Virus record (IMG/VR): IMGVR_UViG_3300045988_087505 | Span: 1 to 56,562 of that record | Origin: a virus | Length of the DNA stretch: 56,562 nt | Reading direction: 5' to 3' (one strand) | Part shown: in pieces, positions 1-56,562 of the stretch | Layout: the number at the start of each line of letters is the position of its first letter | How positions within the stretch are numbered: the stretch's first letter is position 1 | Notes under the pieces: generated by a model | Databases searched by the model: none | Seen by the model: the letters and a program-made list of their open reading frames with translations, nothing else | Told to the model about the DNA's origin: nothing | Translations under genes and position numbers: made by a program

Positions 1-55
1 AGGAACAATACACAATAAGTTTAGATGTAAAAAGTGATGTTGCTCATACGACTAC
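1..55. repeat. Terminal overlap, identical to 56508..56562 (the contig closes into a 56507-bp circle)
   Basis: First and last 55 nt are identical base by base. The overlap lies inside an open tail-gene reading frame. Confidence 0.95.
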
Positions 56-2441
56 AGAAGGGGGTGTGGTACTGCTTAATTTTGTAGACAGTAAAAAACA
101 ACGTGTGCATGCTATCTGGGTGCCTGGTTCTTTTGCAACAGAATGGAAAAGAATAAATTATACATTTAACGTTCCTGAAAATAAAAATATTGCGGCACTC
201 TGGATTGGGCTACGAAACAATTCTAATAAGGTTGTGTATTTTAAGTATTTAAAATTAGAAAAAGGTAATAAAGCTACAGACTGGACACCAGCACCGGAAG
301 ACATTGATTCCAGCATTTCAACCGTAGAGGGAAAAGTGACAACAGTAAGCAATCAGTACACATCACTTAATCAGTCGCTTACCAGCCTTACAGCAACAGT
401 AAATAGCAATACAACAAAGATTAATAGTAAAGCGGATGGAAGTACCGTTACCGCTTTACAGTCGAATATGACGGCTTTAACAGCTGATTTGAACGGATTT
501 AAAACTACTGTTAGCAGTACTTACTCAACAAAGACAGAACTTAATAATTTGCAGGTTGGTGGAAGAAATCTACTAACAAAAACAAATCAGGGTAAGACGT
601 ACTGGAGTTTTAATAAGCAGAATGGGACAGTAAGTATTGAATCATATGAAACTATCGGTGTGAAGATAAACTGTACAGTGGCATCAACCGGATATGCGGT
701 AATATTGTACGCATTTGAACAAAAACAAGTGAATCTGTTAGAACCAAATATGGAATATGTGTTGAGCTTTGATCTGATAAGCAGCAATACGGTTGCGGCA
801 TCGGTAAGAATATGTCAGCCGGATGCAACAGATATGTTAGCAAATGCGGTGGCATTTCATGTGGATGCTGGCACAAAATGGGTGCATAAGTCTGTAACAC
901 TTAGAACCAATGCATTGACATTAGATAAAAGCAATCAATTTGTTTATATAAATGGATTCAACAAGGTTGGGACAGTATGTTTCAAAAATCTGAAGCTTGA
1001 AAAAGGTAACAAAGCCACAGACTGGACACCAGCTCCTGAGGATGTGGATAGCAGTATTAAAAGTGTTGCAACAATCGCAAATCAGACAGCAAACAAATTC
1101 CAATGGATTGTCAAATCCGGAACATCAGCAACTGATTTTACCCTCACAGACAGGGTTGCAAGTTTGTTATCAGCAAAATTTGACATCGACGCATTAACAA
1201 CATTTAAAAATTCTGCTTCAAATGGTACAAGTACGGTTATTAATGGTGGGGCAATTAAAGCGAACACGATTACAGCAGACAAAATTAAAGTGGACAGCTT
1301 GCAAGCCATTTCAGCAAAAATCGGCGGATGGAAAATTAATTCCACATCTTTATACACAGACATTGTGGCATCTGACGGCTATTTAAGGAGAGGTTACTTG
1401 CAAACTCCATTTAAAACAAATCCGGAAGAAACATGGATTTTTTCTGTTCAAAAAGGTGCAACAAAAGGAGAAACTCCAACCACCCTGAATGGATTATGGT
1501 ATGTAGATGGCAATGGAAACAATTATATGCAAAACTTAACTATTGCAGGAAAAATATTAAAAGATGTTATAAGTGATGGTTCTGTTACAGTCAACGGCTC
1601 ACAATTAAATGCAATGCAAAATCTTTGCATTGGAGCTTCAAGCATGTGGAGTGGATATTCAGTCCATTGCCACGGAAATGCTTTTATTGATGGGAAGAAT
1701 TACGTTAATGGAGATGTGGTTTGCAAAAATATGATTTTGGGACTTGGTGCAAGTACGGCGACTTACATGACGGCTGACACCTATGGGTCTACTAACTTTA
1801 TTGTAAATTCAAGTATTAGGCATGTTATAGGGCAGAGCGAAGATACATTTTACAACAAATCTCATTTTGCTGGAAGCCAATATCCTCAGATTTATGGGAA
1901 CGGAACGTATTTAATTTTTGGATATGGAAATTCACAAAGTTTGCAGTTAGATAACAGTAAACGCTTTATGCCGGTCGCAGACAATTCTTATACATTAGGT
2001 TATTCTGGCTATCGCTGGAAACAGATTTATGCAGCGGCTGGAAGCATATCTACATCGGATCGAAATGCAAAAAAAGATATTACTGAATTAGATAACCAAT
2101 CTTATGATTTTGTTATGGGGTTAAAACCATCGAGATACAGGTTTATTGAAAATGATAGTAATAGAATACATTATGGATTGATAGCACAGGATGTTGAAGA
2201 ACTGTTAGGAAATCTTGGAATTGCTACATCTGATTTTGCAGGATTTGTAAAAAGTCCAAAAGTACAGGTCGATGAAAGCACAAGAAAAGAAACAGTAATC
2301 GATGGAGAGTATGAGTATGGTTTAAGGTATGAGGAATTTATAGCACCAATTATAAAGGTGTTACAGATGCAGGATAAGAAAATAAAAAATTTAGACAATA
2401 TGGTAACACATCTGATCGGAATTGCTATGAACCATAGTTAA
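3..2441 (+). CDS. Tail fibre / receptor-binding protein, C-terminal part. It continues 54392..56562 across the circular junction (combined ORF 1518 aa).
   Basis: The frame of ORF 66..2441 is open back to base 3 and matches the frame of 54392.. once the overlap is removed. Two modules each run from LQ(I/V)GGRNL to KLEKGNKATDWTPAPED. The C-terminal SDRNAKKDI...GLIAQDVEE resembles the peptidase S74 intramolecular-chaperone domain of tail fibres/spikes. Confidence 0.85.
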   Translation, partial: EQYTISLDVKSDVAHTTTEGGVVLLNFVDSKKQRVHAIWVPGSFATEWKRINYTFNVPENKNIAALWIGLRNNSNKVVYFKYLKLEKGNKATDWTPAPEDIDSSISTVEGKVTTVSNQYTSLNQSLTSLTATVNSNTTKINSKADGSTVTALQSNMTALTADLNGFKTTVSSTYSTKTELNNLQVGGRNLLTKTNQGKTYWSFNKQNGTVSIESYETIGVKINCTVASTGYAVILYAFEQKQVNLLEPNMEYVLSFDLISSNTVAASVRICQPDATDMLANAVAFHVDAGTKWVHKSVTLRTNALTLDKSNQFVYINGFNKVGTVCFKNLKLEKGNKATDWTPAPEDVDSSIKSVATIANQTANKFQWIVKSGTSATDFTLTDRVASLLSAKFDIDALTTFKNSASNGTSTVINGGAIKANTITADKIKVDSLQAISAKIGGWKINSTSLYTDIVASDGYLRRGYLQTPFKTNPEETWIFSVQKGATKGETPTTLNGLWYVDGNGNNYMQNLTIAGKILKDVISDGSVTVNGSQLNAMQNLCIGASSMWSGYSVHCHGNAFIDGKNYVNGDVVCKNMILGLGASTATYMTADTYGSTNFIVNSSIRHVIGQSEDTFYNKSHFAGSQYPQIYGNGTYLIFGYGNSQSLQLDNSKRFMPVADNSYTLGYSGYRWKQIYAAAGSISTSDRNAKKDITELDNQSYDFVMGLKPSRYRFIENDSNRIHYGLIAQDVEELLGNLGIATSDFAGFVKSPKVQVDESTRKETVIDGEYEYGLRYEEFIAPIIKVLQMQDKKIKNLDNMVTHLIGIAMNHS

Positions 2442-2492
2442 TTCTACTACGATATTTAATATCGCATTATTATAAAATGGAGGTATTTTATC

Positions 2493-2726
2493 ATGTTAAA
2501 CTACACAAAAAGTACAACTTTTACAGGTACAGTTGAGGTTGAGACAGTCACAGAAATGGGAACACAGCGGGAACCGGTTGCTTATCTTTCCGCATCCATC
2601 CCGGAAGATGGTACACCTAATGTAAGTAAGTCCATTCAGAACAAAGACCTTTATCTGAAACACAAAACAGAAGTAGACAAGGATATGCAGGAATTCGAAG
2701 ACATCGCATGGGCACAGGTAATCTAG
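2493..2726 (+). CDS. Hypothetical protein downstream of the tail fibre
   Basis: ATG preceded by GGAGG; same strand and tight spacing in the late operon. Confidence 0.65.
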   Translation: MLNYTKSTTFTGTVEVETVTEMGTQREPVAYLSASIPEDGTPNVSKSIQNKDLYLKHKTEVDKDMQEFEDIAWAQVI

Positions 2727-2736
2727 GAGGTTAAAG

Positions 2737-3084
2737 ATGAAAAATTCAGAAATTATCGCAAATATTAACGGACTTAATAAGTTAGCTGAATCGGGAAAAC
2801 AATTCCCGGTTCGTGTTAATTACGCAATCAGTAAGAACATGAGAGAACTCATGAGATTTTATGAGGCTTATGAGCCGGAGAGAAAGAAAATCATGGATGA
2901 TTTCGACAACAAATCGGATGCAGAAAAAGAAGAAACAGCCGCGAAGCTAAATGAACTTCTCGAGATTGATAACGAAGATGTAAATATTCACAAAATCTCA
3001 ATCCATGACCTTGAAGCGTCCGGAAACATGACGATTGAAGAATTTAAAAGCATTGAATTTATGATTAATGATGAGGAGGAATAA
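2737..3084 (+). CDS. Hypothetical protein (tail-fibre/lysis-cassette position)
   Basis: AGGAGG RBS; 10-nt gap to the previous gene. Confidence 0.65.
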   Translation: MKNSEIIANINGLNKLAESGKQFPVRVNYAISKNMRELMRFYEAYEPERKKIMDDFDNKSDAEKEETAAKLNELLEIDNEDVNIHKISIHDLEASGNMTIEEFKSIEFMINDEEE

Positions 3085-3086
3085 TC

Positions 3087-4028
3087 ATGGCAATTTATAA
3101 TGTACACGGTGGTCACTCACTTTATTGCATTGGAGCAGTAGGTATTATCAATGAAGTGACCGAAGATCGAAAAGTAAAAAACAAATTAATTGAATTATTA
3201 CAGGCGGCAGGACACACAGTTTATGACTGTACAGATGACGTAGGAAAGACGCAGGGAGACAATCTTGCATCTATTGTAGCAAAGTGCAACTCTCATTCTG
3301 TAGATCTGGACATTTCCATCCATCTCAATTCCGGAAGAAATGATTGCTCTGGTGACGGTTCTACCGGCGGAGTGGAAGTGTACGGCTATAATAACGATGT
3401 ATCTGAAGTTGGAAATAAAATCTGCGAGGAAATTTCTTCCACACTTGGAATCCGAAACAGGGGATTCAAGATTAGCACTGACCTTTACGTCCTGAAACGG
3501 ACACGTTCCAAAGCAATCCTTATTGAGTGCTGCTTTGTGGATGATAAGGATGATGCAGACAGGTGGGATGCCGGAAAGTGTGCAGAAGCAATAGCAAAAG
3601 GACTGGGGATTTCTTCTCAAAGCACAATTTCTTATAATAACAAATGGAATGTCGGAGATGTAGTCAGCTACGGAACATCTTATCCAGCTCCAACACTTCC
3701 TTGCGGTTATGAGTCTGCTACTGGCGGATGTGGCAACGGGAAAATTATCGCAATCGTGAATGGACAGGCAAAGTATCAGATGAGTACCGGAGTGTACTGT
3801 AATGACGGCGATATTATTGGACGTTATAACGAGCCGGTTTATTACCCGAAATATAGCGGTAATTCGGGTAGTATTGCGGATGCCTTAAACAGTATGGGTT
3901 ATGATGGCTCGTTTGCAAATAGGGGCAAAATTGCGGCTCACAATGGCATTTCTAACTATAAAGGTAGTGCTGACCAAAATTCAAAACTTCTCAGTCTGTT
4001 GAAAAGCGGAAAATTAATAAAATCATAA
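3087..4028 (+). CDS. Endolysin, N-acetylmuramoyl-L-alanine amidase (Amidase_3-like N-terminus plus C-terminal wall-binding region)
   Basis: MAIYNVHGGHS..., DISIHLNSG and ILIECCFVDD are typical of CwlA-type amidases. It sits after the tail genes. Confidence 0.85.
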   Translation: MAIYNVHGGHSLYCIGAVGIINEVTEDRKVKNKLIELLQAAGHTVYDCTDDVGKTQGDNLASIVAKCNSHSVDLDISIHLNSGRNDCSGDGSTGGVEVYGYNNDVSEVGNKICEEISSTLGIRNRGFKISTDLYVLKRTRSKAILIECCFVDDKDDADRWDAGKCAEAIAKGLGISSQSTISYNNKWNVGDVVSYGTSYPAPTLPCGYESATGGCGNGKIIAIVNGQAKYQMSTGVYCNDGDIIGRYNEPVYYPKYSGNSGSIADALNSMGYDGSFANRGKIAAHNGISNYKGSADQNSKLLSLLKSGKLIKS

Positions 4029-4040
4029 TCATGTGTTTAT

Positions 4041-4073
4041 GGGAAGTGCTTCGGTGCTTCCCTTTATTTTTTT
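4041..4073 (+). terminator. Intrinsic terminator after the endolysin gene
   Basis: GGGAAGTGC-ttcg-GTGCTTCCC (two G.U pairs) followed by TTTATTTTTTT. Confidence 0.8.
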
Positions 4074-4079
4074 GTTTAT

Positions 4080-4108
4080 TTGACAAAACATACAAAATAT
4101 TGTACAAT
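4080..4108 (+). promoter_or_regulatory. Sigma-A-type promoter for 4141..4929
   Basis: TTGACA, 17 nt, TACAAT. Confidence 0.6.
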
Positions 4109-4140
4109 AGTTTAAAAATTTAGAAAATAGGAGGAATAGA

Positions 4141-4929
4141 ATGAAAAGCAAAGAAAGTGAAACAAAAACTTGCAAATATTGTAAGTCAGAAATTCCAAAA
4201 GGTGCAAAAATATGCCCGAATTGCAGAAAAAAACAGAGCCACATAAAAGGAATACTTGTAACTTTTATTATCCTGTGTTTTCTGTTTGTAACAATTATTG
4301 GTCACAACTCAAAAGAAAATGAAAACAGCACTGGAAAGGGAAGTTCTTCAAATGTGCATAACAAATCATCGAGCGAAGTTTCTGAGAGCGATTTTGAAAC
4401 AAAGAGCTATCTTTACAAAAATGAGTATGGCTCTTGCTACTACATTGTAGTAATTAAAAACACTTCGTCTGTAAATGCGTCTGTCTCCGGAAACGCAACA
4501 GCAAAGGATGCTAATGGAAATTCTATTGGAGCTGCGGACATGAGTATTGAAATCATAGGTGCAGGAGAAACATCTCTTGGCTATTTTGTTTTTGACAATT
4601 CAAGCGAGATAGTAACTGTAGATTGTTCATTGAAGTACAGTGCAAAAACGTATTACAATCCGGCAGTGTGCAATCTCGAAACTGTAAACACTGTAAACAA
4701 TGAAAATGTAGTCGTTACTGCGACAAATCGTGGTGAAAATTCGGCAAAATTTGTAGTTGCATATGCTATATTCTTTGATTCCTCAGATAATGTTGTTGAT
4801 TTTGATATGACCTACATTACGGACGCAAATGGAGAATTAAAACCAGGAGAAACACTTTCTGGTGAACTGAATTGTTATTCGCAATTCGACCATGTTGAGG
4901 TCTATTACGAAGGAAGAAGTGAAAAATAA
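4141..4929 (+). CDS. Zinc-ribbon membrane protein with an extracellular beta-rich domain (moron; possible exclusion/surface protein)
   Basis: CKYCKSEIPKGAKICPNCRKK zinc ribbon, one TM helix (ILVTFIILCFLFVTIIG), own promoter and terminators. Confidence 0.7.
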   Translation: MKSKESETKTCKYCKSEIPKGAKICPNCRKKQSHIKGILVTFIILCFLFVTIIGHNSKENENSTGKGSSSNVHNKSSSEVSESDFETKSYLYKNEYGSCYYIVVIKNTSSVNASVSGNATAKDANGNSIGAADMSIEIIGAGETSLGYFVFDNSSEIVTVDCSLKYSAKTYYNPAVCNLETVNTVNNENVVVTATNRGENSAKFVVAYAIFFDSSDNVVDFDMTYITDANGELKPGETLSGELNCYSQFDHVEVYYEGRSEK

Positions 4930-5014
4930 TGTCAAAACTTGCGGTCGAAAAAGATTGCAAGTGTATGTAAAATCGAATAAAATATAAGTGCCTTTCGAGG
5001 CACTTCAAGTTCTC

Positions 5015-5055
5015 AGAGGGTGGCATTTGATTGGCGTTGATGCTACCCTCTTTTT
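5015..5055 (+). terminator. Intrinsic terminator (12-bp stem), preceded by a smaller hairpin at 4986..5005
   Basis: AGAGGGTGGCAT...ATGCTACCCTCT followed by TTTTC. Confidence 0.7.
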
Positions 5056-5106
5056 CTGTATCTGCTATTGTCGAAAATTGTAGAATGTTAATTTATATCA
5101 ATGTTT

Positions 5107-5190
5107 ACAATAATTCTATATACCCCATACAAGCATCTGTTACTGATACTGATTCTGTTACTGTTATATATAAAAGTATATTATTATAAT
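5107..5190 (+). repeat. Copy A of a non-coding direct repeat shared with 35028..35130
   Basis: ACAATAAT..ATACCCCAT-N4-GCATCTGTT...CTGTT.TATAT...GTATATTATT is shared with copy B in the same orientation. Confidence 0.75.
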
Positions 5191-5243
5191 ATAATATAAG
5201 TCTAAAAAAGAAGTGAATACTGCTCATATTTTTTAACGCAAGA

Positions 5244-5272
5244 TTGACATTCATTACTCAAAATGGTATCAT
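5244..5272 (+). promoter_or_regulatory. Promoter of the ltp-like gene
   Basis: TTGACA, 17 nt, TATCAT. Confidence 0.6.
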
Positions 5273-5303
5273 ATTGGCAATTAAAAAATAACACAAGAGG
5301 AGA

Positions 5304-5888
5304 ATGATGATGAGAAAATCAAACTTAATTGGAACAGTTGCACTATTAACTATGTTGCTTCTTTCGGGTTGTGGCGGATCTCAGGACCGTACCGGGGCGG
5401 ACCATACCGGGACGACAACGGAAGTGGAAACAACAAAATTAGAAGATGATAACATATCTATTGGGAAAAGAAATGCACTTGAATCAGCCAAAGACTTTTT
5501 AACGTATGATTGGTCGTACAATGGATTATATGACCAGTTGGAATATGAGGGGTACACAGATGAAGAAATAAAATATGCGTTGGATAACTGCGAAGCAGAT
5601 TGGAAAAAGAATGCAGTGGGTATGGCAAAAAGTTACTTAGGTCATTCAAGTTTTTCATATGATGGTTTGCGTAAACAGCTTATTGAGTATGATAAATACA
5701 CTGAGGACGAAGCTAAATATGGAGTAGAGAATTGTGGCGCTGATTGGAACGAAGAAGCTAAGAGAATGGCGGAAAAATGGCTGGAAACAGACATAAATTT
5801 TTCTAGCCAAGGACTTTATAAACAATTAATTTTTGCTGGATTCACCGAAAAACAGGCAGAGTACGGCGTTACCGCAGTAGGATATTAA
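5304..5888 (+). CDS. ltp: Ltp-type superinfection-exclusion lipoprotein with three Ltp repeats
   Basis: Lipobox LLSGC. Three units of the form A..AK.YL....FSY.GL..QL.Y..YT..EA.Y.V.NC.ADW, as in Streptococcus phage TP-J34 Ltp (which has two). Confidence 0.8.
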   Translation: MMMRKSNLIGTVALLTMLLLSGCGGSQDRTGADHTGTTTEVETTKLEDDNISIGKRNALESAKDFLTYDWSYNGLYDQLEYEGYTDEEIKYALDNCEADWKKNAVGMAKSYLGHSSFSYDGLRKQLIEYDKYTEDEAKYGVENCGADWNEEAKRMAEKWLETDINFSSQGLYKQLIFAGFTEKQAEYGVTAVGY

Positions 5889-5911
5889 AAGGGCGTTCAG
5901 CCCTTTTTTTT
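5887..5911 (+). terminator. Intrinsic terminator after ltp
   Basis: AAAAGGGC-gttca-GCCCTTTTTTTT. Confidence 0.8.
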
Positions 5912-6030
5912 ATGCCATAAAACTCCCTAAACAAACTATAACCCAGAAAATTTTTCATTACAAGTCTATTTTTTGCACTTCGTGCATATTATAATAATAG
6001 GGAAATCAATAAATTTGGAGGTAATAACTT

Positions 6031-6138
6031 ATGAATGAAGAAGATTATAAGCAGCAGATTAAAGACTTGGTCGATAAATGTGATAACCTACACTGGCTAG
6101 AGACAATCTATGCTTACATAAAAACACTTTTAAAATGA
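6031..6138 (+). CDS. Small hypothetical protein (35 aa)
   Basis: GGAGG RBS 8 nt upstream of the ATG; followed by a terminator; below the ORF-track size cut-off. Confidence 0.4.
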   Translation: MNEEDYKQQIKDLVDKCDNLHWLETIYAYIKTLLK

Positions 6139-6144
6139 TAAAGC

Positions 6145-6168
6145 CGGGGATTTCTCCCCGACTTTTTT
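6145..6168. terminator. Hairpin terminator shared by the convergent genes 6031..6138 (+) and the repressor (-)
   Basis: CGGGGA-tttc-TCCCCG then ACTTTTTT. Confidence 0.65.
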
Positions 6169-6529
6169 ACTTTGATGATATTAAATCAATCAATTTTTCT
6201 AAACTTTCCCAATCGCTTTCATTGAGCTTTGACAATGCACTCACAAGCCTGTGTTTGAAATTGTCTTCCCCACTTCTCTGGATTTCTCCAAGCATTTCAG
6301 CAATCTGTTCATCTTTTGATTTTTGGATAATCATTTCTCCATTTCCTGTTCTTAGCCATTCCTCATTTACTTCAAATTCTCTACAAATATCGGAAATAGT
6401 TCTTTCGGACGGAGTTTTTGTCCCAATTTCTACTTGAGCAATAAAGTTTCGTGATAAACCAATTCGTTTAGAAAACTCTTCTTGTGTCATATTTAAGGAT
6501 TTCCTTAGATTTTTTATCCTTTCATTCAT
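6167..6529 (-). CDS. CI-like repressor, XRE-family HTH
   Basis: MNERIKNLRKSLNMTQEEFSKRIGLSRNFIAQVEIG is a classic HTH_3. The ATG at 6529 has an AGGAGGG RBS; the track start at 6547 is a GTG inside the RBS. Confidence 0.85.
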   Translation of the reverse strand: MNERIKNLRKSLNMTQEEFSKRIGLSRNFIAQVEIGTKTPSERTISDICREFEVNEEWLRTGNGEMIIQKSKDEQIAEMLGEIQRSGEDNFKHRLVSALSKLNESDWESLEKLIDLISSK

Positions 6530-6551
6530 TTTCAACCCTCCTTTCACTATT

Positions 6552-6619
6552 ACTATACAATAAAAAAGTCCCTAAGTCAACAAAAAACTATTGACAAAAT
6601 GTTTCTGAGGGACTATACT
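6552..6619. promoter_or_regulatory. Divergent switch region with back-to-back promoters, each carrying AGGGACT in its spacer
   Basis: Plus strand: TTGACA (6591-6596), 17 nt, TATACT (6614-6619). Minus strand: TTGACT (6574-6579), 17 nt, TATAGT (6552-6557). AGTCCCT at 6567-6573 and AGGGACT at 6608-6614 form an inverted pair. Confidence 0.65.
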
Positions 6620-6652
6620 ATGTTTACAAGGTCAACAAAAGGAGGTGAAAAC

Positions 6653-7357
6653 ATGAACGAACTAACACAGAAATATCTCGACAGCAGAGAAGTGGCTGAA
6701 ATGGTAGACAAGCAGCATAATGACTTACTCAAAGATATTCGTAGATATATCGAGCAATTAGGTGAGGGAAATATTCCCCACACCGACTTTTTCACAGAAA
6801 GTCAGTACACAGACAAGTCTAACAGACAGAAACCTTGTTATCTTGTCACAAAGAAAGGGTGCGAATTTATCGCACACAAGTTGACCGGTGTAAAAGGAAC
6901 GGAGTTTACAGCGAAGTACATAAACAGATTTCACGAAATGGAAGATGTTATTAATACACAGCTTCCAAGTGGAAATGATTTAATTGCACTTGCTGTCATT
7001 GAGGCACAGAAAATGCTTGCTGAAAAGGATAAGCAGATTGAGGAAATGAAGCCAAAAGCAGAATTCTTTGATGCCGTAGCAGACAGCAAGACGGCAATTT
7101 CCATGAATGAGGTATCAAAAGTTCTCGGAATTAAGGGGTACGGAAGAAACAATCTGTTTGAGTTTCTTAGAAATAACGGAATACTGGACAGATGGAATGT
7201 ACCATATCAGCGATACATTGATGCAAGGTGGTTTCGAGTGGTCGAACAGAAGTATATGAAAAACGGAGAACCTTTTGTATCAACCAAAACACTGGTTTAT
7301 CAGAAGGGAGTTGAAGCAATTAGAAAGAAAATTTTGGAAGGAGGCGAGATCGCATGA
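6653..7357 (+). CDS. Antirepressor / Rha-family regulator with a KilAC (ANT) C-terminal domain
   Basis: LDSREVAEMVDKQHNDLLKDIRRYI (Rha-like N-terminus) and FFDAVADSKTAISMNEVSKVLGIKGYGRNNLFEFLR (KilAC). GGAGG RBS before the ATG at 6653. Confidence 0.8.
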   Translation: MNELTQKYLDSREVAEMVDKQHNDLLKDIRRYIEQLGEGNIPHTDFFTESQYTDKSNRQKPCYLVTKKGCEFIAHKLTGVKGTEFTAKYINRFHEMEDVINTQLPSGNDLIALAVIEAQKMLAEKDKQIEEMKPKAEFFDAVADSKTAISMNEVSKVLGIKGYGRNNLFEFLRNNGILDRWNVPYQRYIDARWFRVVEQKYMKNGEPFVSTKTLVYQKGVEAIRKKILEGGEIA

Positions 7358-7515
7358 GTGAAAAAGAAAAAGAAATTGTGGAAAAGTTAAAGGAGGCAAT
7401 TCCTAAAATGTCGGATTTTGACAAGGGTTACATACTTGGAAAGGTCGAGAATATGGCAGAACAGAAAAAGAACAGCGATGCGGATGCTGGAAAGGAGGAC
7501 TATGAAACAACCTAA
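7354..7515 (+). CDS. Small hypothetical protein (53 aa)
   Basis: ATGA overlap with the preceding stop; translated by hand; below the track cut-off. Confidence 0.45.
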   Translation: MSEKEKEIVEKLKEAIPKMSDFDKGYILGKVENMAEQKKNSDADAGKEDYETT

Positions 7516-7744
7516 AAAGCTGACAAGAGAGCAGAAACAAGTGGTATCGGCACACAGATTGAATCCGAATAACTGGATGTTGGCAGAAGAAACGGAATTT
7601 TACTTGAAACTCATTAATAAGGAGAACGGAAGAAAGAGATCTGTTGACAAATTTTTTAAAGGAGGAAAAACAAGTGGAAGTAAAGGTAAATATGACAGAG
7701 GTAACAGTACAGGACCTGTTAGACATGAAAGAAATGAAGAATAA
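7502..7744 (+). CDS. Small basic hypothetical protein (start chosen at MKQPKKLTREQK)
   Basis: AAGGAGG RBS before the ATG at 7502. An alternative small ORF at 7674..7793 overlaps its 3' end. Confidence 0.5.
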   Translation: MKQPKKLTREQKQVVSAHRLNPNNWMLAEETEFYLKLINKENGRKRSVDKFFKGGKTSGSKGKYDRGNSTGPVRHERNEE

Positions 7745-7793
7745 GGCAGTAGTCATTAATGATGGCAAAATCGTAGGATTTGAGGAGGAATAA

Positions 7794-8111
7794 ATGAGAA
7801 AAATAGAAGAACATGAAAAGGTGATTTACATTTTAGATAAAAATGAGAAACACATAATTTGCACAGAGACCAGTATTGGAATTAATGCAAAAATTGTAGA
7901 ATTGACGGCTTTAATATCATGCATCGTCTCTCATTCAGTAGATGCTGGAGTAAAATCTGGAATCGGAAAAAGAACAATGAAAATGCTGTTAAAAGAAGCA
8001 GTTGAAATCGGGCTTGATATTAATGATGCAAAATCTAGCAGGAGAAATGCTATGGAAATAAGAGATGATATTGAATCTATCTTAGATGATTTTTTTGGAG
8101 TAAAATCGTGA
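7794..8111 (+). CDS. Hypothetical early protein
   Basis: GAGGAGG RBS; operon context. Confidence 0.65.
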   Translation: MRKIEEHEKVIYILDKNEKHIICTETSIGINAKIVELTALISCIVSHSVDAGVKSGIGKRTMKMLLKEAVEIGLDINDAKSSRRNAMEIRDDIESILDDFFGVKS

Positions 8112-8407
8112 GAAATCGGGTGGCGAAAATCCTTGCAGAAATCGGTGCTGGACCAGAACTTGAAGGTTTTAAATTCTGGTGTGATGCAGTGGAGATTATT
8201 TCGGGGAATGAAAAAATCGGATGCGATTATTTAATCAGAATGATTGCAGGAATTAACAGAACAAACGCAATAAATGTTTACATTTGTTTACAAAAATTCG
8301 TTTATTTTGTTGAAGAAAATAATCTCCACGAATTTAAAAAAAGGTTTAAGACGACAAACGTCTATAATGCAATAAAGAATTTCATAAAAAGCATGGAGGA
8401 AAAATAA
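8108..8407 (+). CDS. Stand-alone Spo0A C-terminal-like DNA-binding domain protein
   Basis: ILAEIGAGPELEGFKFWCDAVEII...IAGINRTNAINV parallels Spo0A_C ([21 protein letters not shown]...IAKKFNTTASRVE). There is no receiver domain. Confidence 0.5.
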   Translation: MRNRVAKILAEIGAGPELEGFKFWCDAVEIISGNEKIGCDYLIRMIAGINRTNAINVYICLQKFVYFVEENNLHEFKKRFKTTNVYNAIKNFIKSMEEK

Positions 8408-8973
8408 TGATAACAATTTCTGGAGTTGTTTCGGACGAAACAACACTTTCAAATGGAATTTACGTTTTTGAAATAAAATGTAAAAGAAAATCAGGATATT
8501 ATGATGAAATACCTGTAATGATTTCAGAAAATATTATTCCGAAAAAATGGGGATTGGATTTGTCTGGAAAATCCGTAAAAATCACAGGCGAAATTCATTC
8601 AAGAATGGAAAATAAACATAGTGCATTCTATGTTAATGCGGAAAACATAGAATATTGTGATAAACACGGAGAGAACAATGTAAATCTTAGTGGATTCATT
8701 TGCAGAACACCAAACTATAAAACCACACCAACCGGAAGGGAAATTGCGGATTTTATGCTTGCGGTAGAAAATGAAACTGAGACTAATTACATACCGTGCA
8801 TTGCCTGGAAAGAAAATGCCGTTCTTGTTTCAGGTTTAAAAAATGGAGATGAAATTTTTATAAATGGTAGAGCACAAAGCAGAAAATATAGGAAAAAAAC
8901 AGAAAATATTATTGAAGAAAGAACAGCTTATGAAATTTCTGTTTTTGACATGGAGGTATTAAATGAAAATTAA
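8407..8973 (+). CDS. OB-fold / SSB-like protein (apparently two OB modules)
   Basis: The second half (NLSGFICRTPNYKTTPTGREIADFMLAV...INGRAQSRKY) is SSB-like. Confidence 0.5.
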   Translation: MITISGVVSDETTLSNGIYVFEIKCKRKSGYYDEIPVMISENIIPKKWGLDLSGKSVKITGEIHSRMENKHSAFYVNAENIEYCDKHGENNVNLSGFICRTPNYKTTPTGREIADFMLAVENETETNYIPCIAWKENAVLVSGLKNGDEIFINGRAQSRKYRKKTENIIEERTAYEISVFDMEVLNEN

Positions 8974-9157
8974 GATCGATTTAGAAAGATATGAACAACT
9001 TTTGGATTCCGAAACAAGAATTCATGTGCTTATAAGCAAAATCAAAGGAGACAATTATGTCTGCAAAGAAGATGTTTGCAGAATTTTGGGTTATGAAAGA
9101 ATTGCTGATAAATTGGCAAATAAGGAAAGAAAGGATTTAGGATATGATGAAGATTAA
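8963..9157 (+). CDS. Hypothetical protein
   Basis: Overlapping starts and stops within the operon. Confidence 0.55.
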   Translation: MKIKIDLERYEQLLDSETRIHVLISKIKGDNYVCKEDVCRILGYERIADKLANKERKDLGYDED

Positions 9158-11072
9158 ATTGAAGAGTGTAGCACTTGAAAACTTTATGTGCTATGCAAGC
9201 AAAACATTTGATTTTTACGACATAACTAAGATCGTTGCTGAGAATGGCGTAGGTAAATCAACAATAGCCACGGCATATCTGTGGTGCCTGTTTAACTGTG
9301 ATTATGAGTTAAAGGATAATCCGGTTGTCAGAAGAGAAGTTGACGAAGTGCCAGTTGATGATATGGACGTGTCGGTCGAACTTGTACTTGATGTTGACGG
9401 AAAAGAAATCACTATGAAGAAAGTACAGAAACGTACTTATAGCAAGGATGGCAGCAGTTACAAGGACGATAACAAGTATTTTGTCAATGACGTTCCGAAA
9501 ACATTAAAGGATTTCAATGCATATCTTGATGTTGATATGAATGTGTTTAAGATGTGCAGCAACATCAACACATTTCTTAATCAGAAGCCTGCTGAAATGA
9601 GAGAGTACTTATTTAGCCTTGTCGAGAATGTGACAGACATTGATATAGCACATTCTAAGGCTGAATTAGCCGAGTTAGTTCCTTTACTTAATAAGTATAC
9701 AGTTGAAGAATTGTCAGCTATGAATAAGGCTACTAAGGCTAAGATTACAAAGGATTTACCTGTCCTTGACGGACAGATTAAGGAAAAGGAGAGGGATATT
9801 CAGATTAAGCAGGACACAGATGTATCTGACCTTGAACTGTATAGAAACAGCCTTAAAGAGCAGATTGCTGATTGTGTGGCTAAACAGACTGACAATGACA
9901 AGCTGTTAGCTGAATACGACAAGGCTAGTGCAAATATTCTTAATCTTAAGTTTGAGCTTAGTGATATGTCACGCAAGGCTAACGAGGAGAATATCAAGGC
10001 TAGGCGAGAGATTGAGGATAAGATTACTGACAAAAAGTTTCTTATTAAGCAGACAGAAAAGACTATTGCCGATACAGAAAAGAACATTGAGTATCGGCAG
10101 AAAGCTATTGATAGCATAAATAAGAATTTGCAGAGTATAAGGGATAAATGGAAAGCAGAGAATGAACGCAGATTTGACGAAGCAAGCTTTATTTGTAGTT
10201 ACTGTGGACAGGAATATCCAGAAGATAAGAAAGAGCAGTTGAGAGCCGATTTTGATAGCCATAAGGCAGAAGAGTTAAAGTCTATCACAAACAATGGCAA
10301 CTTTGTTAAGGGCAAACTTGATGAAGATAAGAAAATTCTTGAAGATTTACAGAAAGAGTTTCCACGGCATAAAGAAAGCCTTGAAATGCTGAATACAGCC
10401 ATTGCAGACCTTGAAAAGCAGTTATCCGAACTTCCACAGGAAATTGATGTGACAGCCACAGAAGAGTACAAGGCACTTGAACAGCAGATTGCCGAAAAGG
10501 AACAGGCTATGCACAAGGCTAATGACATTTCAAGTATCAAGGTTGAATTAAAGGCACAGGAAAATGATTTAAGGCAGCAGTTGTCAGAGTGCGAGCGGCA
10601 GATAGCTGAAAGCAACACAGAGAAAGACGAACAGCGACTTGAAGAATTAAGGGCAGAACAGCGTACACAGGAACAGAATAAGGCTAACGCTGAAAAAATC
10701 CTTGATTTGCTTAATGAACTGGATAAGGCAAAGAATGAAACATTGTCTGACGGCATTAACAGTCACTTCTCATTAGTTAAGTGGAAGTTGTTTGAACTGA
10801 ATAAGTCTGGCGGTTACAAGTCGGTTTGTGTACCTACAGTTAATGGAAAGTCAATTCTTACCACTATGAGTAACAAAGGCAACAGGATTTTAGGCAGAGT
10901 TGATATTTGCAACTCTATTCAGAAGATTAGCGGTATGTCAGTGCCTATTATTCTTGATGATAGTGAGAGCCTTGACAGCACTAATCAGAAGAAAGTTGCT
11001 GAAATGGTCGATAGTCAGTTGATTATGCTGATTGTCAATGATAGCGAGAAATTAGAGATTGCGGAGGGATAA
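9144..11072 (+). CDS. Rad50/SbcC-like AAA ATPase with a long coiled coil (recombination module)
   Basis: N-terminal Walker A (ENGVGKST), ~350-aa coiled coil with CxxC (CSYCGQ), C-terminal ILDDSESLD. Confidence 0.75.
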   Translation: MMKIKLKSVALENFMCYASKTFDFYDITKIVAENGVGKSTIATAYLWCLFNCDYELKDNPVVRREVDEVPVDDMDVSVELVLDVDGKEITMKKVQKRTYSKDGSSYKDDNKYFVNDVPKTLKDFNAYLDVDMNVFKMCSNINTFLNQKPAEMREYLFSLVENVTDIDIAHSKAELAELVPLLNKYTVEELSAMNKATKAKITKDLPVLDGQIKEKERDIQIKQDTDVSDLELYRNSLKEQIADCVAKQTDNDKLLAEYDKASANILNLKFELSDMSRKANEENIKARREIEDKITDKKFLIKQTEKTIADTEKNIEYRQKAIDSINKNLQSIRDKWKAENERRFDEASFICSYCGQEYPEDKKEQLRADFDSHKAEELKSITNNGNFVKGKLDEDKKILEDLQKEFPRHKESLEMLNTAIADLEKQLSELPQEIDVTATEEYKALEQQIAEKEQAMHKANDISSIKVELKAQENDLRQQLSECERQIAESNTEKDEQRLEELRAEQRTQEQNKANAEKILDLLNELDKAKNETLSDGINSHFSLVKWKLFELNKSGGYKSVCVPTVNGKSILTTMSNKGNRILGRVDICNSIQKISGMSVPIILDDSESLDSTNQKKVAEMVDSQLIMLIVNDSEKLEIAEG

Positions 11073-11073
11073 T

Positions 11074-11406
11074 ATGACTACTATACTTGAACATTCATTC
11101 AATTTTAATGGATTTAATTGCTATGTAATACTCCGACACATGGGCGACAGTACATATAGATGCGGATATGTACAAGTTTCTAAAAATATGCCTGTTGATA
11201 CATCAAATATAGATTGCCATGGCGGTATTACATACGCACACGAAGAAGCACCTAGTCCGCTTGAAATAAAGGATAAAGACAAGTGGTATATCGGTTTTGA
11301 CTGTGCTCACGCATTTTACACCATGGATTTTTGGACTTTAAGCAGGGTTAGTGATGAATTAAGGCAGATTGTTGGACAGATTTTAAGCAAAAAAAGTGAG
11401 GGATAA
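11074..11406 (+). CDS. Hypothetical protein
   Basis: The ATG at 11074 follows GGAGGG. Confidence 0.6.
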   Translation: MTTILEHSFNFNGFNCYVILRHMGDSTYRCGYVQVSKNMPVDTSNIDCHGGITYAHEEAPSPLEIKDKDKWYIGFDCAHAFYTMDFWTLSRVSDELRQIVGQILSKKSEG

Positions 11407-11408
11407 TT

Positions 11409-12299
11409 ATGGCAGAAACAACAGCAGTAGCAGAAAGCGAAAAGAGAGAACTTGTCGCTAAGGATTTTACAGAGGGAATGGTAATGAAAGTTAGAGAAAA
11501 AGAGAAATTCGGACTTACATTCCCTAAAGATTACAATTATACGAATGAATTTATGTCGGCAATGCTGATTTTACAGGACACAGTAGATAATAACAAACAG
11601 CCAGTATTAAAGAGCTGTACAAGGGCAAGTATTGAAAATGCACTTGTGGAAATGGTTACAAGCGGTCTATCAATGCAGAAGAAGCAGTGCTATCCGGTTG
11701 CCTATGGCGGTAAGTTGCAGTGCCAGAAATCAGTGTACGGAAATACTTGCATTGCTAGAAGATACGGCTTAAAAGACATAACAGCAGAAGTTATCTATGA
11801 GGGCGACACATTTGAATATGAGATTGTTAATGGCAAGAAGCACATTGTCACTCACAAACAGGATTTTGAAAGTATCGACAACGATAAGGTTAAGGGTGCT
11901 TACGCAATAGCTACTATGGATGACGGAAGCATTCTCACAGAGGTTATGAATATCAAGCAGATTAAGCAGGCTTGGAAACAGGGATTTGGCTATAAAGAGA
12001 ACGGAAACGGCACACACCAGAAATTTACAGACCAAATGGCTATGAAAACTGTTAAGAACAGGCTGTTAAAGCAGATTAACAATACTTATGGTTCGTTCTA
12101 TGACAGAAACTATGACATTGACGAGGATATTCCAACATATGACGAGCGTATGCAGGCAGATGTTGAATACGATATTGCAAGCAATGCCAATTCAGTTGAA
12201 TTTGAGGATGCGGATGTTGTAGCAGATACAGAGGTTGCACAGGGAGAAGTAGTTGAAGAACAAACAGACAGCACATTGCCACCATTCTTACAGGAGTAG
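11409..12299 (+). CDS. recT: RecT-family single-strand annealing recombinase
   Basis: QCYPVAYGGKLQCQKSVYG...KGAYAIATMDDGS...IKQAWKQG pattern with an acidic tail. Confidence 0.8.
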   Translation: MAETTAVAESEKRELVAKDFTEGMVMKVREKEKFGLTFPKDYNYTNEFMSAMLILQDTVDNNKQPVLKSCTRASIENALVEMVTSGLSMQKKQCYPVAYGGKLQCQKSVYGNTCIARRYGLKDITAEVIYEGDTFEYEIVNGKKHIVTHKQDFESIDNDKVKGAYAIATMDDGSILTEVMNIKQIKQAWKQGFGYKENGNGTHQKFTDQMAMKTVKNRLLKQINNTYGSFYDRNYDIDEDIPTYDERMQADVEYDIASNANSVEFEDADVVADTEVAQGEVVEEQTDSTLPPFLQE

Positions 12300-12302
12300 C
12301 CT

Positions 12303-12617
12303 ATGAATAATCCATGTAGAAAATGTGAGTTTTGCTTTGCCTATAAAAATCGACACTATCCTTCATATAACGAGGCTTGTAGATTATGCGATAAGCGTAA
12401 GAAGTATGAGGAATACAAGTTAAGCAAGCGAATGTTTGTAGCAGGAGATGTGATTACTACTCTTGATGAATTATTAGAGCAGGAATGGGTTGTATGGCAA
12501 GGAATGACAAGGCATATAGAAGTTATAAAACATCTTCAGTTTAAATGCGTTATAGGATTGATTGAGGGCGGATATTTAAGAAAAGCTGTCAGAAAGGAGT
12601 TCTATGAGAATAATTAG
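12303..12617 (+). CDS. Cys-rich hypothetical protein
   Basis: CRKCEFC...CRLC; operon context. Confidence 0.6.
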   Translation: MNNPCRKCEFCFAYKNRHYPSYNEACRLCDKRKKYEEYKLSKRMFVAGDVITTLDELLEQEWVVWQGMTRHIEVIKHLQFKCVIGLIEGGYLRKAVRKEFYENN

Positions 12618-12954
12618 TCAAGATGGAACAATAGATGTTCCTTACAATTGCTCTTCTTTGAGCGTAGCAGGTGGAAAGTATAAAGATGTGGAATATGCTT
12701 GTATTAATTGCCGCAACACATCTTCTCCGAATGGCACTGTATTAGCAGAGTATTCAAGCAAAGAAAAGGCTCTAAATGCTATGAAAATGTTGAGAGAGCA
12801 ATATTCGAGAATTGAAATTATAAAAGCTCTTGCAAGTGGCACATGCGAGCATATGGAAGAATCATTAAATCCGAAAGAGCTCAAAGACATCCTTAAAAAA
12901 TACATCAATATGGAAGTTTTTCAATTTCCACAGGATGATGAAATCGAGGTGTGA
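12604..12954 (+). CDS. Hypothetical protein
   Basis: Overlaps its neighbours on the same strand. Confidence 0.6.
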   Translation: MRIISQDGTIDVPYNCSSLSVAGGKYKDVEYACINCRNTSSPNGTVLAEYSSKEKALNAMKMLREQYSRIEIIKALASGTCEHMEESLNPKELKDILKKYINMEVFQFPQDDEIEV

Positions 12955-13703
12955 GTATGAGGTTAAAATGCTTAGGCTCATCGTCAGCCGGAAATTGCTA
13001 TCTGCTAATTTCCAACAGTGGAGAAACACTTATCCTTGATTGCGGAATACCGATTAAGGAGATTAAGAAAGGCTTAAATTGGAATGTCAAAGATGTTGTG
13101 GGTGTGTTATGCACTCATAAGCACCTTGACCACAGCAAGTCGGTAAAAGATTTTGAAACTATGGGAATACGAATATCCACCCCACATATACAATACGCAA
13201 AGCATGAGGGCATGCATCGTTATCATACGATACCATTTGGCAGTTTTAAAGCTAAGGCGTTTGACCTAACAACAGTAGACGGCAGGTGGACGCATACAGA
13301 CGCAAATGGCGAACCTTGCCCGATATTCGGATTCCTGATTACACACCCAGAAATGGGGAAGATGCTTTACATAACGGATTGCGAAGTTATCAAGTGGAAA
13401 TTTAAGGACATAAACCACATTCTGCTAGGTGTGAACTATGACAAGGATTTAGTTGATACCGACAATCCAAAAGCCAATCACGTTTTCAGAGGTCACTTAA
13501 GTATTGACACGGCTTGCGATTTTGTTAAGGCAAATCATTCAGATATCTTGCAGAACGTCATAATGTGCCATTTATCAAGTGAAAATGCTGATAAGGATAG
13601 TTTTATCGAGAAGATGAAAAATGCCGTAAATGGGGCAAATGTGGACGTTGCGGAACAGGGTAAGAGTTGGAGTTTAAGGAAAGGAGATGAATGTCCGTTT
13701 TGA
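12951..13703 (+). CDS. MBL-fold metallo-hydrolase (probable nuclease partner of RecT)
   Basis: LGSSSAGNCYLL, ILDCG and CTHKHLDHS motifs. Confidence 0.75.
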   Translation: MSMRLKCLGSSSAGNCYLLISNSGETLILDCGIPIKEIKKGLNWNVKDVVGVLCTHKHLDHSKSVKDFETMGIRISTPHIQYAKHEGMHRYHTIPFGSFKAKAFDLTTVDGRWTHTDANGEPCPIFGFLITHPEMGKMLYITDCEVIKWKFKDINHILLGVNYDKDLVDTDNPKANHVFRGHLSIDTACDFVKANHSDILQNVIMCHLSSENADKDSFIEKMKNAVNGANVDVAEQGKSWSLRKGDECPF

Positions 13704-13918
13704 GAATAGAAAGGACAAGATATGTCGTTATGAGACGAAATCGTACTGAAATATGGTGCGGTTTATCAAGAGAATTTCATTTTGCCAAAGTTGATGAATT
13801 GAAAGATACGGCAATTAAAACATACAGAACAGAAAAACAGGCTGAAAGCGGTTGTTCTTCTTGGGATAGAGATTTTGAAATTGTTGAATGCAAAGAAATT
13901 ATTGATATAGGAGAATAG
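13691..13918 (+). CDS. Hypothetical protein
   Basis: ORF in operon context. Confidence 0.55.
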   Translation: MSVLRIERTRYVVMRRNRTEIWCGLSREFHFAKVDELKDTAIKTYRTEKQAESGCSSWDRDFEIVECKEIIDIGE

Positions 13919-14039
13919 CAATGATTAAAGGCAGAAAAGTCTACGACCCATTAACTGATACCTGGAGCACAGGTTATTGGATTGCGGATGATAAAGGGAA
14001 TTATTACCCGGTGTGGTAGAAAGGAGTAGGAATTGAGAG

Positions 14040-14495
14040 GTGGAGAAAATGAGTAAATTTCTCGAAAGCGTAAGCAAGCGAGATTTTGATAGAAAAATAT
14101 CAGAAGTTATTGGAATGCTTGAAGAAAAACAACTCTACGGAACTATCAGTTTGATAAAAGATTTGAAATATTACCTTGACTTAGCTACAGAAGAAAAGAC
14201 GCACACTTGCAACTGCCAACATAACAACAATCCAAGAGGCAATGAGCCTTGTTGCAGATGTGACAGCAGAATGACTAACGCTGACAGGGTAAGGAATATG
14301 TCAGATGAAGAGTTAGCAGAATTTCTTGTCGGATTTAAAAACACATTCGGCGAGGAATACGAGGGAGAAGCTAGTTGTATGGAATGGCTTCAATCAGAAA
14401 AGGAGCAGCCATCAACCTTAGGGGCATGGATTAAACCTATTGATAATTTTGTGAATCCGTTTGAAATAAAGGCAGGTGAAATAGATGAAAGATAG
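14040..14495 (+). CDS. Hypothetical protein (Cys cluster CNCQ...CCRC)
   Basis: ORF in operon context; the exact start is uncertain. Confidence 0.6.
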   Translation: MEKMSKFLESVSKRDFDRKISEVIGMLEEKQLYGTISLIKDLKYYLDLATEEKTHTCNCQHNNNPRGNEPCCRCDSRMTNADRVRNMSDEELAEFLVGFKNTFGEEYEGEASCMEWLQSEKEQPSTLGAWIKPIDNFVNPFEIKAGEIDER

Positions 14496-14889
14496 ATATT
14501 TATTTAAGGCAATAGATACTAATTCTGTATGGCGTACAGGCTTACTTATAGCTTTAAAAGGCAATAGATGTGCAATTGAAGAAAGTGACGGAAGCAAATG
14601 GGCGTGTGACGCTAAAACTCTTTGTCAGTGCACAGGCTTAAAAGACAAGAACGGCAAGCTGATTTGGGAAAATGATATTGTCAGAGATAAAGAGGGTAAT
14701 TGTTATAAAGCCTTTTGGCAGAATAACTATTATCAGTTTTCTTGGATTTGTGTCAAATCAGACATATTCCAAATCGGTACAAAGTGGGATTTATACATTT
14801 GGAGAAGTTTTGAAATAGCAGTTATCGGCAATATATTTGACAATCCAGAGTTATTAGAAAGTGAGGAACAATATGGCGAGAATATTTAG
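14485..14889 (+). CDS. YopX-family protein
   Basis: RYLFKA...CTGLKDKNGKLIWENDIV...IGNIFDNPELLE. Confidence 0.7.
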   Translation: MKDRYLFKAIDTNSVWRTGLLIALKGNRCAIEESDGSKWACDAKTLCQCTGLKDKNGKLIWENDIVRDKEGNCYKAFWQNNYYQFSWICVKSDIFQIGTKWDLYIWRSFEIAVIGNIFDNPELLESEEQYGENI

Positions 14890-15334
14890 AATTAGTGGCT
14901 ATTTAGTTTCTAAGCGTGAGAACCCTTTAATTAAAGATGTGTATGATGACATAAGCTATACAGGATATGCCGAAAATTGGCAACAGTTACATATCGAACA
15001 GTCGGAAGAATTTAATCTTGATGGCGAAGATATGCCGAACTGTGACCTTGCATTACTCACAAGACATTTTAAGGCAGATAACATCAGTACAGAATTTGAC
15101 AGGTCTTTACCCAAGAAAGGCGAGAAATACAGACATTTCAAGTTAGGCAAGATTGTTACTGTTATCGGTATTTCAAGGCATACAGAAACAGAGGAAATGT
15201 CGGTTGTGTATGAATATGAGGGACATATTTGGAATAGACCTCTTGAAATGTTTATGAGCGAAGTTGATAAGGGAAAATACCCGAACGCAACACAGAAATA
15301 TAGATTTGAAAAGGTAGAAAGTGAGGAAAAGTAA
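14873..15334 (+). CDS. DUF1653-like domain protein
   Basis: C-terminal YRHFKLGKIVTVIGISRHTETEEMSVVYEY...WNRPLEMF. Confidence 0.6.
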   Translation: MARIFRISGYLVSKRENPLIKDVYDDISYTGYAENWQQLHIEQSEEFNLDGEDMPNCDLALLTRHFKADNISTEFDRSLPKKGEKYRHFKLGKIVTVIGISRHTETEEMSVVYEYEGHIWNRPLEMFMSEVDKGKYPNATQKYRFEKVESEEK

Positions 15335-15765
15335 TGAATCGTGTAATTTTATGTGGAAGAGTTGTTAGAGAACCGGAAATTAGATATTCGCAAACAGTAA
15401 ACGGAAGTATGGCGGTAGCAAGATACACATTAGCCGTTGACAGAGCTTTCAAGAAAGAGGGCGAACAGGCAGCAGACTTTATTAATTGTATCGCATTTGG
15501 TAAAAATGGAGAGTTTGCAGAGAAGTATCTTCATCAAGGCACTAAGATTATCGTTGAGGGCAGGTGGCAGACAGGCAACTATACCAACAAGGACGGACAG
15601 AAAGTTTACACCAATGATTGTGTTGTTGAAAGACACGAGTTCTGCGAAAGCAAAAATTCAAACAGTAATAGCGATAATGGCAGCAGTTCAAGACCGGCAC
15701 CTACTGACGATGACGGATTTATGAACATTCCTGATGGAATTGATGATGGATTACCATTCAATTAA
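15334..15765 (+). CDS. ssb: Single-stranded DNA-binding protein
   Basis: MNRVILCGRVVREPEIRY...ADFINCIAFGK...IVEGRWQTGNY with an acidic DDGLPF tail. Confidence 0.9.
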   Translation: MNRVILCGRVVREPEIRYSQTVNGSMAVARYTLAVDRAFKKEGEQAADFINCIAFGKNGEFAEKYLHQGTKIIVEGRWQTGNYTNKDGQKVYTNDCVVERHEFCESKNSNSNSDNGSSSRPAPTDDDGFMNIPDGIDDGLPFN

Positions 15766-15776
15766 GAGGTGTAATT

Positions 15777-17059
<1,283 letters not shown>

Positions 17060-17066
17060 GGAGTGA

Positions 17067-17675
17067 TTAAAGACGGATTACAAAAAGTTAAGACAGGCGA
17101 AAGCCATAGAATCAGAGAACCGAAAGCGACTTCTAAAGATAAATCCAAAGCTGAATGACAGGAGCGGAATATACTTTCTACTCCGAGAAGATGAAAACGG
17201 CTTTAAGTTTGCTTATGTTGGACAGGCTAAGTCGGTGTTGCAGAGATTAGCAAGCCACCTTGTAGGTTATGAACAGCACATAGATTTGAGCCTACGCAAA
17301 CATAAGCTATATTCAGAGGATAATCCGTATGGCTGGAGAGTAGAATTTCTGAATTTCCCCGAAAGTCAGCTTGACGAAAAAGAGAAGTATTACATCAAGC
17401 TGTATGCCGATAATGGTTATCAGCTTAGAAATGTCAGTTTAGGCGGACAAGGAGAAAATCGTGATAGTGGTTCAATAGGCGAAAGGAAAGCACCTAAAGG
17501 CTATTTACAGGGCATACAGCAAGGCAGAAAGAACCTTGCAAGGGAATTATCCAATATAGCAGAAAAGCACCTTAAAATCGAAATTAGAGACGATAAGAAG
17601 TGCAATAAAATATCGCAGAAACAGTATGAGAAGTTTATATCTCTTATGAATGGTGGTGCAGAAAATGAAGATTGA
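17067..17675 (+). CDS. GIY-YIG domain protein (free-standing homing-endonuclease-like); start codon unresolved
   Basis: SGIYFLLRED...YVGQA...EKYYIKLY. The frame is open from 17067, but the first ATG/GTG/TTG is the GTG at 17235, which lies downstream of the GIY motif. Confidence 0.6.
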   Translation, partial: LKTDYKKLRQAKAIESENRKRLLKINPKLNDRSGIYFLLREDENGFKFAYVGQAKSVLQRLASHLVGYEQHIDLSLRKHKLYSEDNPYGWRVEFLNFPESQLDEKEKYYIKLYADNGYQLRNVSLGGQGENRDSGSIGERKAPKGYLQGIQQGRKNLARELSNIAEKHLKIEIRDDKKCNKISQKQYEKFISLMNGGAENED

Positions 17676-18222
17676 TATTTTTAACACAGAGAATAAATAT
17701 GATTTGATTTACACAGATCCGCCTTGGAAACAAAACAAAGGCGGAAAGAGAAAATGTAGACCAAATCAAGGAAATGAATTAGATTATCCAACACTTGATA
17801 TGTTTGACATCAGGATAATACATAAGCATATATTTGAAAATCTTTGCGAAGAAAAACACAATGTTTTTATGTGGACAATTGACAAGTATCTTCACGAATC
17901 AGAGCAGATGATGAAAGGGCTTGGCTATGAACTTCATGCAAGAATGATTTGGGATAAAGAAAATGGCATTGCTCCTGCTTTTACAGTTAGATTTTCTCAC
18001 GAGTATCTCCTTTGGTTTTATAAGAAAGGTAATATTCTTATGCCTTGCGATGATATGAGAGGGAAATACACAACTGTTTTAAGAGAGCCATCTACTAAGC
18101 ATAGCAAGAAGCCAGTTTGTGCTTATGAAATGCTTGAGAATATGTTCCCTAATGCAACAAAATTTGAAATGTTTGCAAGGAATGCAAGAGATGGATGGGA
18201 CTGTTGGGGAAATGAAGTTTAA
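17650..18222 (+). CDS. MT-A70-family N6-adenine DNA methyltransferase
   Basis: IYTDPPW motif; size and layout typical of phage MT-A70 enzymes. Confidence 0.8.
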   Translation: MVVQKMKIDIFNTENKYDLIYTDPPWKQNKGGKRKCRPNQGNELDYPTLDMFDIRIIHKHIFENLCEEKHNVFMWTIDKYLHESEQMMKGLGYELHARMIWDKENGIAPAFTVRFSHEYLLWFYKKGNILMPCDDMRGKYTTVLREPSTKHSKKPVCAYEMLENMFPNATKFEMFARNARDGWDCWGNEV

Positions 18223-18264
18223 GGAACTGATGAACGAGGACAGTTACAAGGAGAGCAAAACAGA

Positions 18265-18543
18265 ATGAAGATTTTAAGTAAGAAGAAATACGACAAGCTC
18301 ATTGATGATTTTGAGGAATTGCAGAAAAAGGAAGAAGAACTCAAAAGAATAAATGAAAGCCTTGGGAAAAAGTTGGAGGACAAAAAGACAAGTTGCAAAA
18401 TGAATAGTGGAAGTGACTTCTGCTTTAATTGCACAAACTCTTACAGATACAAGACATATTGGGGAGCAACAGAAATTGAGCGGTGCGGTTGCTTACTTGA
18501 TGTTCCTTGCGAGAGTTTTGAAATGAAAGGAGTTGGAGAATGA
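18265..18543 (+). CDS. Hypothetical coiled-coil / Cys-rich protein
   Basis: ORF in operon. Confidence 0.6.
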   Translation: MKILSKKKYDKLIDDFEELQKKEEELKRINESLGKKLEDKKTSCKMNSGSDFCFNCTNSYRYKTYWGATEIERCGCLLDVPCESFEMKGVGE

Positions 18544-18716
18544 AGATTGACGAAAACACAATAAATCACAACGCATTAAGGCTAATCAACTTTGCCATTG
18601 CCACAACAAGCGTTGTTGATGAAGAAAATTCAGACAGATATATAATAGGTGCATTTAACTATACCAAGGGCATCTGTGATATGGCTAATGCAATGAAAGA
18701 AGTTTTGAAAAACTAA
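18540..18716 (+). CDS. Small hypothetical protein (58 aa)
   Basis: ATGA overlap with the upstream stop; translated by hand. Confidence 0.5.
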   Translation: MKIDENTINHNALRLINFAIATTSVVDEENSDRYIIGAFNYTKGICDMANAMKEVLKN

Positions 18717-18781
18717 GAAAAATCTAAGAAAGGAATAGGTTGTGCGCACATAAAACCGAGGTTTCCTTTTGGTGATTTGAG

Positions 18782-19501
18782 ATGATAGTACATTGTTTAT
18801 TTGAACAGTCTGGCACATTCAAGAATGCTTTCAAGAAGTATGGAATTGAAGCCTACGATTATGATATTCAGAATGAATTTAACGAAACCGACTATGTTAT
18901 TGACCTTTTTAAAGAAATAGAGGGGGGGTATCAAGGTGAGCCGAGTTTGTTTGATAAGATAAGCCCTGATGATTTGATATTTGCATTTTTCCCTTGCACT
19001 TATTTTTCGGACCAGGGGTTAAGACATCTGGCTTGCACAGCTTATCAGTACAGGAATTACACTATTGAGCAAAAATGTGAATTGGCAATGAAACGGCATA
19101 AGGAACTTGATTTGTTTTATGAAAAGCTGAATAAATTAGTGATAATTTGTCAGCGAAGTCATTTGCAAATTGTAATTGAAAATCCATTGAATACAAGTGG
19201 ATTACATTACCTTACAAACTTCTGGTGCTTGAAGCCAAGTGTAATTGACAGGGATAGGACACAGAATGGGGATTATTACAAGAAGCCTACTCAGTATTGG
19301 TTTATTGGATTAAATCCTAAAAACAATCTTATTTTTGAGCCGTTGGAACAAGTAGAAAGTATGCAGCCAATACAATATATGACAAATAAAAATTCTTTAG
19401 GTATAGACAGAAAAACGGCAAGGTCAATGATACACCCACAGTACGCAGATAGATTTATCAGACAATATATTCTTGATGAAGAAATATGGAGAGGTAAATA
19501 A
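18782..19501 (+). CDS. Short cytosine-C5 DNA methyltransferase-like protein
   Basis: FFPCTYFS (motif IV-like PC..FS) and IENP (motif VI-like ENV). Only 239 aa, so the assignment is tentative. Confidence 0.45.
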   Translation: MIVHCLFEQSGTFKNAFKKYGIEAYDYDIQNEFNETDYVIDLFKEIEGGYQGEPSLFDKISPDDLIFAFFPCTYFSDQGLRHLACTAYQYRNYTIEQKCELAMKRHKELDLFYEKLNKLVIICQRSHLQIVIENPLNTSGLHYLTNFWCLKPSVIDRDRTQNGDYYKKPTQYWFIGLNPKNNLIFEPLEQVESMQPIQYMTNKNSLGIDRKTARSMIHPQYADRFIRQYILDEEIWRGK

Positions 19502-19692
19502 TGAAAGACGAAACAAAACAGGAAATATCCATAGTCCTTGACTTGCTAAAAGGCAGTCTTGCAAGAAATGGTGTAAGTATAGCAACAGACAGAAAGGGTA
19601 ACTTGATGTTCTTTGATACATCTGTCTATGTCAGAAGCAAAGGTAAGGAATTTGACGGATTTAGGGTTAATATCAATGACTTAGCGAGATGA
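19501..19692 (+). CDS. Hypothetical protein
   Basis: Start abuts the previous stop. Confidence 0.55.
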   Translation: MKDETKQEISIVLDLLKGSLARNGVSIATDRKGNLMFFDTSVYVRSKGKEFDGFRVNINDLAR

Positions 19693-19741
19693 AGAAAATT
19701 ACAACATAAGAAAAAGAATTAATTTGAAAGGAGATTATGAT

Positions 19742-20515
19742 ATGGCAATTTATAGAAACATCCAGCTTTCATTTTGGACTGATAATAAAGTCCTGGATGA
19801 ATTTACCCCGGAGGACAAGTATTTTTACTTGTACCTTCTGACAAACCCTCAGACGAATCTTTGTGGGTGCTACGAAGTTAGTTTCAAGAGCATGTCGGAC
19901 GATACCGGGTACACAAAAGAAACTATTGTTAGATTGCTGAAAAGATTTGAAGAAGTTCATGATATCATAAGATTCAACGAAGCAACAAAAGAAGTTTTGA
20001 TTTTGAAATGGTACAAATATAATTGGAGTAAATCAGAAAAGACATTAACTGGAGTTGCGAACGCTGCCAAATACATAAAATGTGAAGCATTTAAAAAATT
20101 TATAATTGATGCTGTTTCAAATATAAAAAACGGCATGCCTGTAAGCAATTTTTCTGATAATAAAACTAATGAGGTAAAAAATTTTTCTGCGTACATAGCA
20201 GATATGAATGAATGCATTGATTTTAATTCAGAAAAGGCATGGGATGATACATTTGCAATTTATCCTAAAAAAAGTGAAGCAGTGATAGCGAAGCAGCGGT
20301 GGATGGACAAATTAATTGAAGTTATTCCAAAAAACAGAAAAGCAGTTGCAATTTTGATTTATAAAGCAACAAAGAAGTACTTGAAAAATCATAAAGAAAA
20401 TAACCCGGATGATGTTGACTTTAGGTACATTCCAAAATATGGAGATTGGCTTGTGAAAGATTGTGATTATTGGATTGGTTTAGTTGAGAAAGAGGAAATG
20501 AACAATGCAGGATGA
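19742..20515 (+). CDS. Replisome organiser / DnaD-like replication initiation protein
   Basis: MAIYRNIQLSFWTDNKVLDEFTPEDKYFYLYLLTNPQTNLCGCYE is the common Firmicutes-prophage replication-protein N-terminus. It lies just upstream of dnaB. Confidence 0.7.
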   Translation: MAIYRNIQLSFWTDNKVLDEFTPEDKYFYLYLLTNPQTNLCGCYEVSFKSMSDDTGYTKETIVRLLKRFEEVHDIIRFNEATKEVLILKWYKYNWSKSEKTLTGVANAAKYIKCEAFKKFIIDAVSNIKNGMPVSNFSDNKTNEVKNFSAYIADMNECIDFNSEKAWDDTFAIYPKKSEAVIAKQRWMDKLIEVIPKNRKAVAILIYKATKKYLKNHKENNPDDVDFRYIPKYGDWLVKDCDYWIGLVEKEEMNNAG

Positions 20516-21827
20516 AGCAGAGTATGGGTTTATAAGTTGTATTTTGATTGACAATAAAACGATTGATGATTTTTCGGAGAAAATTTCTCCAAAAATGTTT
20601 TTTAATGAATTTTGTGCAGAGTGTTATGAAAAATCAAGAGCAATGCATGACAGGGGGGTATCGGTTAATCCGATATCCCTGGCACCAGAAGTAGAAAATC
20701 ACAAATGGTCAAGAGAATTTGTAATGAATGAGTTAAAAAAGTGTTTCAACATGACAGTTACATCTGTCATGTCAAAGAGTTTTGCCGAAACGATTATGAA
20801 AGATTACAAAGTTCGAGCCTTTTCTAATCTGATGAAAAATTCTTCGTTACTGCCGGCAGATATTGATAATACAATTTCTGATGCTTTGACAAAATTAGAA
20901 GCATTGCAGAGAAACAAGGAGAGAACTACAAAAACATTGAAACAGATCGTTTCTGAAAATAAGGACCGGTACTTTAATGAACATGTTGGAGAGGGTGGAC
21001 TGAAAACAGGTTTTTCTTTGCTTGATGATTGCATTGTTAGATTGGAAAAAGGGGACATTACAGTAATTGGTGCAAGGCCTGGTGTTGGAAAATCTGCATT
21101 TGTAGCACAGATTATAGAACAAGTTGCTGCTACTAATAAAAAAGTCATTTATTTTAATTTGGAAATGAATGAATCGCAGGTTTATGAAAGATTCGTTTCA
21201 AGGATATCACAAATCAGCATGAATCGTGTCAGGAGAGCGAAAGCTTTTCTTGGAAACGAAAAGGAAGCTTTTGATAAAGCAAATGAAATTATGAGCAATT
21301 ATGAAATCTCTGTTTCTACAGGTTCAAAATCTATTAGTGAGGTAAAAGCAGAATGCAGGTATCAAAATTATGATTTGATTGTTATTGATTACCTGCAGTT
21401 GATAAAGTCAGATCGATTTTACACAAACCGAGCTAGTGAGGTTGGAGAAATTTCAAAATCTGCAAAATCATTAGCAACAGAACTTAATTGTCATGTCATT
21501 GTACTGTCCCAGCTTAATCGAGTTTCAGAGTCAAGAGAAACGAAAGAGCCAACAATTGGAGAATTAAGGGAGTCAGGAGACATTGAACAGGATGCATCTA
21601 ATATTTTTCTTCTCTGGAACCTTGCGGAAGATAAGAATTACAAAGGATTGAATGTAGCAAAGCAACGGCAGGGAGAGTGTAGGAAATTTGGTGTAAAATT
21701 TTCTGGAGAATTTATGAAATTCGAGGAATCCGAACTTTCATTTGATGAATTTCTTAAATTAGCAAAGGAAGCATCTGAAAGTCAATTTTCTAAAGTTGAT
21801 AAAAACGAGATGCCGCTCGGGTGGTAA
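20505..21827 (+). CDS. dnaB: Replicative DNA helicase DnaB
   Basis: DnaB N-domain, Walker A GARPGVGKSAF, IVIDYLQL, SQLNR. Confidence 0.9.
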   Translation: MQDEAEYGFISCILIDNKTIDDFSEKISPKMFFNEFCAECYEKSRAMHDRGVSVNPISLAPEVENHKWSREFVMNELKKCFNMTVTSVMSKSFAETIMKDYKVRAFSNLMKNSSLLPADIDNTISDALTKLEALQRNKERTTKTLKQIVSENKDRYFNEHVGEGGLKTGFSLLDDCIVRLEKGDITVIGARPGVGKSAFVAQIIEQVAATNKKVIYFNLEMNESQVYERFVSRISQISMNRVRRAKAFLGNEKEAFDKANEIMSNYEISVSTGSKSISEVKAECRYQNYDLIVIDYLQLIKSDRFYTNRASEVGEISKSAKSLATELNCHVIVLSQLNRVSESRETKEPTIGELRESGDIEQDASNIFLLWNLAEDKNYKGLNVAKQRQGECRKFGVKFSGEFMKFEESELSFDEFLKLAKEASESQFSKVDKNEMPLGW

Positions 21828-21839
21828 AGGAGGTAATTC

Positions 21840-22061
21840 ATGTCAGAGGAAGAATTAAAAGTTTACTTTTCAATTTTCAACTCTTGTTGGAAGCTTTTTA
21901 AAAAATACTCCAATCCTGAAGACAATGATGATTTTTGGGAAAGACTAATGGAAGATTTAAACAAAGAAGTTGAAAATTATAAAAACTATGATTTTGCAAT
22001 AAAAATTTTGATGCAAACAGAAAAGGAAATTGAAGAAATTTTAAAAAGAAAGAGGGGTTGA
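21840..22061 (+). CDS. Hypothetical protein
   Basis: GGAGG RBS. Confidence 0.6.
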   Translation: MSEEELKVYFSIFNSCWKLFKKYSNPEDNDDFWERLMEDLNKEVENYKNYDFAIKILMQTEKEIEEILKRKRG

Positions 22062-22591
22062 ATTTGAAACCAATAGGCTGCACGCATCCCAATTGTTTTG
22101 TTTGCCCTTTTAAAGATTGCATTTATGACGATGCAGAAGAAAATGATGTAGAAGAATCGGAAGAATTAGATAATGAAATCATTTATAGCAGAAAAAAGCA
22201 AAAAGCGATTGAAGATGGGAAATTAAGTCACTTCAATTATATAAACTCTGAAAAAGGAAAAAGGAAAACATATGAGTACAATAATTCCAATCCAGGTAAA
22301 AAAAGGGAAAGGAGGTACAATCAATCCTTAAAAGGAAAAGAAAGATTTCATAGGTACTGGAGAAAAAAACATCCAAAAAAAACTCAAATGAAAACAATCC
22401 GTACATGGCTAAGTGACCGGGGGAAAATTTATTTTTATGATGAAAATAAGAACATCATAAAAATAAATGGAATTGAGATCAAACTAATTGGAGAAAATTA
22501 CATTGCAGGAGAAAGCATTTATAAGACGCAACGAGATGTTATTAATTGTTTTTTAATCCCTAGGTACGAGAAAGAATACAATAAAGTATAA
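22058..22591 (+). CDS. Hypothetical basic protein (N-terminal Cys cluster)
   Basis: ORF in operon. Confidence 0.6.
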   Translation: MNLKPIGCTHPNCFVCPFKDCIYDDAEENDVEESEELDNEIIYSRKKQKAIEDGKLSHFNYINSEKGKRKTYEYNNSNPGKKRERRYNQSLKGKERFHRYWRKKHPKKTQMKTIRTWLSDRGKIYFYDENKNIIKINGIEIKLIGENYIAGESIYKTQRDVINCFLIPRYEKEYNKV

Positions 22592-22595
22592 ACAA

Positions 22596-22856
22596 GTGAT
22601 AAGTTTTTCTGAAATACAAAAGATATCAGCAAGGGAAAGGAGGATTGTGCTGATGAAATTTTCAGAATTAACCAATATTGAAATTGAGAAAATTTTAAAA
22701 GATTGCAATTTTACGGAAGATGAAACAGAAATTTTTGTTCTTTCTTCAAAAGGGAAAAGTATAACGGAAATTTCCTATTATTGTTCTATAAGTGAAAGAA
22801 CAGTCAATAGAAAAATCAAAAAAATAAAAGAAAAAATTAATAAAATCGGAGGTTAA
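22596..22856 (+). CDS. Sigma-70 region-4-like HTH regulator (candidate late-gene activator)
   Basis: FTEDETEIFVLSSKGKSITEISYYCSISERTVNRKIKKIKEKI. Confidence 0.6.
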   Translation: MISFSEIQKISARERRIVLMKFSELTNIEIEKILKDCNFTEDETEIFVLSSKGKSITEISYYCSISERTVNRKIKKIKEKINKIGG

Positions 22857-22971
22857 TAATGGTAGTTATTACTTTAAATGGAAAAAAATTGCAAGCTGAT
22901 GAAATTGAGTTAAGCGAAAAAATCTTATCAATGATAGCTTCGATTATTGACAACAGGTAAAAACAAATGTA

Positions 22972-23010
22972 AAATGTGCTGCATAACGTGATAAATGCGG
23001 CACATTTTTT
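22972..23010 (+). terminator. Hairpin terminator directly upstream of int
   Basis: AAATGTGCTGCA-12 nt-TGCGGCACATTT followed by TTTTT. The loop carries the 16-mer repeated in inverted orientation after int. Confidence 0.6.
22985..23000. repeat. Left copy of the 16-bp inverted repeat flanking the integrase gene (AACGTGATAAATGCGG)
   Basis: Its reverse complement matches 24436..24451 at 15 of 16 positions. Confidence 0.85.
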
Positions 23011-23026
23011 ACTAAAGGAGGATTTA

Positions 23027-24391
23027 ATGATGGAATGTGTTGCGTACATGAGGGTTTCCACTGAAAAACAGGCAGAAGAGGGAAACGGACTGGAAAGCCA
23101 GAAAAGGGACATTGAAAATTATTGTAGAAGAAATGAGCTGATTGTGACAGATTGGTACATTGATGACGGTTACACAGGTGCTAATATGAACCGCCCGGAA
23201 CTACAAAGGCTGATTTCTGATTGCGGAAAGAAGAAAGTGAAATGCGTTGTTGCATTTAAACTTGACAGAATCTCAAGAAGTATGATTGATGGATTATACA
23301 TGATCGAAAGGATTTTTCAGCCAAACAACGTAATCTTTAAATGTGTGCATGACAGTGTGAGTTATAATAGCCCTATGGAGCAAGCTTATACGCAGATGAT
23401 GGCTGTTTTTGCTCAGCTAGACAAAAATACCATGATGCTTAGGATGCGAGGCGGTATGCTTGAGAGAGTTAAGCAAGGTTACTGGATGGGTGGTGGTAAT
23501 TTACCTTACTGTTATTCGTATAGCAAGGAGCAAGGCATATTAATACCTATTCCGGAACGTGCGGAGCAGGCAAGGAAAGCACTTGAATTATTCATATCCG
23601 GATATTCAGATGTAAAAATTAAAGAAATTTGTGGTTTCAAGGGTGAGCGAATTGTATATAACGTATTAACCAGTGTTATTAATATTGGTATGATACCTTA
23701 CAAGGGAGAAGTTTATCAGGGAAAACATGAACCTATTTTTGATAAAGATAAATTTAATTTAGGGTTAGAGTTAAGGAAGTCAAGACGTTCAGCAAAAGCC
23801 TGCTGTAAGACTGAGCCTAACTTGCTAACCGGATTGTGCTATTGCGGTGTGTGCGGTTGTGCAATGCGGTATCAGAAATGGACAAATGGAAAGCATAAAA
23901 TCTACTGCATGTCTCGAAACAAATCTATGAGTTACTTGCCTAATTACAATGCAAATTGCAATAATTCCCTTGAGTGGGCGGATTATATAGAAAAGCAAGT
24001 AGAAGAAGAAATTCTTAAAATATCACTTGATTTATCATCTTACAAACCAAAGGAAAAGGCGACAAAGCTTGAAATTATGCAATCACAGCTCGAAAAGGAG
24101 CAGACAAAGTTAAAAAGATTGTATGGATTGTACGCAGATGGAAATGATACTGTTTTAAGCATGATTAAAGAACTGGAAGCACAGATTAAGGAAATGAAAG
24201 CTAATATTGCAGCAGAAAGCAAAAACACAGCTAATATACAGAAAACAGAATTTGTTTATGAGAACATAAAAAAACTTGCCGACGTTTGGGATAACATCGA
24301 CAAGAAGCAAAAAAATATGATACTGAAAAGTATAATCAAAAAAATAGTAATTGTCAATGGAAACATTGAAATTCAGCTGAAAAATTTTTAG
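23027..24391 (+). CDS. int: Large serine recombinase (phage integrase)
   Basis: AYMRVSTEKQ resolvase-type catalytic N-terminus, recombinase domain, zinc ribbon CYCGVCGC...C, C-terminal coiled coil. AGGAGG RBS before the ATG at 23027. Confidence 0.9.
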   Translation: MMECVAYMRVSTEKQAEEGNGLESQKRDIENYCRRNELIVTDWYIDDGYTGANMNRPELQRLISDCGKKKVKCVVAFKLDRISRSMIDGLYMIERIFQPNNVIFKCVHDSVSYNSPMEQAYTQMMAVFAQLDKNTMMLRMRGGMLERVKQGYWMGGGNLPYCYSYSKEQGILIPIPERAEQARKALELFISGYSDVKIKEICGFKGERIVYNVLTSVINIGMIPYKGEVYQGKHEPIFDKDKFNLGLELRKSRRSAKACCKTEPNLLTGLCYCGVCGCAMRYQKWTNGKHKIYCMSRNKSMSYLPNYNANCNNSLEWADYIEKQVEEEILKISLDLSSYKPKEKATKLEIMQSQLEKEQTKLKRLYGLYADGNDTVLSMIKELEAQIKEMKANIAAESKNTANIQKTEFVYENIKKLADVWDNIDKKQKNMILKSIIKKIVIVNGNIEIQLKNF

Positions 24392-24432
24392 CACTTACTG
24401 CACGCAGTTCCCATGGCATATAGGAAGTGCTA
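24389..24432. other. 44-bp dyad (TAGCACTT-28 nt-AAGTGCTA) at the 3' end of int; candidate attP
   Basis: Perfect 8-bp arms. The size and imperfect dyad are of the kind used by serine integrases. The position is inferred only. Confidence 0.3.
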
Positions 24433-24435
24433 ATT

Positions 24436-24451
24436 CCGTATTTATCACGTT
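24436..24451. repeat. Right copy of the 16-bp inverted repeat flanking int (CCGTATTTATCACGTT)
   Basis: See 22985..23000. Confidence 0.85.
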
Positions 24452-24471
24452 TTTTATTAATAATTATTGAG

Positions 24472-24504
24472 TGTCGTTAAAATGTCGTTAAGGTGTCGCT
24501 TTTA
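24472..24504 (+). repeat. Three direct TGTCG(T/C)T repeats spaced exactly 11 bp apart
   Basis: TGTCG starts at 24472, 24483 and 24494. A weak hairpin and T7 follow. Confidence 0.8.
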
Positions 24505-24552
24505 GCGGCTTTTTTTGTGTGAAAATAAAATCAGAAAAGGAGAGTGATTGTT

Positions 24553-24708
24553 ATGTATGATGAGTATTTGAGAGAACGGCTACTCTCTGAGGAACAGATT
24601 CAAAAGTTAGACTTAGTAACGCAAACGATACTGTTTAGCATTATCGAAGATGTATTAGAGGAGATAGAAAATGATAAACAATCCATACCAAACAACACCT
24701 ATAGCTAA
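24553..24708 (+). CDS. Small hypothetical protein (51 aa)
   Basis: AAGGAGAG RBS; overlaps the next start; below the track cut-off. Confidence 0.4.
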   Translation: MYDEYLRERLLSEEQIQKLDLVTQTILFSIIEDVLEEIENDKQSIPNNTYS

Positions 24709-25207
24709 TTACACGAACCAGTACGGAGCCTATAACTATAACCCAATGAACAGGTATCAACAACAGGAACAGTTTATACCAGCACAACTACCGGTAACAA
24801 ATCAGCAGTCTCAGATGCAGCAGATGATGCCGCAACAAATTAATTTTGTAGGAAAAATCGTTGATGGAGAAGATACAGTAAAAGCAACAGACATTCCTAT
24901 GGATGGAAATATGTATTACTTTCCAAAAGCGGATGGAACAGAAATCTATGGAAAACAATGGATTGTAAACGAGGGAAGAACTCGTATTTTGACCTTTAAG
25001 CCTGCCGAAACATCAGATGTCAACAATTCTACTATGATGATAGAAAAGTCAAAATTTGACCTATCAGACGAAAGCACACAACTATTTCTGAATAAGTTTG
25101 ATGAATTATCAGAAAAGATAGGGCAGTTAGAAAATAGATTTGATAAATCTTTAGGAACACAAAGAAAAACTTCAAAAACTCAAAGCAAGGGTGGTGATGA
25201 AGAATGA
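24671..25207 (+). CDS. Q/N/Y/P-rich (prion-like N-terminus) protein of unknown function
   Basis: The first ~55 aa are almost only Q, N, Y, P and M. A small globular region follows (GKIVDGEDTVKATDIPMDGNMYYFPKADGTEIYGK). Confidence 0.7.
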   Translation: MINNPYQTTPIANYTNQYGAYNYNPMNRYQQQEQFIPAQLPVTNQQSQMQQMMPQQINFVGKIVDGEDTVKATDIPMDGNMYYFPKADGTEIYGKQWIVNEGRTRILTFKPAETSDVNNSTMMIEKSKFDLSDESTQLFLNKFDELSEKIGQLENRFDKSLGTQRKTSKTQSKGGDEE

Positions 25208-25434
25208 ACCCAATTAACCTTTTTCAAATGATGAGAGGTGGTCCTCAACAATTTTTACAGCAGATAATGAGCAATAATCAGCTTATGAGCAACCCAATGA
25301 TGAAAAATACAATGCAAATGGCACAGAAAGGCAATATGCAAGGCATAGAGCAGATGGCTAGAAATTTATGCAAAGAAAAGGGATTAAATGCAGATGATGT
25401 ATTTAATCAGATAAAAAGCAGATTTGGTAATTAG
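25204..25434 (+). CDS. M/Q/N-rich small protein (76 aa)
   Basis: ATGA overlap with the upstream gene; strongly biased composition. Confidence 0.65.
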   Translation: MNPINLFQMMRGGPQQFLQQIMSNNQLMSNPMMKNTMQMAQKGNMQGIEQMARNLCKEKGLNADDVFNQIKSRFGN

Positions 25435-25504
25435 TAGCATATTAGATGTCTTTGCAAACTACCTAGGTGACATCTTTATGAATATATTTTTAGGAGGTAA
25501 CAAT

Positions 25505-26293
25505 ATGTTTTCAAACTCAAATTGTGCCAGCGTACCATTAGTTGCAAACATTGACGGCAACGGCAATAACGGCGGATGGGCTGACGGCGGATGGCTTTGG
25601 ATAATCGTTGTTTTCGCATTGCTCTTTGGATGGGGCAATGGTGGATTTGGCGGTTTTGGTGGCAACAATGGCGGTGGCTATGTTGCGACAGCGGCTACAC
25701 AGGCTGATATTCAGAGAGGCTTCGACAATTCGGCAGTTATCAGTAAGTTAGATGGCATTTCCAACGGACTTTGCGATGGCTTTTATGCTATGAACAACAG
25801 TATGCTTACTGGCTTTAATGGCATAAATACAAACATTATGCAGACAGGCTACGGCATCCAGCAGGCTATTAACGCTGATACAGTCGCTAATATGCAGAAT
25901 ACAAATGCTTTACAGTCACAGCTTGCAAACTGTTGCTGTGAGACAAGAGAAGCTATTCAGGGTGTAAACTACAATATGGCAACCAACACTTGTGCTTTGC
26001 AGAACACCATGAACAACAACACGAGAGACATTATTGACAGCCAGCAGGCAGGAACGAGAGCTATCCTTGATTTCCTGACTAATGACAAGATTGCAACATT
26101 ACAGGCAGAGAACAATGATTTACGCAGAGCTGCTTCACAGGATAGACAGAATGCACTTCTGACTACCACAATGGCAGCACAGACAAACCAGATTATTGAT
26201 GCAGTAAGACCTACACCGGTACCATCATTCCCAGCAAGCAACCTTTACGGATATGCTTACGGATGCGGATGTAATACAGGCTGTGGCTGCTAA
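25505..26293 (+). CDS. Gly-rich single-pass membrane protein with an N/Q/T-rich extended region and Cys-rich C-terminus
   Basis: AGGAGG RBS before the ATG at 25505. GGWADGGWLWIIVVFALLFGWGNGGFGGFGGNNGGG, internal CCCE, C-terminal GCGCNTGCGC. Confidence 0.7.
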   Translation: MFSNSNCASVPLVANIDGNGNNGGWADGGWLWIIVVFALLFGWGNGGFGGFGGNNGGGYVATAATQADIQRGFDNSAVISKLDGISNGLCDGFYAMNNSMLTGFNGINTNIMQTGYGIQQAINADTVANMQNTNALQSQLANCCCETREAIQGVNYNMATNTCALQNTMNNNTRDIIDSQQAGTRAILDFLTNDKIATLQAENNDLRRAASQDRQNALLTTTMAAQTNQIIDAVRPTPVPSFPASNLYGYAYGCGCNTGCGC

Positions 26294-26396
26294 ACAACTG
26301 AATAATCAAGTATCTTAATCGGATTGAGTGCTTTTGAGTTCCACTCGAAAGAAAACTCGAAAGATTATGTCTGCTAAGCAGTATTACTTAAATTTA

Positions 26397-26430
26397 AAGG
26401 GCAGACTTGTATGGTTTGCCCTTATTTTTT
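26397..26430 (+). terminator. Internal terminator/attenuator within the cluster
   Basis: AAGGGCA-13 nt-TGCCCTT followed by ATTTTTT. Confidence 0.6.
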
Positions 26431-26449
26431 AGAAAGAGAGGTAAAGACA

Positions 26450-26869
26450 ATGGAAATTACAGGAATTGCATTACAAACAGTTGCTGCTGGCGAGGATGTG
26501 GCATTTACAGAAACACCAGTTTGCGGTAGCAAGTGTATCGTACACAGACAGGGAAGTGGAATTATCAAGTTAAGAGGTATCACCAATCAGTGCAAGGCTA
26601 GATTTTTGGTATCGTATTCCGGAAACATTCAGATTCCGACAGGCGGTACGGTTGGTGCTATATCACTTGCGATCGCGGTTGATGGGGAACCATTACAGTC
26701 AACAAGGATGATTGTAACTCCAGCCGCAGTCGAGAATTTATTTAATGTATCGGCACAAGCATATGTTGATGTACCTTGCGGATGTTGCAGTACAGTAGCA
26801 GTACAGAATACATCTACACAGGCTATTGAAGTTCAGAACAGTAATTTGATTGCAGTAAGGGAGGCTTGA
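26450..26869 (+). CDS. Beta-rich ~140-aa protein, possibly a C1q/TNF-like (BclA C-terminal-like) fold
   Basis: The composition and strand pattern recall exosporium BclA C-terminal domains. Contains PCGCCS. This is a weak call from memory. Confidence 0.6.
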   Translation: MEITGIALQTVAAGEDVAFTETPVCGSKCIVHRQGSGIIKLRGITNQCKARFLVSYSGNIQIPTGGTVGAISLAIAVDGEPLQSTRMIVTPAAVENLFNVSAQAYVDVPCGCCSTVAVQNTSTQAIEVQNSNLIAVREA

Positions 26870-26873
26870 TATT

Positions 26874-27506
26874 ATGCACAAATGGGCTAAACAGATTATG
26901 GAATGTGTCAAGGCTAAAGTTGAAGCAATCGGATTAGATAGCTTTGAGGGGCAGAACCTTGACGATTTAAAGGATTTTACAGAAATAGCGAAGAACATAG
27001 CTTGTTTTGATAAGGATTACAGAATTGTTGAAGCTATGGAAAAGTCAGAAGATAATGAGGATATTATGCGTATGCTTGAACAGTACGAAGATTATCCGGA
27101 CAGAAGATACTATGATGAATACCGCTATGCAAACGGCAGATTTGCACCAAAAGGCAGAGGAACACGCAGAGGATATGAAGAACCGCCATATTATCATATG
27201 TACCCTGAAGCAGAGTATATGAGGGATATGGATAGAGATTATGGAAAAATGTACTACACAGAGCCAACAACAGGCAGCAACATGAGAATGACAGAAAGCA
27301 GTTACGACAGGGCAAAGAGAATGTACACAGAAACTAAGGAAATGCACAAAGCTAATACGCCAGAGGATAAGGAGCATAAGATGAAGTCACTTGACAGCTA
27401 CGCAAAAGAACTTACAAGCGATATCACAGGTATGGTGGCTGATATGACGGCTGAGGAAAAGAATCTTCTGCGCAACAAGCTTAGTAACCTTGTTTCAAAG
27501 ATTTAA
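26874..27506 (+). CDS. Y/R/D/E/M-rich hypothetical protein
   Basis: 4-nt gap to the upstream gene; low-complexity middle (RRYYDEYRYANGRF...YYHMYPEAEYMRDMDRDYGKMYY). Confidence 0.65.
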   Translation: MHKWAKQIMECVKAKVEAIGLDSFEGQNLDDLKDFTEIAKNIACFDKDYRIVEAMEKSEDNEDIMRMLEQYEDYPDRRYYDEYRYANGRFAPKGRGTRRGYEEPPYYHMYPEAEYMRDMDRDYGKMYYTEPTTGSNMRMTESSYDRAKRMYTETKEMHKANTPEDKEHKMKSLDSYAKELTSDITGMVADMTAEEKNLLRNKLSNLVSKI

Positions 27507-27512
27507 TGCAAA

Positions 27513-27550
27513 AGGCTATGGGTAGCAATATTCATAGCCTATTTTTCTTT
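27513..27550 (+). terminator. Intrinsic terminator ending the cluster
   Basis: AGGCTATG-12 nt-CATAGCCT followed by ATTTTTCTTT. Confidence 0.75.
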
Positions 27551-27566
27551 TAAAGGAGGTGTATTT

Positions 27567-27887
27567 GTGATTTTTAGTATCAACGGCACTATTTGGCGTT
27601 TGGAATATAAAAATCCAAATGTGGACGAATTAAAGCGGTCAGATGGAACATTTGCATTTGGCGTGACAGATAGGAATGTGAACACAATCTATATTTCGTC
27701 CAAAATTCATGGTCCTTTTCTCCGGAAAGTCTGCATCCATGAAATTTGTCATGCAATCTGCATGTCTTACAATATTTTCCTGCCGATTGAGCAGGAAGAA
27801 ATACTCTGTGACTTTGTTGCCACACACGGAGAAGAAGTCTTTGAGATTGTAGACATGCTATTAAACACAGTTTGCCTGGTTGCATAA
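27567..27887 (+). CDS. Small HEXXH (zinc-metallopeptidase-like) protein
   Basis: IHEICHAI motif; GGAGGTG RBS; GTG start. Confidence 0.55.
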   Translation: MIFSINGTIWRLEYKNPNVDELKRSDGTFAFGVTDRNVNTIYISSKIHGPFLRKVCIHEICHAICMSYNIFLPIEQEEILCDFVATHGEEVFEIVDMLLNTVCLVA

Positions 27888-27891
27888 GAAA

Positions 27892-27919
27892 AACGAGCGG
27901 TAATTTATACCGCTCGTTT
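27892..27919. terminator. Bidirectional terminator between convergent genes
   Basis: AACGAGCGG-taatttata-CCGCTCGTT with T/A runs on both sides. Confidence 0.8.
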
Positions 27920-27922
27920 TGA

Positions 27923-28759
27923 TTAAACATTATACTTTTTTGGTGTTTTTCTTCCGTTTCCTTTTTCATATGGATGTACATAAACAACCTTGCCATTTTT
28001 GTAATGCCGAAAATGTCCCCGGACGGACCAGCACTCCATGATTCTAGTAACTTTTCGGCTTTTTATTTTGTTTACAGCCTTGTTGTTACTGGTTGTTATC
28101 CGAACACCGTTTAAGCGTACGACATGCTCTTTAGTTTCTTTCTGTCCTTTGCTTTCAGAATCTTTAGCCGGTTTTGTTTCTGCTCCGGATTCTGATTTTT
28201 CCGTGATTTTCTTTGAGATCTCCTTTTCTTCTGGATGCTCCATGAGGTAATTAAGCCATCCGTTTACATTTACGAATCCCAGAAAACTTTTTAACATTTC
28301 GCTTTTAGCTGCCGCCTCTAAATGGTCAAGAAGCTCCTTTTCTTTTCTTCCTTGTTTCTGAAAGATTTCAGTTACAGAATCTCTGTAATTGTTCATATAG
28401 TAGGAATCTTCTTTTTTTACCCTGTACGAAAGATAAAAGTCACAACTATAAAGCCATTCTTTTTTTGTTTCATGTTCTGAAACAATATAAGAATCCGCCT
28501 TAACCAACACTTCGTCTTCCAGCAATTCAGCATCAAACAAAATGTTTACACTGTACTCTGGATATTTAAGAGTAAATACTCCGGATTTTAAAACCGGAAT
28601 TATTAGGAAGTCTTCATGTTTGGCTATTTCTTCCATTTTCCCCAGGATAGCTGTATAACGTTTGAAATTAATTTCAATCCGGTCAAAATTCTTGGATTTT
28701 TCGTAAAGCTCATTCCCTCTTTTTTCTATCAAGAGGTTTACCTGCTTGAGTGTTTTCAT
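27923..28759 (-). CDS. Unknown 278-aa protein, second gene of an HTH-led operon
   Basis: 9-nt gap after the HTH gene. The basic C-terminus has WSVRGHFRHYKNGKVVYVHPYEKG. No domain recognised. Confidence 0.7.
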   Translation of the reverse strand: MKTLKQVNLLIEKRGNELYEKSKNFDRIEINFKRYTAILGKMEEIAKHEDFLIIPVLKSGVFTLKYPEYSVNILFDAELLEDEVLVKADSYIVSEHETKKEWLYSCDFYLSYRVKKEDSYYMNNYRDSVTEIFQKQGRKEKELLDHLEAAAKSEMLKSFLGFVNVNGWLNYLMEHPEEKEISKKITEKSESGAETKPAKDSESKGQKETKEHVVRLNGVRITTSNNKAVNKIKSRKVTRIMECWSVRGHFRHYKNGKVVYVHPYEKGNGRKTPKKYNV

Positions 28760-28768
28760 TTTACCTCC

Positions 28769-28996
28769 TTAAAAATACCTGATTTTTTCTTCATCAGTCG
28801 GGATAATCTCTATGATATCGCTAGGCTGACATTTAAGAATCAGGCAAAGAATATTAATCGTATTAGTCGTAATCCCTCTTCCTTCACGGATACTTTGCAA
28901 CGTAGCTTGACTAAGAATTTTATCATTTCTTAGCTTGGTTGGGGTGTATCCTCTTTTTGACAATTCATCCAAAATGTCTATTCTATATTTAAACAT
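28769..28996 (-). CDS. HTH_26/XRE-type transcriptional regulator
   Basis: MFKYRIDILDELSKRGYTPTKLRNDKILSQATLQSIREGRGITTNTINILCLILKCQPSDIIEI. AGGAGG RBS before the ATG at 28996. Confidence 0.8.
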   Translation of the reverse strand: MFKYRIDILDELSKRGYTPTKLRNDKILSQATLQSIREGRGITTNTINILCLILKCQPSDIIEIIPTDEEKIRYF

Positions 28997-29020
28997 TTCA
29001 ATTCCTCCTTTCTTTTGTTT

Positions 29021-29099
29021 AGTATACAAAAAAAGTTGTTGATAGTCAACAAAAAAAATAATAAAAATACTTGACATACACTAAAATTAGTGTTATTAT
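29021..29099. promoter_or_regulatory. Divergent promoters, each with its own palindromic operator
   Basis: Minus strand: TTGACT-17-TATACT, with TTGTTGA-tag-TCAACAA (29036-29052) over the -35. Plus strand: TTGACA (29071)-17-TATTAT, with ACACTAA-aa-TTAGTGT (29078-29093) in the spacer. Confidence 0.65.
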
Positions 29100-29160
29100 A
29101 ATGACAACGAAAGGGAACCGCCCAGAATACTCCCATTAAGGGGCGGAGATTGGAGAAAAT

Positions 29161-29454
29161 ATGATCAGTGTTAGCTTTATAGTAAGGGAAATTGAGGAAA
29201 TCTGCGGATATATTTCTATCCCAGACAAGGACGGGATTTATAGGCAGTTCGCTGTCATCCCGATGTCGGGAGTAAATAATGTTTTCGGCGGATATGCCAA
29301 CATAAAGTTGGTCAATGGTGCCGAAGAGCATTCAGGCGGACTGATGGATGTCTACGGACATCAGGTTCAGCCCGCATACGAGTACGAAGAGGAAGATGGA
29401 GTGACAACCAATGTGTTAGATCTCCATATCTTCTTAAATGAGAAGGCGGATTAG
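29161..29454 (+). CDS. Hypothetical protein (97 aa)
   Basis: GGAG RBS; leader hairpin CCGCCC...GGGCGG. Confidence 0.6.
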   Translation: MISVSFIVREIEEICGYISIPDKDGIYRQFAVIPMSGVNNVFGGYANIKLVNGAEEHSGGLMDVYGHQVQPAYEYEEEDGVTTNVLDLHIFLNEKAD

Positions 29455-29524
29455 TGAGAAAAGAGTTTTGTATGTGTTAATTATAGCTGTAATATCGGCT
29501 TGACGGTCAGAAAGTGAGGCAAAT

Positions 29525-29941
29525 ATGTTTGAAAAACTAACGAAACTGAATGGTAAGAACACAGTTTCAGATTTAATGATACGAAAATGCTACAATGGAG
29601 AATATGTTAAGGTTGATTGGCTGACATATTTTTATATGTGGGAATCCACTACAAGGTTAAGGTACACATATGAAAATATGCAATTGGATGCATTTTATTG
29701 TATGCATAATGTAATTCATTCTAGTGCTCTGCATTACTGGAAAGACAGTAAAGATAGTAACTGTTTCTATTTGCAAACAGTAAACTACACGCTAAATTCC
29801 AGTGTAGCTGAAATACATTTGTATCATATTAACAATTTTATTGCACGACGCGACCCGATTTGCTATTGCAGGGTAAAATATTGGAAAGAAGATAAAGGAT
29901 TTATAATATCAGACCATTCTTTTATAACAAAAATATATTAA
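29525..29941 (+). CDS. Hypothetical protein (138 aa, Y/W/C-rich)
   Basis: GAGG RBS; the terminator at 30017.. follows. Confidence 0.6.
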   Translation: MFEKLTKLNGKNTVSDLMIRKCYNGEYVKVDWLTYFYMWESTTRLRYTYENMQLDAFYCMHNVIHSSALHYWKDSKDSNCFYLQTVNYTLNSSVAEIHLYHINNFIARRDPICYCRVKYWKEDKGFIISDHSFITKIY

Positions 29942-30016
29942 AGGAGGCCAATTAAAATTTTGACAAGTACACGATTGTGGAAAAATAAGTAAACTTGTTA
30001 GCAGGAACAAACAGGA

Positions 30017-30056
30017 AAGGCAGACTGGATTTCGGTTCAGTCTGCCTTTACTTTAT
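30017..30056 (+). terminator. Intrinsic terminator
   Basis: AAGGCAGACTG-10 nt-CAGTCTGCCTT then TACTTTATT. Confidence 0.7.
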
Positions 30057-30102
30057 TAAAATTTTTTGATAAAATATCAAAAAAATAACAAAAGGAGAAA
30101 AT

Positions 30103-30894
30103 ATGAGAGAAGCAATAGAATTTATCGGAGCAGAAAATTTGGAAAGAATTGCTTTGGAGGTACATAAACCGGCACCGGCAATCTATCTTTTCGTAAGCAA
30201 AAAAGGAAATATTCTAACAGAAATCCGGAACGAAAGCCGGATATCCTTTAATAGCAAATACAAAATGATGGATTATTATTCTGAGCTGGTTTCCATGCAA
30301 AAACCAGTTGCAAGCAAATTAATCCTTAGTAATAACTGGATGACGTTTTTTTGCAGGAATGTTGAAAAACTAACAGAAAAAGATATGGATGATTATTTTG
30401 AAGCAACTGGGCTTCCGGAGGAATATGATTTTTTCAGAACAGCTGTAAAGGAAAACATATGGAAAGTTAAAAAGGGAAAATTGGAAATAGTAAAGTTTTT
30501 TCTGTTGGAAGACCCAGGAATGTACCGGGAGTTTGGATTAAGAAATTGGCTTGATAAAGCCATAAGCAAAAATATGACTCCGGCAAAATATAGAGGGATG
30601 GGATTTCCTGTAAGTTGCAGCTATAATCCTAAGAAACCTTATCAGAGGTCCAGAATGTATTTTGTGGATGAGGGTGAGGGTTTGCAAATAAAGCTTTTCC
30701 ATGATATTCTGAAAGGCTTGAAATATCGTGGATATAATATGCTAGTAGTTTCAGAGAATGTATTTATTCCGTTAAAGCCTGGGGAACTTCCAAGTACACC
30801 GGTACAAGCCGGAGTAATCATTGCGTTTGACGTGAAGCATGGCAATGCCCAGATAATTCATATGGACACAATAAATTATAAACCATGGTTATAG
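30103..30894 (+). CDS. Hypothetical protein (263 aa)
   Basis: AAGGAG RBS. The palindrome TTTTTTGATA-aaa-TATCAAAAAA lies upstream at 30061-30083. Confidence 0.65.
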   Translation: MREAIEFIGAENLERIALEVHKPAPAIYLFVSKKGNILTEIRNESRISFNSKYKMMDYYSELVSMQKPVASKLILSNNWMTFFCRNVEKLTEKDMDDYFEATGLPEEYDFFRTAVKENIWKVKKGKLEIVKFFLLEDPGMYREFGLRNWLDKAISKNMTPAKYRGMGFPVSCSYNPKKPYQRSRMYFVDEGEGLQIKLFHDILKGLKYRGYNMLVVSENVFIPLKPGELPSTPVQAGVIIAFDVKHGNAQIIHMDTINYKPWL

Positions 30895-30899
30895 AAAAA

Positions 30900-30930
30900 G
30901 GGAGCTGAATAAATCAGCTCCCTTTTTATT
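30900..30930. terminator. Intrinsic terminator
   Basis: GGGAGCTGA-ataaa-TCAGCTCCC followed by TTTTT. Confidence 0.8.
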
Positions 30931-31053
30931 TAATAAAAATAAATGTGTCAATACGCCTTGCGTTGTGGTTTATCAATTCTATGAGAATAAGTATTTCAAA
31001 ACACCATGTGTTGTTTTTTATTGAATATAAGATACCACTTTACAATCTATTTG

Positions 31054-31758
31054 TCAACCATTTTTTTTAATTTTTTTCCATTTCTCCGGGTAATTTTCAG
31101 CATACCAATCAATAAAATTACCAAAAAGATTTTCTTCTGCGATTTTTCTAGCTTCTATGGCATCTTCTTTTTTATCATAAGAACCGAGATTATAATTTTT
31201 CCCTTTGAATTCAATTTGTGCCACCCATTTAGATCTATCTTTTTTATAAACAACTCCTTTAAATCCCGAAGTATTGTTTGAAGGAATTTTTTTGTATAGT
31301 TGCGAAATAGAAGTTCCTTCGATGCAATACAGTTCATTAGATTTGCCCGCTAGTTCTTTTATAAGATTCGTTCTGATGCAACCGCAACTTTTTGAGTTCC
31401 CGGCAACTAAAGAATTGTAAGGGATTTCTTTTTCATTTCCACAATCACATTTACATAGCCATATTACCGAACCAAAGGGATTTCTTTTTTCAGTTGGGTG
31501 CAATGCTGTTAATTTTCCAAATTTTTTTCCACTTATATCTTTTTTAGCATAATAATTGTTTTTCTTGTTTTGACATCCGCAACTAAAAACTTTTTTATTA
31601 TCCAAAGAATCTTTTCTCATCCATTTTTTACACTTGCAAAACGGACAAACAACGTAAAGATAAGTTCTTCTATTTTCAGTTTTACAGTCAAGTACCTGGA
31701 ATCCATTGTACTCTTTTCCAACAAGGTCTTTGGCTAATATTCTCTTTTTCTTTTCCAT
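31054..31758 (-). CDS. AP2-domain DNA-binding protein with N-terminal Cys4 repeats
   Basis: SGFKGVVYKKDRSKWVAQIEFKGKNYNLGSYDKKEDAIEARKIAE (AP2/ERF-type). Two CPFCKC...CGC / CKCDCG...CGC modules. Confidence 0.75.
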   Translation of the reverse strand: MEKKKRILAKDLVGKEYNGFQVLDCKTENRRTYLYVVCPFCKCKKWMRKDSLDNKKVFSCGCQNKKNNYYAKKDISGKKFGKLTALHPTEKRNPFGSVIWLCKCDCGNEKEIPYNSLVAGNSKSCGCIRTNLIKELAGKSNELYCIEGTSISQLYKKIPSNNTSGFKGVVYKKDRSKWVAQIEFKGKNYNLGSYDKKEDAIEARKIAEENLFGNFIDWYAENYPEKWKKIKKNG

Positions 31759-31977
31759 AAATTTTCCTCCAAAAAATTTGGTAAATCTTTTTGATACCCC
31801 CCTACCTTTGCTTTCCTAGTTGAAAAACCAGTTTCAGAACTGTTAAAATTTTTCCGAAAATTCCGGAAAAATTATTTTCTGAAATTTTGATTCTGAACCG
31901 GCTAAAAACATCCCGAAAATCCGCAATTCGCCCTGTGTTCTAGCAGGCTTTGACAGGGCAACAGAAGAAGAGAGGAT

Positions 31978-32688
31978 TTACTGCCTCTCTTCCGAAACTT
32001 TATCTTTTATTTTTTTGTAAATACTTGTCCTTCTGTTTACCACTCCGCCATAGCATTTTATTGCATATTTGCTAGGTTCTTTAACAAACAAATAGACGTA
32101 CTCCCACCTCCAATGGGTGTTTGGAAGATTTGTCCATTGTTCTATCTTCCACTTGTCATTTTTTATAATTTTTTCCACTGCTGAATTAAATGTGCTTTCT
32201 AAATCCATCTTACCTTCTGCAAATCTCTTAACAACACCATCCAGCGTTTTTAATTTCAGGACTTGCGAATTGTAGACAACATTTAATTTCAGAAATGCAT
32301 CATCCGCCTTTTCGGATACGATTTTTTCAAAATCAGCGTCCGGATTTTTTACGGATTTTTTTCGTGGCTTTCTCTTTTCTACAATTTTTACAAAATCTTC
32401 TTTTGTAAAATTAAGAATAAGTGCTTCGCTGATTTCGTAGAAATTTGTCGTATTGTAAAGGGCGCCTGTGTGGTGCCATGCGGTATATCGCAAGAAGCTA
32501 TCCTTCAGCTCCTGCAATCTTAACTTACCGAAATCCACTTCCGGCTCTTTTTCGTTGTATTCGAAAATTTCCGAAATACTAGATAATATTTCCTTTTTTG
32601 TCCATTTTGAAAGCGGCTTCTGCCCTTTCACGTAAGCAGCCAATGCATTTCTGCTCATCTGTTTTCCAATATATCCTTTTCCTTCCAT
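31978..32688 (-). CDS. Hypothetical protein (236 aa)
   Basis: Consensus promoter TTGCAA-17-TATAAT (32743..32715, minus strand), with the inverted repeat TTTTCGCA...TGCGAAAA over the -35. AGGAGG RBS. Confidence 0.65.
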   Translation of the reverse strand: MEGKGYIGKQMSRNALAAYVKGQKPLSKWTKKEILSSISEIFEYNEKEPEVDFGKLRLQELKDSFLRYTAWHHTGALYNTTNFYEISEALILNFTKEDFVKIVEKRKPRKKSVKNPDADFEKIVSEKADDAFLKLNVVYNSQVLKLKTLDGVVKRFAEGKMDLESTFNSAVEKIIKNDKWKIEQWTNLPNTHWRWEYVYLFVKEPSKYAIKCYGGVVNRRTSIYKKIKDKVSEERQ

Positions 32689-32835
32689 TTCTTTTTCTTT
32701 TCCTCCTTTTTTAAATTATATCATTTTTTCGCAAATTTTGCAATGCGAAAAGGGGCTTACGGAACTGCAACATTCTTTAATTGTCAGCTCCGCAATATAT
32801 CCCCTATATTCAATATTCCCCGGTTATCCGGGTAA

Positions 32836-32878
32836 AAGCAAGCCGGGGAATCGAACCCCGGAAAAGCCATCCTTGCTT
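32836..32878 (-). other. tRNA minihelix-like hairpin (acceptor-like stem plus a perfect T-arm consensus); probably acts as a terminator
   Basis: Minus strand reads AAGCAAG-gatggctttt-CCGGGG-TTCGATT-CCCCGG-CTTGCTT then TTTAC. Confidence 0.5.
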
Positions 32879-33152
32879 AATTTGCTAAAATCATGCGCGC
32901 CGTATTAAATACATACAATCTGTTGTAGCTATGGCGTTTAAAATCTCCATTTTCGGCAATCACGCGTCCGCTATTTGGGTATTTAAGGCTAAAAACAATT
33001 AAATACTTTTCTAATAGTTCATCGGGACACTTTAAGCACTCTATAGCGTTTTCTATTGCGCTTTTCTTGCTATTGTAATAAATGCCCTCAATGCGTACAC
33101 GCTTTTCTTTTTCCAACTCCTCAAATTCTTTCATAAGCTCTGCTTTTGTCAT
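32877..33152 (-). CDS. Hypothetical protein (~91 aa)
   Basis: ORF track 32877..33164. The second ATG is better spaced from AAAGGA. Confidence 0.55.
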   Translation of the reverse strand: MTKAELMKEFEELEKEKRVRIEGIYYNSKKSAIENAIECLKCPDELLEKYLIVFSLKYPNSGRVIAENGDFKRHSYNRLYVFNTARMILAN

Positions 33153-33237
33153 AAAATCAACCATCCTTTCATTGTGCGCCCTGTCTCATCAGTGCAGGTG
33201 GGGCAGTTCCTGCAGACCGCCGGGCGGCGGTTTCGAC

Positions 33238-33399
33238 TTAGTTATAAAACATTTCTTGCATGATTTCGCAACGCTCTAAATCGGATTTGCTCCGGTGCAT
33301 TTCCTTGTAGTCTTTTTCAGCTTTCGCCCGCGCTTCTTTCTTTGTATATCCGCGGTATCTCCAAAGATCATATAATTCCTCTATTGTCCAATTCTTCAT
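33238..33399 (-). CDS. Small hypothetical protein (53 aa; MKNWTIEELYDLW...)
   Basis: AAAGGA RBS 6 nt upstream of the ATG at 33399. The longer track ORF translates a GC-rich hairpin region. Confidence 0.5.
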   Translation of the reverse strand: MKNWTIEELYDLWRYRGYTKKEARAKAEKDYKEMHRSKSDLERCEIMQEMFYN

Positions 33400-33476
33400 A
33401 TTTTTCCTTTCTGGTCTGCCATCATCAGAGCCGGGAGACCATCTCGCGGCTGACGCTCCACCTTGGAGCGTTTCGG

Positions 33477-33731
33477 CTAATATCTGCAAGGCTTTTCATA
33501 GCGGATGACCGCTACCGTCTCGCCCGTGCTTGCAAGTGTTCCCCAGCCGTTCCACATTGGACCATTTAAACCTAATAATTTAGGCTGGTTATATAGTTCT
33601 TCTCTCTGGCTTTCTGCAAGTCTGCCGTTATTATAGCCATAAACAAGGCTTTCAAACTCTTCTACTGTTTTTATTTCTTCTGGTAAATCATATACACAGG
33701 TATTTCCGTTTTCCAATGTTCCGATAATCAT
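33477..33731 (-). CDS. Hypothetical protein (84 aa)
   Basis: First gene of the minus-strand operon, divergent from the HTH gene. Confidence 0.55.
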   Translation of the reverse strand: MIIGTLENGNTCVYDLPEEIKTVEEFESLVYGYNNGRLAESQREELYNQPKLLGLNGPMWNGWGTLASTGETVAVIRYEKPCRY

Positions 33732-33784
33732 ATTTTTTACCTTACCGCTTGCTGCGGTTCCTTTCTTTATTTTGTAGTTTAATT

Positions 33785-33836
33785 ATATCACTTTTTTAAG
33801 TTATGTCAAGCGGTTTTTAACTTTTTTAAGTGATAT
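33785..33836. promoter_or_regulatory. Operator-like inverted repeat in the divergent promoter region
   Basis: ATATCACT (33785-33792) and AGTGATAT (33829-33836), each adjoining a TTTTTTAAG direct repeat. Confidence 0.5.
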
Positions 33837-33896
33837 TTTTATTTACTTTTCTAGTAAAATGTGTTATATTCTTTCTATAAAAAAGGAGGTAAAAAA

Positions 33897-34133
33897 ATGA
33901 TTAAATACAAGTTTAATATTGGGGATGCACTGGAACGAGTAGGATTTAACAGTTACAAAGCACGAAGCACTGGAATTTTAAGCCAGGACACGCTTAAAAA
34001 ATTAAAAAATGAGGATACGGGGATTACGTTAAAAAGCATAAACAATATCTGTATGCTTTTAGACATGCAGCCCAAGGATCTATTTTTTTACACAGAAGAA
34101 AAGGAGGATGCAGAACTAAAAAAGAAATTATAA
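33897..34133 (+). CDS. HTH_26/XRE-type transcriptional regulator (paralogue class of 28769..28996)
   Basis: MIKYKFNIGDALERVGFNSYKARSTGILSQDTLKKLKNEDTGITLKSINNICMLLDMQPKDLF; AGGAGG RBS. Confidence 0.8.
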   Translation: MIKYKFNIGDALERVGFNSYKARSTGILSQDTLKKLKNEDTGITLKSINNICMLLDMQPKDLFFYTEEKEDAELKKKL

Positions 34134-34151
34134 AAAAAATTAAAATAGCAC

Positions 34152-34180
34152 TTGAAAAAGTGATAAACATATGCTATAAT
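34152..34180 (+). promoter_or_regulatory. Promoter of the structured leader and 34358.. gene
   Basis: TTGAAA, 17 nt, TATAAT. Confidence 0.6.
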
Positions 34181-34186
34181 ACAAAA

Positions 34187-34357
34187 TGTAAGGAAAAGAA
34201 ATCCTTACAGCGGAGTTGCTACCGCTTAGAGTTTAGCAACAGCGACCAGGAACGGCTAAAGATTCCTGGGGTGCAAATCCGACAGAGCAGCAAAAATAAA
34301 ACCGGAAGAGCCGGAGCAATAAAAACAAAAAAGAAAGGACCGCCCAGGACGGGCGGA
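34187..34357 (+). ncRNA. ~170-nt highly structured 5' leader / candidate cis-regulatory RNA
   Basis: Hairpin GTAAGGA/TCCTTAC; H-type pseudoknot AGCGG/CCGCT interleaved with GTTGCTA/TAGCAAC; hairpin CCAGGAA/TTCCTGG; hairpin CCGCCC/GGGCGG abutting the ATG. Confidence 0.45.
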
Positions 34358-34861
34358 ATGGTGGTAAAAATGAAATTAGAAGAGGTATTAAAAACAGGAA
34401 AAGTAACAACAGTAGCAGAAGCAAAGACTTTTACAGATGCGGCAACATTTGTAAAAGGGGATAACAACACAGGGGACTTCCGCGTTGCTTTACCGGCTGG
34501 CTTTGCGGAGATTTATGGAAAACAGGTAGAGGAGAACGGAGAACTTGTCTTTAAAGCAGATTTTCCACAGGAAATCCGCTTCTACGGCAAGGACATGGAG
34601 GAATGCAGCTATGAAGTTGCATCAAATCCTGTCCGGTATGCACAGGAAAAAGGATGCGGATACTACCCGGAACTCTCTGTCGGGGAGGTCGTAGAACTTA
34701 ATGATGTTTGGGATGGAGAGGGAGAGTGTCCGCTGGAAAGTGGCAGCTACTCCTACAAAATCCAGGATGACAGCTGGATAAACTACGTTTTTGACGTAGT
34801 AGAATCGGCAGAAAACGAGCTGGATACAATTGTAAAAATTACAGCAATAGAGTTGCTGTAG
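34358..34861 (+). CDS. Hypothetical acidic protein (~167 aa)
   Basis: The start is taken at the ATG at 34358 (or 34370). The upstream part of track ORF 34160.. is the structured leader. Confidence 0.6.
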   Translation: MVVKMKLEEVLKTGKVTTVAEAKTFTDAATFVKGDNNTGDFRVALPAGFAEIYGKQVEENGELVFKADFPQEIRFYGKDMEECSYEVASNPVRYAQEKGCGYYPELSVGEVVELNDVWDGEGECPLESGSYSYKIQDDSWINYVFDVVESAENELDTIVKITAIELL

Positions 34862-34909
34862 AAAGGAGCAGAAAATAAGAGTTGCCGACCATTTTAATTT
34901 TTAAAAATT

Positions 34910-34938
34910 AGCACCAGTTTTTCTGGTGCTTTTCTTTA
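34910..34938 (+). terminator. Intrinsic terminator
   Basis: AGCACCAG-ttttt-CTGGTGCT followed by TTTCTTT. Confidence 0.75.
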
Positions 34939-35027
34939 CGTCTGAAAAATTTATAAAACTTTTAGATTTTTTATAAATGGTTTACAATTTAAAAATAATT
35001 AAAATAAATCAAGAGATACAATAATCT

Positions 35028-35130
35028 GTTATACCCCATGTATGGGGTATATTTTTTTTCTGATACCCCATGTATGCATCTGTTTTCTGTATCTCTGTTT
35101 ATATGTATATTATTTTATATTAAATTAATT
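35028..35130 (+). repeat. Copy B of the non-coding direct repeat shared with 5107..5190 (with an internal duplication of ATACCCCATGTATG)
   Basis: See copy A. ATACCCCATGTATG occurs at 35041 and at 35073. Confidence 0.75.
35041..35069 (+). terminator. Strong intrinsic terminator built from the first ATACCCCAT copy
   Basis: ATACCCC-atgtat-GGGGTAT followed by ATTTTTTTT. Confidence 0.8.
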
Positions 35131-35179
35131 CTATATAGTATATATAATATATAAGGCATTAAATATTAAAAAATCATAC

Positions 35180-35208
35180 TTGACATTTAGAATTAAATGT
35201 TTTATAAT
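35180..35208 (+). promoter_or_regulatory. Consensus promoter of the late (packaging/structural) operon
   Basis: TTGACA, 17 nt, TATAAT. Confidence 0.7.
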
Positions 35209-35242
35209 ACGCAACATAAACAACTAAATAAACACAAACGCA

Positions 35243-35302
35243 AGAGGAAATGTATAAAAACTATAAGCTTATAGTTTAAACTATGTTTCCTCTTTTTGTT
35301 TT
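35243..35302 (+). terminator. Promoter-proximal leader terminator upstream of terS (candidate antitermination target)
   Basis: Outer stem AGAGGAAA/TTTCCTCT, inner stem AAACTATAAGC/GCTTATAGTTT, then TTTTGTTTT. Confidence 0.65.
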
Positions 35303-35330
35303 AAATTAAGAGATTGGAGGTGTTCCAGAA

Positions 35331-36008
35331 ATGGCAGGAGAAAAAATAGAGAAGATCGTCCCGGATGATTCCGAGATTTTCGACAACGAAATAGATGCAT
35401 TCTTAAATGTTTTTTGCAAGGAAAACAAAATAGAAGACATGTCTAAAGAGCCGCAGAGCAGATGGAACGCCTGCCTTATGTTTATTTATAAAAATGTTTT
35501 TAAAGGCACAGATAAATTAAAACTCAAAGGTAAACTGGAAGGTTATAATAATATTAATAATTACCTCAATAATTCTAATTGTGGAGCATATAATATTAAA
35601 AAAGTTAATGAAATATGCGATTATTATATATATTTATGTAATATGTATGATAAAGAGATTAGTATTATGGGATTCTGTAAATTAACAGGTATAGAACATT
35701 GCACTATTAATTTTTGGGGAGCTGGAAACAGGAAGCTGTTAAGTACTGCGGGCAAAGAAATTTATGAAAAACTTGTTACAGAACGTGAAGAAAGTTTGTC
35801 GAACAAGTTAGCAACCGGTAATAAAAATCCAGTTGGAATTTTGGCAATTCTTAACAGGCATTACGCATGGAACCTTCCAGGCGTTTCTAGGGAGCAGGTG
35901 CAGAAGCAGCAACTCACAGCAGAGGACATTAAACAGCAGCTGCTGCAACAAAAGCAACCGGGAAATTCACTAGAATTGTCAGACAGCAACATGGATTCCG
36001 GACCGTAA
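35331..36008 (+). CDS. terS: Terminase small subunit
   Basis: NPVGILAILNRHYAWNLPG motif typical of Firmicutes TerS. It is the first gene after the late promoter. Confidence 0.65.
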   Translation: MAGEKIEKIVPDDSEIFDNEIDAFLNVFCKENKIEDMSKEPQSRWNACLMFIYKNVFKGTDKLKLKGKLEGYNNINNYLNNSNCGAYNIKKVNEICDYYIYLCNMYDKEISIMGFCKLTGIEHCTINFWGAGNRKLLSTAGKEIYEKLVTEREESLSNKLATGNKNPVGILAILNRHYAWNLPGVSREQVQKQQLTAEDIKQQLLQQKQPGNSLELSDSNMDSGP

Positions 36009-36297
36009 AGCTGTTAAAAAACATATACACAATTAAAGACAATTTAAGAACCCTTTAAATACAAGGCTTTTAATGGTTTTAATATGTCTGATTTATCGGT
36101 TAAACTTAAATTTTTCCGATAAATAGGATAGACAAAGAAACAATAAAAAGAATATTCAGAAAACAAGGCGGACGATGCCGGCATGGGGTGGGGGTTTTAA
36201 ATACCCGCATATGCCACCCAACTAAGCAGCCTAAATTCAGAAAAAATAAAAAAGGGTTAGAAATAGTTTCTTGATTTCTTGTGAAGAATAAAAACAT

Positions 36298-36369
36298 TGG
36301 GCTATCGCCAAGTGGTAAGGCACAGGACTTTGACTCCTGGATGCGTCGGTTCGAATCCGACTAGCCTAG
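36298..36369 (+). tRNA. tRNA-Gln (anticodon UUG)
   Basis: 72-nt cloverleaf folded by hand: TGGGCTA/TAGCCTA acceptor, anticodon arm CAGGA-CTTTGAC-TCCTG, T arm GTCGG-TTCGAAT-CCGAC. It closely parallels bacterial tRNA-Gln. Confidence 0.9.
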
Positions 36370-36519
36370 CTAGGTGGAATAAAACCACCGCGATCATATT
36401 ATCAATTAAATCCTTTCGCCCATTAGCAAAAAGCTGGTAAGGGTACTAAGTACCCGATGGGTAAAAACCATGATTTGACTGGTGTTTAACTTTTTGTTGG
36501 ATGCCGGTCAAATGTTCAA
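36370..36519 (+). ncRNA. Structured non-coding spacer (possibly one more degenerate tRNA-like fold at 36406..36478)
   Basis: GGTGG/CCACC hairpin; GCCCAT/ATGGGT enclosing the GGGTAC-taa-GTACCC palindrome; TTTGACTGG/CCGGTCAAA stem; no credible ORF. Confidence 0.4.
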
Positions 36520-36708
36520 GAATCAATAGCTCAAAATGGAAAGAGCGTGGTAAAACGAATGCCAGTCGCAGTCCGGGGTTCCAGAAGCACCGAAAGGCAA
36601 AAATTAGCTGAAGTTGGTGAAATTCCATTTGTGTGGTGACGTAGGGAAGCGGGTAATCCCTGGGATAAGCTTAGGAAACGAGTGCGGGTTCGAATCCCGT
36701 TTGATTCA
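36520..36708 (+). ncRNA. tRNA-like element (Arg-ACG-like frame) with a ~115-nt insertion between the anticodon arm and the T arm
   Basis: Acceptor GAATCAA/TTGATTC; D arm GCTC-aaaatggaaa-GAGC; anticodon arm TGGTA-AAACGAA-TGCCA (A33 instead of U33); T arm GCGGG-TTCGAAT-CCCGT. Confidence 0.35.
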
Positions 36709-36711
36709 TTT

Positions 36712-36795
36712 GCCGATATGGGATAAAGGTAGTCCAGTAGCTTGCTAAGCTATCCAACAGAAATGTTGTGCAGGTTCGATTCCTGTCTATTCGGT
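36712..36795 (+). tRNA. tRNA-Ser(GCU)-like, type II, with an imperfect acceptor stem
   Basis: Anticodon arm GTAGC-TTGCTAA-GCTAT; long variable arm CAACA-gaaa-TGTTG; T arm GCAGG-TTCGATT-CCTGT. The acceptor pairs only if one T is bulged. Confidence 0.5.
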
Positions 36796-36818
36796 TAATA
36801 AAAAGAGGAGTGAATATA

Positions 36819-37025
36819 ATGGCGCAAGGCGTACATCCGGTAGACCCGGACAAATTTTCAGAAGCATGTGCAAAATATTTAAACAGAGAATGCAACATGA
36901 TTGATGCATCTAAAATTGCGGGAATGAGTCCGCCGACATTTTCAAAATATTTAAAAATTTTGTTGTTGGGTGATAAGTTTCCGGACAATCTTTTTGGAGG
37001 AAAAAGAAATGAAATGGCTGATTAA
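36819..37025 (+). CDS. Small HTH-like protein (68 aa)
   Basis: GAGGAG RBS; IDASKIAGMSPPTFSKYLK. Confidence 0.55.
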   Translation: MAQGVHPVDPDKFSEACAKYLNRECNMIDASKIAGMSPPTFSKYLKILLLGDKFPDNLFGGKRNEMAD

Positions 37026-37242
37026 TTTATGGATTAGACGCAAAACAAAGAATCTGACAAGAATACCGCTTTTTACAATGTTATTTAATTATCGCAAGTA
37101 TAAGACGCAGGGAAAGAAAGATAGTTGCACGTTTTATGGGCACCCGGATATTGCCAATGATGAATTTGTAAAGAGCAAATTACAGGAAGTTGTTGACTAT
37201 ATCAGAGATAACTATGATTTGGATATATTTACGAAGATTTGA
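37009..37242 (+). CDS. Hypothetical protein (77 aa)
   Basis: GGAGGA RBS before the ATG at 37009. Confidence 0.55.
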   Translation: MKWLINLWIRRKTKNLTRIPLFTMLFNYRKYKTQGKKDSCTFYGHPDIANDEFVKSKLQEVVDYIRDNYDLDIFTKI

Positions 37243-37250
37243 GGTGCAAT

Positions 37251-37727
37251 ATGAAAGATTGCTCGATTTGTAAATATTGCGATATAGATTATGATTTTGA
37301 CCAAGAAGAATGTGACGAATATCCAATATATATTTGCCAAAAAAGAAACGACACATCACTTGATTACAAGTGTAAAGACTTTGAACAATACAAGCCACAA
37401 AAATATAAAGAGAAAAATACAGAATGCGATATATGCGAATACAGAGAAAAATGTGCAAAATATAGTTCTGGGATAGACTGTACAACCAGCGGAGATACAA
37501 AAACACATATTATTTATCCGCAAGACAAATGTATTAAAAGAGCTTATGATTGTACAGATTTTAATGATAGCTTAGAACATAGACATATTGATATGGACCA
37601 ATGGTTTAGAACTGTTAATATGCCTACAAATGAAGAAATAAAAGCATTTAAAAAGGCAAAAGAACTAGGTGTTGAGATACCTAAGAATGTTGAAAGCTAT
37701 TTCAAAGAATATGGGATTGAGGCGTAA
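37251..37727 (+). CDS. Cys-rich hypothetical protein
   Basis: Multiple CxxC pairs (CSICKYC, CDICEYREKC). Confidence 0.6.
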   Translation: MKDCSICKYCDIDYDFDQEECDEYPIYICQKRNDTSLDYKCKDFEQYKPQKYKEKNTECDICEYREKCAKYSSGIDCTTSGDTKTHIIYPQDKCIKRAYDCTDFNDSLEHRHIDMDQWFRTVNMPTNEEIKAFKKAKELGVEIPKNVESYFKEYGIEA

Positions 37728-37728
37728 T

Positions 37729-37971
37729 ATGTGCGAATTTTGCAAACAAAAATTTAATGAACATGATTTAGCGTTTGAGGTAAAAGAACTGTCTGAAAGA
37801 AAAGAAAGCAAATATAACGAGGGCTGCTATACCGGAATACAGGTATTTGTTAGTGCTGAGGATAGCACACTAAATATAGTTGCTTGCCTTGATAACGAAC
37901 ATATAAAGCCTTTAGTTATGACTAAGGCTGTAAAGATTAATTATTGCCCTATCTGCGGTAGAAAGTTATAG
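37729..37971 (+). CDS. MCxFC...YCPxCGRKL zinc-ribbon protein, paralogue 1
   Basis: N-terminal MCEFCK and C-terminal NYCPICGRKL. Confidence 0.65.
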   Translation: MCEFCKQKFNEHDLAFEVKELSERKESKYNEGCYTGIQVFVSAEDSTLNIVACLDNEHIKPLVMTKAVKINYCPICGRKL

Positions 37972-37981
37972 GAGTGATGAT

Positions 37982-38206
37982 ATGTGTGAATTTTGCAGAG
38001 AATGGCACGGCGAAGATACGATTTGCGGTTCTGAAATGCCGATTTTTTCATGTGGCAATCGGAACAGCAAATTGACAGAAGCACAACTTCTCAAAAACAC
38101 TGCTGATGATGACACAGGGGTTGTGATTTACGAACAAGGAAGACCATCTGGATATTTCAAAATTAGATATTGCCCTATGTGTGGTAGAAAGCTGAGGGAG
38201 GACTAA
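37982..38206 (+). CDS. MCxFC...YCPxCGRKL zinc-ribbon protein, paralogue 2
   Basis: MCEFCR...RYCPMCGRKL. Confidence 0.65.
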   Translation: MCEFCREWHGEDTICGSEMPIFSCGNRNSKLTEAQLLKNTADDDTGVVIYEQGRPSGYFKIRYCPMCGRKLRED

Positions 38207-38208
38207 GT

Positions 38209-38400
38209 ATGTGTGATTTTTGCAAAGATATAGCAACGAACGATGATGAATATATGAAAAAAAGATACACCGGCGGAGATTTTATTTGCAAAGATGAAAA
38301 TGGATTTGGAGTGTTGATTGACACAGGAGACAGTGGTTGCCTTGGATATATAAATATCAATTATTGCCCTATTTGTGGTAGAAAGTTGGTGGAAGAATGA
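38209..38400 (+). CDS. MCxFC...YCPxCGRKL zinc-ribbon protein, paralogue 3
   Basis: MCDFCK...NYCPICGRKL. Confidence 0.65.
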   Translation: MCDFCKDIATNDDEYMKKRYTGGDFICKDENGFGVLIDTGDSGCLGYININYCPICGRKLVEE

Positions 38401-38678
38401 GCAATATGCATAAATTCAAAGTAGAACCAATAGAAGGGCGCCAGGGATGTGCTAGAGTTACGATTGATGGCGAAAAGTGCTTATGTAGTTCGTATAAAAT
38501 AGAACATTATGCCGGGGAGCTTCCGATGGTCAATGTAAATCTTGTTGCCGACGTGCAATATGAGCAAAATGCAGAAATCAACATTGTAAACTTGCGCGAA
38601 ATAGCTTCACTGATGGACAAGAAAACATTCAAGGAGTTTTGCAGAACTTGGGAGGATATTCACGGTGAAACACAGTAA
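38397..38678 (+). CDS. Hypothetical protein (93 aa)
   Basis: ATGA overlap with the upstream gene. Confidence 0.6.
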   Translation: MSNMHKFKVEPIEGRQGCARVTIDGEKCLCSSYKIEHYAGELPMVNVNLVADVQYEQNAEINIVNLREIASLMDKKTFKEFCRTWEDIHGETQ

Positions 38679-38947
38679 AGAATGGCACACTTGCGACAGA
38701 TGCGGTGCAGAAATAGTTCACAGGAAAAGAAACGAAATGAAACGGAGTTAGTCGCTACCTTAAAACAAGACGAAGAAAATAGTCTTTAAATAATTTCCGA
38801 AACACTAAGAGGTGCGTACAATATTGGTGTGCTAAGAATAGCTTTTACTACTGACTACGCATATTACCGGCTACAGATTGATTGTAGTTGCTAACCTAAA
38901 ACAATTATAGGCAGAGGTCTATAAGGCACTTCTGCTAAAAGGCGGAG

Positions 38948-40720
38948 GTGCTTTTCTTGAATTCTGAATTAGAATCACTGATAAATGATTGTGAAAAATA
39001 CATTACCCAAAACGGAATAGATGAAAATGTCATAAATGCTTATTGTGATGTGTGCCAGTTGGCTAAGAATGAGAAAGAAACCGACACTATGCTTAGATGT
39101 ACGGATAGGACGAAAACTCTTATTAACAGCTATTGCAAGGCACAATTCGGCGATAAAGGCATATGGGATGTAGAAAAGGTTATACAGGACAGCGGGAGTG
39201 AATATGAACTGCTTAATCAATTCTACGAAATACTAAAATTAGAATCCTATTATCGACTTGAAAGTTTTATTTACTATATGGAACGCAAGCGGTCATATGG
39301 AAAGAGATTTTATTATCCAAGGCGAAAGACATTAAAGATAGTCATACAGGACTTAGAGGACTTGGAAAACAGAAAGATTAAGTTTTACGGATTGTCAATG
39401 CCATCAAGAGTTGGAAAGTCTACTATTTGTATATTTTTTCTTTCTTGGATAGCATTACGCAGACCAAACAGCCATAGTGCAATGGGCGGTCACTCTGGAA
39501 TACTTGCTAAAGGGTTCTATAAGGAACTTATGAACCTTTTTACAACAGAAGAATATACATTTGAGGAATTATCCTCATACTGGCACCCAGAATATGCCAA
39601 TAAACCATTGCCAACAGATAAGTCTGCTGACGAATTTACAATCACTCTTGGCGACCCTGATAGATTTGCAACAGTTACCTGTAGAGGTATAGACGGAACG
39701 TGGACAGGTGCGGTCGATGTATCTAAGGACGGATATTTATATGTAGATGATTTGGTAAGAGACAGAGAACATTCATTATCGCCTAGTCGAATGGAAAACA
39801 CATTCCAAGAATACCTAAATAAGATGGTTGACCGAAAGAATGATGGAGCCAGGGAATTAATGGTCGGTACATTATGGAATGTCCTTGACCCACTAGAACG
39901 CCTTAGAAAGCAATATGAGAATGACCCACAATATAGATTCAGGCGAATACCCGCACTTAATGAGAATGATGAAAGCAATTTTGATTATGAAATCAACGGA
40001 TTTTCCACGGAATATTATAAAGATATGCGTGAAAAACTTGATAAAGCTGAATGGATGGCTAAATTTATGCAAAAGCCATTCGTGCGTGAAGGGTTGCTGT
40101 TTCCGGAAAACGAACTAAGGTTCTTTAATGGAGATTTTGAAGAGGATATTGTTGATAAGGAACGAAAGATGATAGCGGTGTGTGACCCGGCATTTGGCGG
40201 CGCAGATAACTTGTCAATGCCAGTATGTGCGGATTTTGGCGGCAAACGCAAGTATATCGTTGACTGGGTATATAAAAAGGGCACACAGGCAGTCACAGTT
40301 CCGTTGGTTGTAGCAGCTATTAAGAAGCACTACATAACAGAACTGCACATAGAACAGAATGCCGGAGGTAAATTAATGACTGATAGTATCAAAGCAGAAA
40401 TGAGAAAGCAAAATATTTATTTCTGTCAGATAGTTCCATATTATGCAAATACCAAAATGCCTAAAGAGGAAAAAATCAAAGGATATTCTGACAGAGTTAA
40501 GGAATTATTCATTTTTCTTGTTAGCAGACAGTACCTAGCTATTGATGACAGGCCAACTTACATAAGGTCACAGATGTACCAAGATGCGATGGACGAATTT
40601 ACAATGTATACATCAGAGGGCAAAAATCCACACGATGATGCAAGCGATTCTATTACACAGCTTGCAATAGTTGCAGACAAAAAAGCGACACAGACAATCA
40701 TTATGTCAAGTCCAATATAG
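38948..40720 (+). CDS. terL: Terminase large subunit
   Basis: Walker A-like GLSMPSRVGKST, an ATPase plus nuclease-sized protein immediately upstream of the portal region. The start (GTG 38948 or TTG 38957) is uncertain. Confidence 0.8.
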   Translation: MLFLNSELESLINDCEKYITQNGIDENVINAYCDVCQLAKNEKETDTMLRCTDRTKTLINSYCKAQFGDKGIWDVEKVIQDSGSEYELLNQFYEILKLESYYRLESFIYYMERKRSYGKRFYYPRRKTLKIVIQDLEDLENRKIKFYGLSMPSRVGKSTICIFFLSWIALRRPNSHSAMGGHSGILAKGFYKELMNLFTTEEYTFEELSSYWHPEYANKPLPTDKSADEFTITLGDPDRFATVTCRGIDGTWTGAVDVSKDGYLYVDDLVRDREHSLSPSRMENTFQEYLNKMVDRKNDGARELMVGTLWNVLDPLERLRKQYENDPQYRFRRIPALNENDESNFDYEINGFSTEYYKDMREKLDKAEWMAKFMQKPFVREGLLFPENELRFFNGDFEEDIVDKERKMIAVCDPAFGGADNLSMPVCADFGGKRKYIVDWVYKKGTQAVTVPLVVAAIKKHYITELHIEQNAGGKLMTDSIKAEMRKQNIYFCQIVPYYANTKMPKEEKIKGYSDRVKELFIFLVSRQYLAIDDRPTYIRSQMYQDAMDEFTMYTSEGKNPHDDASDSITQLAIVADKKATQTIIMSSPI

Positions 40721-40735
40721 GAGGGTTAATCTATT

Positions 40736-41158
40736 ATGACAACAAAGGACTATCTTAATCAAGTAAGCAGGCTTAATATGTTAATAAATAACAAAATAAC
40801 AGAAATTGCACAGTTTAGAGAATTGTCGTGCAGTATATCTGCTATTAGGAATGAAGAAAGAGTAAATTCAAGTCCCAACCAGGACCAAATCGGCACAAGT
40901 ATAGCGAAAATTGACGAAATGGAACGCAATCTTGATAAGATGATAGATGAATATATTGATAAGAAAACCCGCATAATATCTCAAATCCAGAGCATAGAGA
41001 ACAATGATTTCTACGAAGTTTTGTTTGCAAGATATATAGAAAAACTCACTTTTGAAAAAATAGCGAATAAAACCGGATGGTGCTGGAGACAAGTTCACAG
41101 AGTTCACTCTAAAGCATTGCACGATTTCGAAGAAAGATATGGGAAAGAATATTTATAA
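40736..41158 (+). CDS. DUF1492/ArpU-like (sigma-region-4-like) phage transcriptional regulator
   Basis: DFYEVLFARYIEKLTFEKIANKTGWCWRQVHRVHSKALHDFE. Confidence 0.6.
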   Translation: MTTKDYLNQVSRLNMLINNKITEIAQFRELSCSISAIRNEERVNSSPNQDQIGTSIAKIDEMERNLDKMIDEYIDKKTRIISQIQSIENNDFYEVLFARYIEKLTFEKIANKTGWCWRQVHRVHSKALHDFEERYGKEYL

Positions 41159-41272
41159 AGTTGTCATAGAATGTCACATTGATATTATGATATTATTATA
41201 ATGAAAAATATATAAACTCCGGCAAGGGCATCACTTATTTGTGGCGCCTTTTTTGGTTAGAGGATAAGGATT

Positions 41273-41482
41273 ATGGAAATATATAAAAACAAAGATAAAT
41301 CAATTATGTGTCCGAACTGCCACAAGTTTTTAATTAAGGCAGATAGGGAAGATCCACGCACACACAAAATAGCTTGCAAACATTGCGGCAAATGGATTTG
41401 GTATGTGCCGAATGATGATGATAATTTTCAGATTAAAGAAATCCCACGGAGTAGAAACTCAAGTGGTATGACATTTTATTAG
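41273..41482 (+). CDS. Small zinc-ribbon protein (Com-like layout)
   Basis: CPNCHKF...CKHCGK. Confidence 0.5.
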   Translation: MEIYKNKDKSIMCPNCHKFLIKADREDPRTHKIACKHCGKWIWYVPNDDDNFQIKEIPRSRNSSGMTFY

Positions 41483-41484
41483 AG

Positions 41485-43050
41485 GTGCAAGAAATGCAGA
41501 CAGGAAGAATTGTATTAACAACGGATGTTCCGAAAATAACATATGAAAATGTGTTAGATGTCTTAAGGGAAGTATTCCCTTGGCATATTCAAAATGCCAA
41601 CAGAATACAGTATCTTCTTGATTATGATGCGGGAATACAGCCGATAATTAGAAAGAAACCTAAGGCTTACAGACCTGACATTGATTGTGAGTGTGTAGAC
41701 AATGTTGCTCATCAGGCATCAGAATTTTGGACTTCATTCGCTTGGGGAAATCCTATTTCACTTGTGCAGAATGGTGATGGAAAAGAGAAATTCGTCGCAG
41801 ACGGAATATCAGAGCTTAACAAACAGTACGAACTTGCAAAGATTAAAGCAAAGACGCAAGACTTGGGAAGATATGTAACAATCGGGGCGACATGTAATGT
41901 TCTTGTAGATGTAAATATGGAATGGAAAAAGAATAAACCATATTTCACGTTGGACATATTGGACCCGAGAACATCATTTGTAGTGAAATCAAGCTATTAT
42001 TCCGATAAGCGAACAATGATGGGCGTTACTTACAGACATGATAGAATAACTGGAAACAACTACTACACCTGTTTTACAAAAGATTATCGTTTTGAGATAG
42101 TTAATCTTAATGAGATTGCAAATGGAGATTATACGAAAAAAGAAGCATGGAGACATCAGCAAAGAAGCGGAGAAGAAAATCCACTTGGAATTGTGCCGAT
42201 TATAGAGTATTTCCGGTCATATGATAGAATGGGCGTTTGGGAACATCAGAAATCAGAGCTAGATAACCTTAATCTGCTTATTTCTGATTTTACCAATGAT
42301 GTTGAACAGAACACACAAGCTGTTTGGCATACAAACGATGTTGAATTTCCTGTAGAGAGAAAAGTTACAGACAATGAGGATGGCACACAGACTATTGAAG
42401 AAACTGTAAGGAAACCAAAATCTGGCGAATGGATGCAGACTTATACATCGGCGGACGGAAAGACACCAATTGTTGAATCTCTTGCAATTAATTACGATTA
42501 CACAGGGATGCTCAATAACATCCAGTATCGTAGAAATAAGATACTGGAAAAATGCAATGTTCCACTTACAAATGACAATGCGTCTAATATAACAGGCGTT
42601 GCAGCTAGTAACGCAAGTGGATGGGACCATGCAGAAGCAGCGGCAACAAAATTACAGATGATAACCGAAAGTTGCAAAATGGATGAATTAGAGGTAGTCC
42701 TTGCGGCTATTGATAAAAGTCCGTATGTCCCGCAGGATAGTCCATTAAGGCTTATAAGCCTTGAGGATATTGAAATTAATATCAAGAGGCAGAAACTGTA
42801 CGAATTATCAACAAAGGTAAATAGCATAGCCACACTTGTCAAGACAGGCTTTAATGGCGGTAAAGTCCTTAATGCAATTCCTGTATTTGATGACCCTAAC
42901 GAAGTTTGGGAAGCAAGCAAGGAAACAGTCGAAAAAATACAAAAGAGCAACATTAAAGATGATGCAACTAACAATGACCGAACGATGCAAGATTTGAGCG
43001 ACCAAGTTAGCAACAGCCCTCTGATTGATAAGAACAGAACAAATAAATAA
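41485..43050 (+). CDS. Portal protein
   Basis: 521 aa; lies between terL and the scaffold/capsid genes; SPP1 gp6-like layout. Confidence 0.8.
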   Translation: MQEMQTGRIVLTTDVPKITYENVLDVLREVFPWHIQNANRIQYLLDYDAGIQPIIRKKPKAYRPDIDCECVDNVAHQASEFWTSFAWGNPISLVQNGDGKEKFVADGISELNKQYELAKIKAKTQDLGRYVTIGATCNVLVDVNMEWKKNKPYFTLDILDPRTSFVVKSSYYSDKRTMMGVTYRHDRITGNNYYTCFTKDYRFEIVNLNEIANGDYTKKEAWRHQQRSGEENPLGIVPIIEYFRSYDRMGVWEHQKSELDNLNLLISDFTNDVEQNTQAVWHTNDVEFPVERKVTDNEDGTQTIEETVRKPKSGEWMQTYTSADGKTPIVESLAINYDYTGMLNNIQYRRNKILEKCNVPLTNDNASNITGVAASNASGWDHAEAAATKLQMITESCKMDELEVVLAAIDKSPYVPQDSPLRLISLEDIEINIKRQKLYELSTKVNSIATLVKTGFNGGKVLNAIPVFDDPNEVWEASKETVEKIQKSNIKDDATNNDRTMQDLSDQVSNSPLIDKNRTNK

Positions 43051-43166
43051 TCAAGGTATATAGCCGCTGGGAATTATCCTAGTGGCTTTTTATATGCACA
43101 GAGAAGTGGGTAAAACACAATGAGACAGAGAAGTCAAGAAAACACAGAAAAGCGAGGTAACGAAAA

Positions 43167-43733
43167 ATGGCAGATGAAGCTAAATCAACAGTAACCGAAA
43201 ACCCAACAGATACAAAGACAACCGAAGTAAAGCCAAATACACCAACAGTTGAAGAACTGATGGCACAGCTTGCTACAGAAAAGGCAGACAGAGCCAAGGA
43301 AAAGCAGGCACTTGATAAGGCTTTAAAGGAAAAGGGAGAGCTTACTAAGGCTTTAAGAGCGAAGCAGACTACAGAAGAGCAGGAAGCGGAAGCCAAGGCA
43401 GAAGCGGAACGCTTACAGAATGAGAAGTATGAAGAAGCTGTAAAAGAGCTTAATCATATTAAGGCAGTCAATGCTTACAAAAGTGTATCTGAAAAGTCTG
43501 TAGAAAAACTGATTGATGCAGTTTCGGACGCAGACCATAACACTATTGCAGCAATTATAGAAGCTGAAAAGAAAGCAGCAGTCGCAGAAGCACAGACCGA
43601 ATGGATGAAATCAAGACCTAGAGTTAATGCAGGCGGAGAATATTCCGGCATGACAAAGGAACAGATTATGGCTATTCCGGACAGAAATGAGCGTAGAAAA
43701 GCTATTGCTATGAATATGGATTTATTTAATTAG
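43167..43733 (+). CDS. Scaffolding protein
   Basis: Alpha-helical, K/E/A-rich coiled coil immediately upstream of the capsid gene. Confidence 0.75.
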   Translation: MADEAKSTVTENPTDTKTTEVKPNTPTVEELMAQLATEKADRAKEKQALDKALKEKGELTKALRAKQTTEEQEAEAKAEAERLQNEKYEEAVKELNHIKAVNAYKSVSEKSVEKLIDAVSDADHNTIAAIIEAEKKAAVAEAQTEWMKSRPRVNAGGEYSGMTKEQIMAIPDRNERRKAIAMNMDLFN

Positions 43734-43742
43734 GAGGTAAAT

Positions 43743-44615
43743 ATGGCGGCAGAAGAAAATTTAATTAAGAAAGCTGACCTTGTAAGAGCAAGAGAGGTTG
43801 AGTTTGTAAACATTTTTAGTGAAAACATCAAGAAGTTAATTGAGGCACTTGGAGTAACAAGAAAGATTCCAAAGCAGGCAGGATACACATTAAAGTCCTA
43901 CAAGGCTACAGGAACACTTGAAAACGGAGAAGTCGCAGAGGGCGAAACAATCCCACTCTCTAAGTATCAGACAGTTGCAGTAAACTACAAGGAAATCACT
44001 TTAAAGAAGTGGAGAAAGGCCACATCGGCAGAGGCGATTATCAGTGGAGGCTATGACCAGGCGGTACAGATGACAACTGACAGAATGTTACTTGACGTTC
44101 AGAAGGGCATCAGAGGTGACTTCTTTACATTCCTTGCAACAGGTACAGGAACAGCAACAGGCGTAGGTTTTCAGGCAGCACTTGCGCAGGCCTGGGGACA
44201 GTTACAGGTTAAGTTTGAAGACGATTCAATCGAAGCCGTGTATTTTATGAACCCACTTGATGTAGCCGATTATCTTGCTAAAGCACAGATTACATTACAG
44301 ACAGCATTTGGCATGACCTATGTAGAGAATTTCCTCGGTCTTGGAACTGTTATTTTTGACAGCAAAGTACCAAAGGGAACCATCTACGCAACAGCAAAAG
44401 ACAATATCGTACTGTATTACATTCCTGTTAATGGTGCAGACCTTGGAGAAGCGTTTGATTTCACATCAGACCAGACAGGCCTTATCGGCATCCATGAAAC
44501 ACCTGATTATACGAACATGACAGCTTCTGACACAGTAGTTTCAGGCATTGTACTTTTTGCTGAAAGACTTGACGGAATTATTAAGTCTACAATCACAGAG
44601 GCAGAAGCGGCGTAA
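43743..44615 (+). CDS. Major capsid protein
   Basis: 290 aa; position and sequence style of Firmicutes siphophage coat proteins. Confidence 0.8.
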   Translation: MAAEENLIKKADLVRAREVEFVNIFSENIKKLIEALGVTRKIPKQAGYTLKSYKATGTLENGEVAEGETIPLSKYQTVAVNYKEITLKKWRKATSAEAIISGGYDQAVQMTTDRMLLDVQKGIRGDFFTFLATGTGTATGVGFQAALAQAWGQLQVKFEDDSIEAVYFMNPLDVADYLAKAQITLQTAFGMTYVENFLGLGTVIFDSKVPKGTIYATAKDNIVLYYIPVNGADLGEAFDFTSDQTGLIGIHETPDYTNMTASDTVVSGIVLFAERLDGIIKSTITEAEAA

Positions 44616-44626
44616 GGAGAATTGTT

Positions 44627-44983
44627 ATGAGTTATAAGGTAATTTACAGGTTTATGGATTTGCAGGACTTTAATCACGTATACGAAGTTGGTGATGAATA
44701 TCCTAGAAATGGTTCAGAAACAACTCCGTCAAGAATCAGAGAACTTGCAACCACAGAAAATAAAATCGGCAAACCGCTAATAAAAGGTATGCAGAATAAT
44801 AATAGTTCTGTAAAACCTGTAGATTTGCTGAATGAACATAGCAAGGATTTGAATAAGACAGCTATAAATCGTATGTCCACCGCAGACTTGCAATCATTTG
44901 CCACAGAACAAGGCATAGACAATGCAGAAGAACTCACAGGAGCAGAATTAAAGAAGCTGTTAATTGAAAAATTAGGATTATAG
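44627..44983 (+). CDS. Head-associated protein with a C-terminal Rho_N/SAP-like helix-extended-helix
   Basis: DNAEELTGAELKKLLIEKLGL. Confidence 0.55.
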   Translation: MSYKVIYRFMDLQDFNHVYEVGDEYPRNGSETTPSRIRELATTENKIGKPLIKGMQNNNSSVKPVDLLNEHSKDLNKTAINRMSTADLQSFATEQGIDNAEELTGAELKKLLIEKLGL

Positions 44984-44993
44984 GAGGCACGTC

Positions 44994-45239
44994 ATGGAAT
45001 TAAAAGACACTGTGGAGATGATGACCAGTGCTGACTACAAAGAAAGATTTAAAGCAGAGTATCAGCAGATTGTCATTCGGTATAAAAAGTTAAAAACAAT
45101 GCTTGATAAATGGGATATGGGAGAACTGAATTTTAAGCCTATATGTCCTAGAAGCACTTATAATATGCAGATTAAAGCGATGACAGATTATATTGCCGTT
45201 CTTGAAGCAAGAGCGGTCATGGAAAATGTAGAACTGTAG
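44994..45239 (+). CDS. Hypothetical head-module protein
   Basis: ORF in operon. Confidence 0.55.
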   Translation: MELKDTVEMMTSADYKERFKAEYQQIVIRYKKLKTMLDKWDMGELNFKPICPRSTYNMQIKAMTDYIAVLEARAVMENVEL

Positions 45240-45254
45240 GGAAGAGGATTAGCT

Positions 45255-45632
45255 ATGGAATACACCACATTAGAACAGGTCAAAATCAGACTTAAACAAT
45301 TTCATATTGATACAGTCACAAATGAAGATGAAACTACATCTGATGTGGTAGTGTTTGATAACAAAGAAGATAATCCGATAATCGAACAGCTCATTAAGCA
45401 AGCTACAGAAGATGTAAAGGCAAGAAGAAACTACCCCGACAGCTACACAGATGAAATGATAACCGAAGATTTAAAGAAATTTGAAAGTGTTATCGTTAAT
45501 CTTGCGGTCTATGACCATTCACAGGCAGGCGAAGCATTTATGTCAAGTTACAATGAGAATGGCGTAAACAGAACTTGGAAAGACAGAGACAGTTTATTTG
45601 TCGGGATATTTCCATTTGCTAAGGTTTTATAG
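45255..45632 (+). CDS. Head-tail connector (gp6-like / DNA-packaging adaptor)
   Basis: The N-terminus MEYTTLEQVKIRLKQ... and the position match this family. Confidence 0.6.
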   Translation: MEYTTLEQVKIRLKQFHIDTVTNEDETTSDVVVFDNKEDNPIIEQLIKQATEDVKARRNYPDSYTDEMITEDLKKFESVIVNLAVYDHSQAGEAFMSSYNENGVNRTWKDRDSLFVGIFPFAKVL

Positions 45633-45680
45633 AAGATTGTGCGTTACCATTTTGCTGATTCCGGCAATATGGTAGCAGGC

Positions 45681-45720
45681 GGCACACATTAAGGGTGGTG
45701 GGCAGTGTGCCATATTTTTA
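45681..45720 (+). terminator. Hairpin terminator inside the head-tail module
   Basis: GGCACAC-17 nt-GTGTGCC followed by ATATTTTTA. Confidence 0.55.
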
Positions 45721-45736
45721 AGACAGGAGATATAAA

Positions 45737-46042
45737 ATGAGAGATGTTTTATTACAGACTTACACCATAGCATTGCCAATATTGCTTGGTTACATGGTCT
45801 GGCTTCTGAAACAACAGAAAAAAGACAAAGATGCCAATAGTAAAGGCACAATGTTGCTTTTGCGAGTACAGCTTATCGAATATCACGATAAGTATATGAA
45901 AATAGGTGAAATACCATCTTATGCTTATGACAATTTTGTTGAGATGTATAACGCATATCATGCCTTAGGCGGTAATGGGATGGTAACTAAGATGTATAAC
46001 GAAATACAGGAAATTCACTTAAAGAATGGAGGCAAAGACTAA
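45737..46042 (+). CDS. Single-TM membrane protein (holin-associated?)
   Basis: N-terminal TM IALPILLGYMVWLL followed by a soluble helical domain. Confidence 0.55.
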   Translation: MRDVLLQTYTIALPILLGYMVWLLKQQKKDKDANSKGTMLLLRVQLIEYHDKYMKIGEIPSYAYDNFVEMYNAYHALGGNGMVTKMYNEIQEIHLKNGGKD

Positions 46043-46368
46043 TGGAAATTATGCAGGTATTAATCACAAACATGACAATCGTGTTAGCAATCATAGGGGC
46101 ATTAGCTTTTATGGTGTCTGTAATTACGCAGGTAATTAAGGGCATTGGAGTACTCAATAAAGTGCCTACAGATATTGTAGTATTTGTCCTGTCAATCGGT
46201 ATTACTGTAGCAGCATTTGTTGCCTATATGCAGTATATTCAGATGACAATACTGTGGTATATGGTTCTTGCGGCAATTATGGCAGGTTTTGTTGTAGCGT
46301 TCGTTTCGATGTATGGATGGGAGAAGTTGTCCGAATTATGGAAGCGATTTGGTAAGGATGTGAAGTAA
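46042..46368 (+). CDS. Putative holin (three TM helices)
   Basis: 108 aa, three hydrophobic helices, charged C-terminus; ITQVIKGIGVLNKVPTDIVVFVLSIG resembles Hol44/holin_5-type sequences. Confidence 0.55.
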   Translation: MEIMQVLITNMTIVLAIIGALAFMVSVITQVIKGIGVLNKVPTDIVVFVLSIGITVAAFVAYMQYIQMTILWYMVLAAIMAGFVVAFVSMYGWEKLSELWKRFGKDVK

Positions 46369-46369
46369 T

Positions 46370-46828
46370 ATGCTTGACATTAATAAGCAGGCTATGAAGT
46401 ATTCGCTTCAAGGGCAGACAGTAACTATTTACGAAAGAGATGATGAGGGAAATATCCTTTATGAGGGATATACCGACACAGATGGTAACTTTATTCCTTA
46501 TCTTGATGATGAGGGAAATAAGATACCCAAAGTCCTTGAAGAGAAAACAGGTTTTTCAGATCCAGTTGATTTCAAAGCTAACATATCGTTCAGCGGCGGA
46601 GAAGCACAGAGCAAGGAATACGGCTTTGACACCGCTGATTTTGACGCTATTTTACTGGCAGATAGGAATGCGTTGCCTATCAAAAAAGGTGACCTTATAT
46701 GGCTTGATAATAAGCCCGCATATACATCTGACGGTCTTGTTGATGAAACATCGGCAGACTTCACGATTGTAGGCATTAAGCCGGCATTATATTCAACTAA
46801 GTATATGCTCAAGGCAGTTGTAAAGTAG
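46370..46828 (+). CDS. Head-tail joining / tail-module protein
   Basis: Position only. Confidence 0.5.
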   Translation: MLDINKQAMKYSLQGQTVTIYERDDEGNILYEGYTDTDGNFIPYLDDEGNKIPKVLEEKTGFSDPVDFKANISFSGGEAQSKEYGFDTADFDAILLADRNALPIKKGDLIWLDNKPAYTSDGLVDETSADFTIVGIKPALYSTKYMLKAVVK

Positions 46829-46835
46829 GTGCATT

Positions 46836-47381
46836 ATGGCAAAACATACAATTAATGTATCTCTATCAAAAAACTCCATACAAGAGGCAATTAGACAGCT
46901 ACAACAGTATAAAACTTGGCTAGTTCAAAAGACAGAACAGCTTGTTAAAGAATTAGCCAATGTTGGAATACCTGTCATAGATGAAAATATGGCAAAAGCT
47001 AATTACACCTATGATGAAAATGGTGTTAGAAGCGGTTCAGATACAATCCACAGAACTTACGTTGAGATGTCGGGTTCTCAATCGGGTACAGCGACAGCAA
47101 AACTCATTGTTGAGGGTAAAGAAATTCTGTTTATAGAGTTCGGTGCTGGCGTTTACTACAATGGAGAGGCAGGAAACAGCCCACACCCTAAAGGTGTTGT
47201 TAATGGTATGATTATCGGCTCTTATGGCGAGGGACACGGCGTTCAGAAAGTATGGGGTTACTATGATGAAAGTGGAAAACTCATACTTACGCATGGTGTT
47301 GAAGCACAGATGCCTGTTTATAAGGCAGAAATGGAAATAGTGCAGAAGTACATTAAGGTAGCGAGGAGGGTGTTTAGTTAA
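46836..47381 (+). CDS. Head-tail joining protein (HK97 gp10-like position)
   Basis: Position and size. Confidence 0.5.
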   Translation: MAKHTINVSLSKNSIQEAIRQLQQYKTWLVQKTEQLVKELANVGIPVIDENMAKANYTYDENGVRSGSDTIHRTYVEMSGSQSGTATAKLIVEGKEILFIEFGAGVYYNGEAGNSPHPKGVVNGMIIGSYGEGHGVQKVWGYYDESGKLILTHGVEAQMPVYKAEMEIVQKYIKVARRVFS

Positions 47382-47797
47382 TGGCAAATGCAAACGATTG
47401 GGCGATAGACCTTGAAAACACAGTCACAGCACTTGTCAAGGCTAAAACCCTAACACAGCTCAAAAAAACTTATCCCAAAATAGTTATAACAAATGAGGGA
47501 GAAAACAGCGGTCAAGCAGTATTCCCAACAATTTACATACATCTGTTGCCTGCGGTAGAGCAAGGACAGACACTTGACGGACAGGGAATCAATGCATTGT
47601 TAGCAACATTTCAAGTAGATATTACTACTAACACAAGTAAAGCTGACTGCCGCAAAGTTATGGCAACGATTACAGATGTTTTTAAGACAATGAGATTTTC
47701 GGGCACATCAATGCCTGAAACATCGGTAAGCAATAAAATACACAGAAGTACCGCACGATTTAGACGAATTGTAGCGGCGAATGACAGATTATTATAG
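47381..47797 (+). CDS. Tail completion / tail terminator protein
   Basis: Position immediately upstream of the major tail protein. Confidence 0.5.
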   Translation: MANANDWAIDLENTVTALVKAKTLTQLKKTYPKIVITNEGENSGQAVFPTIYIHLLPAVEQGQTLDGQGINALLATFQVDITTNTSKADCRKVMATITDVFKTMRFSGTSMPETSVSNKIHRSTARFRRIVAANDRLL

Positions 47798-47803
47798 CGA
47801 AAA

Positions 47804-47829
47804 AAGAGACGAGAGTCTCTTATTTTTTT
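47804..47829 (+). terminator. Hairpin terminator upstream of the major tail gene
   Basis: AAGAGAC-gaga-GTCTCTT followed by ATTTTTTT. Confidence 0.65.
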
Positions 47830-47854
47830 GCGAATTTTTAGGAGGTAAAAAGAT

Positions 47855-48340
47855 ATGGCAGATACAACAGTTGCTGGAATTTCATCCCTTGGAATTACGT
47901 TTGGTTATGGGGTAGAAACAATAGCAGGGACGAAACCTACCACTTTTAAGCAGTTACACAGAATTAATGATATCGGAGAGGTAACGGTTGAGCCGGAGGC
48001 AATAGATGCATCAGCACTTGAGGATGCTCAAACAAAAAATATTGCTGGAAGAGACACTGTTTCCGACACAATGTCCGTGGAAGTGAACAAAACAGACGAT
48101 ACCATTTCAGAATGGGAAGAGGTAATTGCAGAATACAAAAAACTTACTGGTGGTAAAAGGATGTGGTTTCAGACCATCACACCAGGATTTACAAAAGCAG
48201 AGTTTGTAGTGGCACAACCACCATCAAAACTTCCAATTTCCCCAAAACAGCAGAATTCACTGCTTACTATGACAATCAACCTTATCGTTCAAGAAATGGT
48301 TGGAAGCGATACAAAGGTAGAATTCACACCGGGGGAATGA
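47855..48340 (+). CDS. Major tail (tube) protein
   Basis: 161 aa; position before the chaperone and tape measure; phi13-type pattern ISSLGITFGYG...DASALED. Confidence 0.7.
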   Translation: MADTTVAGISSLGITFGYGVETIAGTKPTTFKQLHRINDIGEVTVEPEAIDASALEDAQTKNIAGRDTVSDTMSVEVNKTDDTISEWEEVIAEYKKLTGGKRMWFQTITPGFTKAEFVVAQPPSKLPISPKQQNSLLTMTINLIVQEMVGSDTKVEFTPGE

Positions 48341-48500
48341 TAAGTCAGTCGCTTAATAAGAAAACCACAAAAGCTGTTGCGGCTGACGAAAAAACAGCAG
48401 ATTACACATCTTATTTAGATGAATAATGATTAAGCTTGTAAAGGGCGGTCTACGGACTGCCCCTTTCCTATACAAAAGTATAGGAGGAAAGGGAAAAATT

Positions 48501-48935
48501 ATGATTACAATGAATGTAAATGAAAAAGAGTATAAATTAAAGTTTGGATTCGATGCGGCAGAAGAAAAGAACATTGTTCAGAGAATGTTTAATATTGTTT
48601 CCGGAGCTTATATTTTAAAGGGTGGAAATGATTTAACAAAAGCTGTTTTTGAGGGGACAGGTGACATGATTTCCGATATTCCTCAAACATGCATTGAGGC
48701 TATTTTTGCCGGTTGCCTGGAAGAAAATCCGGTAACTATGGATGAAGCAAAAACTTTAAGCAGAACATATATTACAGAAAAGAGAAAATCAGACAAAAAA
48801 TACAGTTATCGCAGCCTTTTTGATGAATTGAAGAAAGCGATGGAGGATGATGGTTTTTTCGACCTGTCGGGAATCAACGAGATGGTGGAAGAAATGACAA
48901 CGAACGCAGAGGAAGCAATCAGTCTGAAGAAGTAG
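48501..48935 (+). CDS. Tail assembly chaperone (G-like)
   Basis: AGGAGG RBS before the ATG at 48501; position upstream of the tape measure. Confidence 0.7.
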   Translation: MITMNVNEKEYKLKFGFDAAEEKNIVQRMFNIVSGAYILKGGNDLTKAVFEGTGDMISDIPQTCIEAIFAGCLEENPVTMDEAKTLSRTYITEKRKSDKKYSYRSLFDELKKAMEDDGFFDLSGINEMVEEMTTNAEEAISLKK

Positions 48936-49309
48936 AAAAAGTTGATTTTCATAAAATTATCTGGGAAGAATACTTCCCTATGGCATTTGCAATAGGAATC
49001 TCTATGGAAGAATTTAAACACATGACCCCAAAGGAACTTGGTTATTGTGTTAAAGGCTACAAATTAAGGCAGAAAATGCGTGATGATGAAGTTTGGGAAA
49101 TTGTTGGGAATTATATAATCCCGGCGGTAGCGATTGGTGCAAGTAAGATCTTCGGAAAAGGAAAGACAGAATATCCAAAGAAACCCGCAACTTCAAAACC
49201 GGAAAGGATTAGCAAAGAACAATCCATAGAAGAACAAAGAAGAGCATTTGTCATGAGAATGCGAGCGATGAAAGCAAACTGGGACATTAGTCATCATTTG
49301 GAAGAATAG
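48854..49309 (+). CDS. Frameshift extension of the tail assembly chaperone (GT-like product made by a -1 slip at T_TTT_TTC, 48854-48860)
   Basis: The heptamer T TTT TTC is in the zero frame of 48501... The -1 frame is open from there into track ORF 48980..49309. Confidence 0.6.
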   Translation, partial: FFRPVGNQRDGGRNDNERRGSNQSEEVEKVDFHKIIWEEYFPMAFAIGISMEEFKHMTPKELGYCVKGYKLRQKMRDDEVWEIVGNYIIPAVAIGASKIFGKGKTEYPKKPATSKPERISKEQSIEEQRRAFVMRMRAMKANWDISHHLEE

Positions 49310-49324
49310 AAAGTTGGTGAGATT

Positions 49325-52300
49325 TTGGAGCTAGATAGGTTACAAATTAAAATTGATGCAAATGCAGCACAGGCAAACAGGTCGATCGACAATCTCATCA
49401 AAAAGTTGCTTACACTTTCGACAAATCTTGGAAGTGTTGACACTGGAAAGCTTAACAATATTGCATCCGGAATCAAAAGCATATCCGATGCATCAGCAGG
49501 ATTTAAAGGTAAAAGCGGAAAAGCAAGCGAAATCACATCACTTGCAAATGCTTTAAAAAAGTTTTCGAATATTGACACAACATCTTTGTATGGCATTTCT
49601 TCGGCAATGAAAAATTTGTCTAGCGGAATTGGAAGCATTGGAAGTGTTAATGTAACTGGAATGACAAATTTAATATCATCCATATCCAAATTAGGCGGAA
49701 AGAATGCAACGCAGGGGGCAAAAAATCTGATTACTGTTAAGGATGACCTTGTGAAATTTGTCCAAGGAATGAACAGTATCGGAAATTTAAACTTCAATAC
49801 CGCGGGACTTTCAAATTTAATTTCAAGCATTTCAAGACTTGGATTAAAAAGCACAACTCAGGCAACAAAAAATCTCCCAACAATGTCTGCACAGTTGCAA
49901 AATTTTGTTCGCCAGATGAATAACATTGGTTCATCTACATTTGACACATCAACATTATTGAATCTGGCAAATGCTATATCAAGATTAGGTGGGAAAAATG
50001 TTACACAATCCATTGTAAATCTTCCTTTACTAACCAAAGAGTTGGCAAATTTGTTTAATGCTCTTGCGAAAGTACCAGCAGTGAATCAAAACGTCATAAA
50101 CATGACTAACTCTCTTGCAAAACTTGCGTCAACAGGAAGTAAAAGTGGGTCTGCGGTAAGAAGTCTTTCTGGAAGTTTAAATTCCTATCATTCAAGTGCT
50201 ACGAAAGCAGCAAAAAGCTCAAAGGGACTTGTCTCTCAAATTGGAATGTTTTACGCAAAGTTCTTCCTTGCGATAAGAGGCGTAAAACAGTTTTGGAAAG
50301 CCATAGAATCTTCCATGAATTACGTTGAAGTATTGAACTACTTCAATGCAGCATTTGGACAAGTTGCGGAAAATGCCGTTGGACAATGGAAAGAAGCCGG
50401 ATATGACAGTGCAGAAGCCTATTACGATTCTTTCACAAAAAGAGCGGAACAGCTGACCCAGAAGATGACTGGTTACTCTGTTTCTGAAAGCGGAATGCTT
50501 GAGGCTACAGGTGCAAAAAGCATGGGTATAAACCCTACTTCCTTGATGAATTATCAGGCAATGTTCGGACAGATGTCATCTTCTATGGGCATTACTTCCG
50601 AAAATGCATTAACCCTATCAAATGTTTTAACAGAAATTGGTGCGGATTTGGCATCTGTTAAAAACATGGATTTCAACAAAGTGTGGGAAGATATGGCATC
50701 TGGTCTTGCCGGAATGTCGAGAACCCTTGATAAATATGGTGTTAATATTAGAAATGTCAATTTGCAACAAAAATTGAATGAATTGGGGATTAAAGCAAAT
50801 ATCACAGCTTTAAACCAAAATGAGAAAGCCTTACTGCGTACCATAATATTGCTTGATAGCACTAAGTACGCATGGGGCGATTTGTCAGACACAATCAATC
50901 AGCCGGCAAACCAGTTGAGATTACTTCGATCAAATTTCAGCAATCTTGCAAGAACAATCGGCAATATCTTTTTACCAATAGTTGCCAATGTCTTGCCATA
51001 CTTGAATGGTTTAGCAATAGCACTTCAAAGAGTGGCTGAAAACATTGTGAAAATGTTGGGATTTAAAAATTTTGATTGGGGCGGTCTTGGTGGTACAAAA
51101 GGTGCCAGTGATTCAATCTCAAACATTTACGATGAGGCAGACAATACATCAGATGCTTTGGATAATGCAACAGATTCAGCAAAGGAATTAAAAAATCAAT
51201 TAATGTCATTTGATGAAGTTGACAAGCTTACTGAGCCTGCAGAAAGCACATCTTCTACAAAAACAGGAAGTGGATTAGATGCCGCCGGCAGTGCAGCACT
51301 CGATAAAGCATTCCAGGATGCGGCTAGTGCTTATCAGAAAGCATGGGATGAAGCTTTTGCCAATATGGAGCAAAAATCCACAGACATTGCAAACAAAATA
51401 ACTAAGGTATTCTCAAGAATAGCTGATGCGGCAACTCCAACAAAGAAAGCATTACAGAATTTATGGAATGATGGACTTAAAAAATTAACAAACTTTTCCG
51501 GTGGAGCATTAAATGATTTTTATAAAGATTTTCTTGTCCCAGTTGGAAAATGGACGTTAGGTACAGGCATCCCTAAACTGATAGATGCTTTGAATGATTT
51601 TTTAAATAGAATCAATTGGAGCAAATTAAGAAAAAATCTTGATAATTTTTGGAAGGGAATTTCTCCTTTTGTAAAAGGTTTTGGAGATGGATTTATAGAC
51701 TTTTTTTCAAAACTTTCAAAAATAGGAGCAGCAGTCATAAATGTATTGGGCGATACTATTGGCGGATTTGGAAGAGTTCTTCAAAGTATTGGAGTTGACA
51801 ACGTGTTTACCTTAGGACAGGGATTTGGTCGATTAGCCGCTGCTATATTAGCATTAAAAGGATTGGAAGCAATTATAATGGCTATTAATGCGGCAATGTC
51901 TGCAAACCCTTATGTAGTCCTTGCGATAGCCATTGCGGCAGCAGTTGGAGCTTTTCATAATTTGATTCATGGTATGGAATTAGGAAAAGAATCTGATGTT
52001 TGGAATTTTATCCCAGAAAAATTACAAAACATGATTGATGCTTCACAAAAATTGAAAGAATCTTATAAAGAACTTTCAGATCAAAATAAAGAAAGCATTG
52101 CCGGTGTCTTGGCGGAATATGATGGTATTCGAGAAATGGCTGATACTTATCTTGAAATGTCAGCTAATTATGATTCGTTGACAGATACGCAAAAAAATCT
52201 TGTAAAATCATATGCTGACACACTAAGCGAAAAAGTAGATGGAATTGAGGGAAATATTGATTCTATTACCGGTGCATGGAAAGGAACTTCTGATGAACTT

Positions 52301-53572
52301 CAAAATGCTATTGATAAACAAGAAGAATACGCATTAAATTCAGCAAAAACAGACATTGTTTCTGGTTTATATGAACAGTTAGCAAAAGCAAAAAAAGGAT
52401 ATGACGAATCTTTTCAAGAATTTAAGTCATCTGTGGATGATATGTATGAATACGTTGATACGATTGGAGACCAAAGAGCTTCAAAAGCAATTGGCTATTT
52501 AGAATCAGTAGGATTTAATATAAAAAAGCTTGATGCAAAATCATCAAGCTTGGTTCACACTGTACGCACAGAAAATGAAGTTTTTGATGCGTACTTGGAT
52601 AACATAGAAGCATCTGGCTATGCTATGAACGAATATTCTGATACTTTAGGAAATGTTCAGGATGACATATCTTATTACAATGACTTAACAATGGATGCGA
52701 TAAAAAACAATGAGAATTGGACAGAAAAAGCTACAAGTAATTCTGAAGAAATGAAAAACAAAGTTCAATCAGATATGGAACAAACTGCAAATTCAATTTC
52801 TCAGAATTATAAAAACATTGCAGAAAATGCAAAAACTACTCATGAAGGAGTTGGTGCAAGCTTTGAAAAAACGACAAACAAAATGGTATCAGATTCAGCA
52901 GTGGCTGTTAATAATACCAATGCAAACTTTTCAAATTTATTAACACCATCATTGAATGTAAACACTGCACCATTTGTTCAAAATTCAGCAAATGCCGTGA
53001 ATAGTACAAATGATTTGTTAAGAACAAGTATTTTTTCTCCATCATTGTCGGTGAATACTTCTAATTTTTCAAATTCTGTTTATAATGTTGTTAATTACGC
53101 CAACAATTCATTGGCTGGAATAAAAACTACAGTTCTTCAAATGGATACATCAGATGCAATGTACGCAGTCAATAAATTTATTGGCGGTGTAAAAGACGGA
53201 TTAAGTAAAATTGATTTTAATATGAAATTATTAAAAGGAGACACAACTCCAACAGAAACTCTATTAGGATTGTCTTTAATTCCTCAATACGCAACTGGTG
53301 GTTTTCCGGAAGATGGTATGTTTTTTGCAAATCACAATGAATTAGTTGGTCAGTTTAGCAACGGTAAGACAGCAGTTGCAAATAATGACCAAATTACCGC
53401 GGGAATTGAACGTGCGGCTTACAACGGAATGAAACGTGCATTAGCTGAAAGCAACGGAAAACAGAGTGTAAACATCAGCCTGGAAGCGAATACAGCCGGA
53501 TTGTTTAAGGCAGTACAGAAAGAAGCTGATAATTACACAAGAAGAACTGGAGAATCGGCATTTGTTTTTTAA
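49325..53572 (+). CDS. Tape measure protein (1415 aa)
   Basis: Size, position, repetitive N-terminus, and hydrophobic central segment. Confidence 0.9.
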   Translation: MELDRLQIKIDANAAQANRSIDNLIKKLLTLSTNLGSVDTGKLNNIASGIKSISDASAGFKGKSGKASEITSLANALKKFSNIDTTSLYGISSAMKNLSSGIGSIGSVNVTGMTNLISSISKLGGKNATQGAKNLITVKDDLVKFVQGMNSIGNLNFNTAGLSNLISSISRLGLKSTTQATKNLPTMSAQLQNFVRQMNNIGSSTFDTSTLLNLANAISRLGGKNVTQSIVNLPLLTKELANLFNALAKVPAVNQNVINMTNSLAKLASTGSKSGSAVRSLSGSLNSYHSSATKAAKSSKGLVSQIGMFYAKFFLAIRGVKQFWKAIESSMNYVEVLNYFNAAFGQVAENAVGQWKEAGYDSAEAYYDSFTKRAEQLTQKMTGYSVSESGMLEATGAKSMGINPTSLMNYQAMFGQMSSSMGITSENALTLSNVLTEIGADLASVKNMDFNKVWEDMASGLAGMSRTLDKYGVNIRNVNLQQKLNELGIKANITALNQNEKALLRTIILLDSTKYAWGDLSDTINQPANQLRLLRSNFSNLARTIGNIFLPIVANVLPYLNGLAIALQRVAENIVKMLGFKNFDWGGLGGTKGASDSISNIYDEADNTSDALDNATDSAKELKNQLMSFDEVDKLTEPAESTSSTKTGSGLDAAGSAALDKAFQDAASAYQKAWDEAFANMEQKSTDIANKITKVFSRIADAATPTKKALQNLWNDGLKKLTNFSGGALNDFYKDFLVPVGKWTLGTGIPKLIDALNDFLNRINWSKLRKNLDNFWKGISPFVKGFGDGFIDFFSKLSKIGAAVINVLGDTIGGFGRVLQSIGVDNVFTLGQGFGRLAAAILALKGLEAIIMAINAAMSANPYVVLAIAIAAAVGAFHNLIHGMELGKESDVWNFIPEKLQNMIDASQKLKESYKELSDQNKESIAGVLAEYDGIREMADTYLEMSANYDSLTDTQKNLVKSYADTLSEKVDGIEGNIDSITGAWKGTSDELQNAIDKQEEYALNSAKTDIVSGLYEQLAKAKKGYDESFQEFKSSVDDMYEYVDTIGDQRASKAIGYLESVGFNIKKLDAKSSSLVHTVRTENEVFDAYLDNIEASGYAMNEYSDTLGNVQDDISYYNDLTMDAIKNNENWTEKATSNSEEMKNKVQSDMEQTANSISQNYKNIAENAKTTHEGVGASFEKTTNKMVSDSAVAVNNTNANFSNLLTPSLNVNTAPFVQNSANAVNSTNDLLRTSIFSPSLSVNTSNFSNSVYNVVNYANNSLAGIKTTVLQMDTSDAMYAVNKFIGGVKDGLSKIDFNMKLLKGDTTPTETLLGLSLIPQYATGGFPEDGMFFANHNELVGQFSNGKTAVANNDQITAGIERAAYNGMKRALAESNGKQSVNISLEANTAGLFKAVQKEADNYTRRTGESAFVF

Positions 53573-53632
53573 AATTGACAAATTACCTAGCTTATTGTAG
53601 AATTAAAAGAAAACGAAAGAGAGGTAATTTGT

Positions 53633-53953
53633 ATGGCTTTGATACAATGCCCTGATTGTGGCAATATGATTTCCGAAAATGCGGATAGTTGCCCGAAATG
53701 CGGATATTCGCTAAAATCTGTAAGAGAACGAGAAGAAAGACTTCGCGAGGAAAAGAGAAAGCATGATAGAGCAATGATGCATTTACTTGAATTTGGATTG
53801 CTTTTATTTGCTTTAATTTTGTTTTTCTTGTTTGCAAGTTCACATGCTACAGAAAAAACTGTTTTAAATTTTTTAACATTTGTTTCATCAATGTGGGCGA
53901 TTCTTCCAATAGTAATAATTGTTGGAATAATAATTTTAATATTTAAAAAATAA
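53633..53953 (+). CDS. Zinc-ribbon membrane protein (moron between tape measure and distal tail genes)
   Basis: CPDCGNMISENADSCPKCG followed by two TM helices; own terminator. Confidence 0.65.
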   Translation: MALIQCPDCGNMISENADSCPKCGYSLKSVREREERLREEKRKHDRAMMHLLEFGLLLFALILFFLFASSHATEKTVLNFLTFVSSMWAILPIVIIVGIIILIFKK

Positions 53954-53964
53954 ATTTGTAACAA

Positions 53965-53990
53965 AAGACACGATTAACCGTGTCTTTTTT
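53965..53990 (+). terminator. Intrinsic terminator
   Basis: AAGACACG-attaac-CGTGTCTT followed by TTTT. Confidence 0.8.
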
Positions 53991-54013
53991 GTTGCATAAA
54001 AGGAGGGATAACT

Positions 54014-54379
54014 TTGTTTTTTAAAATAAATGGAGTAGATATGTCCAGATACATTGCTTCTGAAACAATAACTCATAATCCAGTATGGTCAACCAATGCA
54101 GGAAGAACGTTAAGTGGAAATTTTGTGGGAGACATTGTTACAAGAAAATGGAAGTTAGTCCTTACAACAAAACCAATGAATCAGAAAGAAAGTGCCGCAT
54201 TTACGAAAGTAATTGAATCCAGCACTTTTTTTAATGTCCAATTTATTAATCCAAACAGTGAAGATGGTAGATTGGAAAGCATTACAGTTTATAGCGATGA
54301 ACCTAGTTGGGAAATTTACAGCTACGTTATCGATAACGCAAGATACAAAAGCATTTCAGTTAGCTTTGTGGAGCAGTAG
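54014..54379 (+). CDS. Distal tail protein-like (small)
   Basis: GGAGGG RBS, TTG start; position between the tape measure and the large tail protein. Confidence 0.55.
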   Translation: MFFKINGVDMSRYIASETITHNPVWSTNAGRTLSGNFVGDIVTRKWKLVLTTKPMNQKESAAFTKVIESSTFFNVQFINPNSEDGRLESITVYSDEPSWEIYSYVIDNARYKSISVSFVEQ

Positions 54380-54391
54380 GAGGAATTTGAA

Positions 54392-56562
54392 ATGTATAAA
54401 TCCAGTGAAAAATTTTCGACAGCAATAGAAAAAAATGGTGGAAGAACATTTCGTCCAAAACTTATCTTTGATGGATTTGAGTTAGAAACTGAAATTCATT
54501 CTTTGAACTATAATGGCGGAAGTAATGGAGAAGATAATATCACAATCGGTTCAGCTGTTTCTGCTACCTTGGAAATTAAAATGGATAAAGTACCTCACTT
54601 GCTTACAAAACAAAATTTTTCTTTTAATTTAGGAATCCTTTGTGAAGATGGCAGCTATGAATTTATTCCTATGGGCAAATTTAACGCAGAAAAGCCAGAA
54701 ACAACAGATTATGAAATTAATGTAACGGCTTACGATAACATGGTATTGGCTGAAAGAACGTACAATTCACAGCTTACATATCCAACTACCACAACTGCCG
54801 TCATGAAAGAAATTTGCAATGCAATAGGTGTTTCTTTTGTGACAGAGATTGAAAGCATTACAATAAACAACCCATCGTCAGAAGAGGGTGCAAGCAATTC
54901 AGCATTTGCTGGATATACTATGAGAGAGGCAATCGGTTACATTGCAGGACTTTATGGAAAATTTGCTATATTTAACCGGTTAGGACAGCTTGAATTTCGA
55001 TGGTATGAGGATTCTGACTATGATGTAAAACTTAGTAAAACTTACTCTTTTGCCAAAGATGAGCAGGATTACTCTATTGACCAGTTAATCGTGTTACAGA
55101 ACCAGGAGACAACTTTTAAAGCCGGAAGTGGAGTGAATGGGATTTCTTGTAGCAATCCGTTTGCCACACAGTCAATCGTGGATGCCATTTATCAAAAAAT
55201 CGGAGGATTTACTTTCCGGAAAGGAACTGTTAAGTTTTTGGGAGACTGCCGGATTGACCCTTGGGATATTATAAGTGTGGAGGATTTAGCCGGAAGGACT
55301 TACAAAATCCCGGTCATGTCAATTTCCCACAGTGTAGATGGAGGATTAACAACTAATATCGAATCATTTTCTAACGATAATGACGATGTTTCCGATAGCT
55401 TTAGCGGTCCTGTCACGAAAGCCATGGAAAGAACTTATGCACAACTTTTAATGGTAAACAAACTAATTGCTGACAGGGTTACTGCCGATTACGTTGAAGC
55501 TAATTATGTTAAAACAAAAGAAATTGATGCAATACAAGCCAACATCGAAACAGCAGTGATAACAAATCTCCAGGGCAAATTTGCTACGATTGAATATATA
55601 AAAGCAAATTACGCAACAGTCGAAAATCTGAATGTTGCGATAGGAAGAATTTCAACACTTGAAACAAATTCATTAACTGCAAACAGTGCGGTTATAACCA
55701 CATTGAAATCAAGTGTCGCAGATATCAATACACTTCTTTTCGGCAATGCATCTGGTGGTAGTTTAAGCACTGAATTTTCCAACAGTGTAGTATCACTTAT
55801 CGGAAACGCACAAATAAAAAGTGCAATGATTGAAAGTCTTGATGCAAGCAAAATCACAGCACTTGACCTTAATACAACTAAGTTTAAGGTTCACAGTGAA
55901 AACGGAATGTCTTACTGGCAAGATAACACAATTGTTATCAAAGATACGAAAAGGGTCAGAGTTCAGATAGGTAAAGATGCTAATTCGGACTACAATATGT
56001 ACGTTTGGGATAAGTCTGGAAATCTGATGTTTGATGCCGTTGGATTAACTGAAAAGGGCATCAATCGACCAGTCATCCGGAATGACATGGTAAAAGAAGA
56101 TGCTAATATTTCTGCAAGTAAGTTAGATATCAGCAGTCTTTTCAATGCAATAAACAACGATGGCAGCCACACGTTGAAAAGCAGTAAAATTTATGTTGAT
56201 GCAAACAAACAGACGCTTGATGTTGCGTTTAAAAACATGACTACGAATGTTACGGAGATACAGAAGTCTGTAACAACCCAAGGGACACAGCTTACAACAG
56301 TACAGGGGCAGATAAGTTCTAAGGTTTGGCAACAGGACATTACTACTGCTGTGAATGGATTGCAAATTGGCGGAAGGAATCTTTACAAGGGAACAAAATA
56401 CTGGAATGGTGAATGGATAGTAAAAGACGGAGTAACAATAGCAGAAGATGTAGCAAAAATGACAGCGGTGGCTTATCCGTATTATGGAACTGTTGCTGTT
56501 AAAAGCAAGGAACAATACACAATAAGTTTAGATGTAAAAAGTGATGTTGCTCATACGACTAC
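54392..56562 (+). CDS. Tail-associated / tail fibre protein, N-terminal part. It runs off the window end and continues at base 3.
   Basis: AGGAGG RBS and ATG at 54392. No stop in this frame up to the window end (spot-checked). The N-terminus looks like the prophage-tail / minor structural protein family. Not in the ORF track because it lacks a stop. Confidence 0.85.
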   Translation, partial: MYKSSEKFSTAIEKNGGRTFRPKLIFDGFELETEIHSLNYNGGSNGEDNITIGSAVSATLEIKMDKVPHLLTKQNFSFNLGILCEDGSYEFIPMGKFNAEKPETTDYEINVTAYDNMVLAERTYNSQLTYPTTTTAVMKEICNAIGVSFVTEIESITINNPSSEEGASNSAFAGYTMREAIGYIAGLYGKFAIFNRLGQLEFRWYEDSDYDVKLSKTYSFAKDEQDYSIDQLIVLQNQETTFKAGSGVNGISCSNPFATQSIVDAIYQKIGGFTFRKGTVKFLGDCRIDPWDIISVEDLAGRTYKIPVMSISHSVDGGLTTNIESFSNDNDDVSDSFSGPVTKAMERTYAQLLMVNKLIADRVTADYVEANYVKTKEIDAIQANIETAVITNLQGKFATIEYIKANYATVENLNVAIGRISTLETNSLTANSAVITTLKSSVADINTLLFGNASGGSLSTEFSNSVVSLIGNAQIKSAMIESLDASKITALDLNTTKFKVHSENGMSYWQDNTIVIKDTKRVRVQIGKDANSDYNMYVWDKSGNLMFDAVGLTEKGINRPVIRNDMVKEDANISASKLDISSLFNAINNDGSHTLKSSKIYVDANKQTLDVAFKNMTTNVTEIQKSVTTQGTQLTTVQGQISSKVWQQDITTAVNGLQIGGRNLYKGTKYWNGEWIVKDGVTIAEDVAKMTAVAYPYYGTVAVKSKEQYTISLDVKSDVAHTT
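56508..56562. repeat. Terminal overlap, identical to 1..55
   Basis: See feature 1..55. Confidence 0.95.

Follow-up and report, generated by a model that had tools for sequence, protein, structure and literature searches.

Gene content of the locus

Between positions 24,553 and 27,506 of a 56,562-nucleotide viral DNA (IMG/VR record IMGVR_UViG_3300045988_087505; the whole stretch is referred to below as the window), the ORF listing contains six genes on the plus strand, here designated O0–O5, which together with an insulating hairpin, a putative extended −10 promoter and a terminator make up one autonomous transcription unit. A first-pass annotation of this DNA had described the cluster as compositionally extreme and devoid of recognizable phage functions, and both descriptions hold. 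The Q/N-rich and Gly/Cys-rich compositions stand out against the window background (Q+N 10%, Cys 1.7%), O0–O5 match no family in Pfam, NCBIfam or PADLOC, the sole exception being a weak PADLOC match of O3 to the ZorA tail (E = 1e-3), and the PHROGs that do match are all of unknown function.

In variant A of the module the unit opens with O0 (24,553–24,708), which has a ribosome-binding site, overlaps the start of O1 and encodes an acidic, probably helical protein of 51 amino acids; it matches no family and was found in 93 loci by jackhmmer. O1 (24,671–25,207; 178 amino acids; phrog_21718) begins with a Q/N/Y/P-rich segment of about 55 residues, Q, N, Y, P and M making up 69% of residues 1–55, followed by a conserved domain of about 55 residues and, towards the C-terminus, by a helix and a charged tail. 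The domain reads G-x-I-W-V-x-G-E...Y-L-K-S-x-D in relatives (alignment A3, 54 sequences), and searches of Pfam and of PDB sequences gave no match to O1. O2 (25,204–25,434) is a small protein of 76 amino acids, 43% of which are M, Q or N, and its family (variants O2 and O2b, the latter being phrog_22984) always lies between O1 and O3. O5 (26,874–27,506; 210 amino acids; phrog_28802), directly 3′ of O4, is 44% Y, R, D, E and M, with a low-complexity centre rich in Y, R, G, S, D and E between helical N- and C-terminal parts (alignment A7), and is without a match in the PDB or Pfam. O1, O2 and O5 look like low-complexity proteins, either Q/N-rich or Y/R/G/S-rich, with small folded parts, and the products of the module look more like building blocks than enzymes.

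Two small genes are found nearby. A stand-alone helix–turn–helix (HTH) protein of 86 amino acids is encoded at 22,596–22,856 on the plus strand (Pfam GerE, 1.3e-8; Sigma70_r4_2, 1.6e-7) and corresponds to the 'sigma-like' regulator noted previously; the stand-alone Spo0A_C-like gene reported alongside it found no Pfam match among the approximately 36 window ORFs covered by a non-exhaustive scan. The HTH gene lies upstream of the module in 34 of the 80 genome loci by HMM search and directly adjoins it in variant B, where it overlaps the holin gene in several loci; in this window the integrase cassette sits between the two, and in locus L101 the prophage ends just upstream of gerE and the module. 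On the other side, 27,567–27,887 (plus strand) encodes a small HExxH metallopeptidase-like protein of 106 amino acids (phrog_1233, 4.7e-13; weak SprT-like and Peptidase_M78 matches). This gene is present 3′ of O5 in all variant-A loci (L001–L080 and 18 genome loci), and its membership of the module is uncertain. An Ltp-family gene is also present in this phage, at 5304–5888.

Predicted structures of O3 and O4

O3 (25,505–26,293, plus strand; 262 amino acids; phrog_16490, 6.7e-57) is a bitopic membrane protein. It is the only cluster product with a hydrophobic stretch of transmembrane grade, and no export or targeting signal was found on any module protein, this anchor excepted. A TTG at 25,424 is an unlikely start because homologues begin at MF or MS. 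Composition and hydropathy agree with the layout recognized in the first-pass annotation, a Gly-rich N-terminus around one transmembrane helix followed by an N/Q/T/A-rich region with CCCE inside: Gly accounts for 36% of the residues around the hydrophobic stretch, and N, Q, T and A for 43% of the remainder. A short acidic tail precedes the transmembrane helix (residues 31 to about 41 in the model, 31–49 by hydropathy, with a KD19 peak of 1.67), which has Gly-rich stretches on both sides and leads into a helical rod of approximately 160 residues, a Pro-rich motif and a Cys/Gly-rich C-terminus ending in GCGCNTGCGC. The protein contains ten cysteines; CCC 143–145 is invariant and a P-x-P motif at 238/240 is conserved (alignments A4 and A6). 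From the low-confidence AlphaFold (AF2) model (pLDDT 47) the secondary structure alone was taken, with helices at 31–41, 76–114 and 119–234.

O4 (26,450–26,869, plus strand; 139 amino acids; phrog_20016, 2.9e-68) is the best conserved protein of the module. Its homologues begin with MEITG or MAEFTG and lend no support to the ATG at 26,411. Six cysteines are present, including those of PCGCCS, and G-C-C 111–113 is nearly invariant. The AF2 model (pLDDT 97.7, pTM 0.90) is a stand-alone TNF/C1q-like β jelly roll, and the best PDB matches found with Foldseek are the C-terminal domain of F-BclA (9h38; E = 1.8e-8), BxpB (8d02; TM 0.76), ExsFA (7r1m) and BclA (1wck). A likeness to C1q/TNF domains of exosporium type, earlier suggested with little confidence, was therefore right at the level of the fold. 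In BFVD many phage proteins of 135–145 amino acids resemble O4 at TM 0.8–0.9, and some uncultured-phage proteins with this fold carry the automatic name 'BclA protein'.

Regulatory elements and attachment site

A terminator scan located a hairpin with a T-run at 24,484–24,516 (plus strand), followed by TGTG-T-GAAAAT at 24,516–24,526. The stretch 24,484–24,526 would comprise a terminator or insulator and then the promoter of the module, assigned to the TRTG-type extended −10 class purely from the consensus. The hairpin itself (24,484–24,509) is weak (ΔG −9.6, z −2.2), and the arrangement [GC hairpin]-T5-8-(A/G)TG(C/T)N-(G/C)A(A/T)AAT is kept 5′ of the module in both variants, very divergent loci included. 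The conserved promoter looks like a σA type, unlike the sporulation σ type, and it has no −10 element of the σE or σK type. Two further hairpins that had been claimed are present. One with a T-run at 26,397–26,423, in the O3–O4 gap (plus strand; ΔG −17 kcal/mol, z −4.6), would act as an attenuator or as a stabilizer of the mRNA 3′ end; among 76 genome loci, 54 have a terminator-like hairpin at this place. Typically about 140 nucleotides long, the gap reaches 1.4 kb in some loci and is an insertion hot spot in relatives, with methyltransferase-like and other ORFs in the long gaps. The other, an intrinsic terminator at 27,513–27,540 (plus strand) with a 12-bp stem and a T-run (ΔG −16.2, z −4.9), ends the unit. 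The resulting architecture, terminator, own promoter, genes and terminator at a prophage edge beside att, is moron-like.

Upstream of the module, 22,976–24,391 (plus strand) encodes a large serine recombinase (Pfam Resolvase, 2.4e-30; Zn_ribbon_recom, 2.6e-8). Close relatives have tyrosine integrases in the same position; the integrase is a swappable cassette outside the module. Set against attP forms (L022 and L162) and lysogen junctions (L003, L020, L083 and L164), the window shows a putative attP, where recombination would occur, at 24,392–24,449. Within it, GCA GTT CCC ATG (24,404–24,415) mimics the A-V-P-M codons of sigG, and the phage arm GAAGTGCTAATTCCGTATTTATCACG comes after. Relatives with serine integrases are inserted inside sigG and, judging by its attP, the phage of this window would integrate there too; L003 and L020 have the module immediately 3′ of the promoter-proximal half of sigG, on the same strand. 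The three TGTCG repeats with 11-bp phasing that had been noted ahead of the cluster (24,472–24,498, plus strand) are unique in the window (0/100 shuffles; 0 expected by chance) and overlap the weak hairpin 3′ of int. They are confined to loci with a serine recombinase, loci with other integrases having other phased repeats instead, such as GTGTGTAGTAA and AATGGTGTA. The TGTCG repeats co-vary with the serine integrase rather than with the module and are part of the integrase/att cassette, outside the module.

Conservation and distribution

The genes O1–O5 are collinear in 80 species-level Clostridia genomes (O4 in 80, O1 in 78, O3 in 76, O5 in 71 and O2 in 65) and in 80/80 viral contigs, even across differing integrase types, which answers a check proposed in the first-pass annotation, namely whether the genes co-occur as a unit elsewhere. 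Two small genes, one for a GerE-type HTH protein and one peptidase-like, are usually linked to the module, the order being GerE-type HTH, peptidase-like gene, O1, O2, O3, O4 and O5. In a sample of about 22 relatives collected by way of DnaB, so that the module played no part in their choice, about 20 carried it where the region was covered. Nor is the cluster special to this prophage. It is a fixed part of the lineage and very widespread, being common to thousands of phages of gut Clostridia, siphophages and prophages; O3 homologues form at least 8000 clusters at 90% identity, and those of O4 form 676 at 50% identity (members among the O4 matches listed are mostly of about 135–160 amino acids). 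Order, spacing and cis elements are kept down to about 30–50% protein identity. In the closest viral contigs, a set selected on O4, this protein is 96–100% identical, whereas O1 and O5 fall to 33–60%.

A complete module is carried by Butyrivibrio phage Ceridwen, described as likely virulent and seen to grow only lytically; the stretch read has no annotated integrase, its GerE-type HTH gene is at locus positions 9614–9835 and an HNH endonuclease gene lies directly 3′ of O4. The host, Butyrivibrio fibrisolvens, is one that we take to be non-sporulating. The module also occurs in prophages of Vescimonas (V. fastidiosa), Subdoligranulum, Agathobacter and Oscillibacter, all presumably non-spore formers, and many spore formers are found among its host families. 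In Vescimonas, L137 and L152 it comes after the lysis genes and occupies the edge of the prophage; in this window it neighbours attP. Variant B modules are directly 3′ of tail and lysis genes, immediately downstream of endolysin and holin, and relatives with tyrosine integrases have the same module at a site unrelated to sporulation.

Proposed function and alternatives

The region is best read as an uncharacterised, autonomous, assembly-type phage module. Starting from the reality and composition of the genes, the O4 fold, the secondary structure of O3, the synteny and spread and the conserved cis elements, we infer its assembly, topology, timing and role. O3 would be anchored in the cytoplasmic membrane by its single N-terminal helix and would carry the rod, the Pro-rich motif and the Cys/Gly tail. 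The module proteins would join in one rod-and-cap complex at the cytoplasmic membrane face, with O3 as the stalk and O4, presumably a trimer, as a cap that possibly docks on the Pro/Cys tail of O3 in the way that ExsF docks exosporium leader peptides, and the complex may be set in a low-complexity matrix potentially cross-linkable through Cys and Tyr. The unit is expected to be transcribed by host RNA polymerase, and its products would therefore appear early in infection, in the lysogen or in both; the hairpin 3′ of O3 would render O0–O3 more abundant than O4–O5. The complex could have a general phage–host role at the envelope, for example in exclusion, protection or host takeover. To this reading as a whole, a rod-and-cap envelope complex of the cytoplasmic face that is neither spore-only nor a standard virion part, we tentatively assign a probability of roughly 40%. 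Counting against it, Cys cross-linking is unlikely in a reducing cytoplasm, a fixed rather than sporadic module is atypical for accessory cassettes, and the overlap of the HTH and holin genes in variant B may allow late co-transcription with lysis genes.

The first-pass annotation had proposed a lysogenic-conversion module for a surface or spore-coat-like structure. In a sporulating lysogen the products would be deposited from the mother-cell cytoplasm onto the forespore as an exosporium- or coat-like layer or appendage, with O4 as an ExsFA/BxpB-like anchor, O3 as a membrane-anchored nucleator and the Cys/Tyr-rich proteins as a cross-linked matrix. Signal peptides are likewise absent from coat and exosporium proteins (ExsY/CotY, CdeC/CdeM, CotG/CotC), which are rich in Cys or Tyr; the exosporium matches of O4, among them the stand-alone and similarly sized ExsFA/BxpB, the GerE-type regulator, the moron-like position at a prophage edge, the sigG integration site and the spore-forming host families all point the same way. 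However, the complete module is present in the lytically seen Ceridwen and in the prophages of Vescimonas, Subdoligranulum, Agathobacter and Oscillibacter, its site in tyrosine-integrase relatives has no relation to sporulation, the promoter is σA-like, a terminator stands between the module and the sigG fragment, and Pfam and NCBIfam provide no sequence-level tie to any coat or exosporium family. From the earlier proposal the genes, the unit, the O4 fold and the moron-like layout stand; the σA-type promoter, Ceridwen and the lack of export signals other than the O3 anchor speak against the rest. The module is probably not spore-specific, and we regard a spore-coat-like assembly as unlikely and do not favour it.

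Slightly less probable still is an accessory structure of the virion, such as head or tail fibres or decoration, encoded outside the main morphogenesis operon, with O4 as a TNF-like knob, O3 as the fibre shaft and the low-complexity proteins as linkers or chaperones. TNF/C1q-like knobs are common at the tips of phage fibres, and fibre domains of cyanophages A4 and A-1(L) and the φ812 spike knob are among the lower-ranked PDB and BFVD matches of O4. Virion proteins need no signal peptides, and the module is fixed in the lineage, is carried by a lytically growing phage and directly follows tail and lysis genes in variant B. Yet lysis genes, a terminator and a host-type promoter separate it from the structural genes, the window has it beside int and the repressor, with TerL about 11 kb further downstream, and O4 is, in the O4-selected set, the best conserved protein, the opposite of receptor-binding tips. 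A genuine transmembrane helix, prion-like Q/N domains and RG/Y-rich domains would be unusual in virion proteins, and no structurally annotated PHROG matches the module.

We consider it improbable that the module is a lysis or egress accessory in which O3, like an i-spanin or fusion protein and aided by O4 and O5, breaches an outer layer of the envelope as infection ends. The position of variant B right after endolysin and holin, the possible overlap of the HTH and holin genes and the spanin-like layout of O3 would suit such a role, as would matches of the Gly-rich hydrophobic segment and helix of O3 to influenza HA2, but these are below threshold (E 0.3–5) and not significant. Moreover, the hosts are monoderm and a lipoprotein partner is missing, the endolysin gene of the window (3087–4028) is about 20 kb away, the module has its own insulated promoter, and five to seven genes far exceed any known lysis accessory. 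A chance neighbourhood of unrelated or spurious ORFs, such as AT-rich DNA can yield and as the absence of family annotation might suggest, is ruled out by synteny and conservation, each ORF having homologues in the hundreds to thousands whose order, spacing and cis elements are retained at low identity, and by the confidence of the O4 model.

Comparison with known systems

The exosporium basal-layer proteins ExsFA/BxpB (ExsF) of the Bacillus cereus group (PDB 7r1m, 8d02 and 9h3d) are, like O4, stand-alone TNF/C1q-like jelly rolls (about 140–170 amino acids) made without a signal peptide, and superpose on it at TM 0.73–0.76 (E ~2e-6). The ExsF trimer is a docking adaptor that holds Pro-rich leader peptides of its partners in interface clefts (PMC12357932), to which the conserved Pro-rich C-terminal motif of O3 offers a counterpart. 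Sequence identity is, however, only 8–10%, and O4 has no Pfam or NCBIfam membership. O4 is encoded by Clostridia phages and not by the Bacillus chromosome, it is not partnered by collagen-like BclA proteins, and its module lacks a visible sporulation-type promoter. The C-terminal domains of BclA and F-BclA (BclA_C, PF18573; 1wck and 9h38), the best structural matches of O4, reach TM 0.73 at 14–18% identity; in BclA, however, the same chain also bears an exosporium leader and a long GXY stalk of collagen-like type. O4 has neither, and a stalk, if one exists, would be the separate α-helical protein O3.

ExsY/CotY of Bacillus, CdeC/CdeM of C. difficile and CotG/CotC/CotU resemble the module in composition only, through clustered Cys, Tyr/Arg/Ser-rich low-complexity regions and the lack of signal peptides; no sequence or profile similarity to Cys-rich or Tyr-rich coat or exosporium families was detected, and nothing ties expression of the module to sporulation. 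Rz-type i-spanins and class I viral fusion proteins share with O3 an N-terminal membrane segment beside Gly-rich sequence, a long helical rod and conserved Cys, but the HA2 matches stay at E ≥ 0.3, and O3 differs from the spanins in having no outer-membrane lipoprotein partner, in its monoderm hosts and in lying away from the lysis genes in the window. Phage morons and lysogenic-conversion cassettes, exemplified by HK97 gp15 and Ltp of Streptococcus thermophilus phage TP-J34, are likewise independent terminator–promoter–genes–terminator units at a prophage edge or by the int/immunity region, with a membrane-anchored product that has no phage-structural homology. The usual moron is a single gene of scattered occurrence in related phages, whereas the present module consists of five to seven collinear genes, is fixed in its lineage and is kept across host families.

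Gene content of the module

Six ORFs (O0–O5) follow the integrase gene directly on the plus strand, as the first-pass annotation had stated, at 24553–24708 (O0), 24671–25207 (O1), 25204–25434 (O2), 25505–26293 (O3), 26450–26869 (O4) and 26874–27506 (O5). The extreme compositions claimed for their products are borne out by residue counts for each ORF. Residues 1–55 of O1 are 69% Q/N/Y/P/M, O2 is 43% M/Q/N and O5 is 44% Y/R/D/E/M. O3 has a single hydrophobic stretch of transmembrane grade (residues 31–49) within sequence that is 36% Gly, a remainder that is 43% N/Q/T/A, and ten Cys residues in all, with an internal CCCE and with GCGCNTGCGC at the C-terminal end; O4 has six Cys residues, PCGCCS among them. 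For comparison, the other proteins of the window average 10% Q+N and 1.7% Cys.

The earlier statement that the cluster lacks a recognisable phage function also stands. None of O0–O5 belongs to an annotated family of Pfam, NCBIfam or PADLOC, and the PHROGs to which O3 (phrog_16490), O4 (phrog_20016) and relatives of O1 (phrog_21718), O2 (phrog_22984) and O5 (phrog_28802) are assigned are all labelled 'unknown function'. In PADLOC, O3 weakly matches the tail of ZorA (E = 1.3e-3, 15.7 bits), probably an effect of coiled-coil composition, and the other module proteins match nothing. All 54 members of the O1 family lacked a match in Pfam, and profiles of O1, O3, O4, O5 and pepX (a small peptidase-like gene of some relatives) retrieved nothing significant from the PDB sequences; the HA2 and FliC matches in that search (E = 0.1–5) were rejected as compositional. 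Among virion structural families, no PHROG, Pfam or PDB match was obtained for the module proteins, and the module sits outside the TerL-to-tail block of the window (38948–2441).

The phage genome in the window is circularly permuted. Its tail fibre (66–2441), Amidase_3 endolysin (3087–4028), Ltp-family lipoprotein (5304–5888) and Rha/ANT (6599–7357) genes are followed by RecT, SSB and DnaB, an 86-aa GerE/sigma70-region-4 gene (HTH; 22596–22856) and the large serine recombinase gene int (22976–24391; Pfam Resolvase, 2.4e-30, plus Zn_ribbon_recom). A gene for a small HExxH protein (27567–27887) comes after O5, followed by an HTH_26 repressor on the minus strand (28769–29077), TerL (from 38948), the portal (from 41485) and a 1415-aa ORF (49325–53572) which its length and location lead us to regard as the tape measure. 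The sigma-like regulator reported earlier is the HTH gene; the stand-alone Spo0A_C-like gene was not recovered, as no Spo0A_C Pfam match occurs in the approximately 36 window ORFs scanned, a set that omits several short ORFs. The Ltp-family gene, located after the lysis genes, encodes a 'host cell surface-exposed lipoprotein' with three repeats (E = 5.6e-37). The classical superinfection-exclusion genes, those of the Streptococcus thermophilus phage TP-J34, belong to this family, and the window phage thus already has one recognised exclusion gene. On the minus strand, an ORF at 31054–31758 gives a sub-threshold AP2-domain match (E = 9.8e-6; 26.2 bits, below the cut-off of 33.3); it is located in the second of the leftward blocks, flanked by the repressor region and the packaging genes.

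Conservation, spread and hosts

The genes co-occur as a unit in other phages and prophages, in the same order in viral contigs and in bacterial genomes. Retrieval through O4 gave 80 viral contigs; the module was present in all of them, with any integrase type, and the order O0-O1-O2-O3-O4-O5-(HExxH protein) was kept despite integrase replacement. The gene order was equally constant at 80 loci from different bacterial species, identified with HMMs of the window proteins and a closer O4 alignment than the 65-sequence alignment used for modelling; O4 was found at 80 of them, O1 at 78, O3 at 76, O5 at 71 and O2 at 65. Two arrangements occur: variant A, as in the window, has HTH, the int cassette, O0–O5 and the small HExxH protein, and variant B has HTH, pepX and O1–O5. 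A similar small gene of approximately 108 aa follows O5 in at least two variant-B loci (L152, 10872–11204, and L167, Butyrivibrio phage Ceridwen, 13687–14013).

Sampling independent of the module was obtained through DnaB, and is informative for those loci that extend to HTH and sufficiently far past it. The module lies beyond HTH in approximately 20 of the approximately 22 relatives in which the region is covered, and is therefore fixed in the lineage, not scattered; 14 DnaB-anchored loci, at 59% DnaB identity, have longer early regions. The O3 family comprises at least 8000 clusters at 90% identity, and the O4 family 3600 clusters at 90% and 676 at 50% identity. Gut Clostridia make up most of the named hosts (Lachnospiraceae, Oscillospiraceae, Acutalibacteraceae and Ruminococcus), and the cultured isolates include Lachnospira intestinalis, Lachnospiraceae JLR.KK009, Acutalibacter and Vescimonas fastidiosa. 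In the prophage of Vescimonas the module is flanked by the amidase gene and the end of the prophage. Several host genera, namely Butyrivibrio, Vescimonas, Subdoligranulum, Agathobacter and Oscillibacter, we take to be non-sporulating.

Butyrivibrio virus Ceridwen (MN882553) carries a complete variant-B module directly 3′ of the endolysin and two small genes, in the order HTH, terminator, pepX, O1, O2, O3, O4, an inserted HNH endonuclease gene (12494–13288) and O5, followed by XRE, antirepressor and replication genes. No integrase is annotated within the 24 kb stretch read. Only lytic growth of Ceridwen has been seen, and its authors suggest that it is virulent (PMC7372960).

Putative promoter and terminators

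Hairpins were found at both sites where terminators had been proposed, internally at 26397–26423 (ΔG = −17, z = −4.6) and after O5 at 27513–27540 (ΔG = −16.2, z = −4.9); a further hairpin at 24484–24509 is weak (ΔG = −9.6, z = −2.2). This last hairpin coincides with an element conserved upstream of the module in all variants and in very divergent variant-B loci, which consists of a GC hairpin, T5–8 and (A/G)TG(C/T)-N-(G/C)A(A/T)AAT approximately 15 nt ahead of the first RBS (window 24484–24526, with TGTG-T-GAAAAT; further copies upstream of the first module gene in L082, L084, L095, L099, L104, L114, L120–L123, L128, L129, L153 and L158). At several variant-B loci the element lies 100–220 nt upstream of pepX, leaving room for a short O0-like ORF. 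By consensus, the element is read as a terminator/insulator joined to a TRTG extended −10 promoter that would be used by the host vegetative RNA polymerase of the sigma-A type. The unit adjoins an att site or prophage end in L020, L083, L152, L164 and L248.

At 54 of the 76 genome loci, the gap of approximately 140 nt between O3 and O4 contains a hairpin resembling a terminator, and more O0–O3 than O4–O5 is likely to be made. In a minority of loci this gap is much longer, up to 1.4 kb, and holds methyltransferase-like and other ORFs. The gap (window 26294–26449) is an insertion hot spot, as illustrated by a cytosine methyltransferase-like ORF in L088 (gap at 8617–9980) and another ORF in L086 (gap at 8931–9965).

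The integration cassette and sigG

The three TGTCG repeats said to precede the cluster are real (24472–24498, 11 bp phasing), unique in the window and never found in shuffles, but they are part of the int/att cassette. The stretch from int to O0 is modular: TGTCG occurs only with the serine recombinase, and GTGTGTAGTAA, AATGGTGTA and others occur with other integrases. Because every type of integrase comes with phased repeats of its own, these are assigned to the cassette, and a role as an operator of the module was rejected, since the occurrence of TGTCG follows that of the serine-integrase cassette and tyrosine-integrase variants have other repeats in its place. The cassette is swapped among otherwise near-identical phages, with a serine recombinase or one of several tyrosine integrases, and each version has its own three to four phased direct repeats and its own terminator; its position is between HTH and O0 in L001–L080 and L161–L166 (window 22976–24520). 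Contigs ending approximately 260–460 nt upstream of O0 were considered as phage termini and this was rejected; some start inside int or sigG, and it is more likely that the assembly was broken or the provirus cut where the variable int cassette meets the conserved module.

In lysogens with the serine recombinase, the phage end next to O0 abuts a broken sigG, interrupted at the codons A-V/I-P-M (approximately residues 94–97). L003 (1–123) and L020 (1–300) contain the first 97 sigG codons, MTMYKVEICGVNTSKLP...FSTYAVPM, on the strand of the module, and L083 (L. intestinalis; 7421–7995), L101 (6600–7164) and L164 (8425–9000) contain the rest, IIGEIKRYLRD...ISQAQVSRLEK, on the opposite strand, so that the lineages insert in opposite orientations. 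The putative attP region of the window (24392–24449) reads GCA GTT CCC ATG at 24404–24415, encoding A-V-P-M, after which comes the phage arm common to these phages, GAAGTGCTAAT.CCGTATTTATCACG. As attP mimics the AVPM codons and carries this arm, the window phage probably also targets sigG, in the L020 orientation. Tyrosine-integrase relatives are integrated elsewhere, beside a Mem_trans (PF03547) gene, and the module is therefore independent of the sigG site.

Several further observations concern this locus. The int stop codon (TAG, 24389–24391) is in frame with the AVPM-mimicking codons, four codons downstream, and after integration would precede, in frame, the 3′ two-thirds of sigG. In the variant-B lysogen L153, an intact sigG (5339–6109) lies approximately 2 kb past the module end of the prophage, with the insertion beside the gene, not inside it. 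A Clostridiales-1 sRNA (Rfam RF01699, 146.9 bits) is present at 6898–7066 on the minus strand of L083, in the host flank beside the sigG fragment. DnaB-anchored relatives carry a sigma-like gene, 33–45% identical to segments of SigG, approximately 3–5 kb upstream of DnaB (L242, 6548–7012; L169, L205, L222, L225, L233, L234 and L247, at 4.9–7.3 kb); no comparable match was obtained in the window at E = 1e-8.

Structural features of the module proteins

The AF2 model of O4, built from the 65-sequence alignment, is all-beta (pLDDT 97.7, pTM 0.90). In a Foldseek search of the PDB, the spore-surface proteins F-BclA CTD, ExsFA, BxpB and BclA filled ranks 1–8 and 17 of the 19 top matches (E = 1.8e-8 to 8e-6, TM up to 0.76), including the C-terminal domain of F-BclA (9h38; E = 1.8e-8), BxpB (8d02; TM 0.76), ExsFA (7r1m) and the C-terminal domain of BclA (1wck); the remaining two were EDA-A1. 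Lower in the list were TNF ligands (with EDA-A1 already at ranks 9 and 20), together with C1q domains and the knobs of some phage fibres. Model and matches together identify the ten-strand TNF/C1q-like beta jelly roll of exosporium proteins. The C1q/TNF likeness tentatively suggested in the first-pass annotation thus holds for the fold and fails as family membership: O4 had no match to Pfam BclA_C or NCBIfam at E up to 1, its 65-sequence profile found no BclA or ExsF chain among PDB sequences, and identity to the fold matches is 8–18%. Among predicted viral structures, the nearest were many stand-alone proteins of 135–145 aa from uncultured gut phages (TM 0.8–0.9), some auto-named 'BclA protein'. 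O4 and the listed representatives of its 50%-identity clusters are short, mostly approximately 135–160 aa. O4 is presumably a TNF-fold cap or adaptor, and would form a trimer.

The low-confidence O3 model (pLDDT 47) was used for secondary structure alone. It comprises a disordered segment (1–28), a helix (31–41), a Gly-rich coil, helices at 76–114 and 119–234, and a terminal Cys/Gly coil. In family alignments CCC (143–145) is invariant, a block TRDIID...RAILD...ENQ-L-LAASQ is conserved, P238 and P240 are nearly invariant, with relatives reading P-x-P-x-P-A-Y-x-V-x-N-P, and the Cys-rich tail is present throughout although variable in sequence. O3 begins with a short acidic tail and has no basic residue until after the helix; it is therefore predicted from sequence to be N-out/C-in, with a cytoplasmic rod, which is consistent with the lack of an export signal on the other module proteins. 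ExsF trimers hold Pro-rich leader peptides in inter-subunit clefts (PMC12357932), and O4 could, by analogy, offer a docking site for the Pro-rich motif conserved in O3.

O1 has a prion-like N-terminus, a conserved domain of approximately 55 residues and a C-terminal helix, and in O5 conserved helical ends flank a semi-conserved Y/S/R/G centre. O0 was considered as a recombination directionality factor and excluded, since it stays with the module regardless of integrase type. pepX (phrog_3754; approximately 125 aa; L137, 7937–8317; L167, 10050–10427; L248, 6981–7394) is the first gene after HTH in variant B and is absent from the window; its invariant Asp16-Cys17, His97 and Asp108 correspond to a papain-like triad, which suggests a papain-fold or transglutaminase-like enzyme.

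Possible function

The module proteins look like parts of an assembly rather than enzymes. They would comprise a rod anchored in the membrane (O3), the TNF-fold cap or adaptor (O4) and three proteins of low complexity, accompanied by the small HTH and a small peptidase-like gene. In the reading that we favour, with a probability of roughly 0.4, O3 and O4 would form a membrane-anchored complex on the cytoplasmic side, within a matrix of low-complexity proteins; the complex would be made from the host-type promoter early in infection, in the lysogen or in both, and would serve a general role at the level of the envelope, such as exclusion, protection or takeover.

The spore-surface assembly proposed in the first-pass annotation draws on the fold of O4, the Cys/Tyr-rich compositions, the linked GerE-type HTH and the sigG connection, and we nevertheless regard it as unlikely, given that the module is complete in Ceridwen, that hosts presumed to be non-sporulating and tyrosine-integrase variants carry it, and that its promoter is sigma-A-like. 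That the module is an accessory of the virion seems quite doubtful: its fixation, and the late genes that adjoin it in variant B, would fit such a role, but an insulated promoter, a TM helix and prion-like domains would not, nor would the position of O4 as the most conserved protein (96–100% identity, against 33–60% for O1 and O5, in a set selected on O4, which biases this ranking). Quite improbable, too, is a broader scenario in which gut Clostridia phages carry 'integument' genes, with O4 as an ExsFA-like TNF-fold adaptor, O3 as membrane-anchored rod and prion-like or Tyr/Cys-rich proteins as matrix, that would build a cross-linkable protein layer, exosporium- or coat-like, covering the spore or the infected cell or surrounding the progeny, and that in serine-integrase lineages would be coupled to a sigG-splitting prophage gating sporulation. 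A role in lysis or egress, suggested by the layout of O3 and by the non-significant HA2 matches, is very improbable.

Few uncharacterised gene sets in the Clostridia phages of human and animal guts are as widespread as this module, and its combination of a spore-surface fold, a membrane-anchored rod and prion-like proteins, all behind a single conserved promoter of host type, points to an undescribed phage-built supramolecular structure. If the module alters the cell or spore surface, it would matter for how dominant gut commensals are transmitted, persist and are recognised by the immune system; should it prove to be a virion or egress device, siphophage biology would gain a new component. 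The system is tractable in Ceridwen, which is in culture and has the complete module, and in the cultured lysogens V. fastidiosa MM35, L. intestinalis CLA-AA-H89B and Lachnospiraceae JLR.KK009. The interruption of the forespore gene sigG by phages with large serine recombinases is a side finding that merits separate attention.

Comparison with known systems

The phage as a whole resembles sporulation-gene intervening elements of the skin and SPbeta type, in that related lysogens combine a large serine recombinase with insertion within the coding frame of a sporulation gene. To our knowledge, the known elements of this kind all lie in mother-cell genes; sigG is a forespore gene, and a literature search retrieved no report of a prophage interrupting it.

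At the level of the individual proteins, the resemblances are partial. BclA has a collagen-like GXY stalk and an N-terminal exosporium leader, whereas O4 has neither and leaves no room for a stalk. The YjcZ-type proteins to which O3 had been likened are Gly-rich single-TM proteins of approximately 50 aa; O3, with 262 aa, a long helical rod and no NCBIfam or Pfam match, shares only the Gly-flanked hydrophobic helix, and the likeness is not sustained. The layout of O3 also fits an i-spanin, with a TM segment and a coiled coil, but no lipoprotein partner was found; the variant-B module adjoins the lysis genes, and that of the window is approximately 20 kb from the endolysin.

Like a moron, the module is an autonomous unit at the prophage edge, with a consensus-called promoter upstream and a terminator downstream; unlike a moron, it is not sporadic among related phages but present in nearly all relatives in which the region is covered. 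A literature search returned no description of it. The fold of O4 and the moron-like layout are known, and their combination, size and spread are new to the literature searched. There is a modest chance that the module represents something categorically new, and we rate it as an autonomous phage accessory cassette with an exosporium-type TNF fold.

Follow-up and report, generated by a model that had tools for sequence, protein, structure and literature searches.

Positions 36520-36708 of the viral DNA analyzed here (the window, that is, all 56,562 nucleotides of IMG/VR record IMGVR_UViG_3300045988_087505) are an intact member of an old, widespread and covarying RNA family with representatives in phages, Bacillaceae and Bacteroidota. 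The RNA is tRNA-shaped, carries a 119-nt domain at the position of the variable arm and lies in the tRNA array of a temperate phage that has been reshaped by recombination (Table 1). We consider it probable that the array as a whole is a remodeled one, comprising a tRNA-Gln, a spacer junction, an intact RNA resembling the predicted b7a-tRNA ("band 7-associated tRNA") and a chimeric tRNA gene, in which the tRNA-shaped RNA would function as a tRNA-processed platform for protein binding. A first-pass annotation of the sequence had described one functional tRNA followed by tRNA-like and structured RNA rather than coding sequence, and this description was borne out, including the absence of any credible open reading frame (no table-11 ORF longer than 60 amino acids in 36370-36800). 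The same annotation had interpreted the stretch as an array of functional and aberrant tRNA-like RNAs and offered several explanations; the third of these, a structured phage RNA processed via its tRNA shape, fits best, and the label "aberrant" does not hold.

Table 1. Positions of the features recognized in and around the tRNA array (window coordinates).
Feature	Position	Strand	Basis
tRNA-Gln, anticodon UUG, canonical; heads the array in this phage group	36298..36370	+	ARAGORN; Rfam tRNA 63.3 bits (36298-36369)
Small hairpin GGUGG-AAUAAAA-CCACC, directly 3' of tRNA-Gln	36373..36389	+	Sequence; MFE fold
UCCUUUC, window version of the relatives' invariant CUCCUUUC ahead of the three-way junction	36411..36417	+	Comparison with relatives
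Three-way junction: P1 GCCCAU/AUGGGU, Pa AGC/GCU, Pb GGGUAC/GUACCC	36418..36462	+	MFE folds; relatives
18-bp hairpin just ahead of the tRNA-like RNA, without U tail	36473..36513	+	MFE fold
tRNA-shaped, predicted non-decoding RNA; b7a-tRNA-like family, type A	36520..36708	+	Pattern scans, alignment, consensus fold, covariation, covariance models
Acceptor GAATCAA/TTGATTC, 7 bp	36520-26 / 36701-07	+	
D arm GCTC/GAGC, GG loop	36529-46	+	
A-rich-loop hairpin TGGTA-AAACGAA-TGCCA ("anticodon" hairpin)	36548-64	+	
Variable-position domain, 119 nt	36565-36683	+	
Block 1 of variable domain, AGAAGCACCGAAA; AAGCACCGAAA demanded exactly by the search pattern	36584..36596	+	
Block 2 of variable domain, GUAGGGAAGCG; GUAGGGAAGC demanded exactly by the search pattern	36641..36651	+	
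T arm GCGGG-TTCGAAT-CCCGT	36684-36700	+	
Discriminator A	36708	+	
tRNA-Ser(GCU), 5' three quarters: acceptor 5' strand, D arm, GCU anticodon arm, long variable arm	36712..36770	+	L010 match
3' end (T arm onward, acceptor 3' strand, trailer), from the relatives' UUA-anticodon tRNA	36771..36797	+	L010 match

The tRNA frame that had been drawn for 36520-36708 (acceptor, D arm, anticodon-like hairpin and T arm) matches the sequence exactly, as do two peculiarities ascribed to it: A33 in place of U33, in a loop (AAACGAA) that has A32 as well, and an insertion between the anticodon arm and the T arm, outside the anticodon loop. The core is that of a canonical tRNA, retaining the 7-bp acceptor, the D and T arms, U8, A14, the G18G19 D loop, the T loop, the 15-48 pair and the discriminator A. 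What it lacks is a 7-nt anticodon loop with U33 and a readable anticodon, and the A-rich loop that takes its place should be unable to decode. The variable domain is modeled as a long covarying stem, three small hairpins, a mini-hairpin capped by a GNRA tetraloop and a junction in which two strands are invariant. Folded as single sequences, 36520-36709 (z = -1.4) was no more stable than its shuffles and 36710-36800 gave z = -2.2; thus, the case for structure rests on the comparison with relatives. A covariance model built from relatives aligned end to end on 36520-36708, with a score that proves little because the window sequence is part of the model seed. ARAGORN made no call on this RNA, the Rfam tRNA model did not match it even at E up to 10, and no family of Rfam 15 did so at its gathering score or at E up to 10, a search that also disposed of the known classes tmRNA, Y RNA, T-large, Flavo-1, riboswitches, ribozymes and introns. 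The check with tRNA callers and Rfam that the annotation had proposed was divided in its outcome: tRNA-Gln was found, the Ser-like element only partly and by the Rfam tRNA model alone, and the tRNA-shaped RNA matched nothing, ribozyme and intron families included. Resemblances noted by eye to the 23S GTPase-centre RNA, 16S helix 45 and human Y RNA stems were set aside as probable chance.

The family was opened with a two-anchor pattern (the loop plus the T loop) and then with the two invariant blocks of the variable domain, from which a 21-base pattern was drawn for the family scans. This two-block pattern matched 9 viral loci, at least 119 metagenome loci and at least 120 genome loci, distributed among phage tRNA arrays, Bacillaceae chromosomes and Bacteroidota operons, and we extracted 201 distinct full-length elements. 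Because the search pattern demanded the blocks, their invariance is uninformative on pairing (4 pairs are predicted between them), and diverged members were missed. Covariation was assessed in an alignment of 21 type-A sequences, the subtype of the window RNA, by counting the 44 pairs of the predicted consensus structure. In this set 95.7% of the cells paired, compared with 81.1% in shuffles, none of which (0 of 500) reached the observed value, and with 34-47% in slid controls; further, 26 pairs changed on both sides (14.7 in shuffles), and both the acceptor and the stems covaried. The 15-48 pair was A-U in 164 sequences and G-C in 10. A model trained on type A only gave end-to-end alignments with types B, C and O, which scored 48-70 bits, with only 31 bits for two members (L121 and L124), while ordinary tRNAs scored at most about 32 bits on the same model. 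The loops range from 7 to about 17 nt, are A-rich and start with AAAAC, AAACG or AAAAG; U33 is found in none of them. The view of 36520-36708 as an aberrant tRNA is therefore contradicted by a covarying family whose "anticodon" loop appears not to decode in any member. Likewise, the suggestion of a novel insertion element within a tRNA is at odds with a domain (100-130 nt across the family) whose variable-arm position is identical throughout the family and which covaries and is kept across phyla. We also rejected a MITE-type insertion, because terminal inverted repeats are lacking, and an attP remnant, because pairing extends over the entire frame and 12 kb separate it from the serine recombinase.

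The genes that neighbor the family connect it to RNA repair. Of the 99 type-C loci, 53 have an SPFH gene within 3 kb, nearly always downstream and on the same strand, and 13 have an RtcB gene within 3 kb; in one locus (L269) the order is SPFH, RNA, RtcB, with nothing else between the two genes. An RNA termed "band 7-associated tRNA", described as predicted and unvalidated, adjoins Band-7 and RtcB genes in an earlier account (Burroughs and Aravind, 2016, as relayed in bioRxiv 10.1101/312249). Like that RNA, the family of the window RNA is a tRNA-like predicted noncoding RNA, and the window RNA is homologous to the RNAs in SPFH-RtcB intergenic regions: the two share blocks AAGCACCGAAA and GUAGGGAAGC, and the type-A model aligned end to end with L269 (55 bits), L230 (65 bits) and L102 (55 bits). 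The Bacteroidota homologue is thus very probably the b7a-tRNA of 2016, its identity with the original RNA being argued from gene position alone. Adjacency to SPFH/Band-7 and RtcB genes is a property of type C; none of the 101 type-A loci shows the linkage, and tblastn searches of the window returned no homologue of SPFH, RtcB or Ro60. Consequently, the link of the window RNA to repair rests on its homology to type C.

Within its own phage lineage, the tRNA-shaped RNA appears from sequence comparisons to be a recent arrival. It is missing from all other 79 members of the set of 80 TerL-related loci that we used as relatives, and blastn and nhmmer searches of this set with the spacer, the tRNA-like RNA and the insert retrieved a near-identical contig only, as did an exact 26-mer scan of viral contigs. 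When positions 36250-36850 were compared by blastn with 50,697 phage records, tRNA-Gln was the only part that matched; a Bacillus family member had no phage match. In three of the relatives (L004, L005 and L028) the slot 3 nt before tRNA-Ser is held by a tRNA-Tyr(GUA) instead. The relatives also contain suppressor-like tRNAs, and we met at least three further classes of "tRNA frame plus insert" in phage tRNA arrays. An apparent tmRNA-like tag frame in an unrelated interrupted tRNA of two relatives (L006 and L046) is irrelevant to the window element.

The other members of the array have counterparts in the related phages. The tRNA-Gln(UUG) recognized in the first-pass annotation was confirmed by ARAGORN and by the Rfam tRNA model, and by ARAGORN calls the array opens with this gene in the majority of the 80 TerL-related loci. 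The spacer behind it folds at -50.1 kcal/mol (z = -4.8; 0 of 200 shuffles equal it), and all of the helices listed for it were found: GGTGG/CCACC, GCCCAT/ATGGGT around GGGTAC-taa-GTACCC, and the long hairpin TTTGACTGG/CCGGTCAAA. At the position of the GGTGG/CCACC hairpin the relatives have a different hairpin. The suggestion of a degenerate cloverleaf at 36406-36478 gives way to a three-way junction closed by GCCCAU/AUGGGU, which the relatives keep. Independent MFE folds predict the P1+Pa+Pb architecture in the window and in 8 of 15 relatives, with differing helix sequences, and many relatives have a T-loop-like GGUGCGAGACC on Pb; the modeled junction thus seems to be kept in this phage lineage. 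It had no match in Rfam. RNAalifold gave no structure on a MAFFT alignment of the spacer motif because the hairpins misalign, and folding sequence by sequence did reveal the junction. The anchor (C/U)CCUUUC captured 57 instances, or 34 distinct sequences, among which CUCCUUUC is present in all but one (L049, with CCCCUUUC); the window instance was missed by the filter using this anchor and was added by hand. The UCCUUUC/CUCCUUUC stretch resembles an anti-Shine-Dalgarno sequence. A small minus-strand ORF behind the conserved GAAAGGAG was considered and dropped, as its length and sequence vary among relatives. The 18-bp hairpin that precedes the tRNA-shaped RNA has no homologue in the relatives and could be a processing site or a stabilizing hairpin.

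The last element, at 36712-36797, is a chimera in which recombination has joined two tRNA genes that are separate in related phages. Its first part is identical at 58 of 59 bases to the tRNA-Ser(GCU) of one relative (L010) and shares 93-96% blastn identity with most Ser(GCU) genes in the relatives; its remainder, CAGGTTCGATTCCTGTCTATTCGGTTA, agrees at 25 of 27 bases with CAGGTTCGATTCCTGTCTATCCGATTA of the tRNA(UUA) of the same relative. The two genes are about 330 nt apart in the relatives, and recombination between the two T arms, with the removal of about 400 nt, would have left the Ser(GCU)/UUA-tRNA chimera. The annotation's reading of this element as Ser(GCU)-like and of type II, with a bulge in the acceptor, is borne out: the cloverleaf is of type II, with GCU and a long variable arm, and scores 32.2 bits on the Rfam tRNA model over model positions 8-63 only. 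A regular 7-bp acceptor with the 3' strand of its own gene is absent, and to pair at all the acceptor requires a bulge and a G-U pair. ARAGORN made no call on 36712-36797.

The surroundings of the array are those of a phage with a G+C content of about 37%, probably infecting gut Firmicutes, which encodes a serine recombinase 12 kb from the array. The placement of the array between terS and terL could not be upheld, since TerL (38948-40720) starts 2.2 kb downstream and the ORFs flanking the array have no match to a small-terminase family. A promoter scan found nothing convincing adjoining the array.

The most likely role of the tRNA-shaped RNA is that of a tRNA-processed, protein-binding RNA in conflicts over RNA damage and repair. 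We envisage that the whole array would be transcribed as a single precursor and that RNase P and RNase Z would release the tRNA-shaped body, which would owe its stability to the tRNA fold. The variable domain could then be the docking platform for an RNA-damage or repair protein (RtcB, SPFH or Ro60-type). As the phage encodes no protein of these three types, the RNA would act on the machinery of the host, and the phage would provide it to exploit or block that machinery during infection. More tentatively, phage tRNA arrays might commonly carry non-decoding tRNA-shaped RNAs that act in trans on host RNA-damage and repair factors (RtcB, SPFH, Ro60, tRNA-fragment sensors and anticodon nucleases), a new class of counter-defence RNAs in which the tRNA shape would serve for processing and stability and the variable-arm domain would be the working part; we regard this generalization as possible rather than probable.

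Other roles were weighed against this one. Phage tRNAs can counter tRNA-cleaving defences, the window RNA and about half of the family members lie in phage tRNA arrays, and the tRNA core is wholly kept, all of which would suit a decoy, that is, a tRNA-shaped RNA (perhaps with the chimera) that soaks up anticodon nucleases or tRNA-fragment sensors and is not a repair cofactor. We consider this unlikely, however, given that nucleases usually attack the anticodon loop, whose counterpart here differs among members in both length and sequence and is unlike any real anticodon loop, that the variable domain is the best conserved part of the RNA and would be superfluous for a simple decoy, and that Bacillaceae and Bacteroidota carry members of the family on their chromosomes too. 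It is quite unlikely that the RNA, as YrlA is, would be a Y-RNA-like partner of a Ro60/TROVE-type protein and would gate or tether an exoribonuclease. A YrlA-like RNA does adjoin the family RNA in Bacteroidota loci, and b7a-tRNA and YrlA are seemingly interchangeable in these operons (bioRxiv 10.1101/312249). Further, block 1 (GCACCGAAA) is loosely like the Ro-binding GGUCCGA / GNCGAA motif (PMC4201824), a likeness judged by eye only, in which the first base of ACCGAAAG misfits GNCGAAN0-1G. Yet Ro60-vWA-like genes lie within 3 kb in only 6 of 242 family loci (three of type B, two of type C and one of type A), the window has no Ro60 homologue, no Rfam family matches, and the topology is unlike that of YrlA, as the window RNA ends at the acceptor.

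The invariant junction strands, the GNRA tetraloop and the multi-helix junction of the variable domain are of a kind seen in ribozymes and riboswitches, self-cleaving theta ribozymes are known beside phage tRNAs (PMC10879173), and an Rfam search located a hammerhead in this very phage, 3 kb from the tRNA-shaped RNA. Still, we hold it to be very unlikely that the domain is a self-cleaving, self-splicing or metabolite-binding element on a tRNA scaffold: no ribozyme or riboswitch family matched the window element at E = 10, the sub-threshold twister-sister match on a Lysinibacillus member (17.8 bits, E = 0.49) has half the gathering score of that family, and the tRNA left after removal of the insert would still be unable to decode. 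Hardly credible, finally, is the idea of a genuine tRNA-Arg(ACG) gene that has been split by an intron or a small mobile insertion, or of a dead pseudogene. The loop AAACGAA does contain ACG, the family RNA stands among tRNA-Arg genes in several arrays, and A20 and A73 of the window RNA fit arginine identity. Against this, A32 and A33 are traits conserved throughout the family rather than a lesion, the loop in other members reads AAACGGA or AAAAGAA or is 12-17 nt long, and the insert, which has no terminal inverted repeats, sits family-wide at one variable-arm position, covaries and is kept across phyla; with 119 nt, it is also too small for a group I intron and lies outside the anticodon loop. 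A tRNA-processed RNA with a protein-binding variable domain thus agrees best with the data.

The family comprises hundreds of loci across phages, Bacillaceae and Bacteroidota, covaries in textbook fashion and has invariant strands of 11 nt; Rfam 15 does not contain it, and its sole mention that we found in the literature is one bioinformatic prediction tied to Band-7/RtcB operons. The window copy illustrates how such an RNA moves alone as a module of tRNA arrays, taking the slot of the relatives' tRNA-Tyr. One temperate phage and one 189-nt gene make a small and tractable test system, which could reveal the role of the RNA cofactor of SPFH/RtcB repair and its use by phages against tRNA-directed defences. 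Further, array "gaps" that callers of canonical tRNAs report as empty hold several kinds of conserved RNA.

Comparisons with known systems place the window RNA in a wider context. With theta (HDV-like) ribozymes it shares the location of a small structured RNA within the tRNA arrays of gut phages (Kienbeck et al., 2024, PMC10879173), but no HDV-like fold abuts a tRNA 3' end in the window array, and no ribozyme family matched positions 36150-36900 at E up to 10 in a search of Rfam models, among which theta is possibly absent. Group I introns of tRNA genes occupy the anticodon loop and have a core of at least 200 nt, whereas the insert here is 119 nt long and precedes the T arm; no intron family of Rfam matched the window element at E up to 10. 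As in tmRNA, a tRNA-like acceptor and T arm are joined to a large non-tRNA domain. Unlike tmRNA, the window RNA has full D and "anticodon" arms and no conserved tag reading frame; ARAGORN found no tmRNA in the window, and the G3-U70 pair of alanine identity is not characteristic of the family (of 185 members, 146 have C-G at position 3:70 and 6 have G-U). Class II tRNAs (Ser, Leu and bacterial Tyr) likewise have extra structure emerging from the variable region, a hairpin of 10-20 nt as opposed to the branched 100-130 nt of the family element, which also has no decoding loop. YrlA likewise mimics a tRNA, has D and T arms and a 15-48 pair that covaries, is found in RtcB-type repair operons and phages and is probably handled by tRNA enzymes. 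It is, however, circularly permuted (Ro-binding 5' strand, V, T arm, closed acceptor hairpin, D arm) and ends in the Ro60-binding stem (Chen et al., 2014, PMC4201824), whereas the window RNA ends at an open 7-bp acceptor stem and carries its extra domain in the variable arm; a Ro60/TROVE gene on the same strand within about 4 kb is absent from the window. From b7a-tRNA the window copy differs in its location in the tRNA array of a phage without a SPFH, RtcB or Ro60 gene. Both are predicted RNAs with a tRNA-like fold, and in Bacteroidota homologues of the window RNA lie in the intergenic region that separates SPFH/Band-7 from RtcB.

The tRNA-shaped RNA in the middle of the array is, we hold with high confidence, a member of a conserved tRNA-like family. 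Every arm outlined in the first-pass annotation is present in the sequence: an acceptor GAAUCAA/UUGAUUC with U8, A9 and discriminator A, a D arm (GCUC-AAAAUGGAAA-GAGC), a hairpin (UGGUA-AAACGAA-UGCCA) and, after 119 nt, a T arm (GCGGG-UUCGAAU-CCCGU). A relaxed pattern built on the odd loop and the T loop recovered a single true homologue; the viral contig that carries it (158 kb) is unrelated, and the homologue has two blocks inside the insert in common with the window (AAGCACCGAAA and GUAGGGAAGC). Used as a pattern, these blocks matched 9 viral, at least 119 metagenome and at least 120 genome loci, and 201 distinct full-length elements were extracted among the matches listed. All 201 have a 7-bp acceptor, U8, a D arm with GG, a T arm, and a 4-5 bp hairpin whose loop of 7 to about 17 nt opens AAAAC, AAACG or AAAAG; the insert measures 100-130 nt, longer in a few. 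The discriminator is A in 150 of 185 members. For the tertiary 15-48 pair, 164 members have A-U and 10 have G-C. Position 3:70 is C-G in 146 members and G-U in only 6, making an alanine or tmRNA-type identity unlikely. Block 2 and its type-A flank (CCGUAGGGAAGCG) resemble helix 45 of 16S rRNA (5' strand and loop, CCGUAGGGGAAC), probably by chance.

The tRNA-like fold is intact and selected, decoding is impossible, and conservation is highest in the variable-arm domain. RNAalifold on 21 non-redundant type-A members, window included, returned the cloverleaf arms, a long stem closing the insert, a junction containing both invariant strands and two hairpins, to which we added by inspection a hairpin of 2 bp and a GNRA tetraloop on a single closing pair (C-G in 11 sequences, G-C in 6, A-U in 3). 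Across the 44 pairs of this alignment, standard pairs fill 95.7% of cells versus 81.1% in column shuffles (none of 500 as high), both sides change in 26 pairs versus 14.7, and the covariation score is 0.437 versus 0.150; the search pattern itself set the bases of the four pairs predicted within the invariant blocks, so these say nothing about covariation. Pairing falls to 34-47% if the 3' partners are shifted by 1-3 columns. Trained on type A only, a covariance model covered types B and C and the other variants over their full length, with scores of 48-70 bits (31 bits for loci L121 and L124); ordinary tRNAs scored about 32 bits at most.

Among the matches listed, type A, the window's own, accounts for 101 loci, mostly solitary in Bacillaceae chromosomes with a phage subgroup inside tRNA arrays, and none has SPFH or RtcB within 3 kb. 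Type B (29 loci among those matches) sits in arrays of at least three tRNAs on phage-like contigs in 24 cases and has a Ro60-vWA-like gene within 3 kb in 3. Type C (99 loci listed, mainly in Bacteroidota) ties the family to RtcB/SPFH operons: within 3 kb, 53 loci have SPFH/Band-7 and 13 have RtcB. Genes for a divergent WYL regulator, Ro60-vWA-like proteins and an RNase-H-like protein also occur at type C loci. Where SPFH is present, it nearly always follows the RNA on the same strand, and in Flexithrix the RNA is the sole element between SPFH and RtcB. A second RNA separates the family member from SPFH in some Bacteroidota SPFH/RtcB loci; it has the permuted YrlA-type order (T arm, closed acceptor hairpin, D arm), with a CUGAUGAG motif 5' of it. 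A chromosomal copy in Bacillus tropicus is truncated, with the variable domain missing its 3' portion and the T stem its 5' strand (…GGGAAGCGTG|TTCGAATCCCGT…), indicating decay of the family in some genomes.

The window phage looks from its sequence like a complete temperate phage, with genes for an endolysin, antirepressor, RecT, DnaB, large serine recombinase, TerL and portal protein; no homologues of SPFH, RtcB or Ro60 were found in it. We fetched 80 related loci from IMG/VR via TerL (64-99% protein identity). Most of those with enough upstream sequence carry a tRNA array of variable content, headed by tRNA-Gln(UUG), 2.5-4.5 kb upstream of TerL; 7 of the 80, mostly truncated, gave no tRNA calls. 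The ORFs adjoining the window's array contain no small-terminase match, and its placement between terS and terL is not supported. Downstream of the Gln gene, the relatives differ in which tRNAs they carry (Ser(GCU), Tyr(GUA), Ile, Glu, Lys, Met). Gaps of 90-700 nt also occur there, and many relatives have an ochre-suppressor-like tRNA with anticodon UUA, which is UAA (Leu) in L013. The phages with the UUA tRNA otherwise appear to use the standard code. An int-alpA RNA (44-52 bits) starts 3-5 nt past the last tRNA (UUA or Ser) in four relatives; in L014 the last called tRNA lies about 280 nt upstream of it. The Rfam scan found none in the window. In more than 30 related loci, nhmmer matches to a hairpin element (GGCAUGGGGUGGGGG...CCCGCAUAUGCC) stand about 1 kb ahead of tRNA-Gln, which means that intervening DNA has been lost from the window; in L002, the near-identical contig, the gap is about 600 nt. 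A minus-strand gene block some 3 kb upstream of the array contains a hammerhead ribozyme.

Coordinates of features in the window and in other loci
Feature	Locus	Position	Strand	Remarks
Type II hammerhead ribozyme	window	33410-33478	minus	66.5 bits; gathering score 37
Hairpin element	window	~36180-36260
tRNA-Gln(UUG)	window	36298-36370
Small hairpin	window	36373-36389		spacer
Three-way junction	window	36418-36462		P1 GCCCAU/AUGGGU, Pa AGC/GCU, Pb GGGUAC/GUACCC
18-bp hairpin	window	36473-36513		spacer
tRNA-shaped RNA	window	36520-36708		insert 36565-36683; block 2 36641-36651
Ser/UUA chimera	window	36712-36797
TerL	window	38948-40720
UUA-anticodon tRNA	L010; L004	2684-2755; 3487-3558		also ~15 other related loci
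int-alpA RNA	L010; L004; L023; L014; L006	2759-2826; 3562-3629; 2431-2498; 3170-3237; 2931-2995		Rfam RF02996
tRNA frame plus insert	L006; L046; L033	2789-2926; ~2549-2690; 4751-4885		L006 also L007, L015; L046 also L058, L065
Interrupted tRNA frames	L116; L090; L105; L118; L224	2435-2577 and 1647-1798; 8282-8421; 6613-6859; 5536-5770; 2769-2935
Second RNA	L102; L230	~400-600; ~6800-7000
Truncated family copy	L213	1848-2006		Bacillus tropicus

ARAGORN and the Rfam tRNA model (63.3 bits) bear out the tRNA-Gln(UUG), the sole tRNA that ARAGORN called in the window. Rfam (4227 families, 36150-36900) added a partial tRNA match at 36719-36786 (model positions 8-63, 32.2 bits) and nothing further even at E = 10. 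No ORF above 60 aa occurs within 36370-36800, in agreement with the annotation. The spacer folds far better than shuffles (z = -4.8). The two tRNA-like pieces alone (z = -1.4 and -2.2) fold no better than shuffles, so single-sequence folding decides nothing here.

For 36406-36478 an alternative cloverleaf had been drawn; the conserved feature is instead a three-way junction, found in the window and in 8 of 15 independently folded relatives, after tRNA-Gln or another early tRNA. Its helix sequences differ considerably (ACCUCA/UGAGGU in L004, CCCCAC/GUGGGG in L032, ACCAAC/GUUGGU in L047, GCCAC/GUGGU in L046). Just 5' of it, CUCCUUUC is essentially invariant at 57 sites in related loci (e.g., L004 ~2655; one listed relative has CCCCUUUC); the window counterpart, at about 36410-36417, is AUCCUUUC. 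The relatives often have a U run 3' of the junction and a T-loop-like GGUGCGAGACC in Pb, versus an A run and a plain Pb in the window. CUCCUUUC is identical to the anti-Shine-Dalgarno core of the 16S 3' end and reads on the minus strand as a strong ribosome-binding site, with no conserved ORFs behind it. No Rfam family matched the junction in window or relatives, and neither spacer hairpin has sequence relatives among the TerL-related loci. The junction is a small lineage-specific motif.

The Ser-like third element does have the bulged acceptor ascribed to it, its 3' strand coming from the UUA tRNA. Positions 36712-36770 match the relatives' genuine tRNA-Ser(GCU) at 58 of 59 positions as far as the T arm; from there, CAGGTTCGATTCCTGTCTATTCGGTTA matches the 3' end of their tRNA(UUA), CAGGTTCGATTCCTGTCTATCCGATTA, at 25 of 27, and this is all that the window keeps of the UUA tRNA. 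About 330 nt separate the two genes in relatives, so recombination between T arms deleted the spacer along with the greater part of the UUA tRNA, and the resulting chimera explains both the bulge and the rejection by ARAGORN. This is ordinary phage mosaicism. At the two positions where the window departs from the UUA tRNA (C to U, A to G), the change strengthens pairing to the 5' strand of Ser; this could mean that the chimera is still under selection, a suggestion at most from two changes.

Three nucleotides before tRNA-Ser, L004, L005 and L028 have tRNA-Tyr(GUA) where the window has the tRNA-shaped RNA, which therefore acts as an exchangeable array module. Among related phages only one near-identical contig carries it; the type-A model found no match in the other 79 loci. 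Other relatives have tRNA frames with large inserts unrelated to the window's. One (L006) combines the acceptor and T arm of the UUA tRNA with a 67-nt insert and has a conserved core in common with L046 (...UUGCCAAGUGAUAGGC...GUAAUCAGCAACAA...); another (L033) has three T-arm-like hairpins. Metagenomic tRNA arrays with family members also hold interrupted frames, and the two L116 copies have another conserved insert in common (AAACCCAGCUCUCCUACUCG...CAUCAAGACGGAGCCUACA).

Neither a pseudogene nor a tRNA-Arg with an interruption agrees with the covariation and the non-decoding loops seen throughout the family. The RNA could be purely a decoy for anticodon nucleases, but this leaves the conservation of the insert unexplained, and a Ro60 partner, also possible, is at odds with a topology and gene linkage unlike those of YrlA. 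The RNA is possibly a ribozyme or aptamer, a reading that no model supports. By eye, the purine-rich invariant strands of the variable domain could form a loop-E-like internal loop, and this predicted loop suggests a protein-binding surface. The tRNA body would allow RNase P and RNase Z to excise the RNA from the array transcript and would also stabilise it; both effects of a tRNA body have been demonstrated for YrlA-type mimics (PMC4201824). A phage with the RNA alone might engage or block the host RNA-damage response; such a cofactor or hijack mechanism is tentative. Family membership, identity and mechanism combined make an explanation that we favour with moderate confidence.

Rfam 15 has no family matching the window's RNA or the members scanned. 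[quoted passage not shown] Our element is very probably the same RNA, an identification based on gene position and short of proof. Relative to that prediction, the phage-array context, the Bacillaceae copies, the detailed variable-domain structure and the modular replacement of a tRNA gene may be new.
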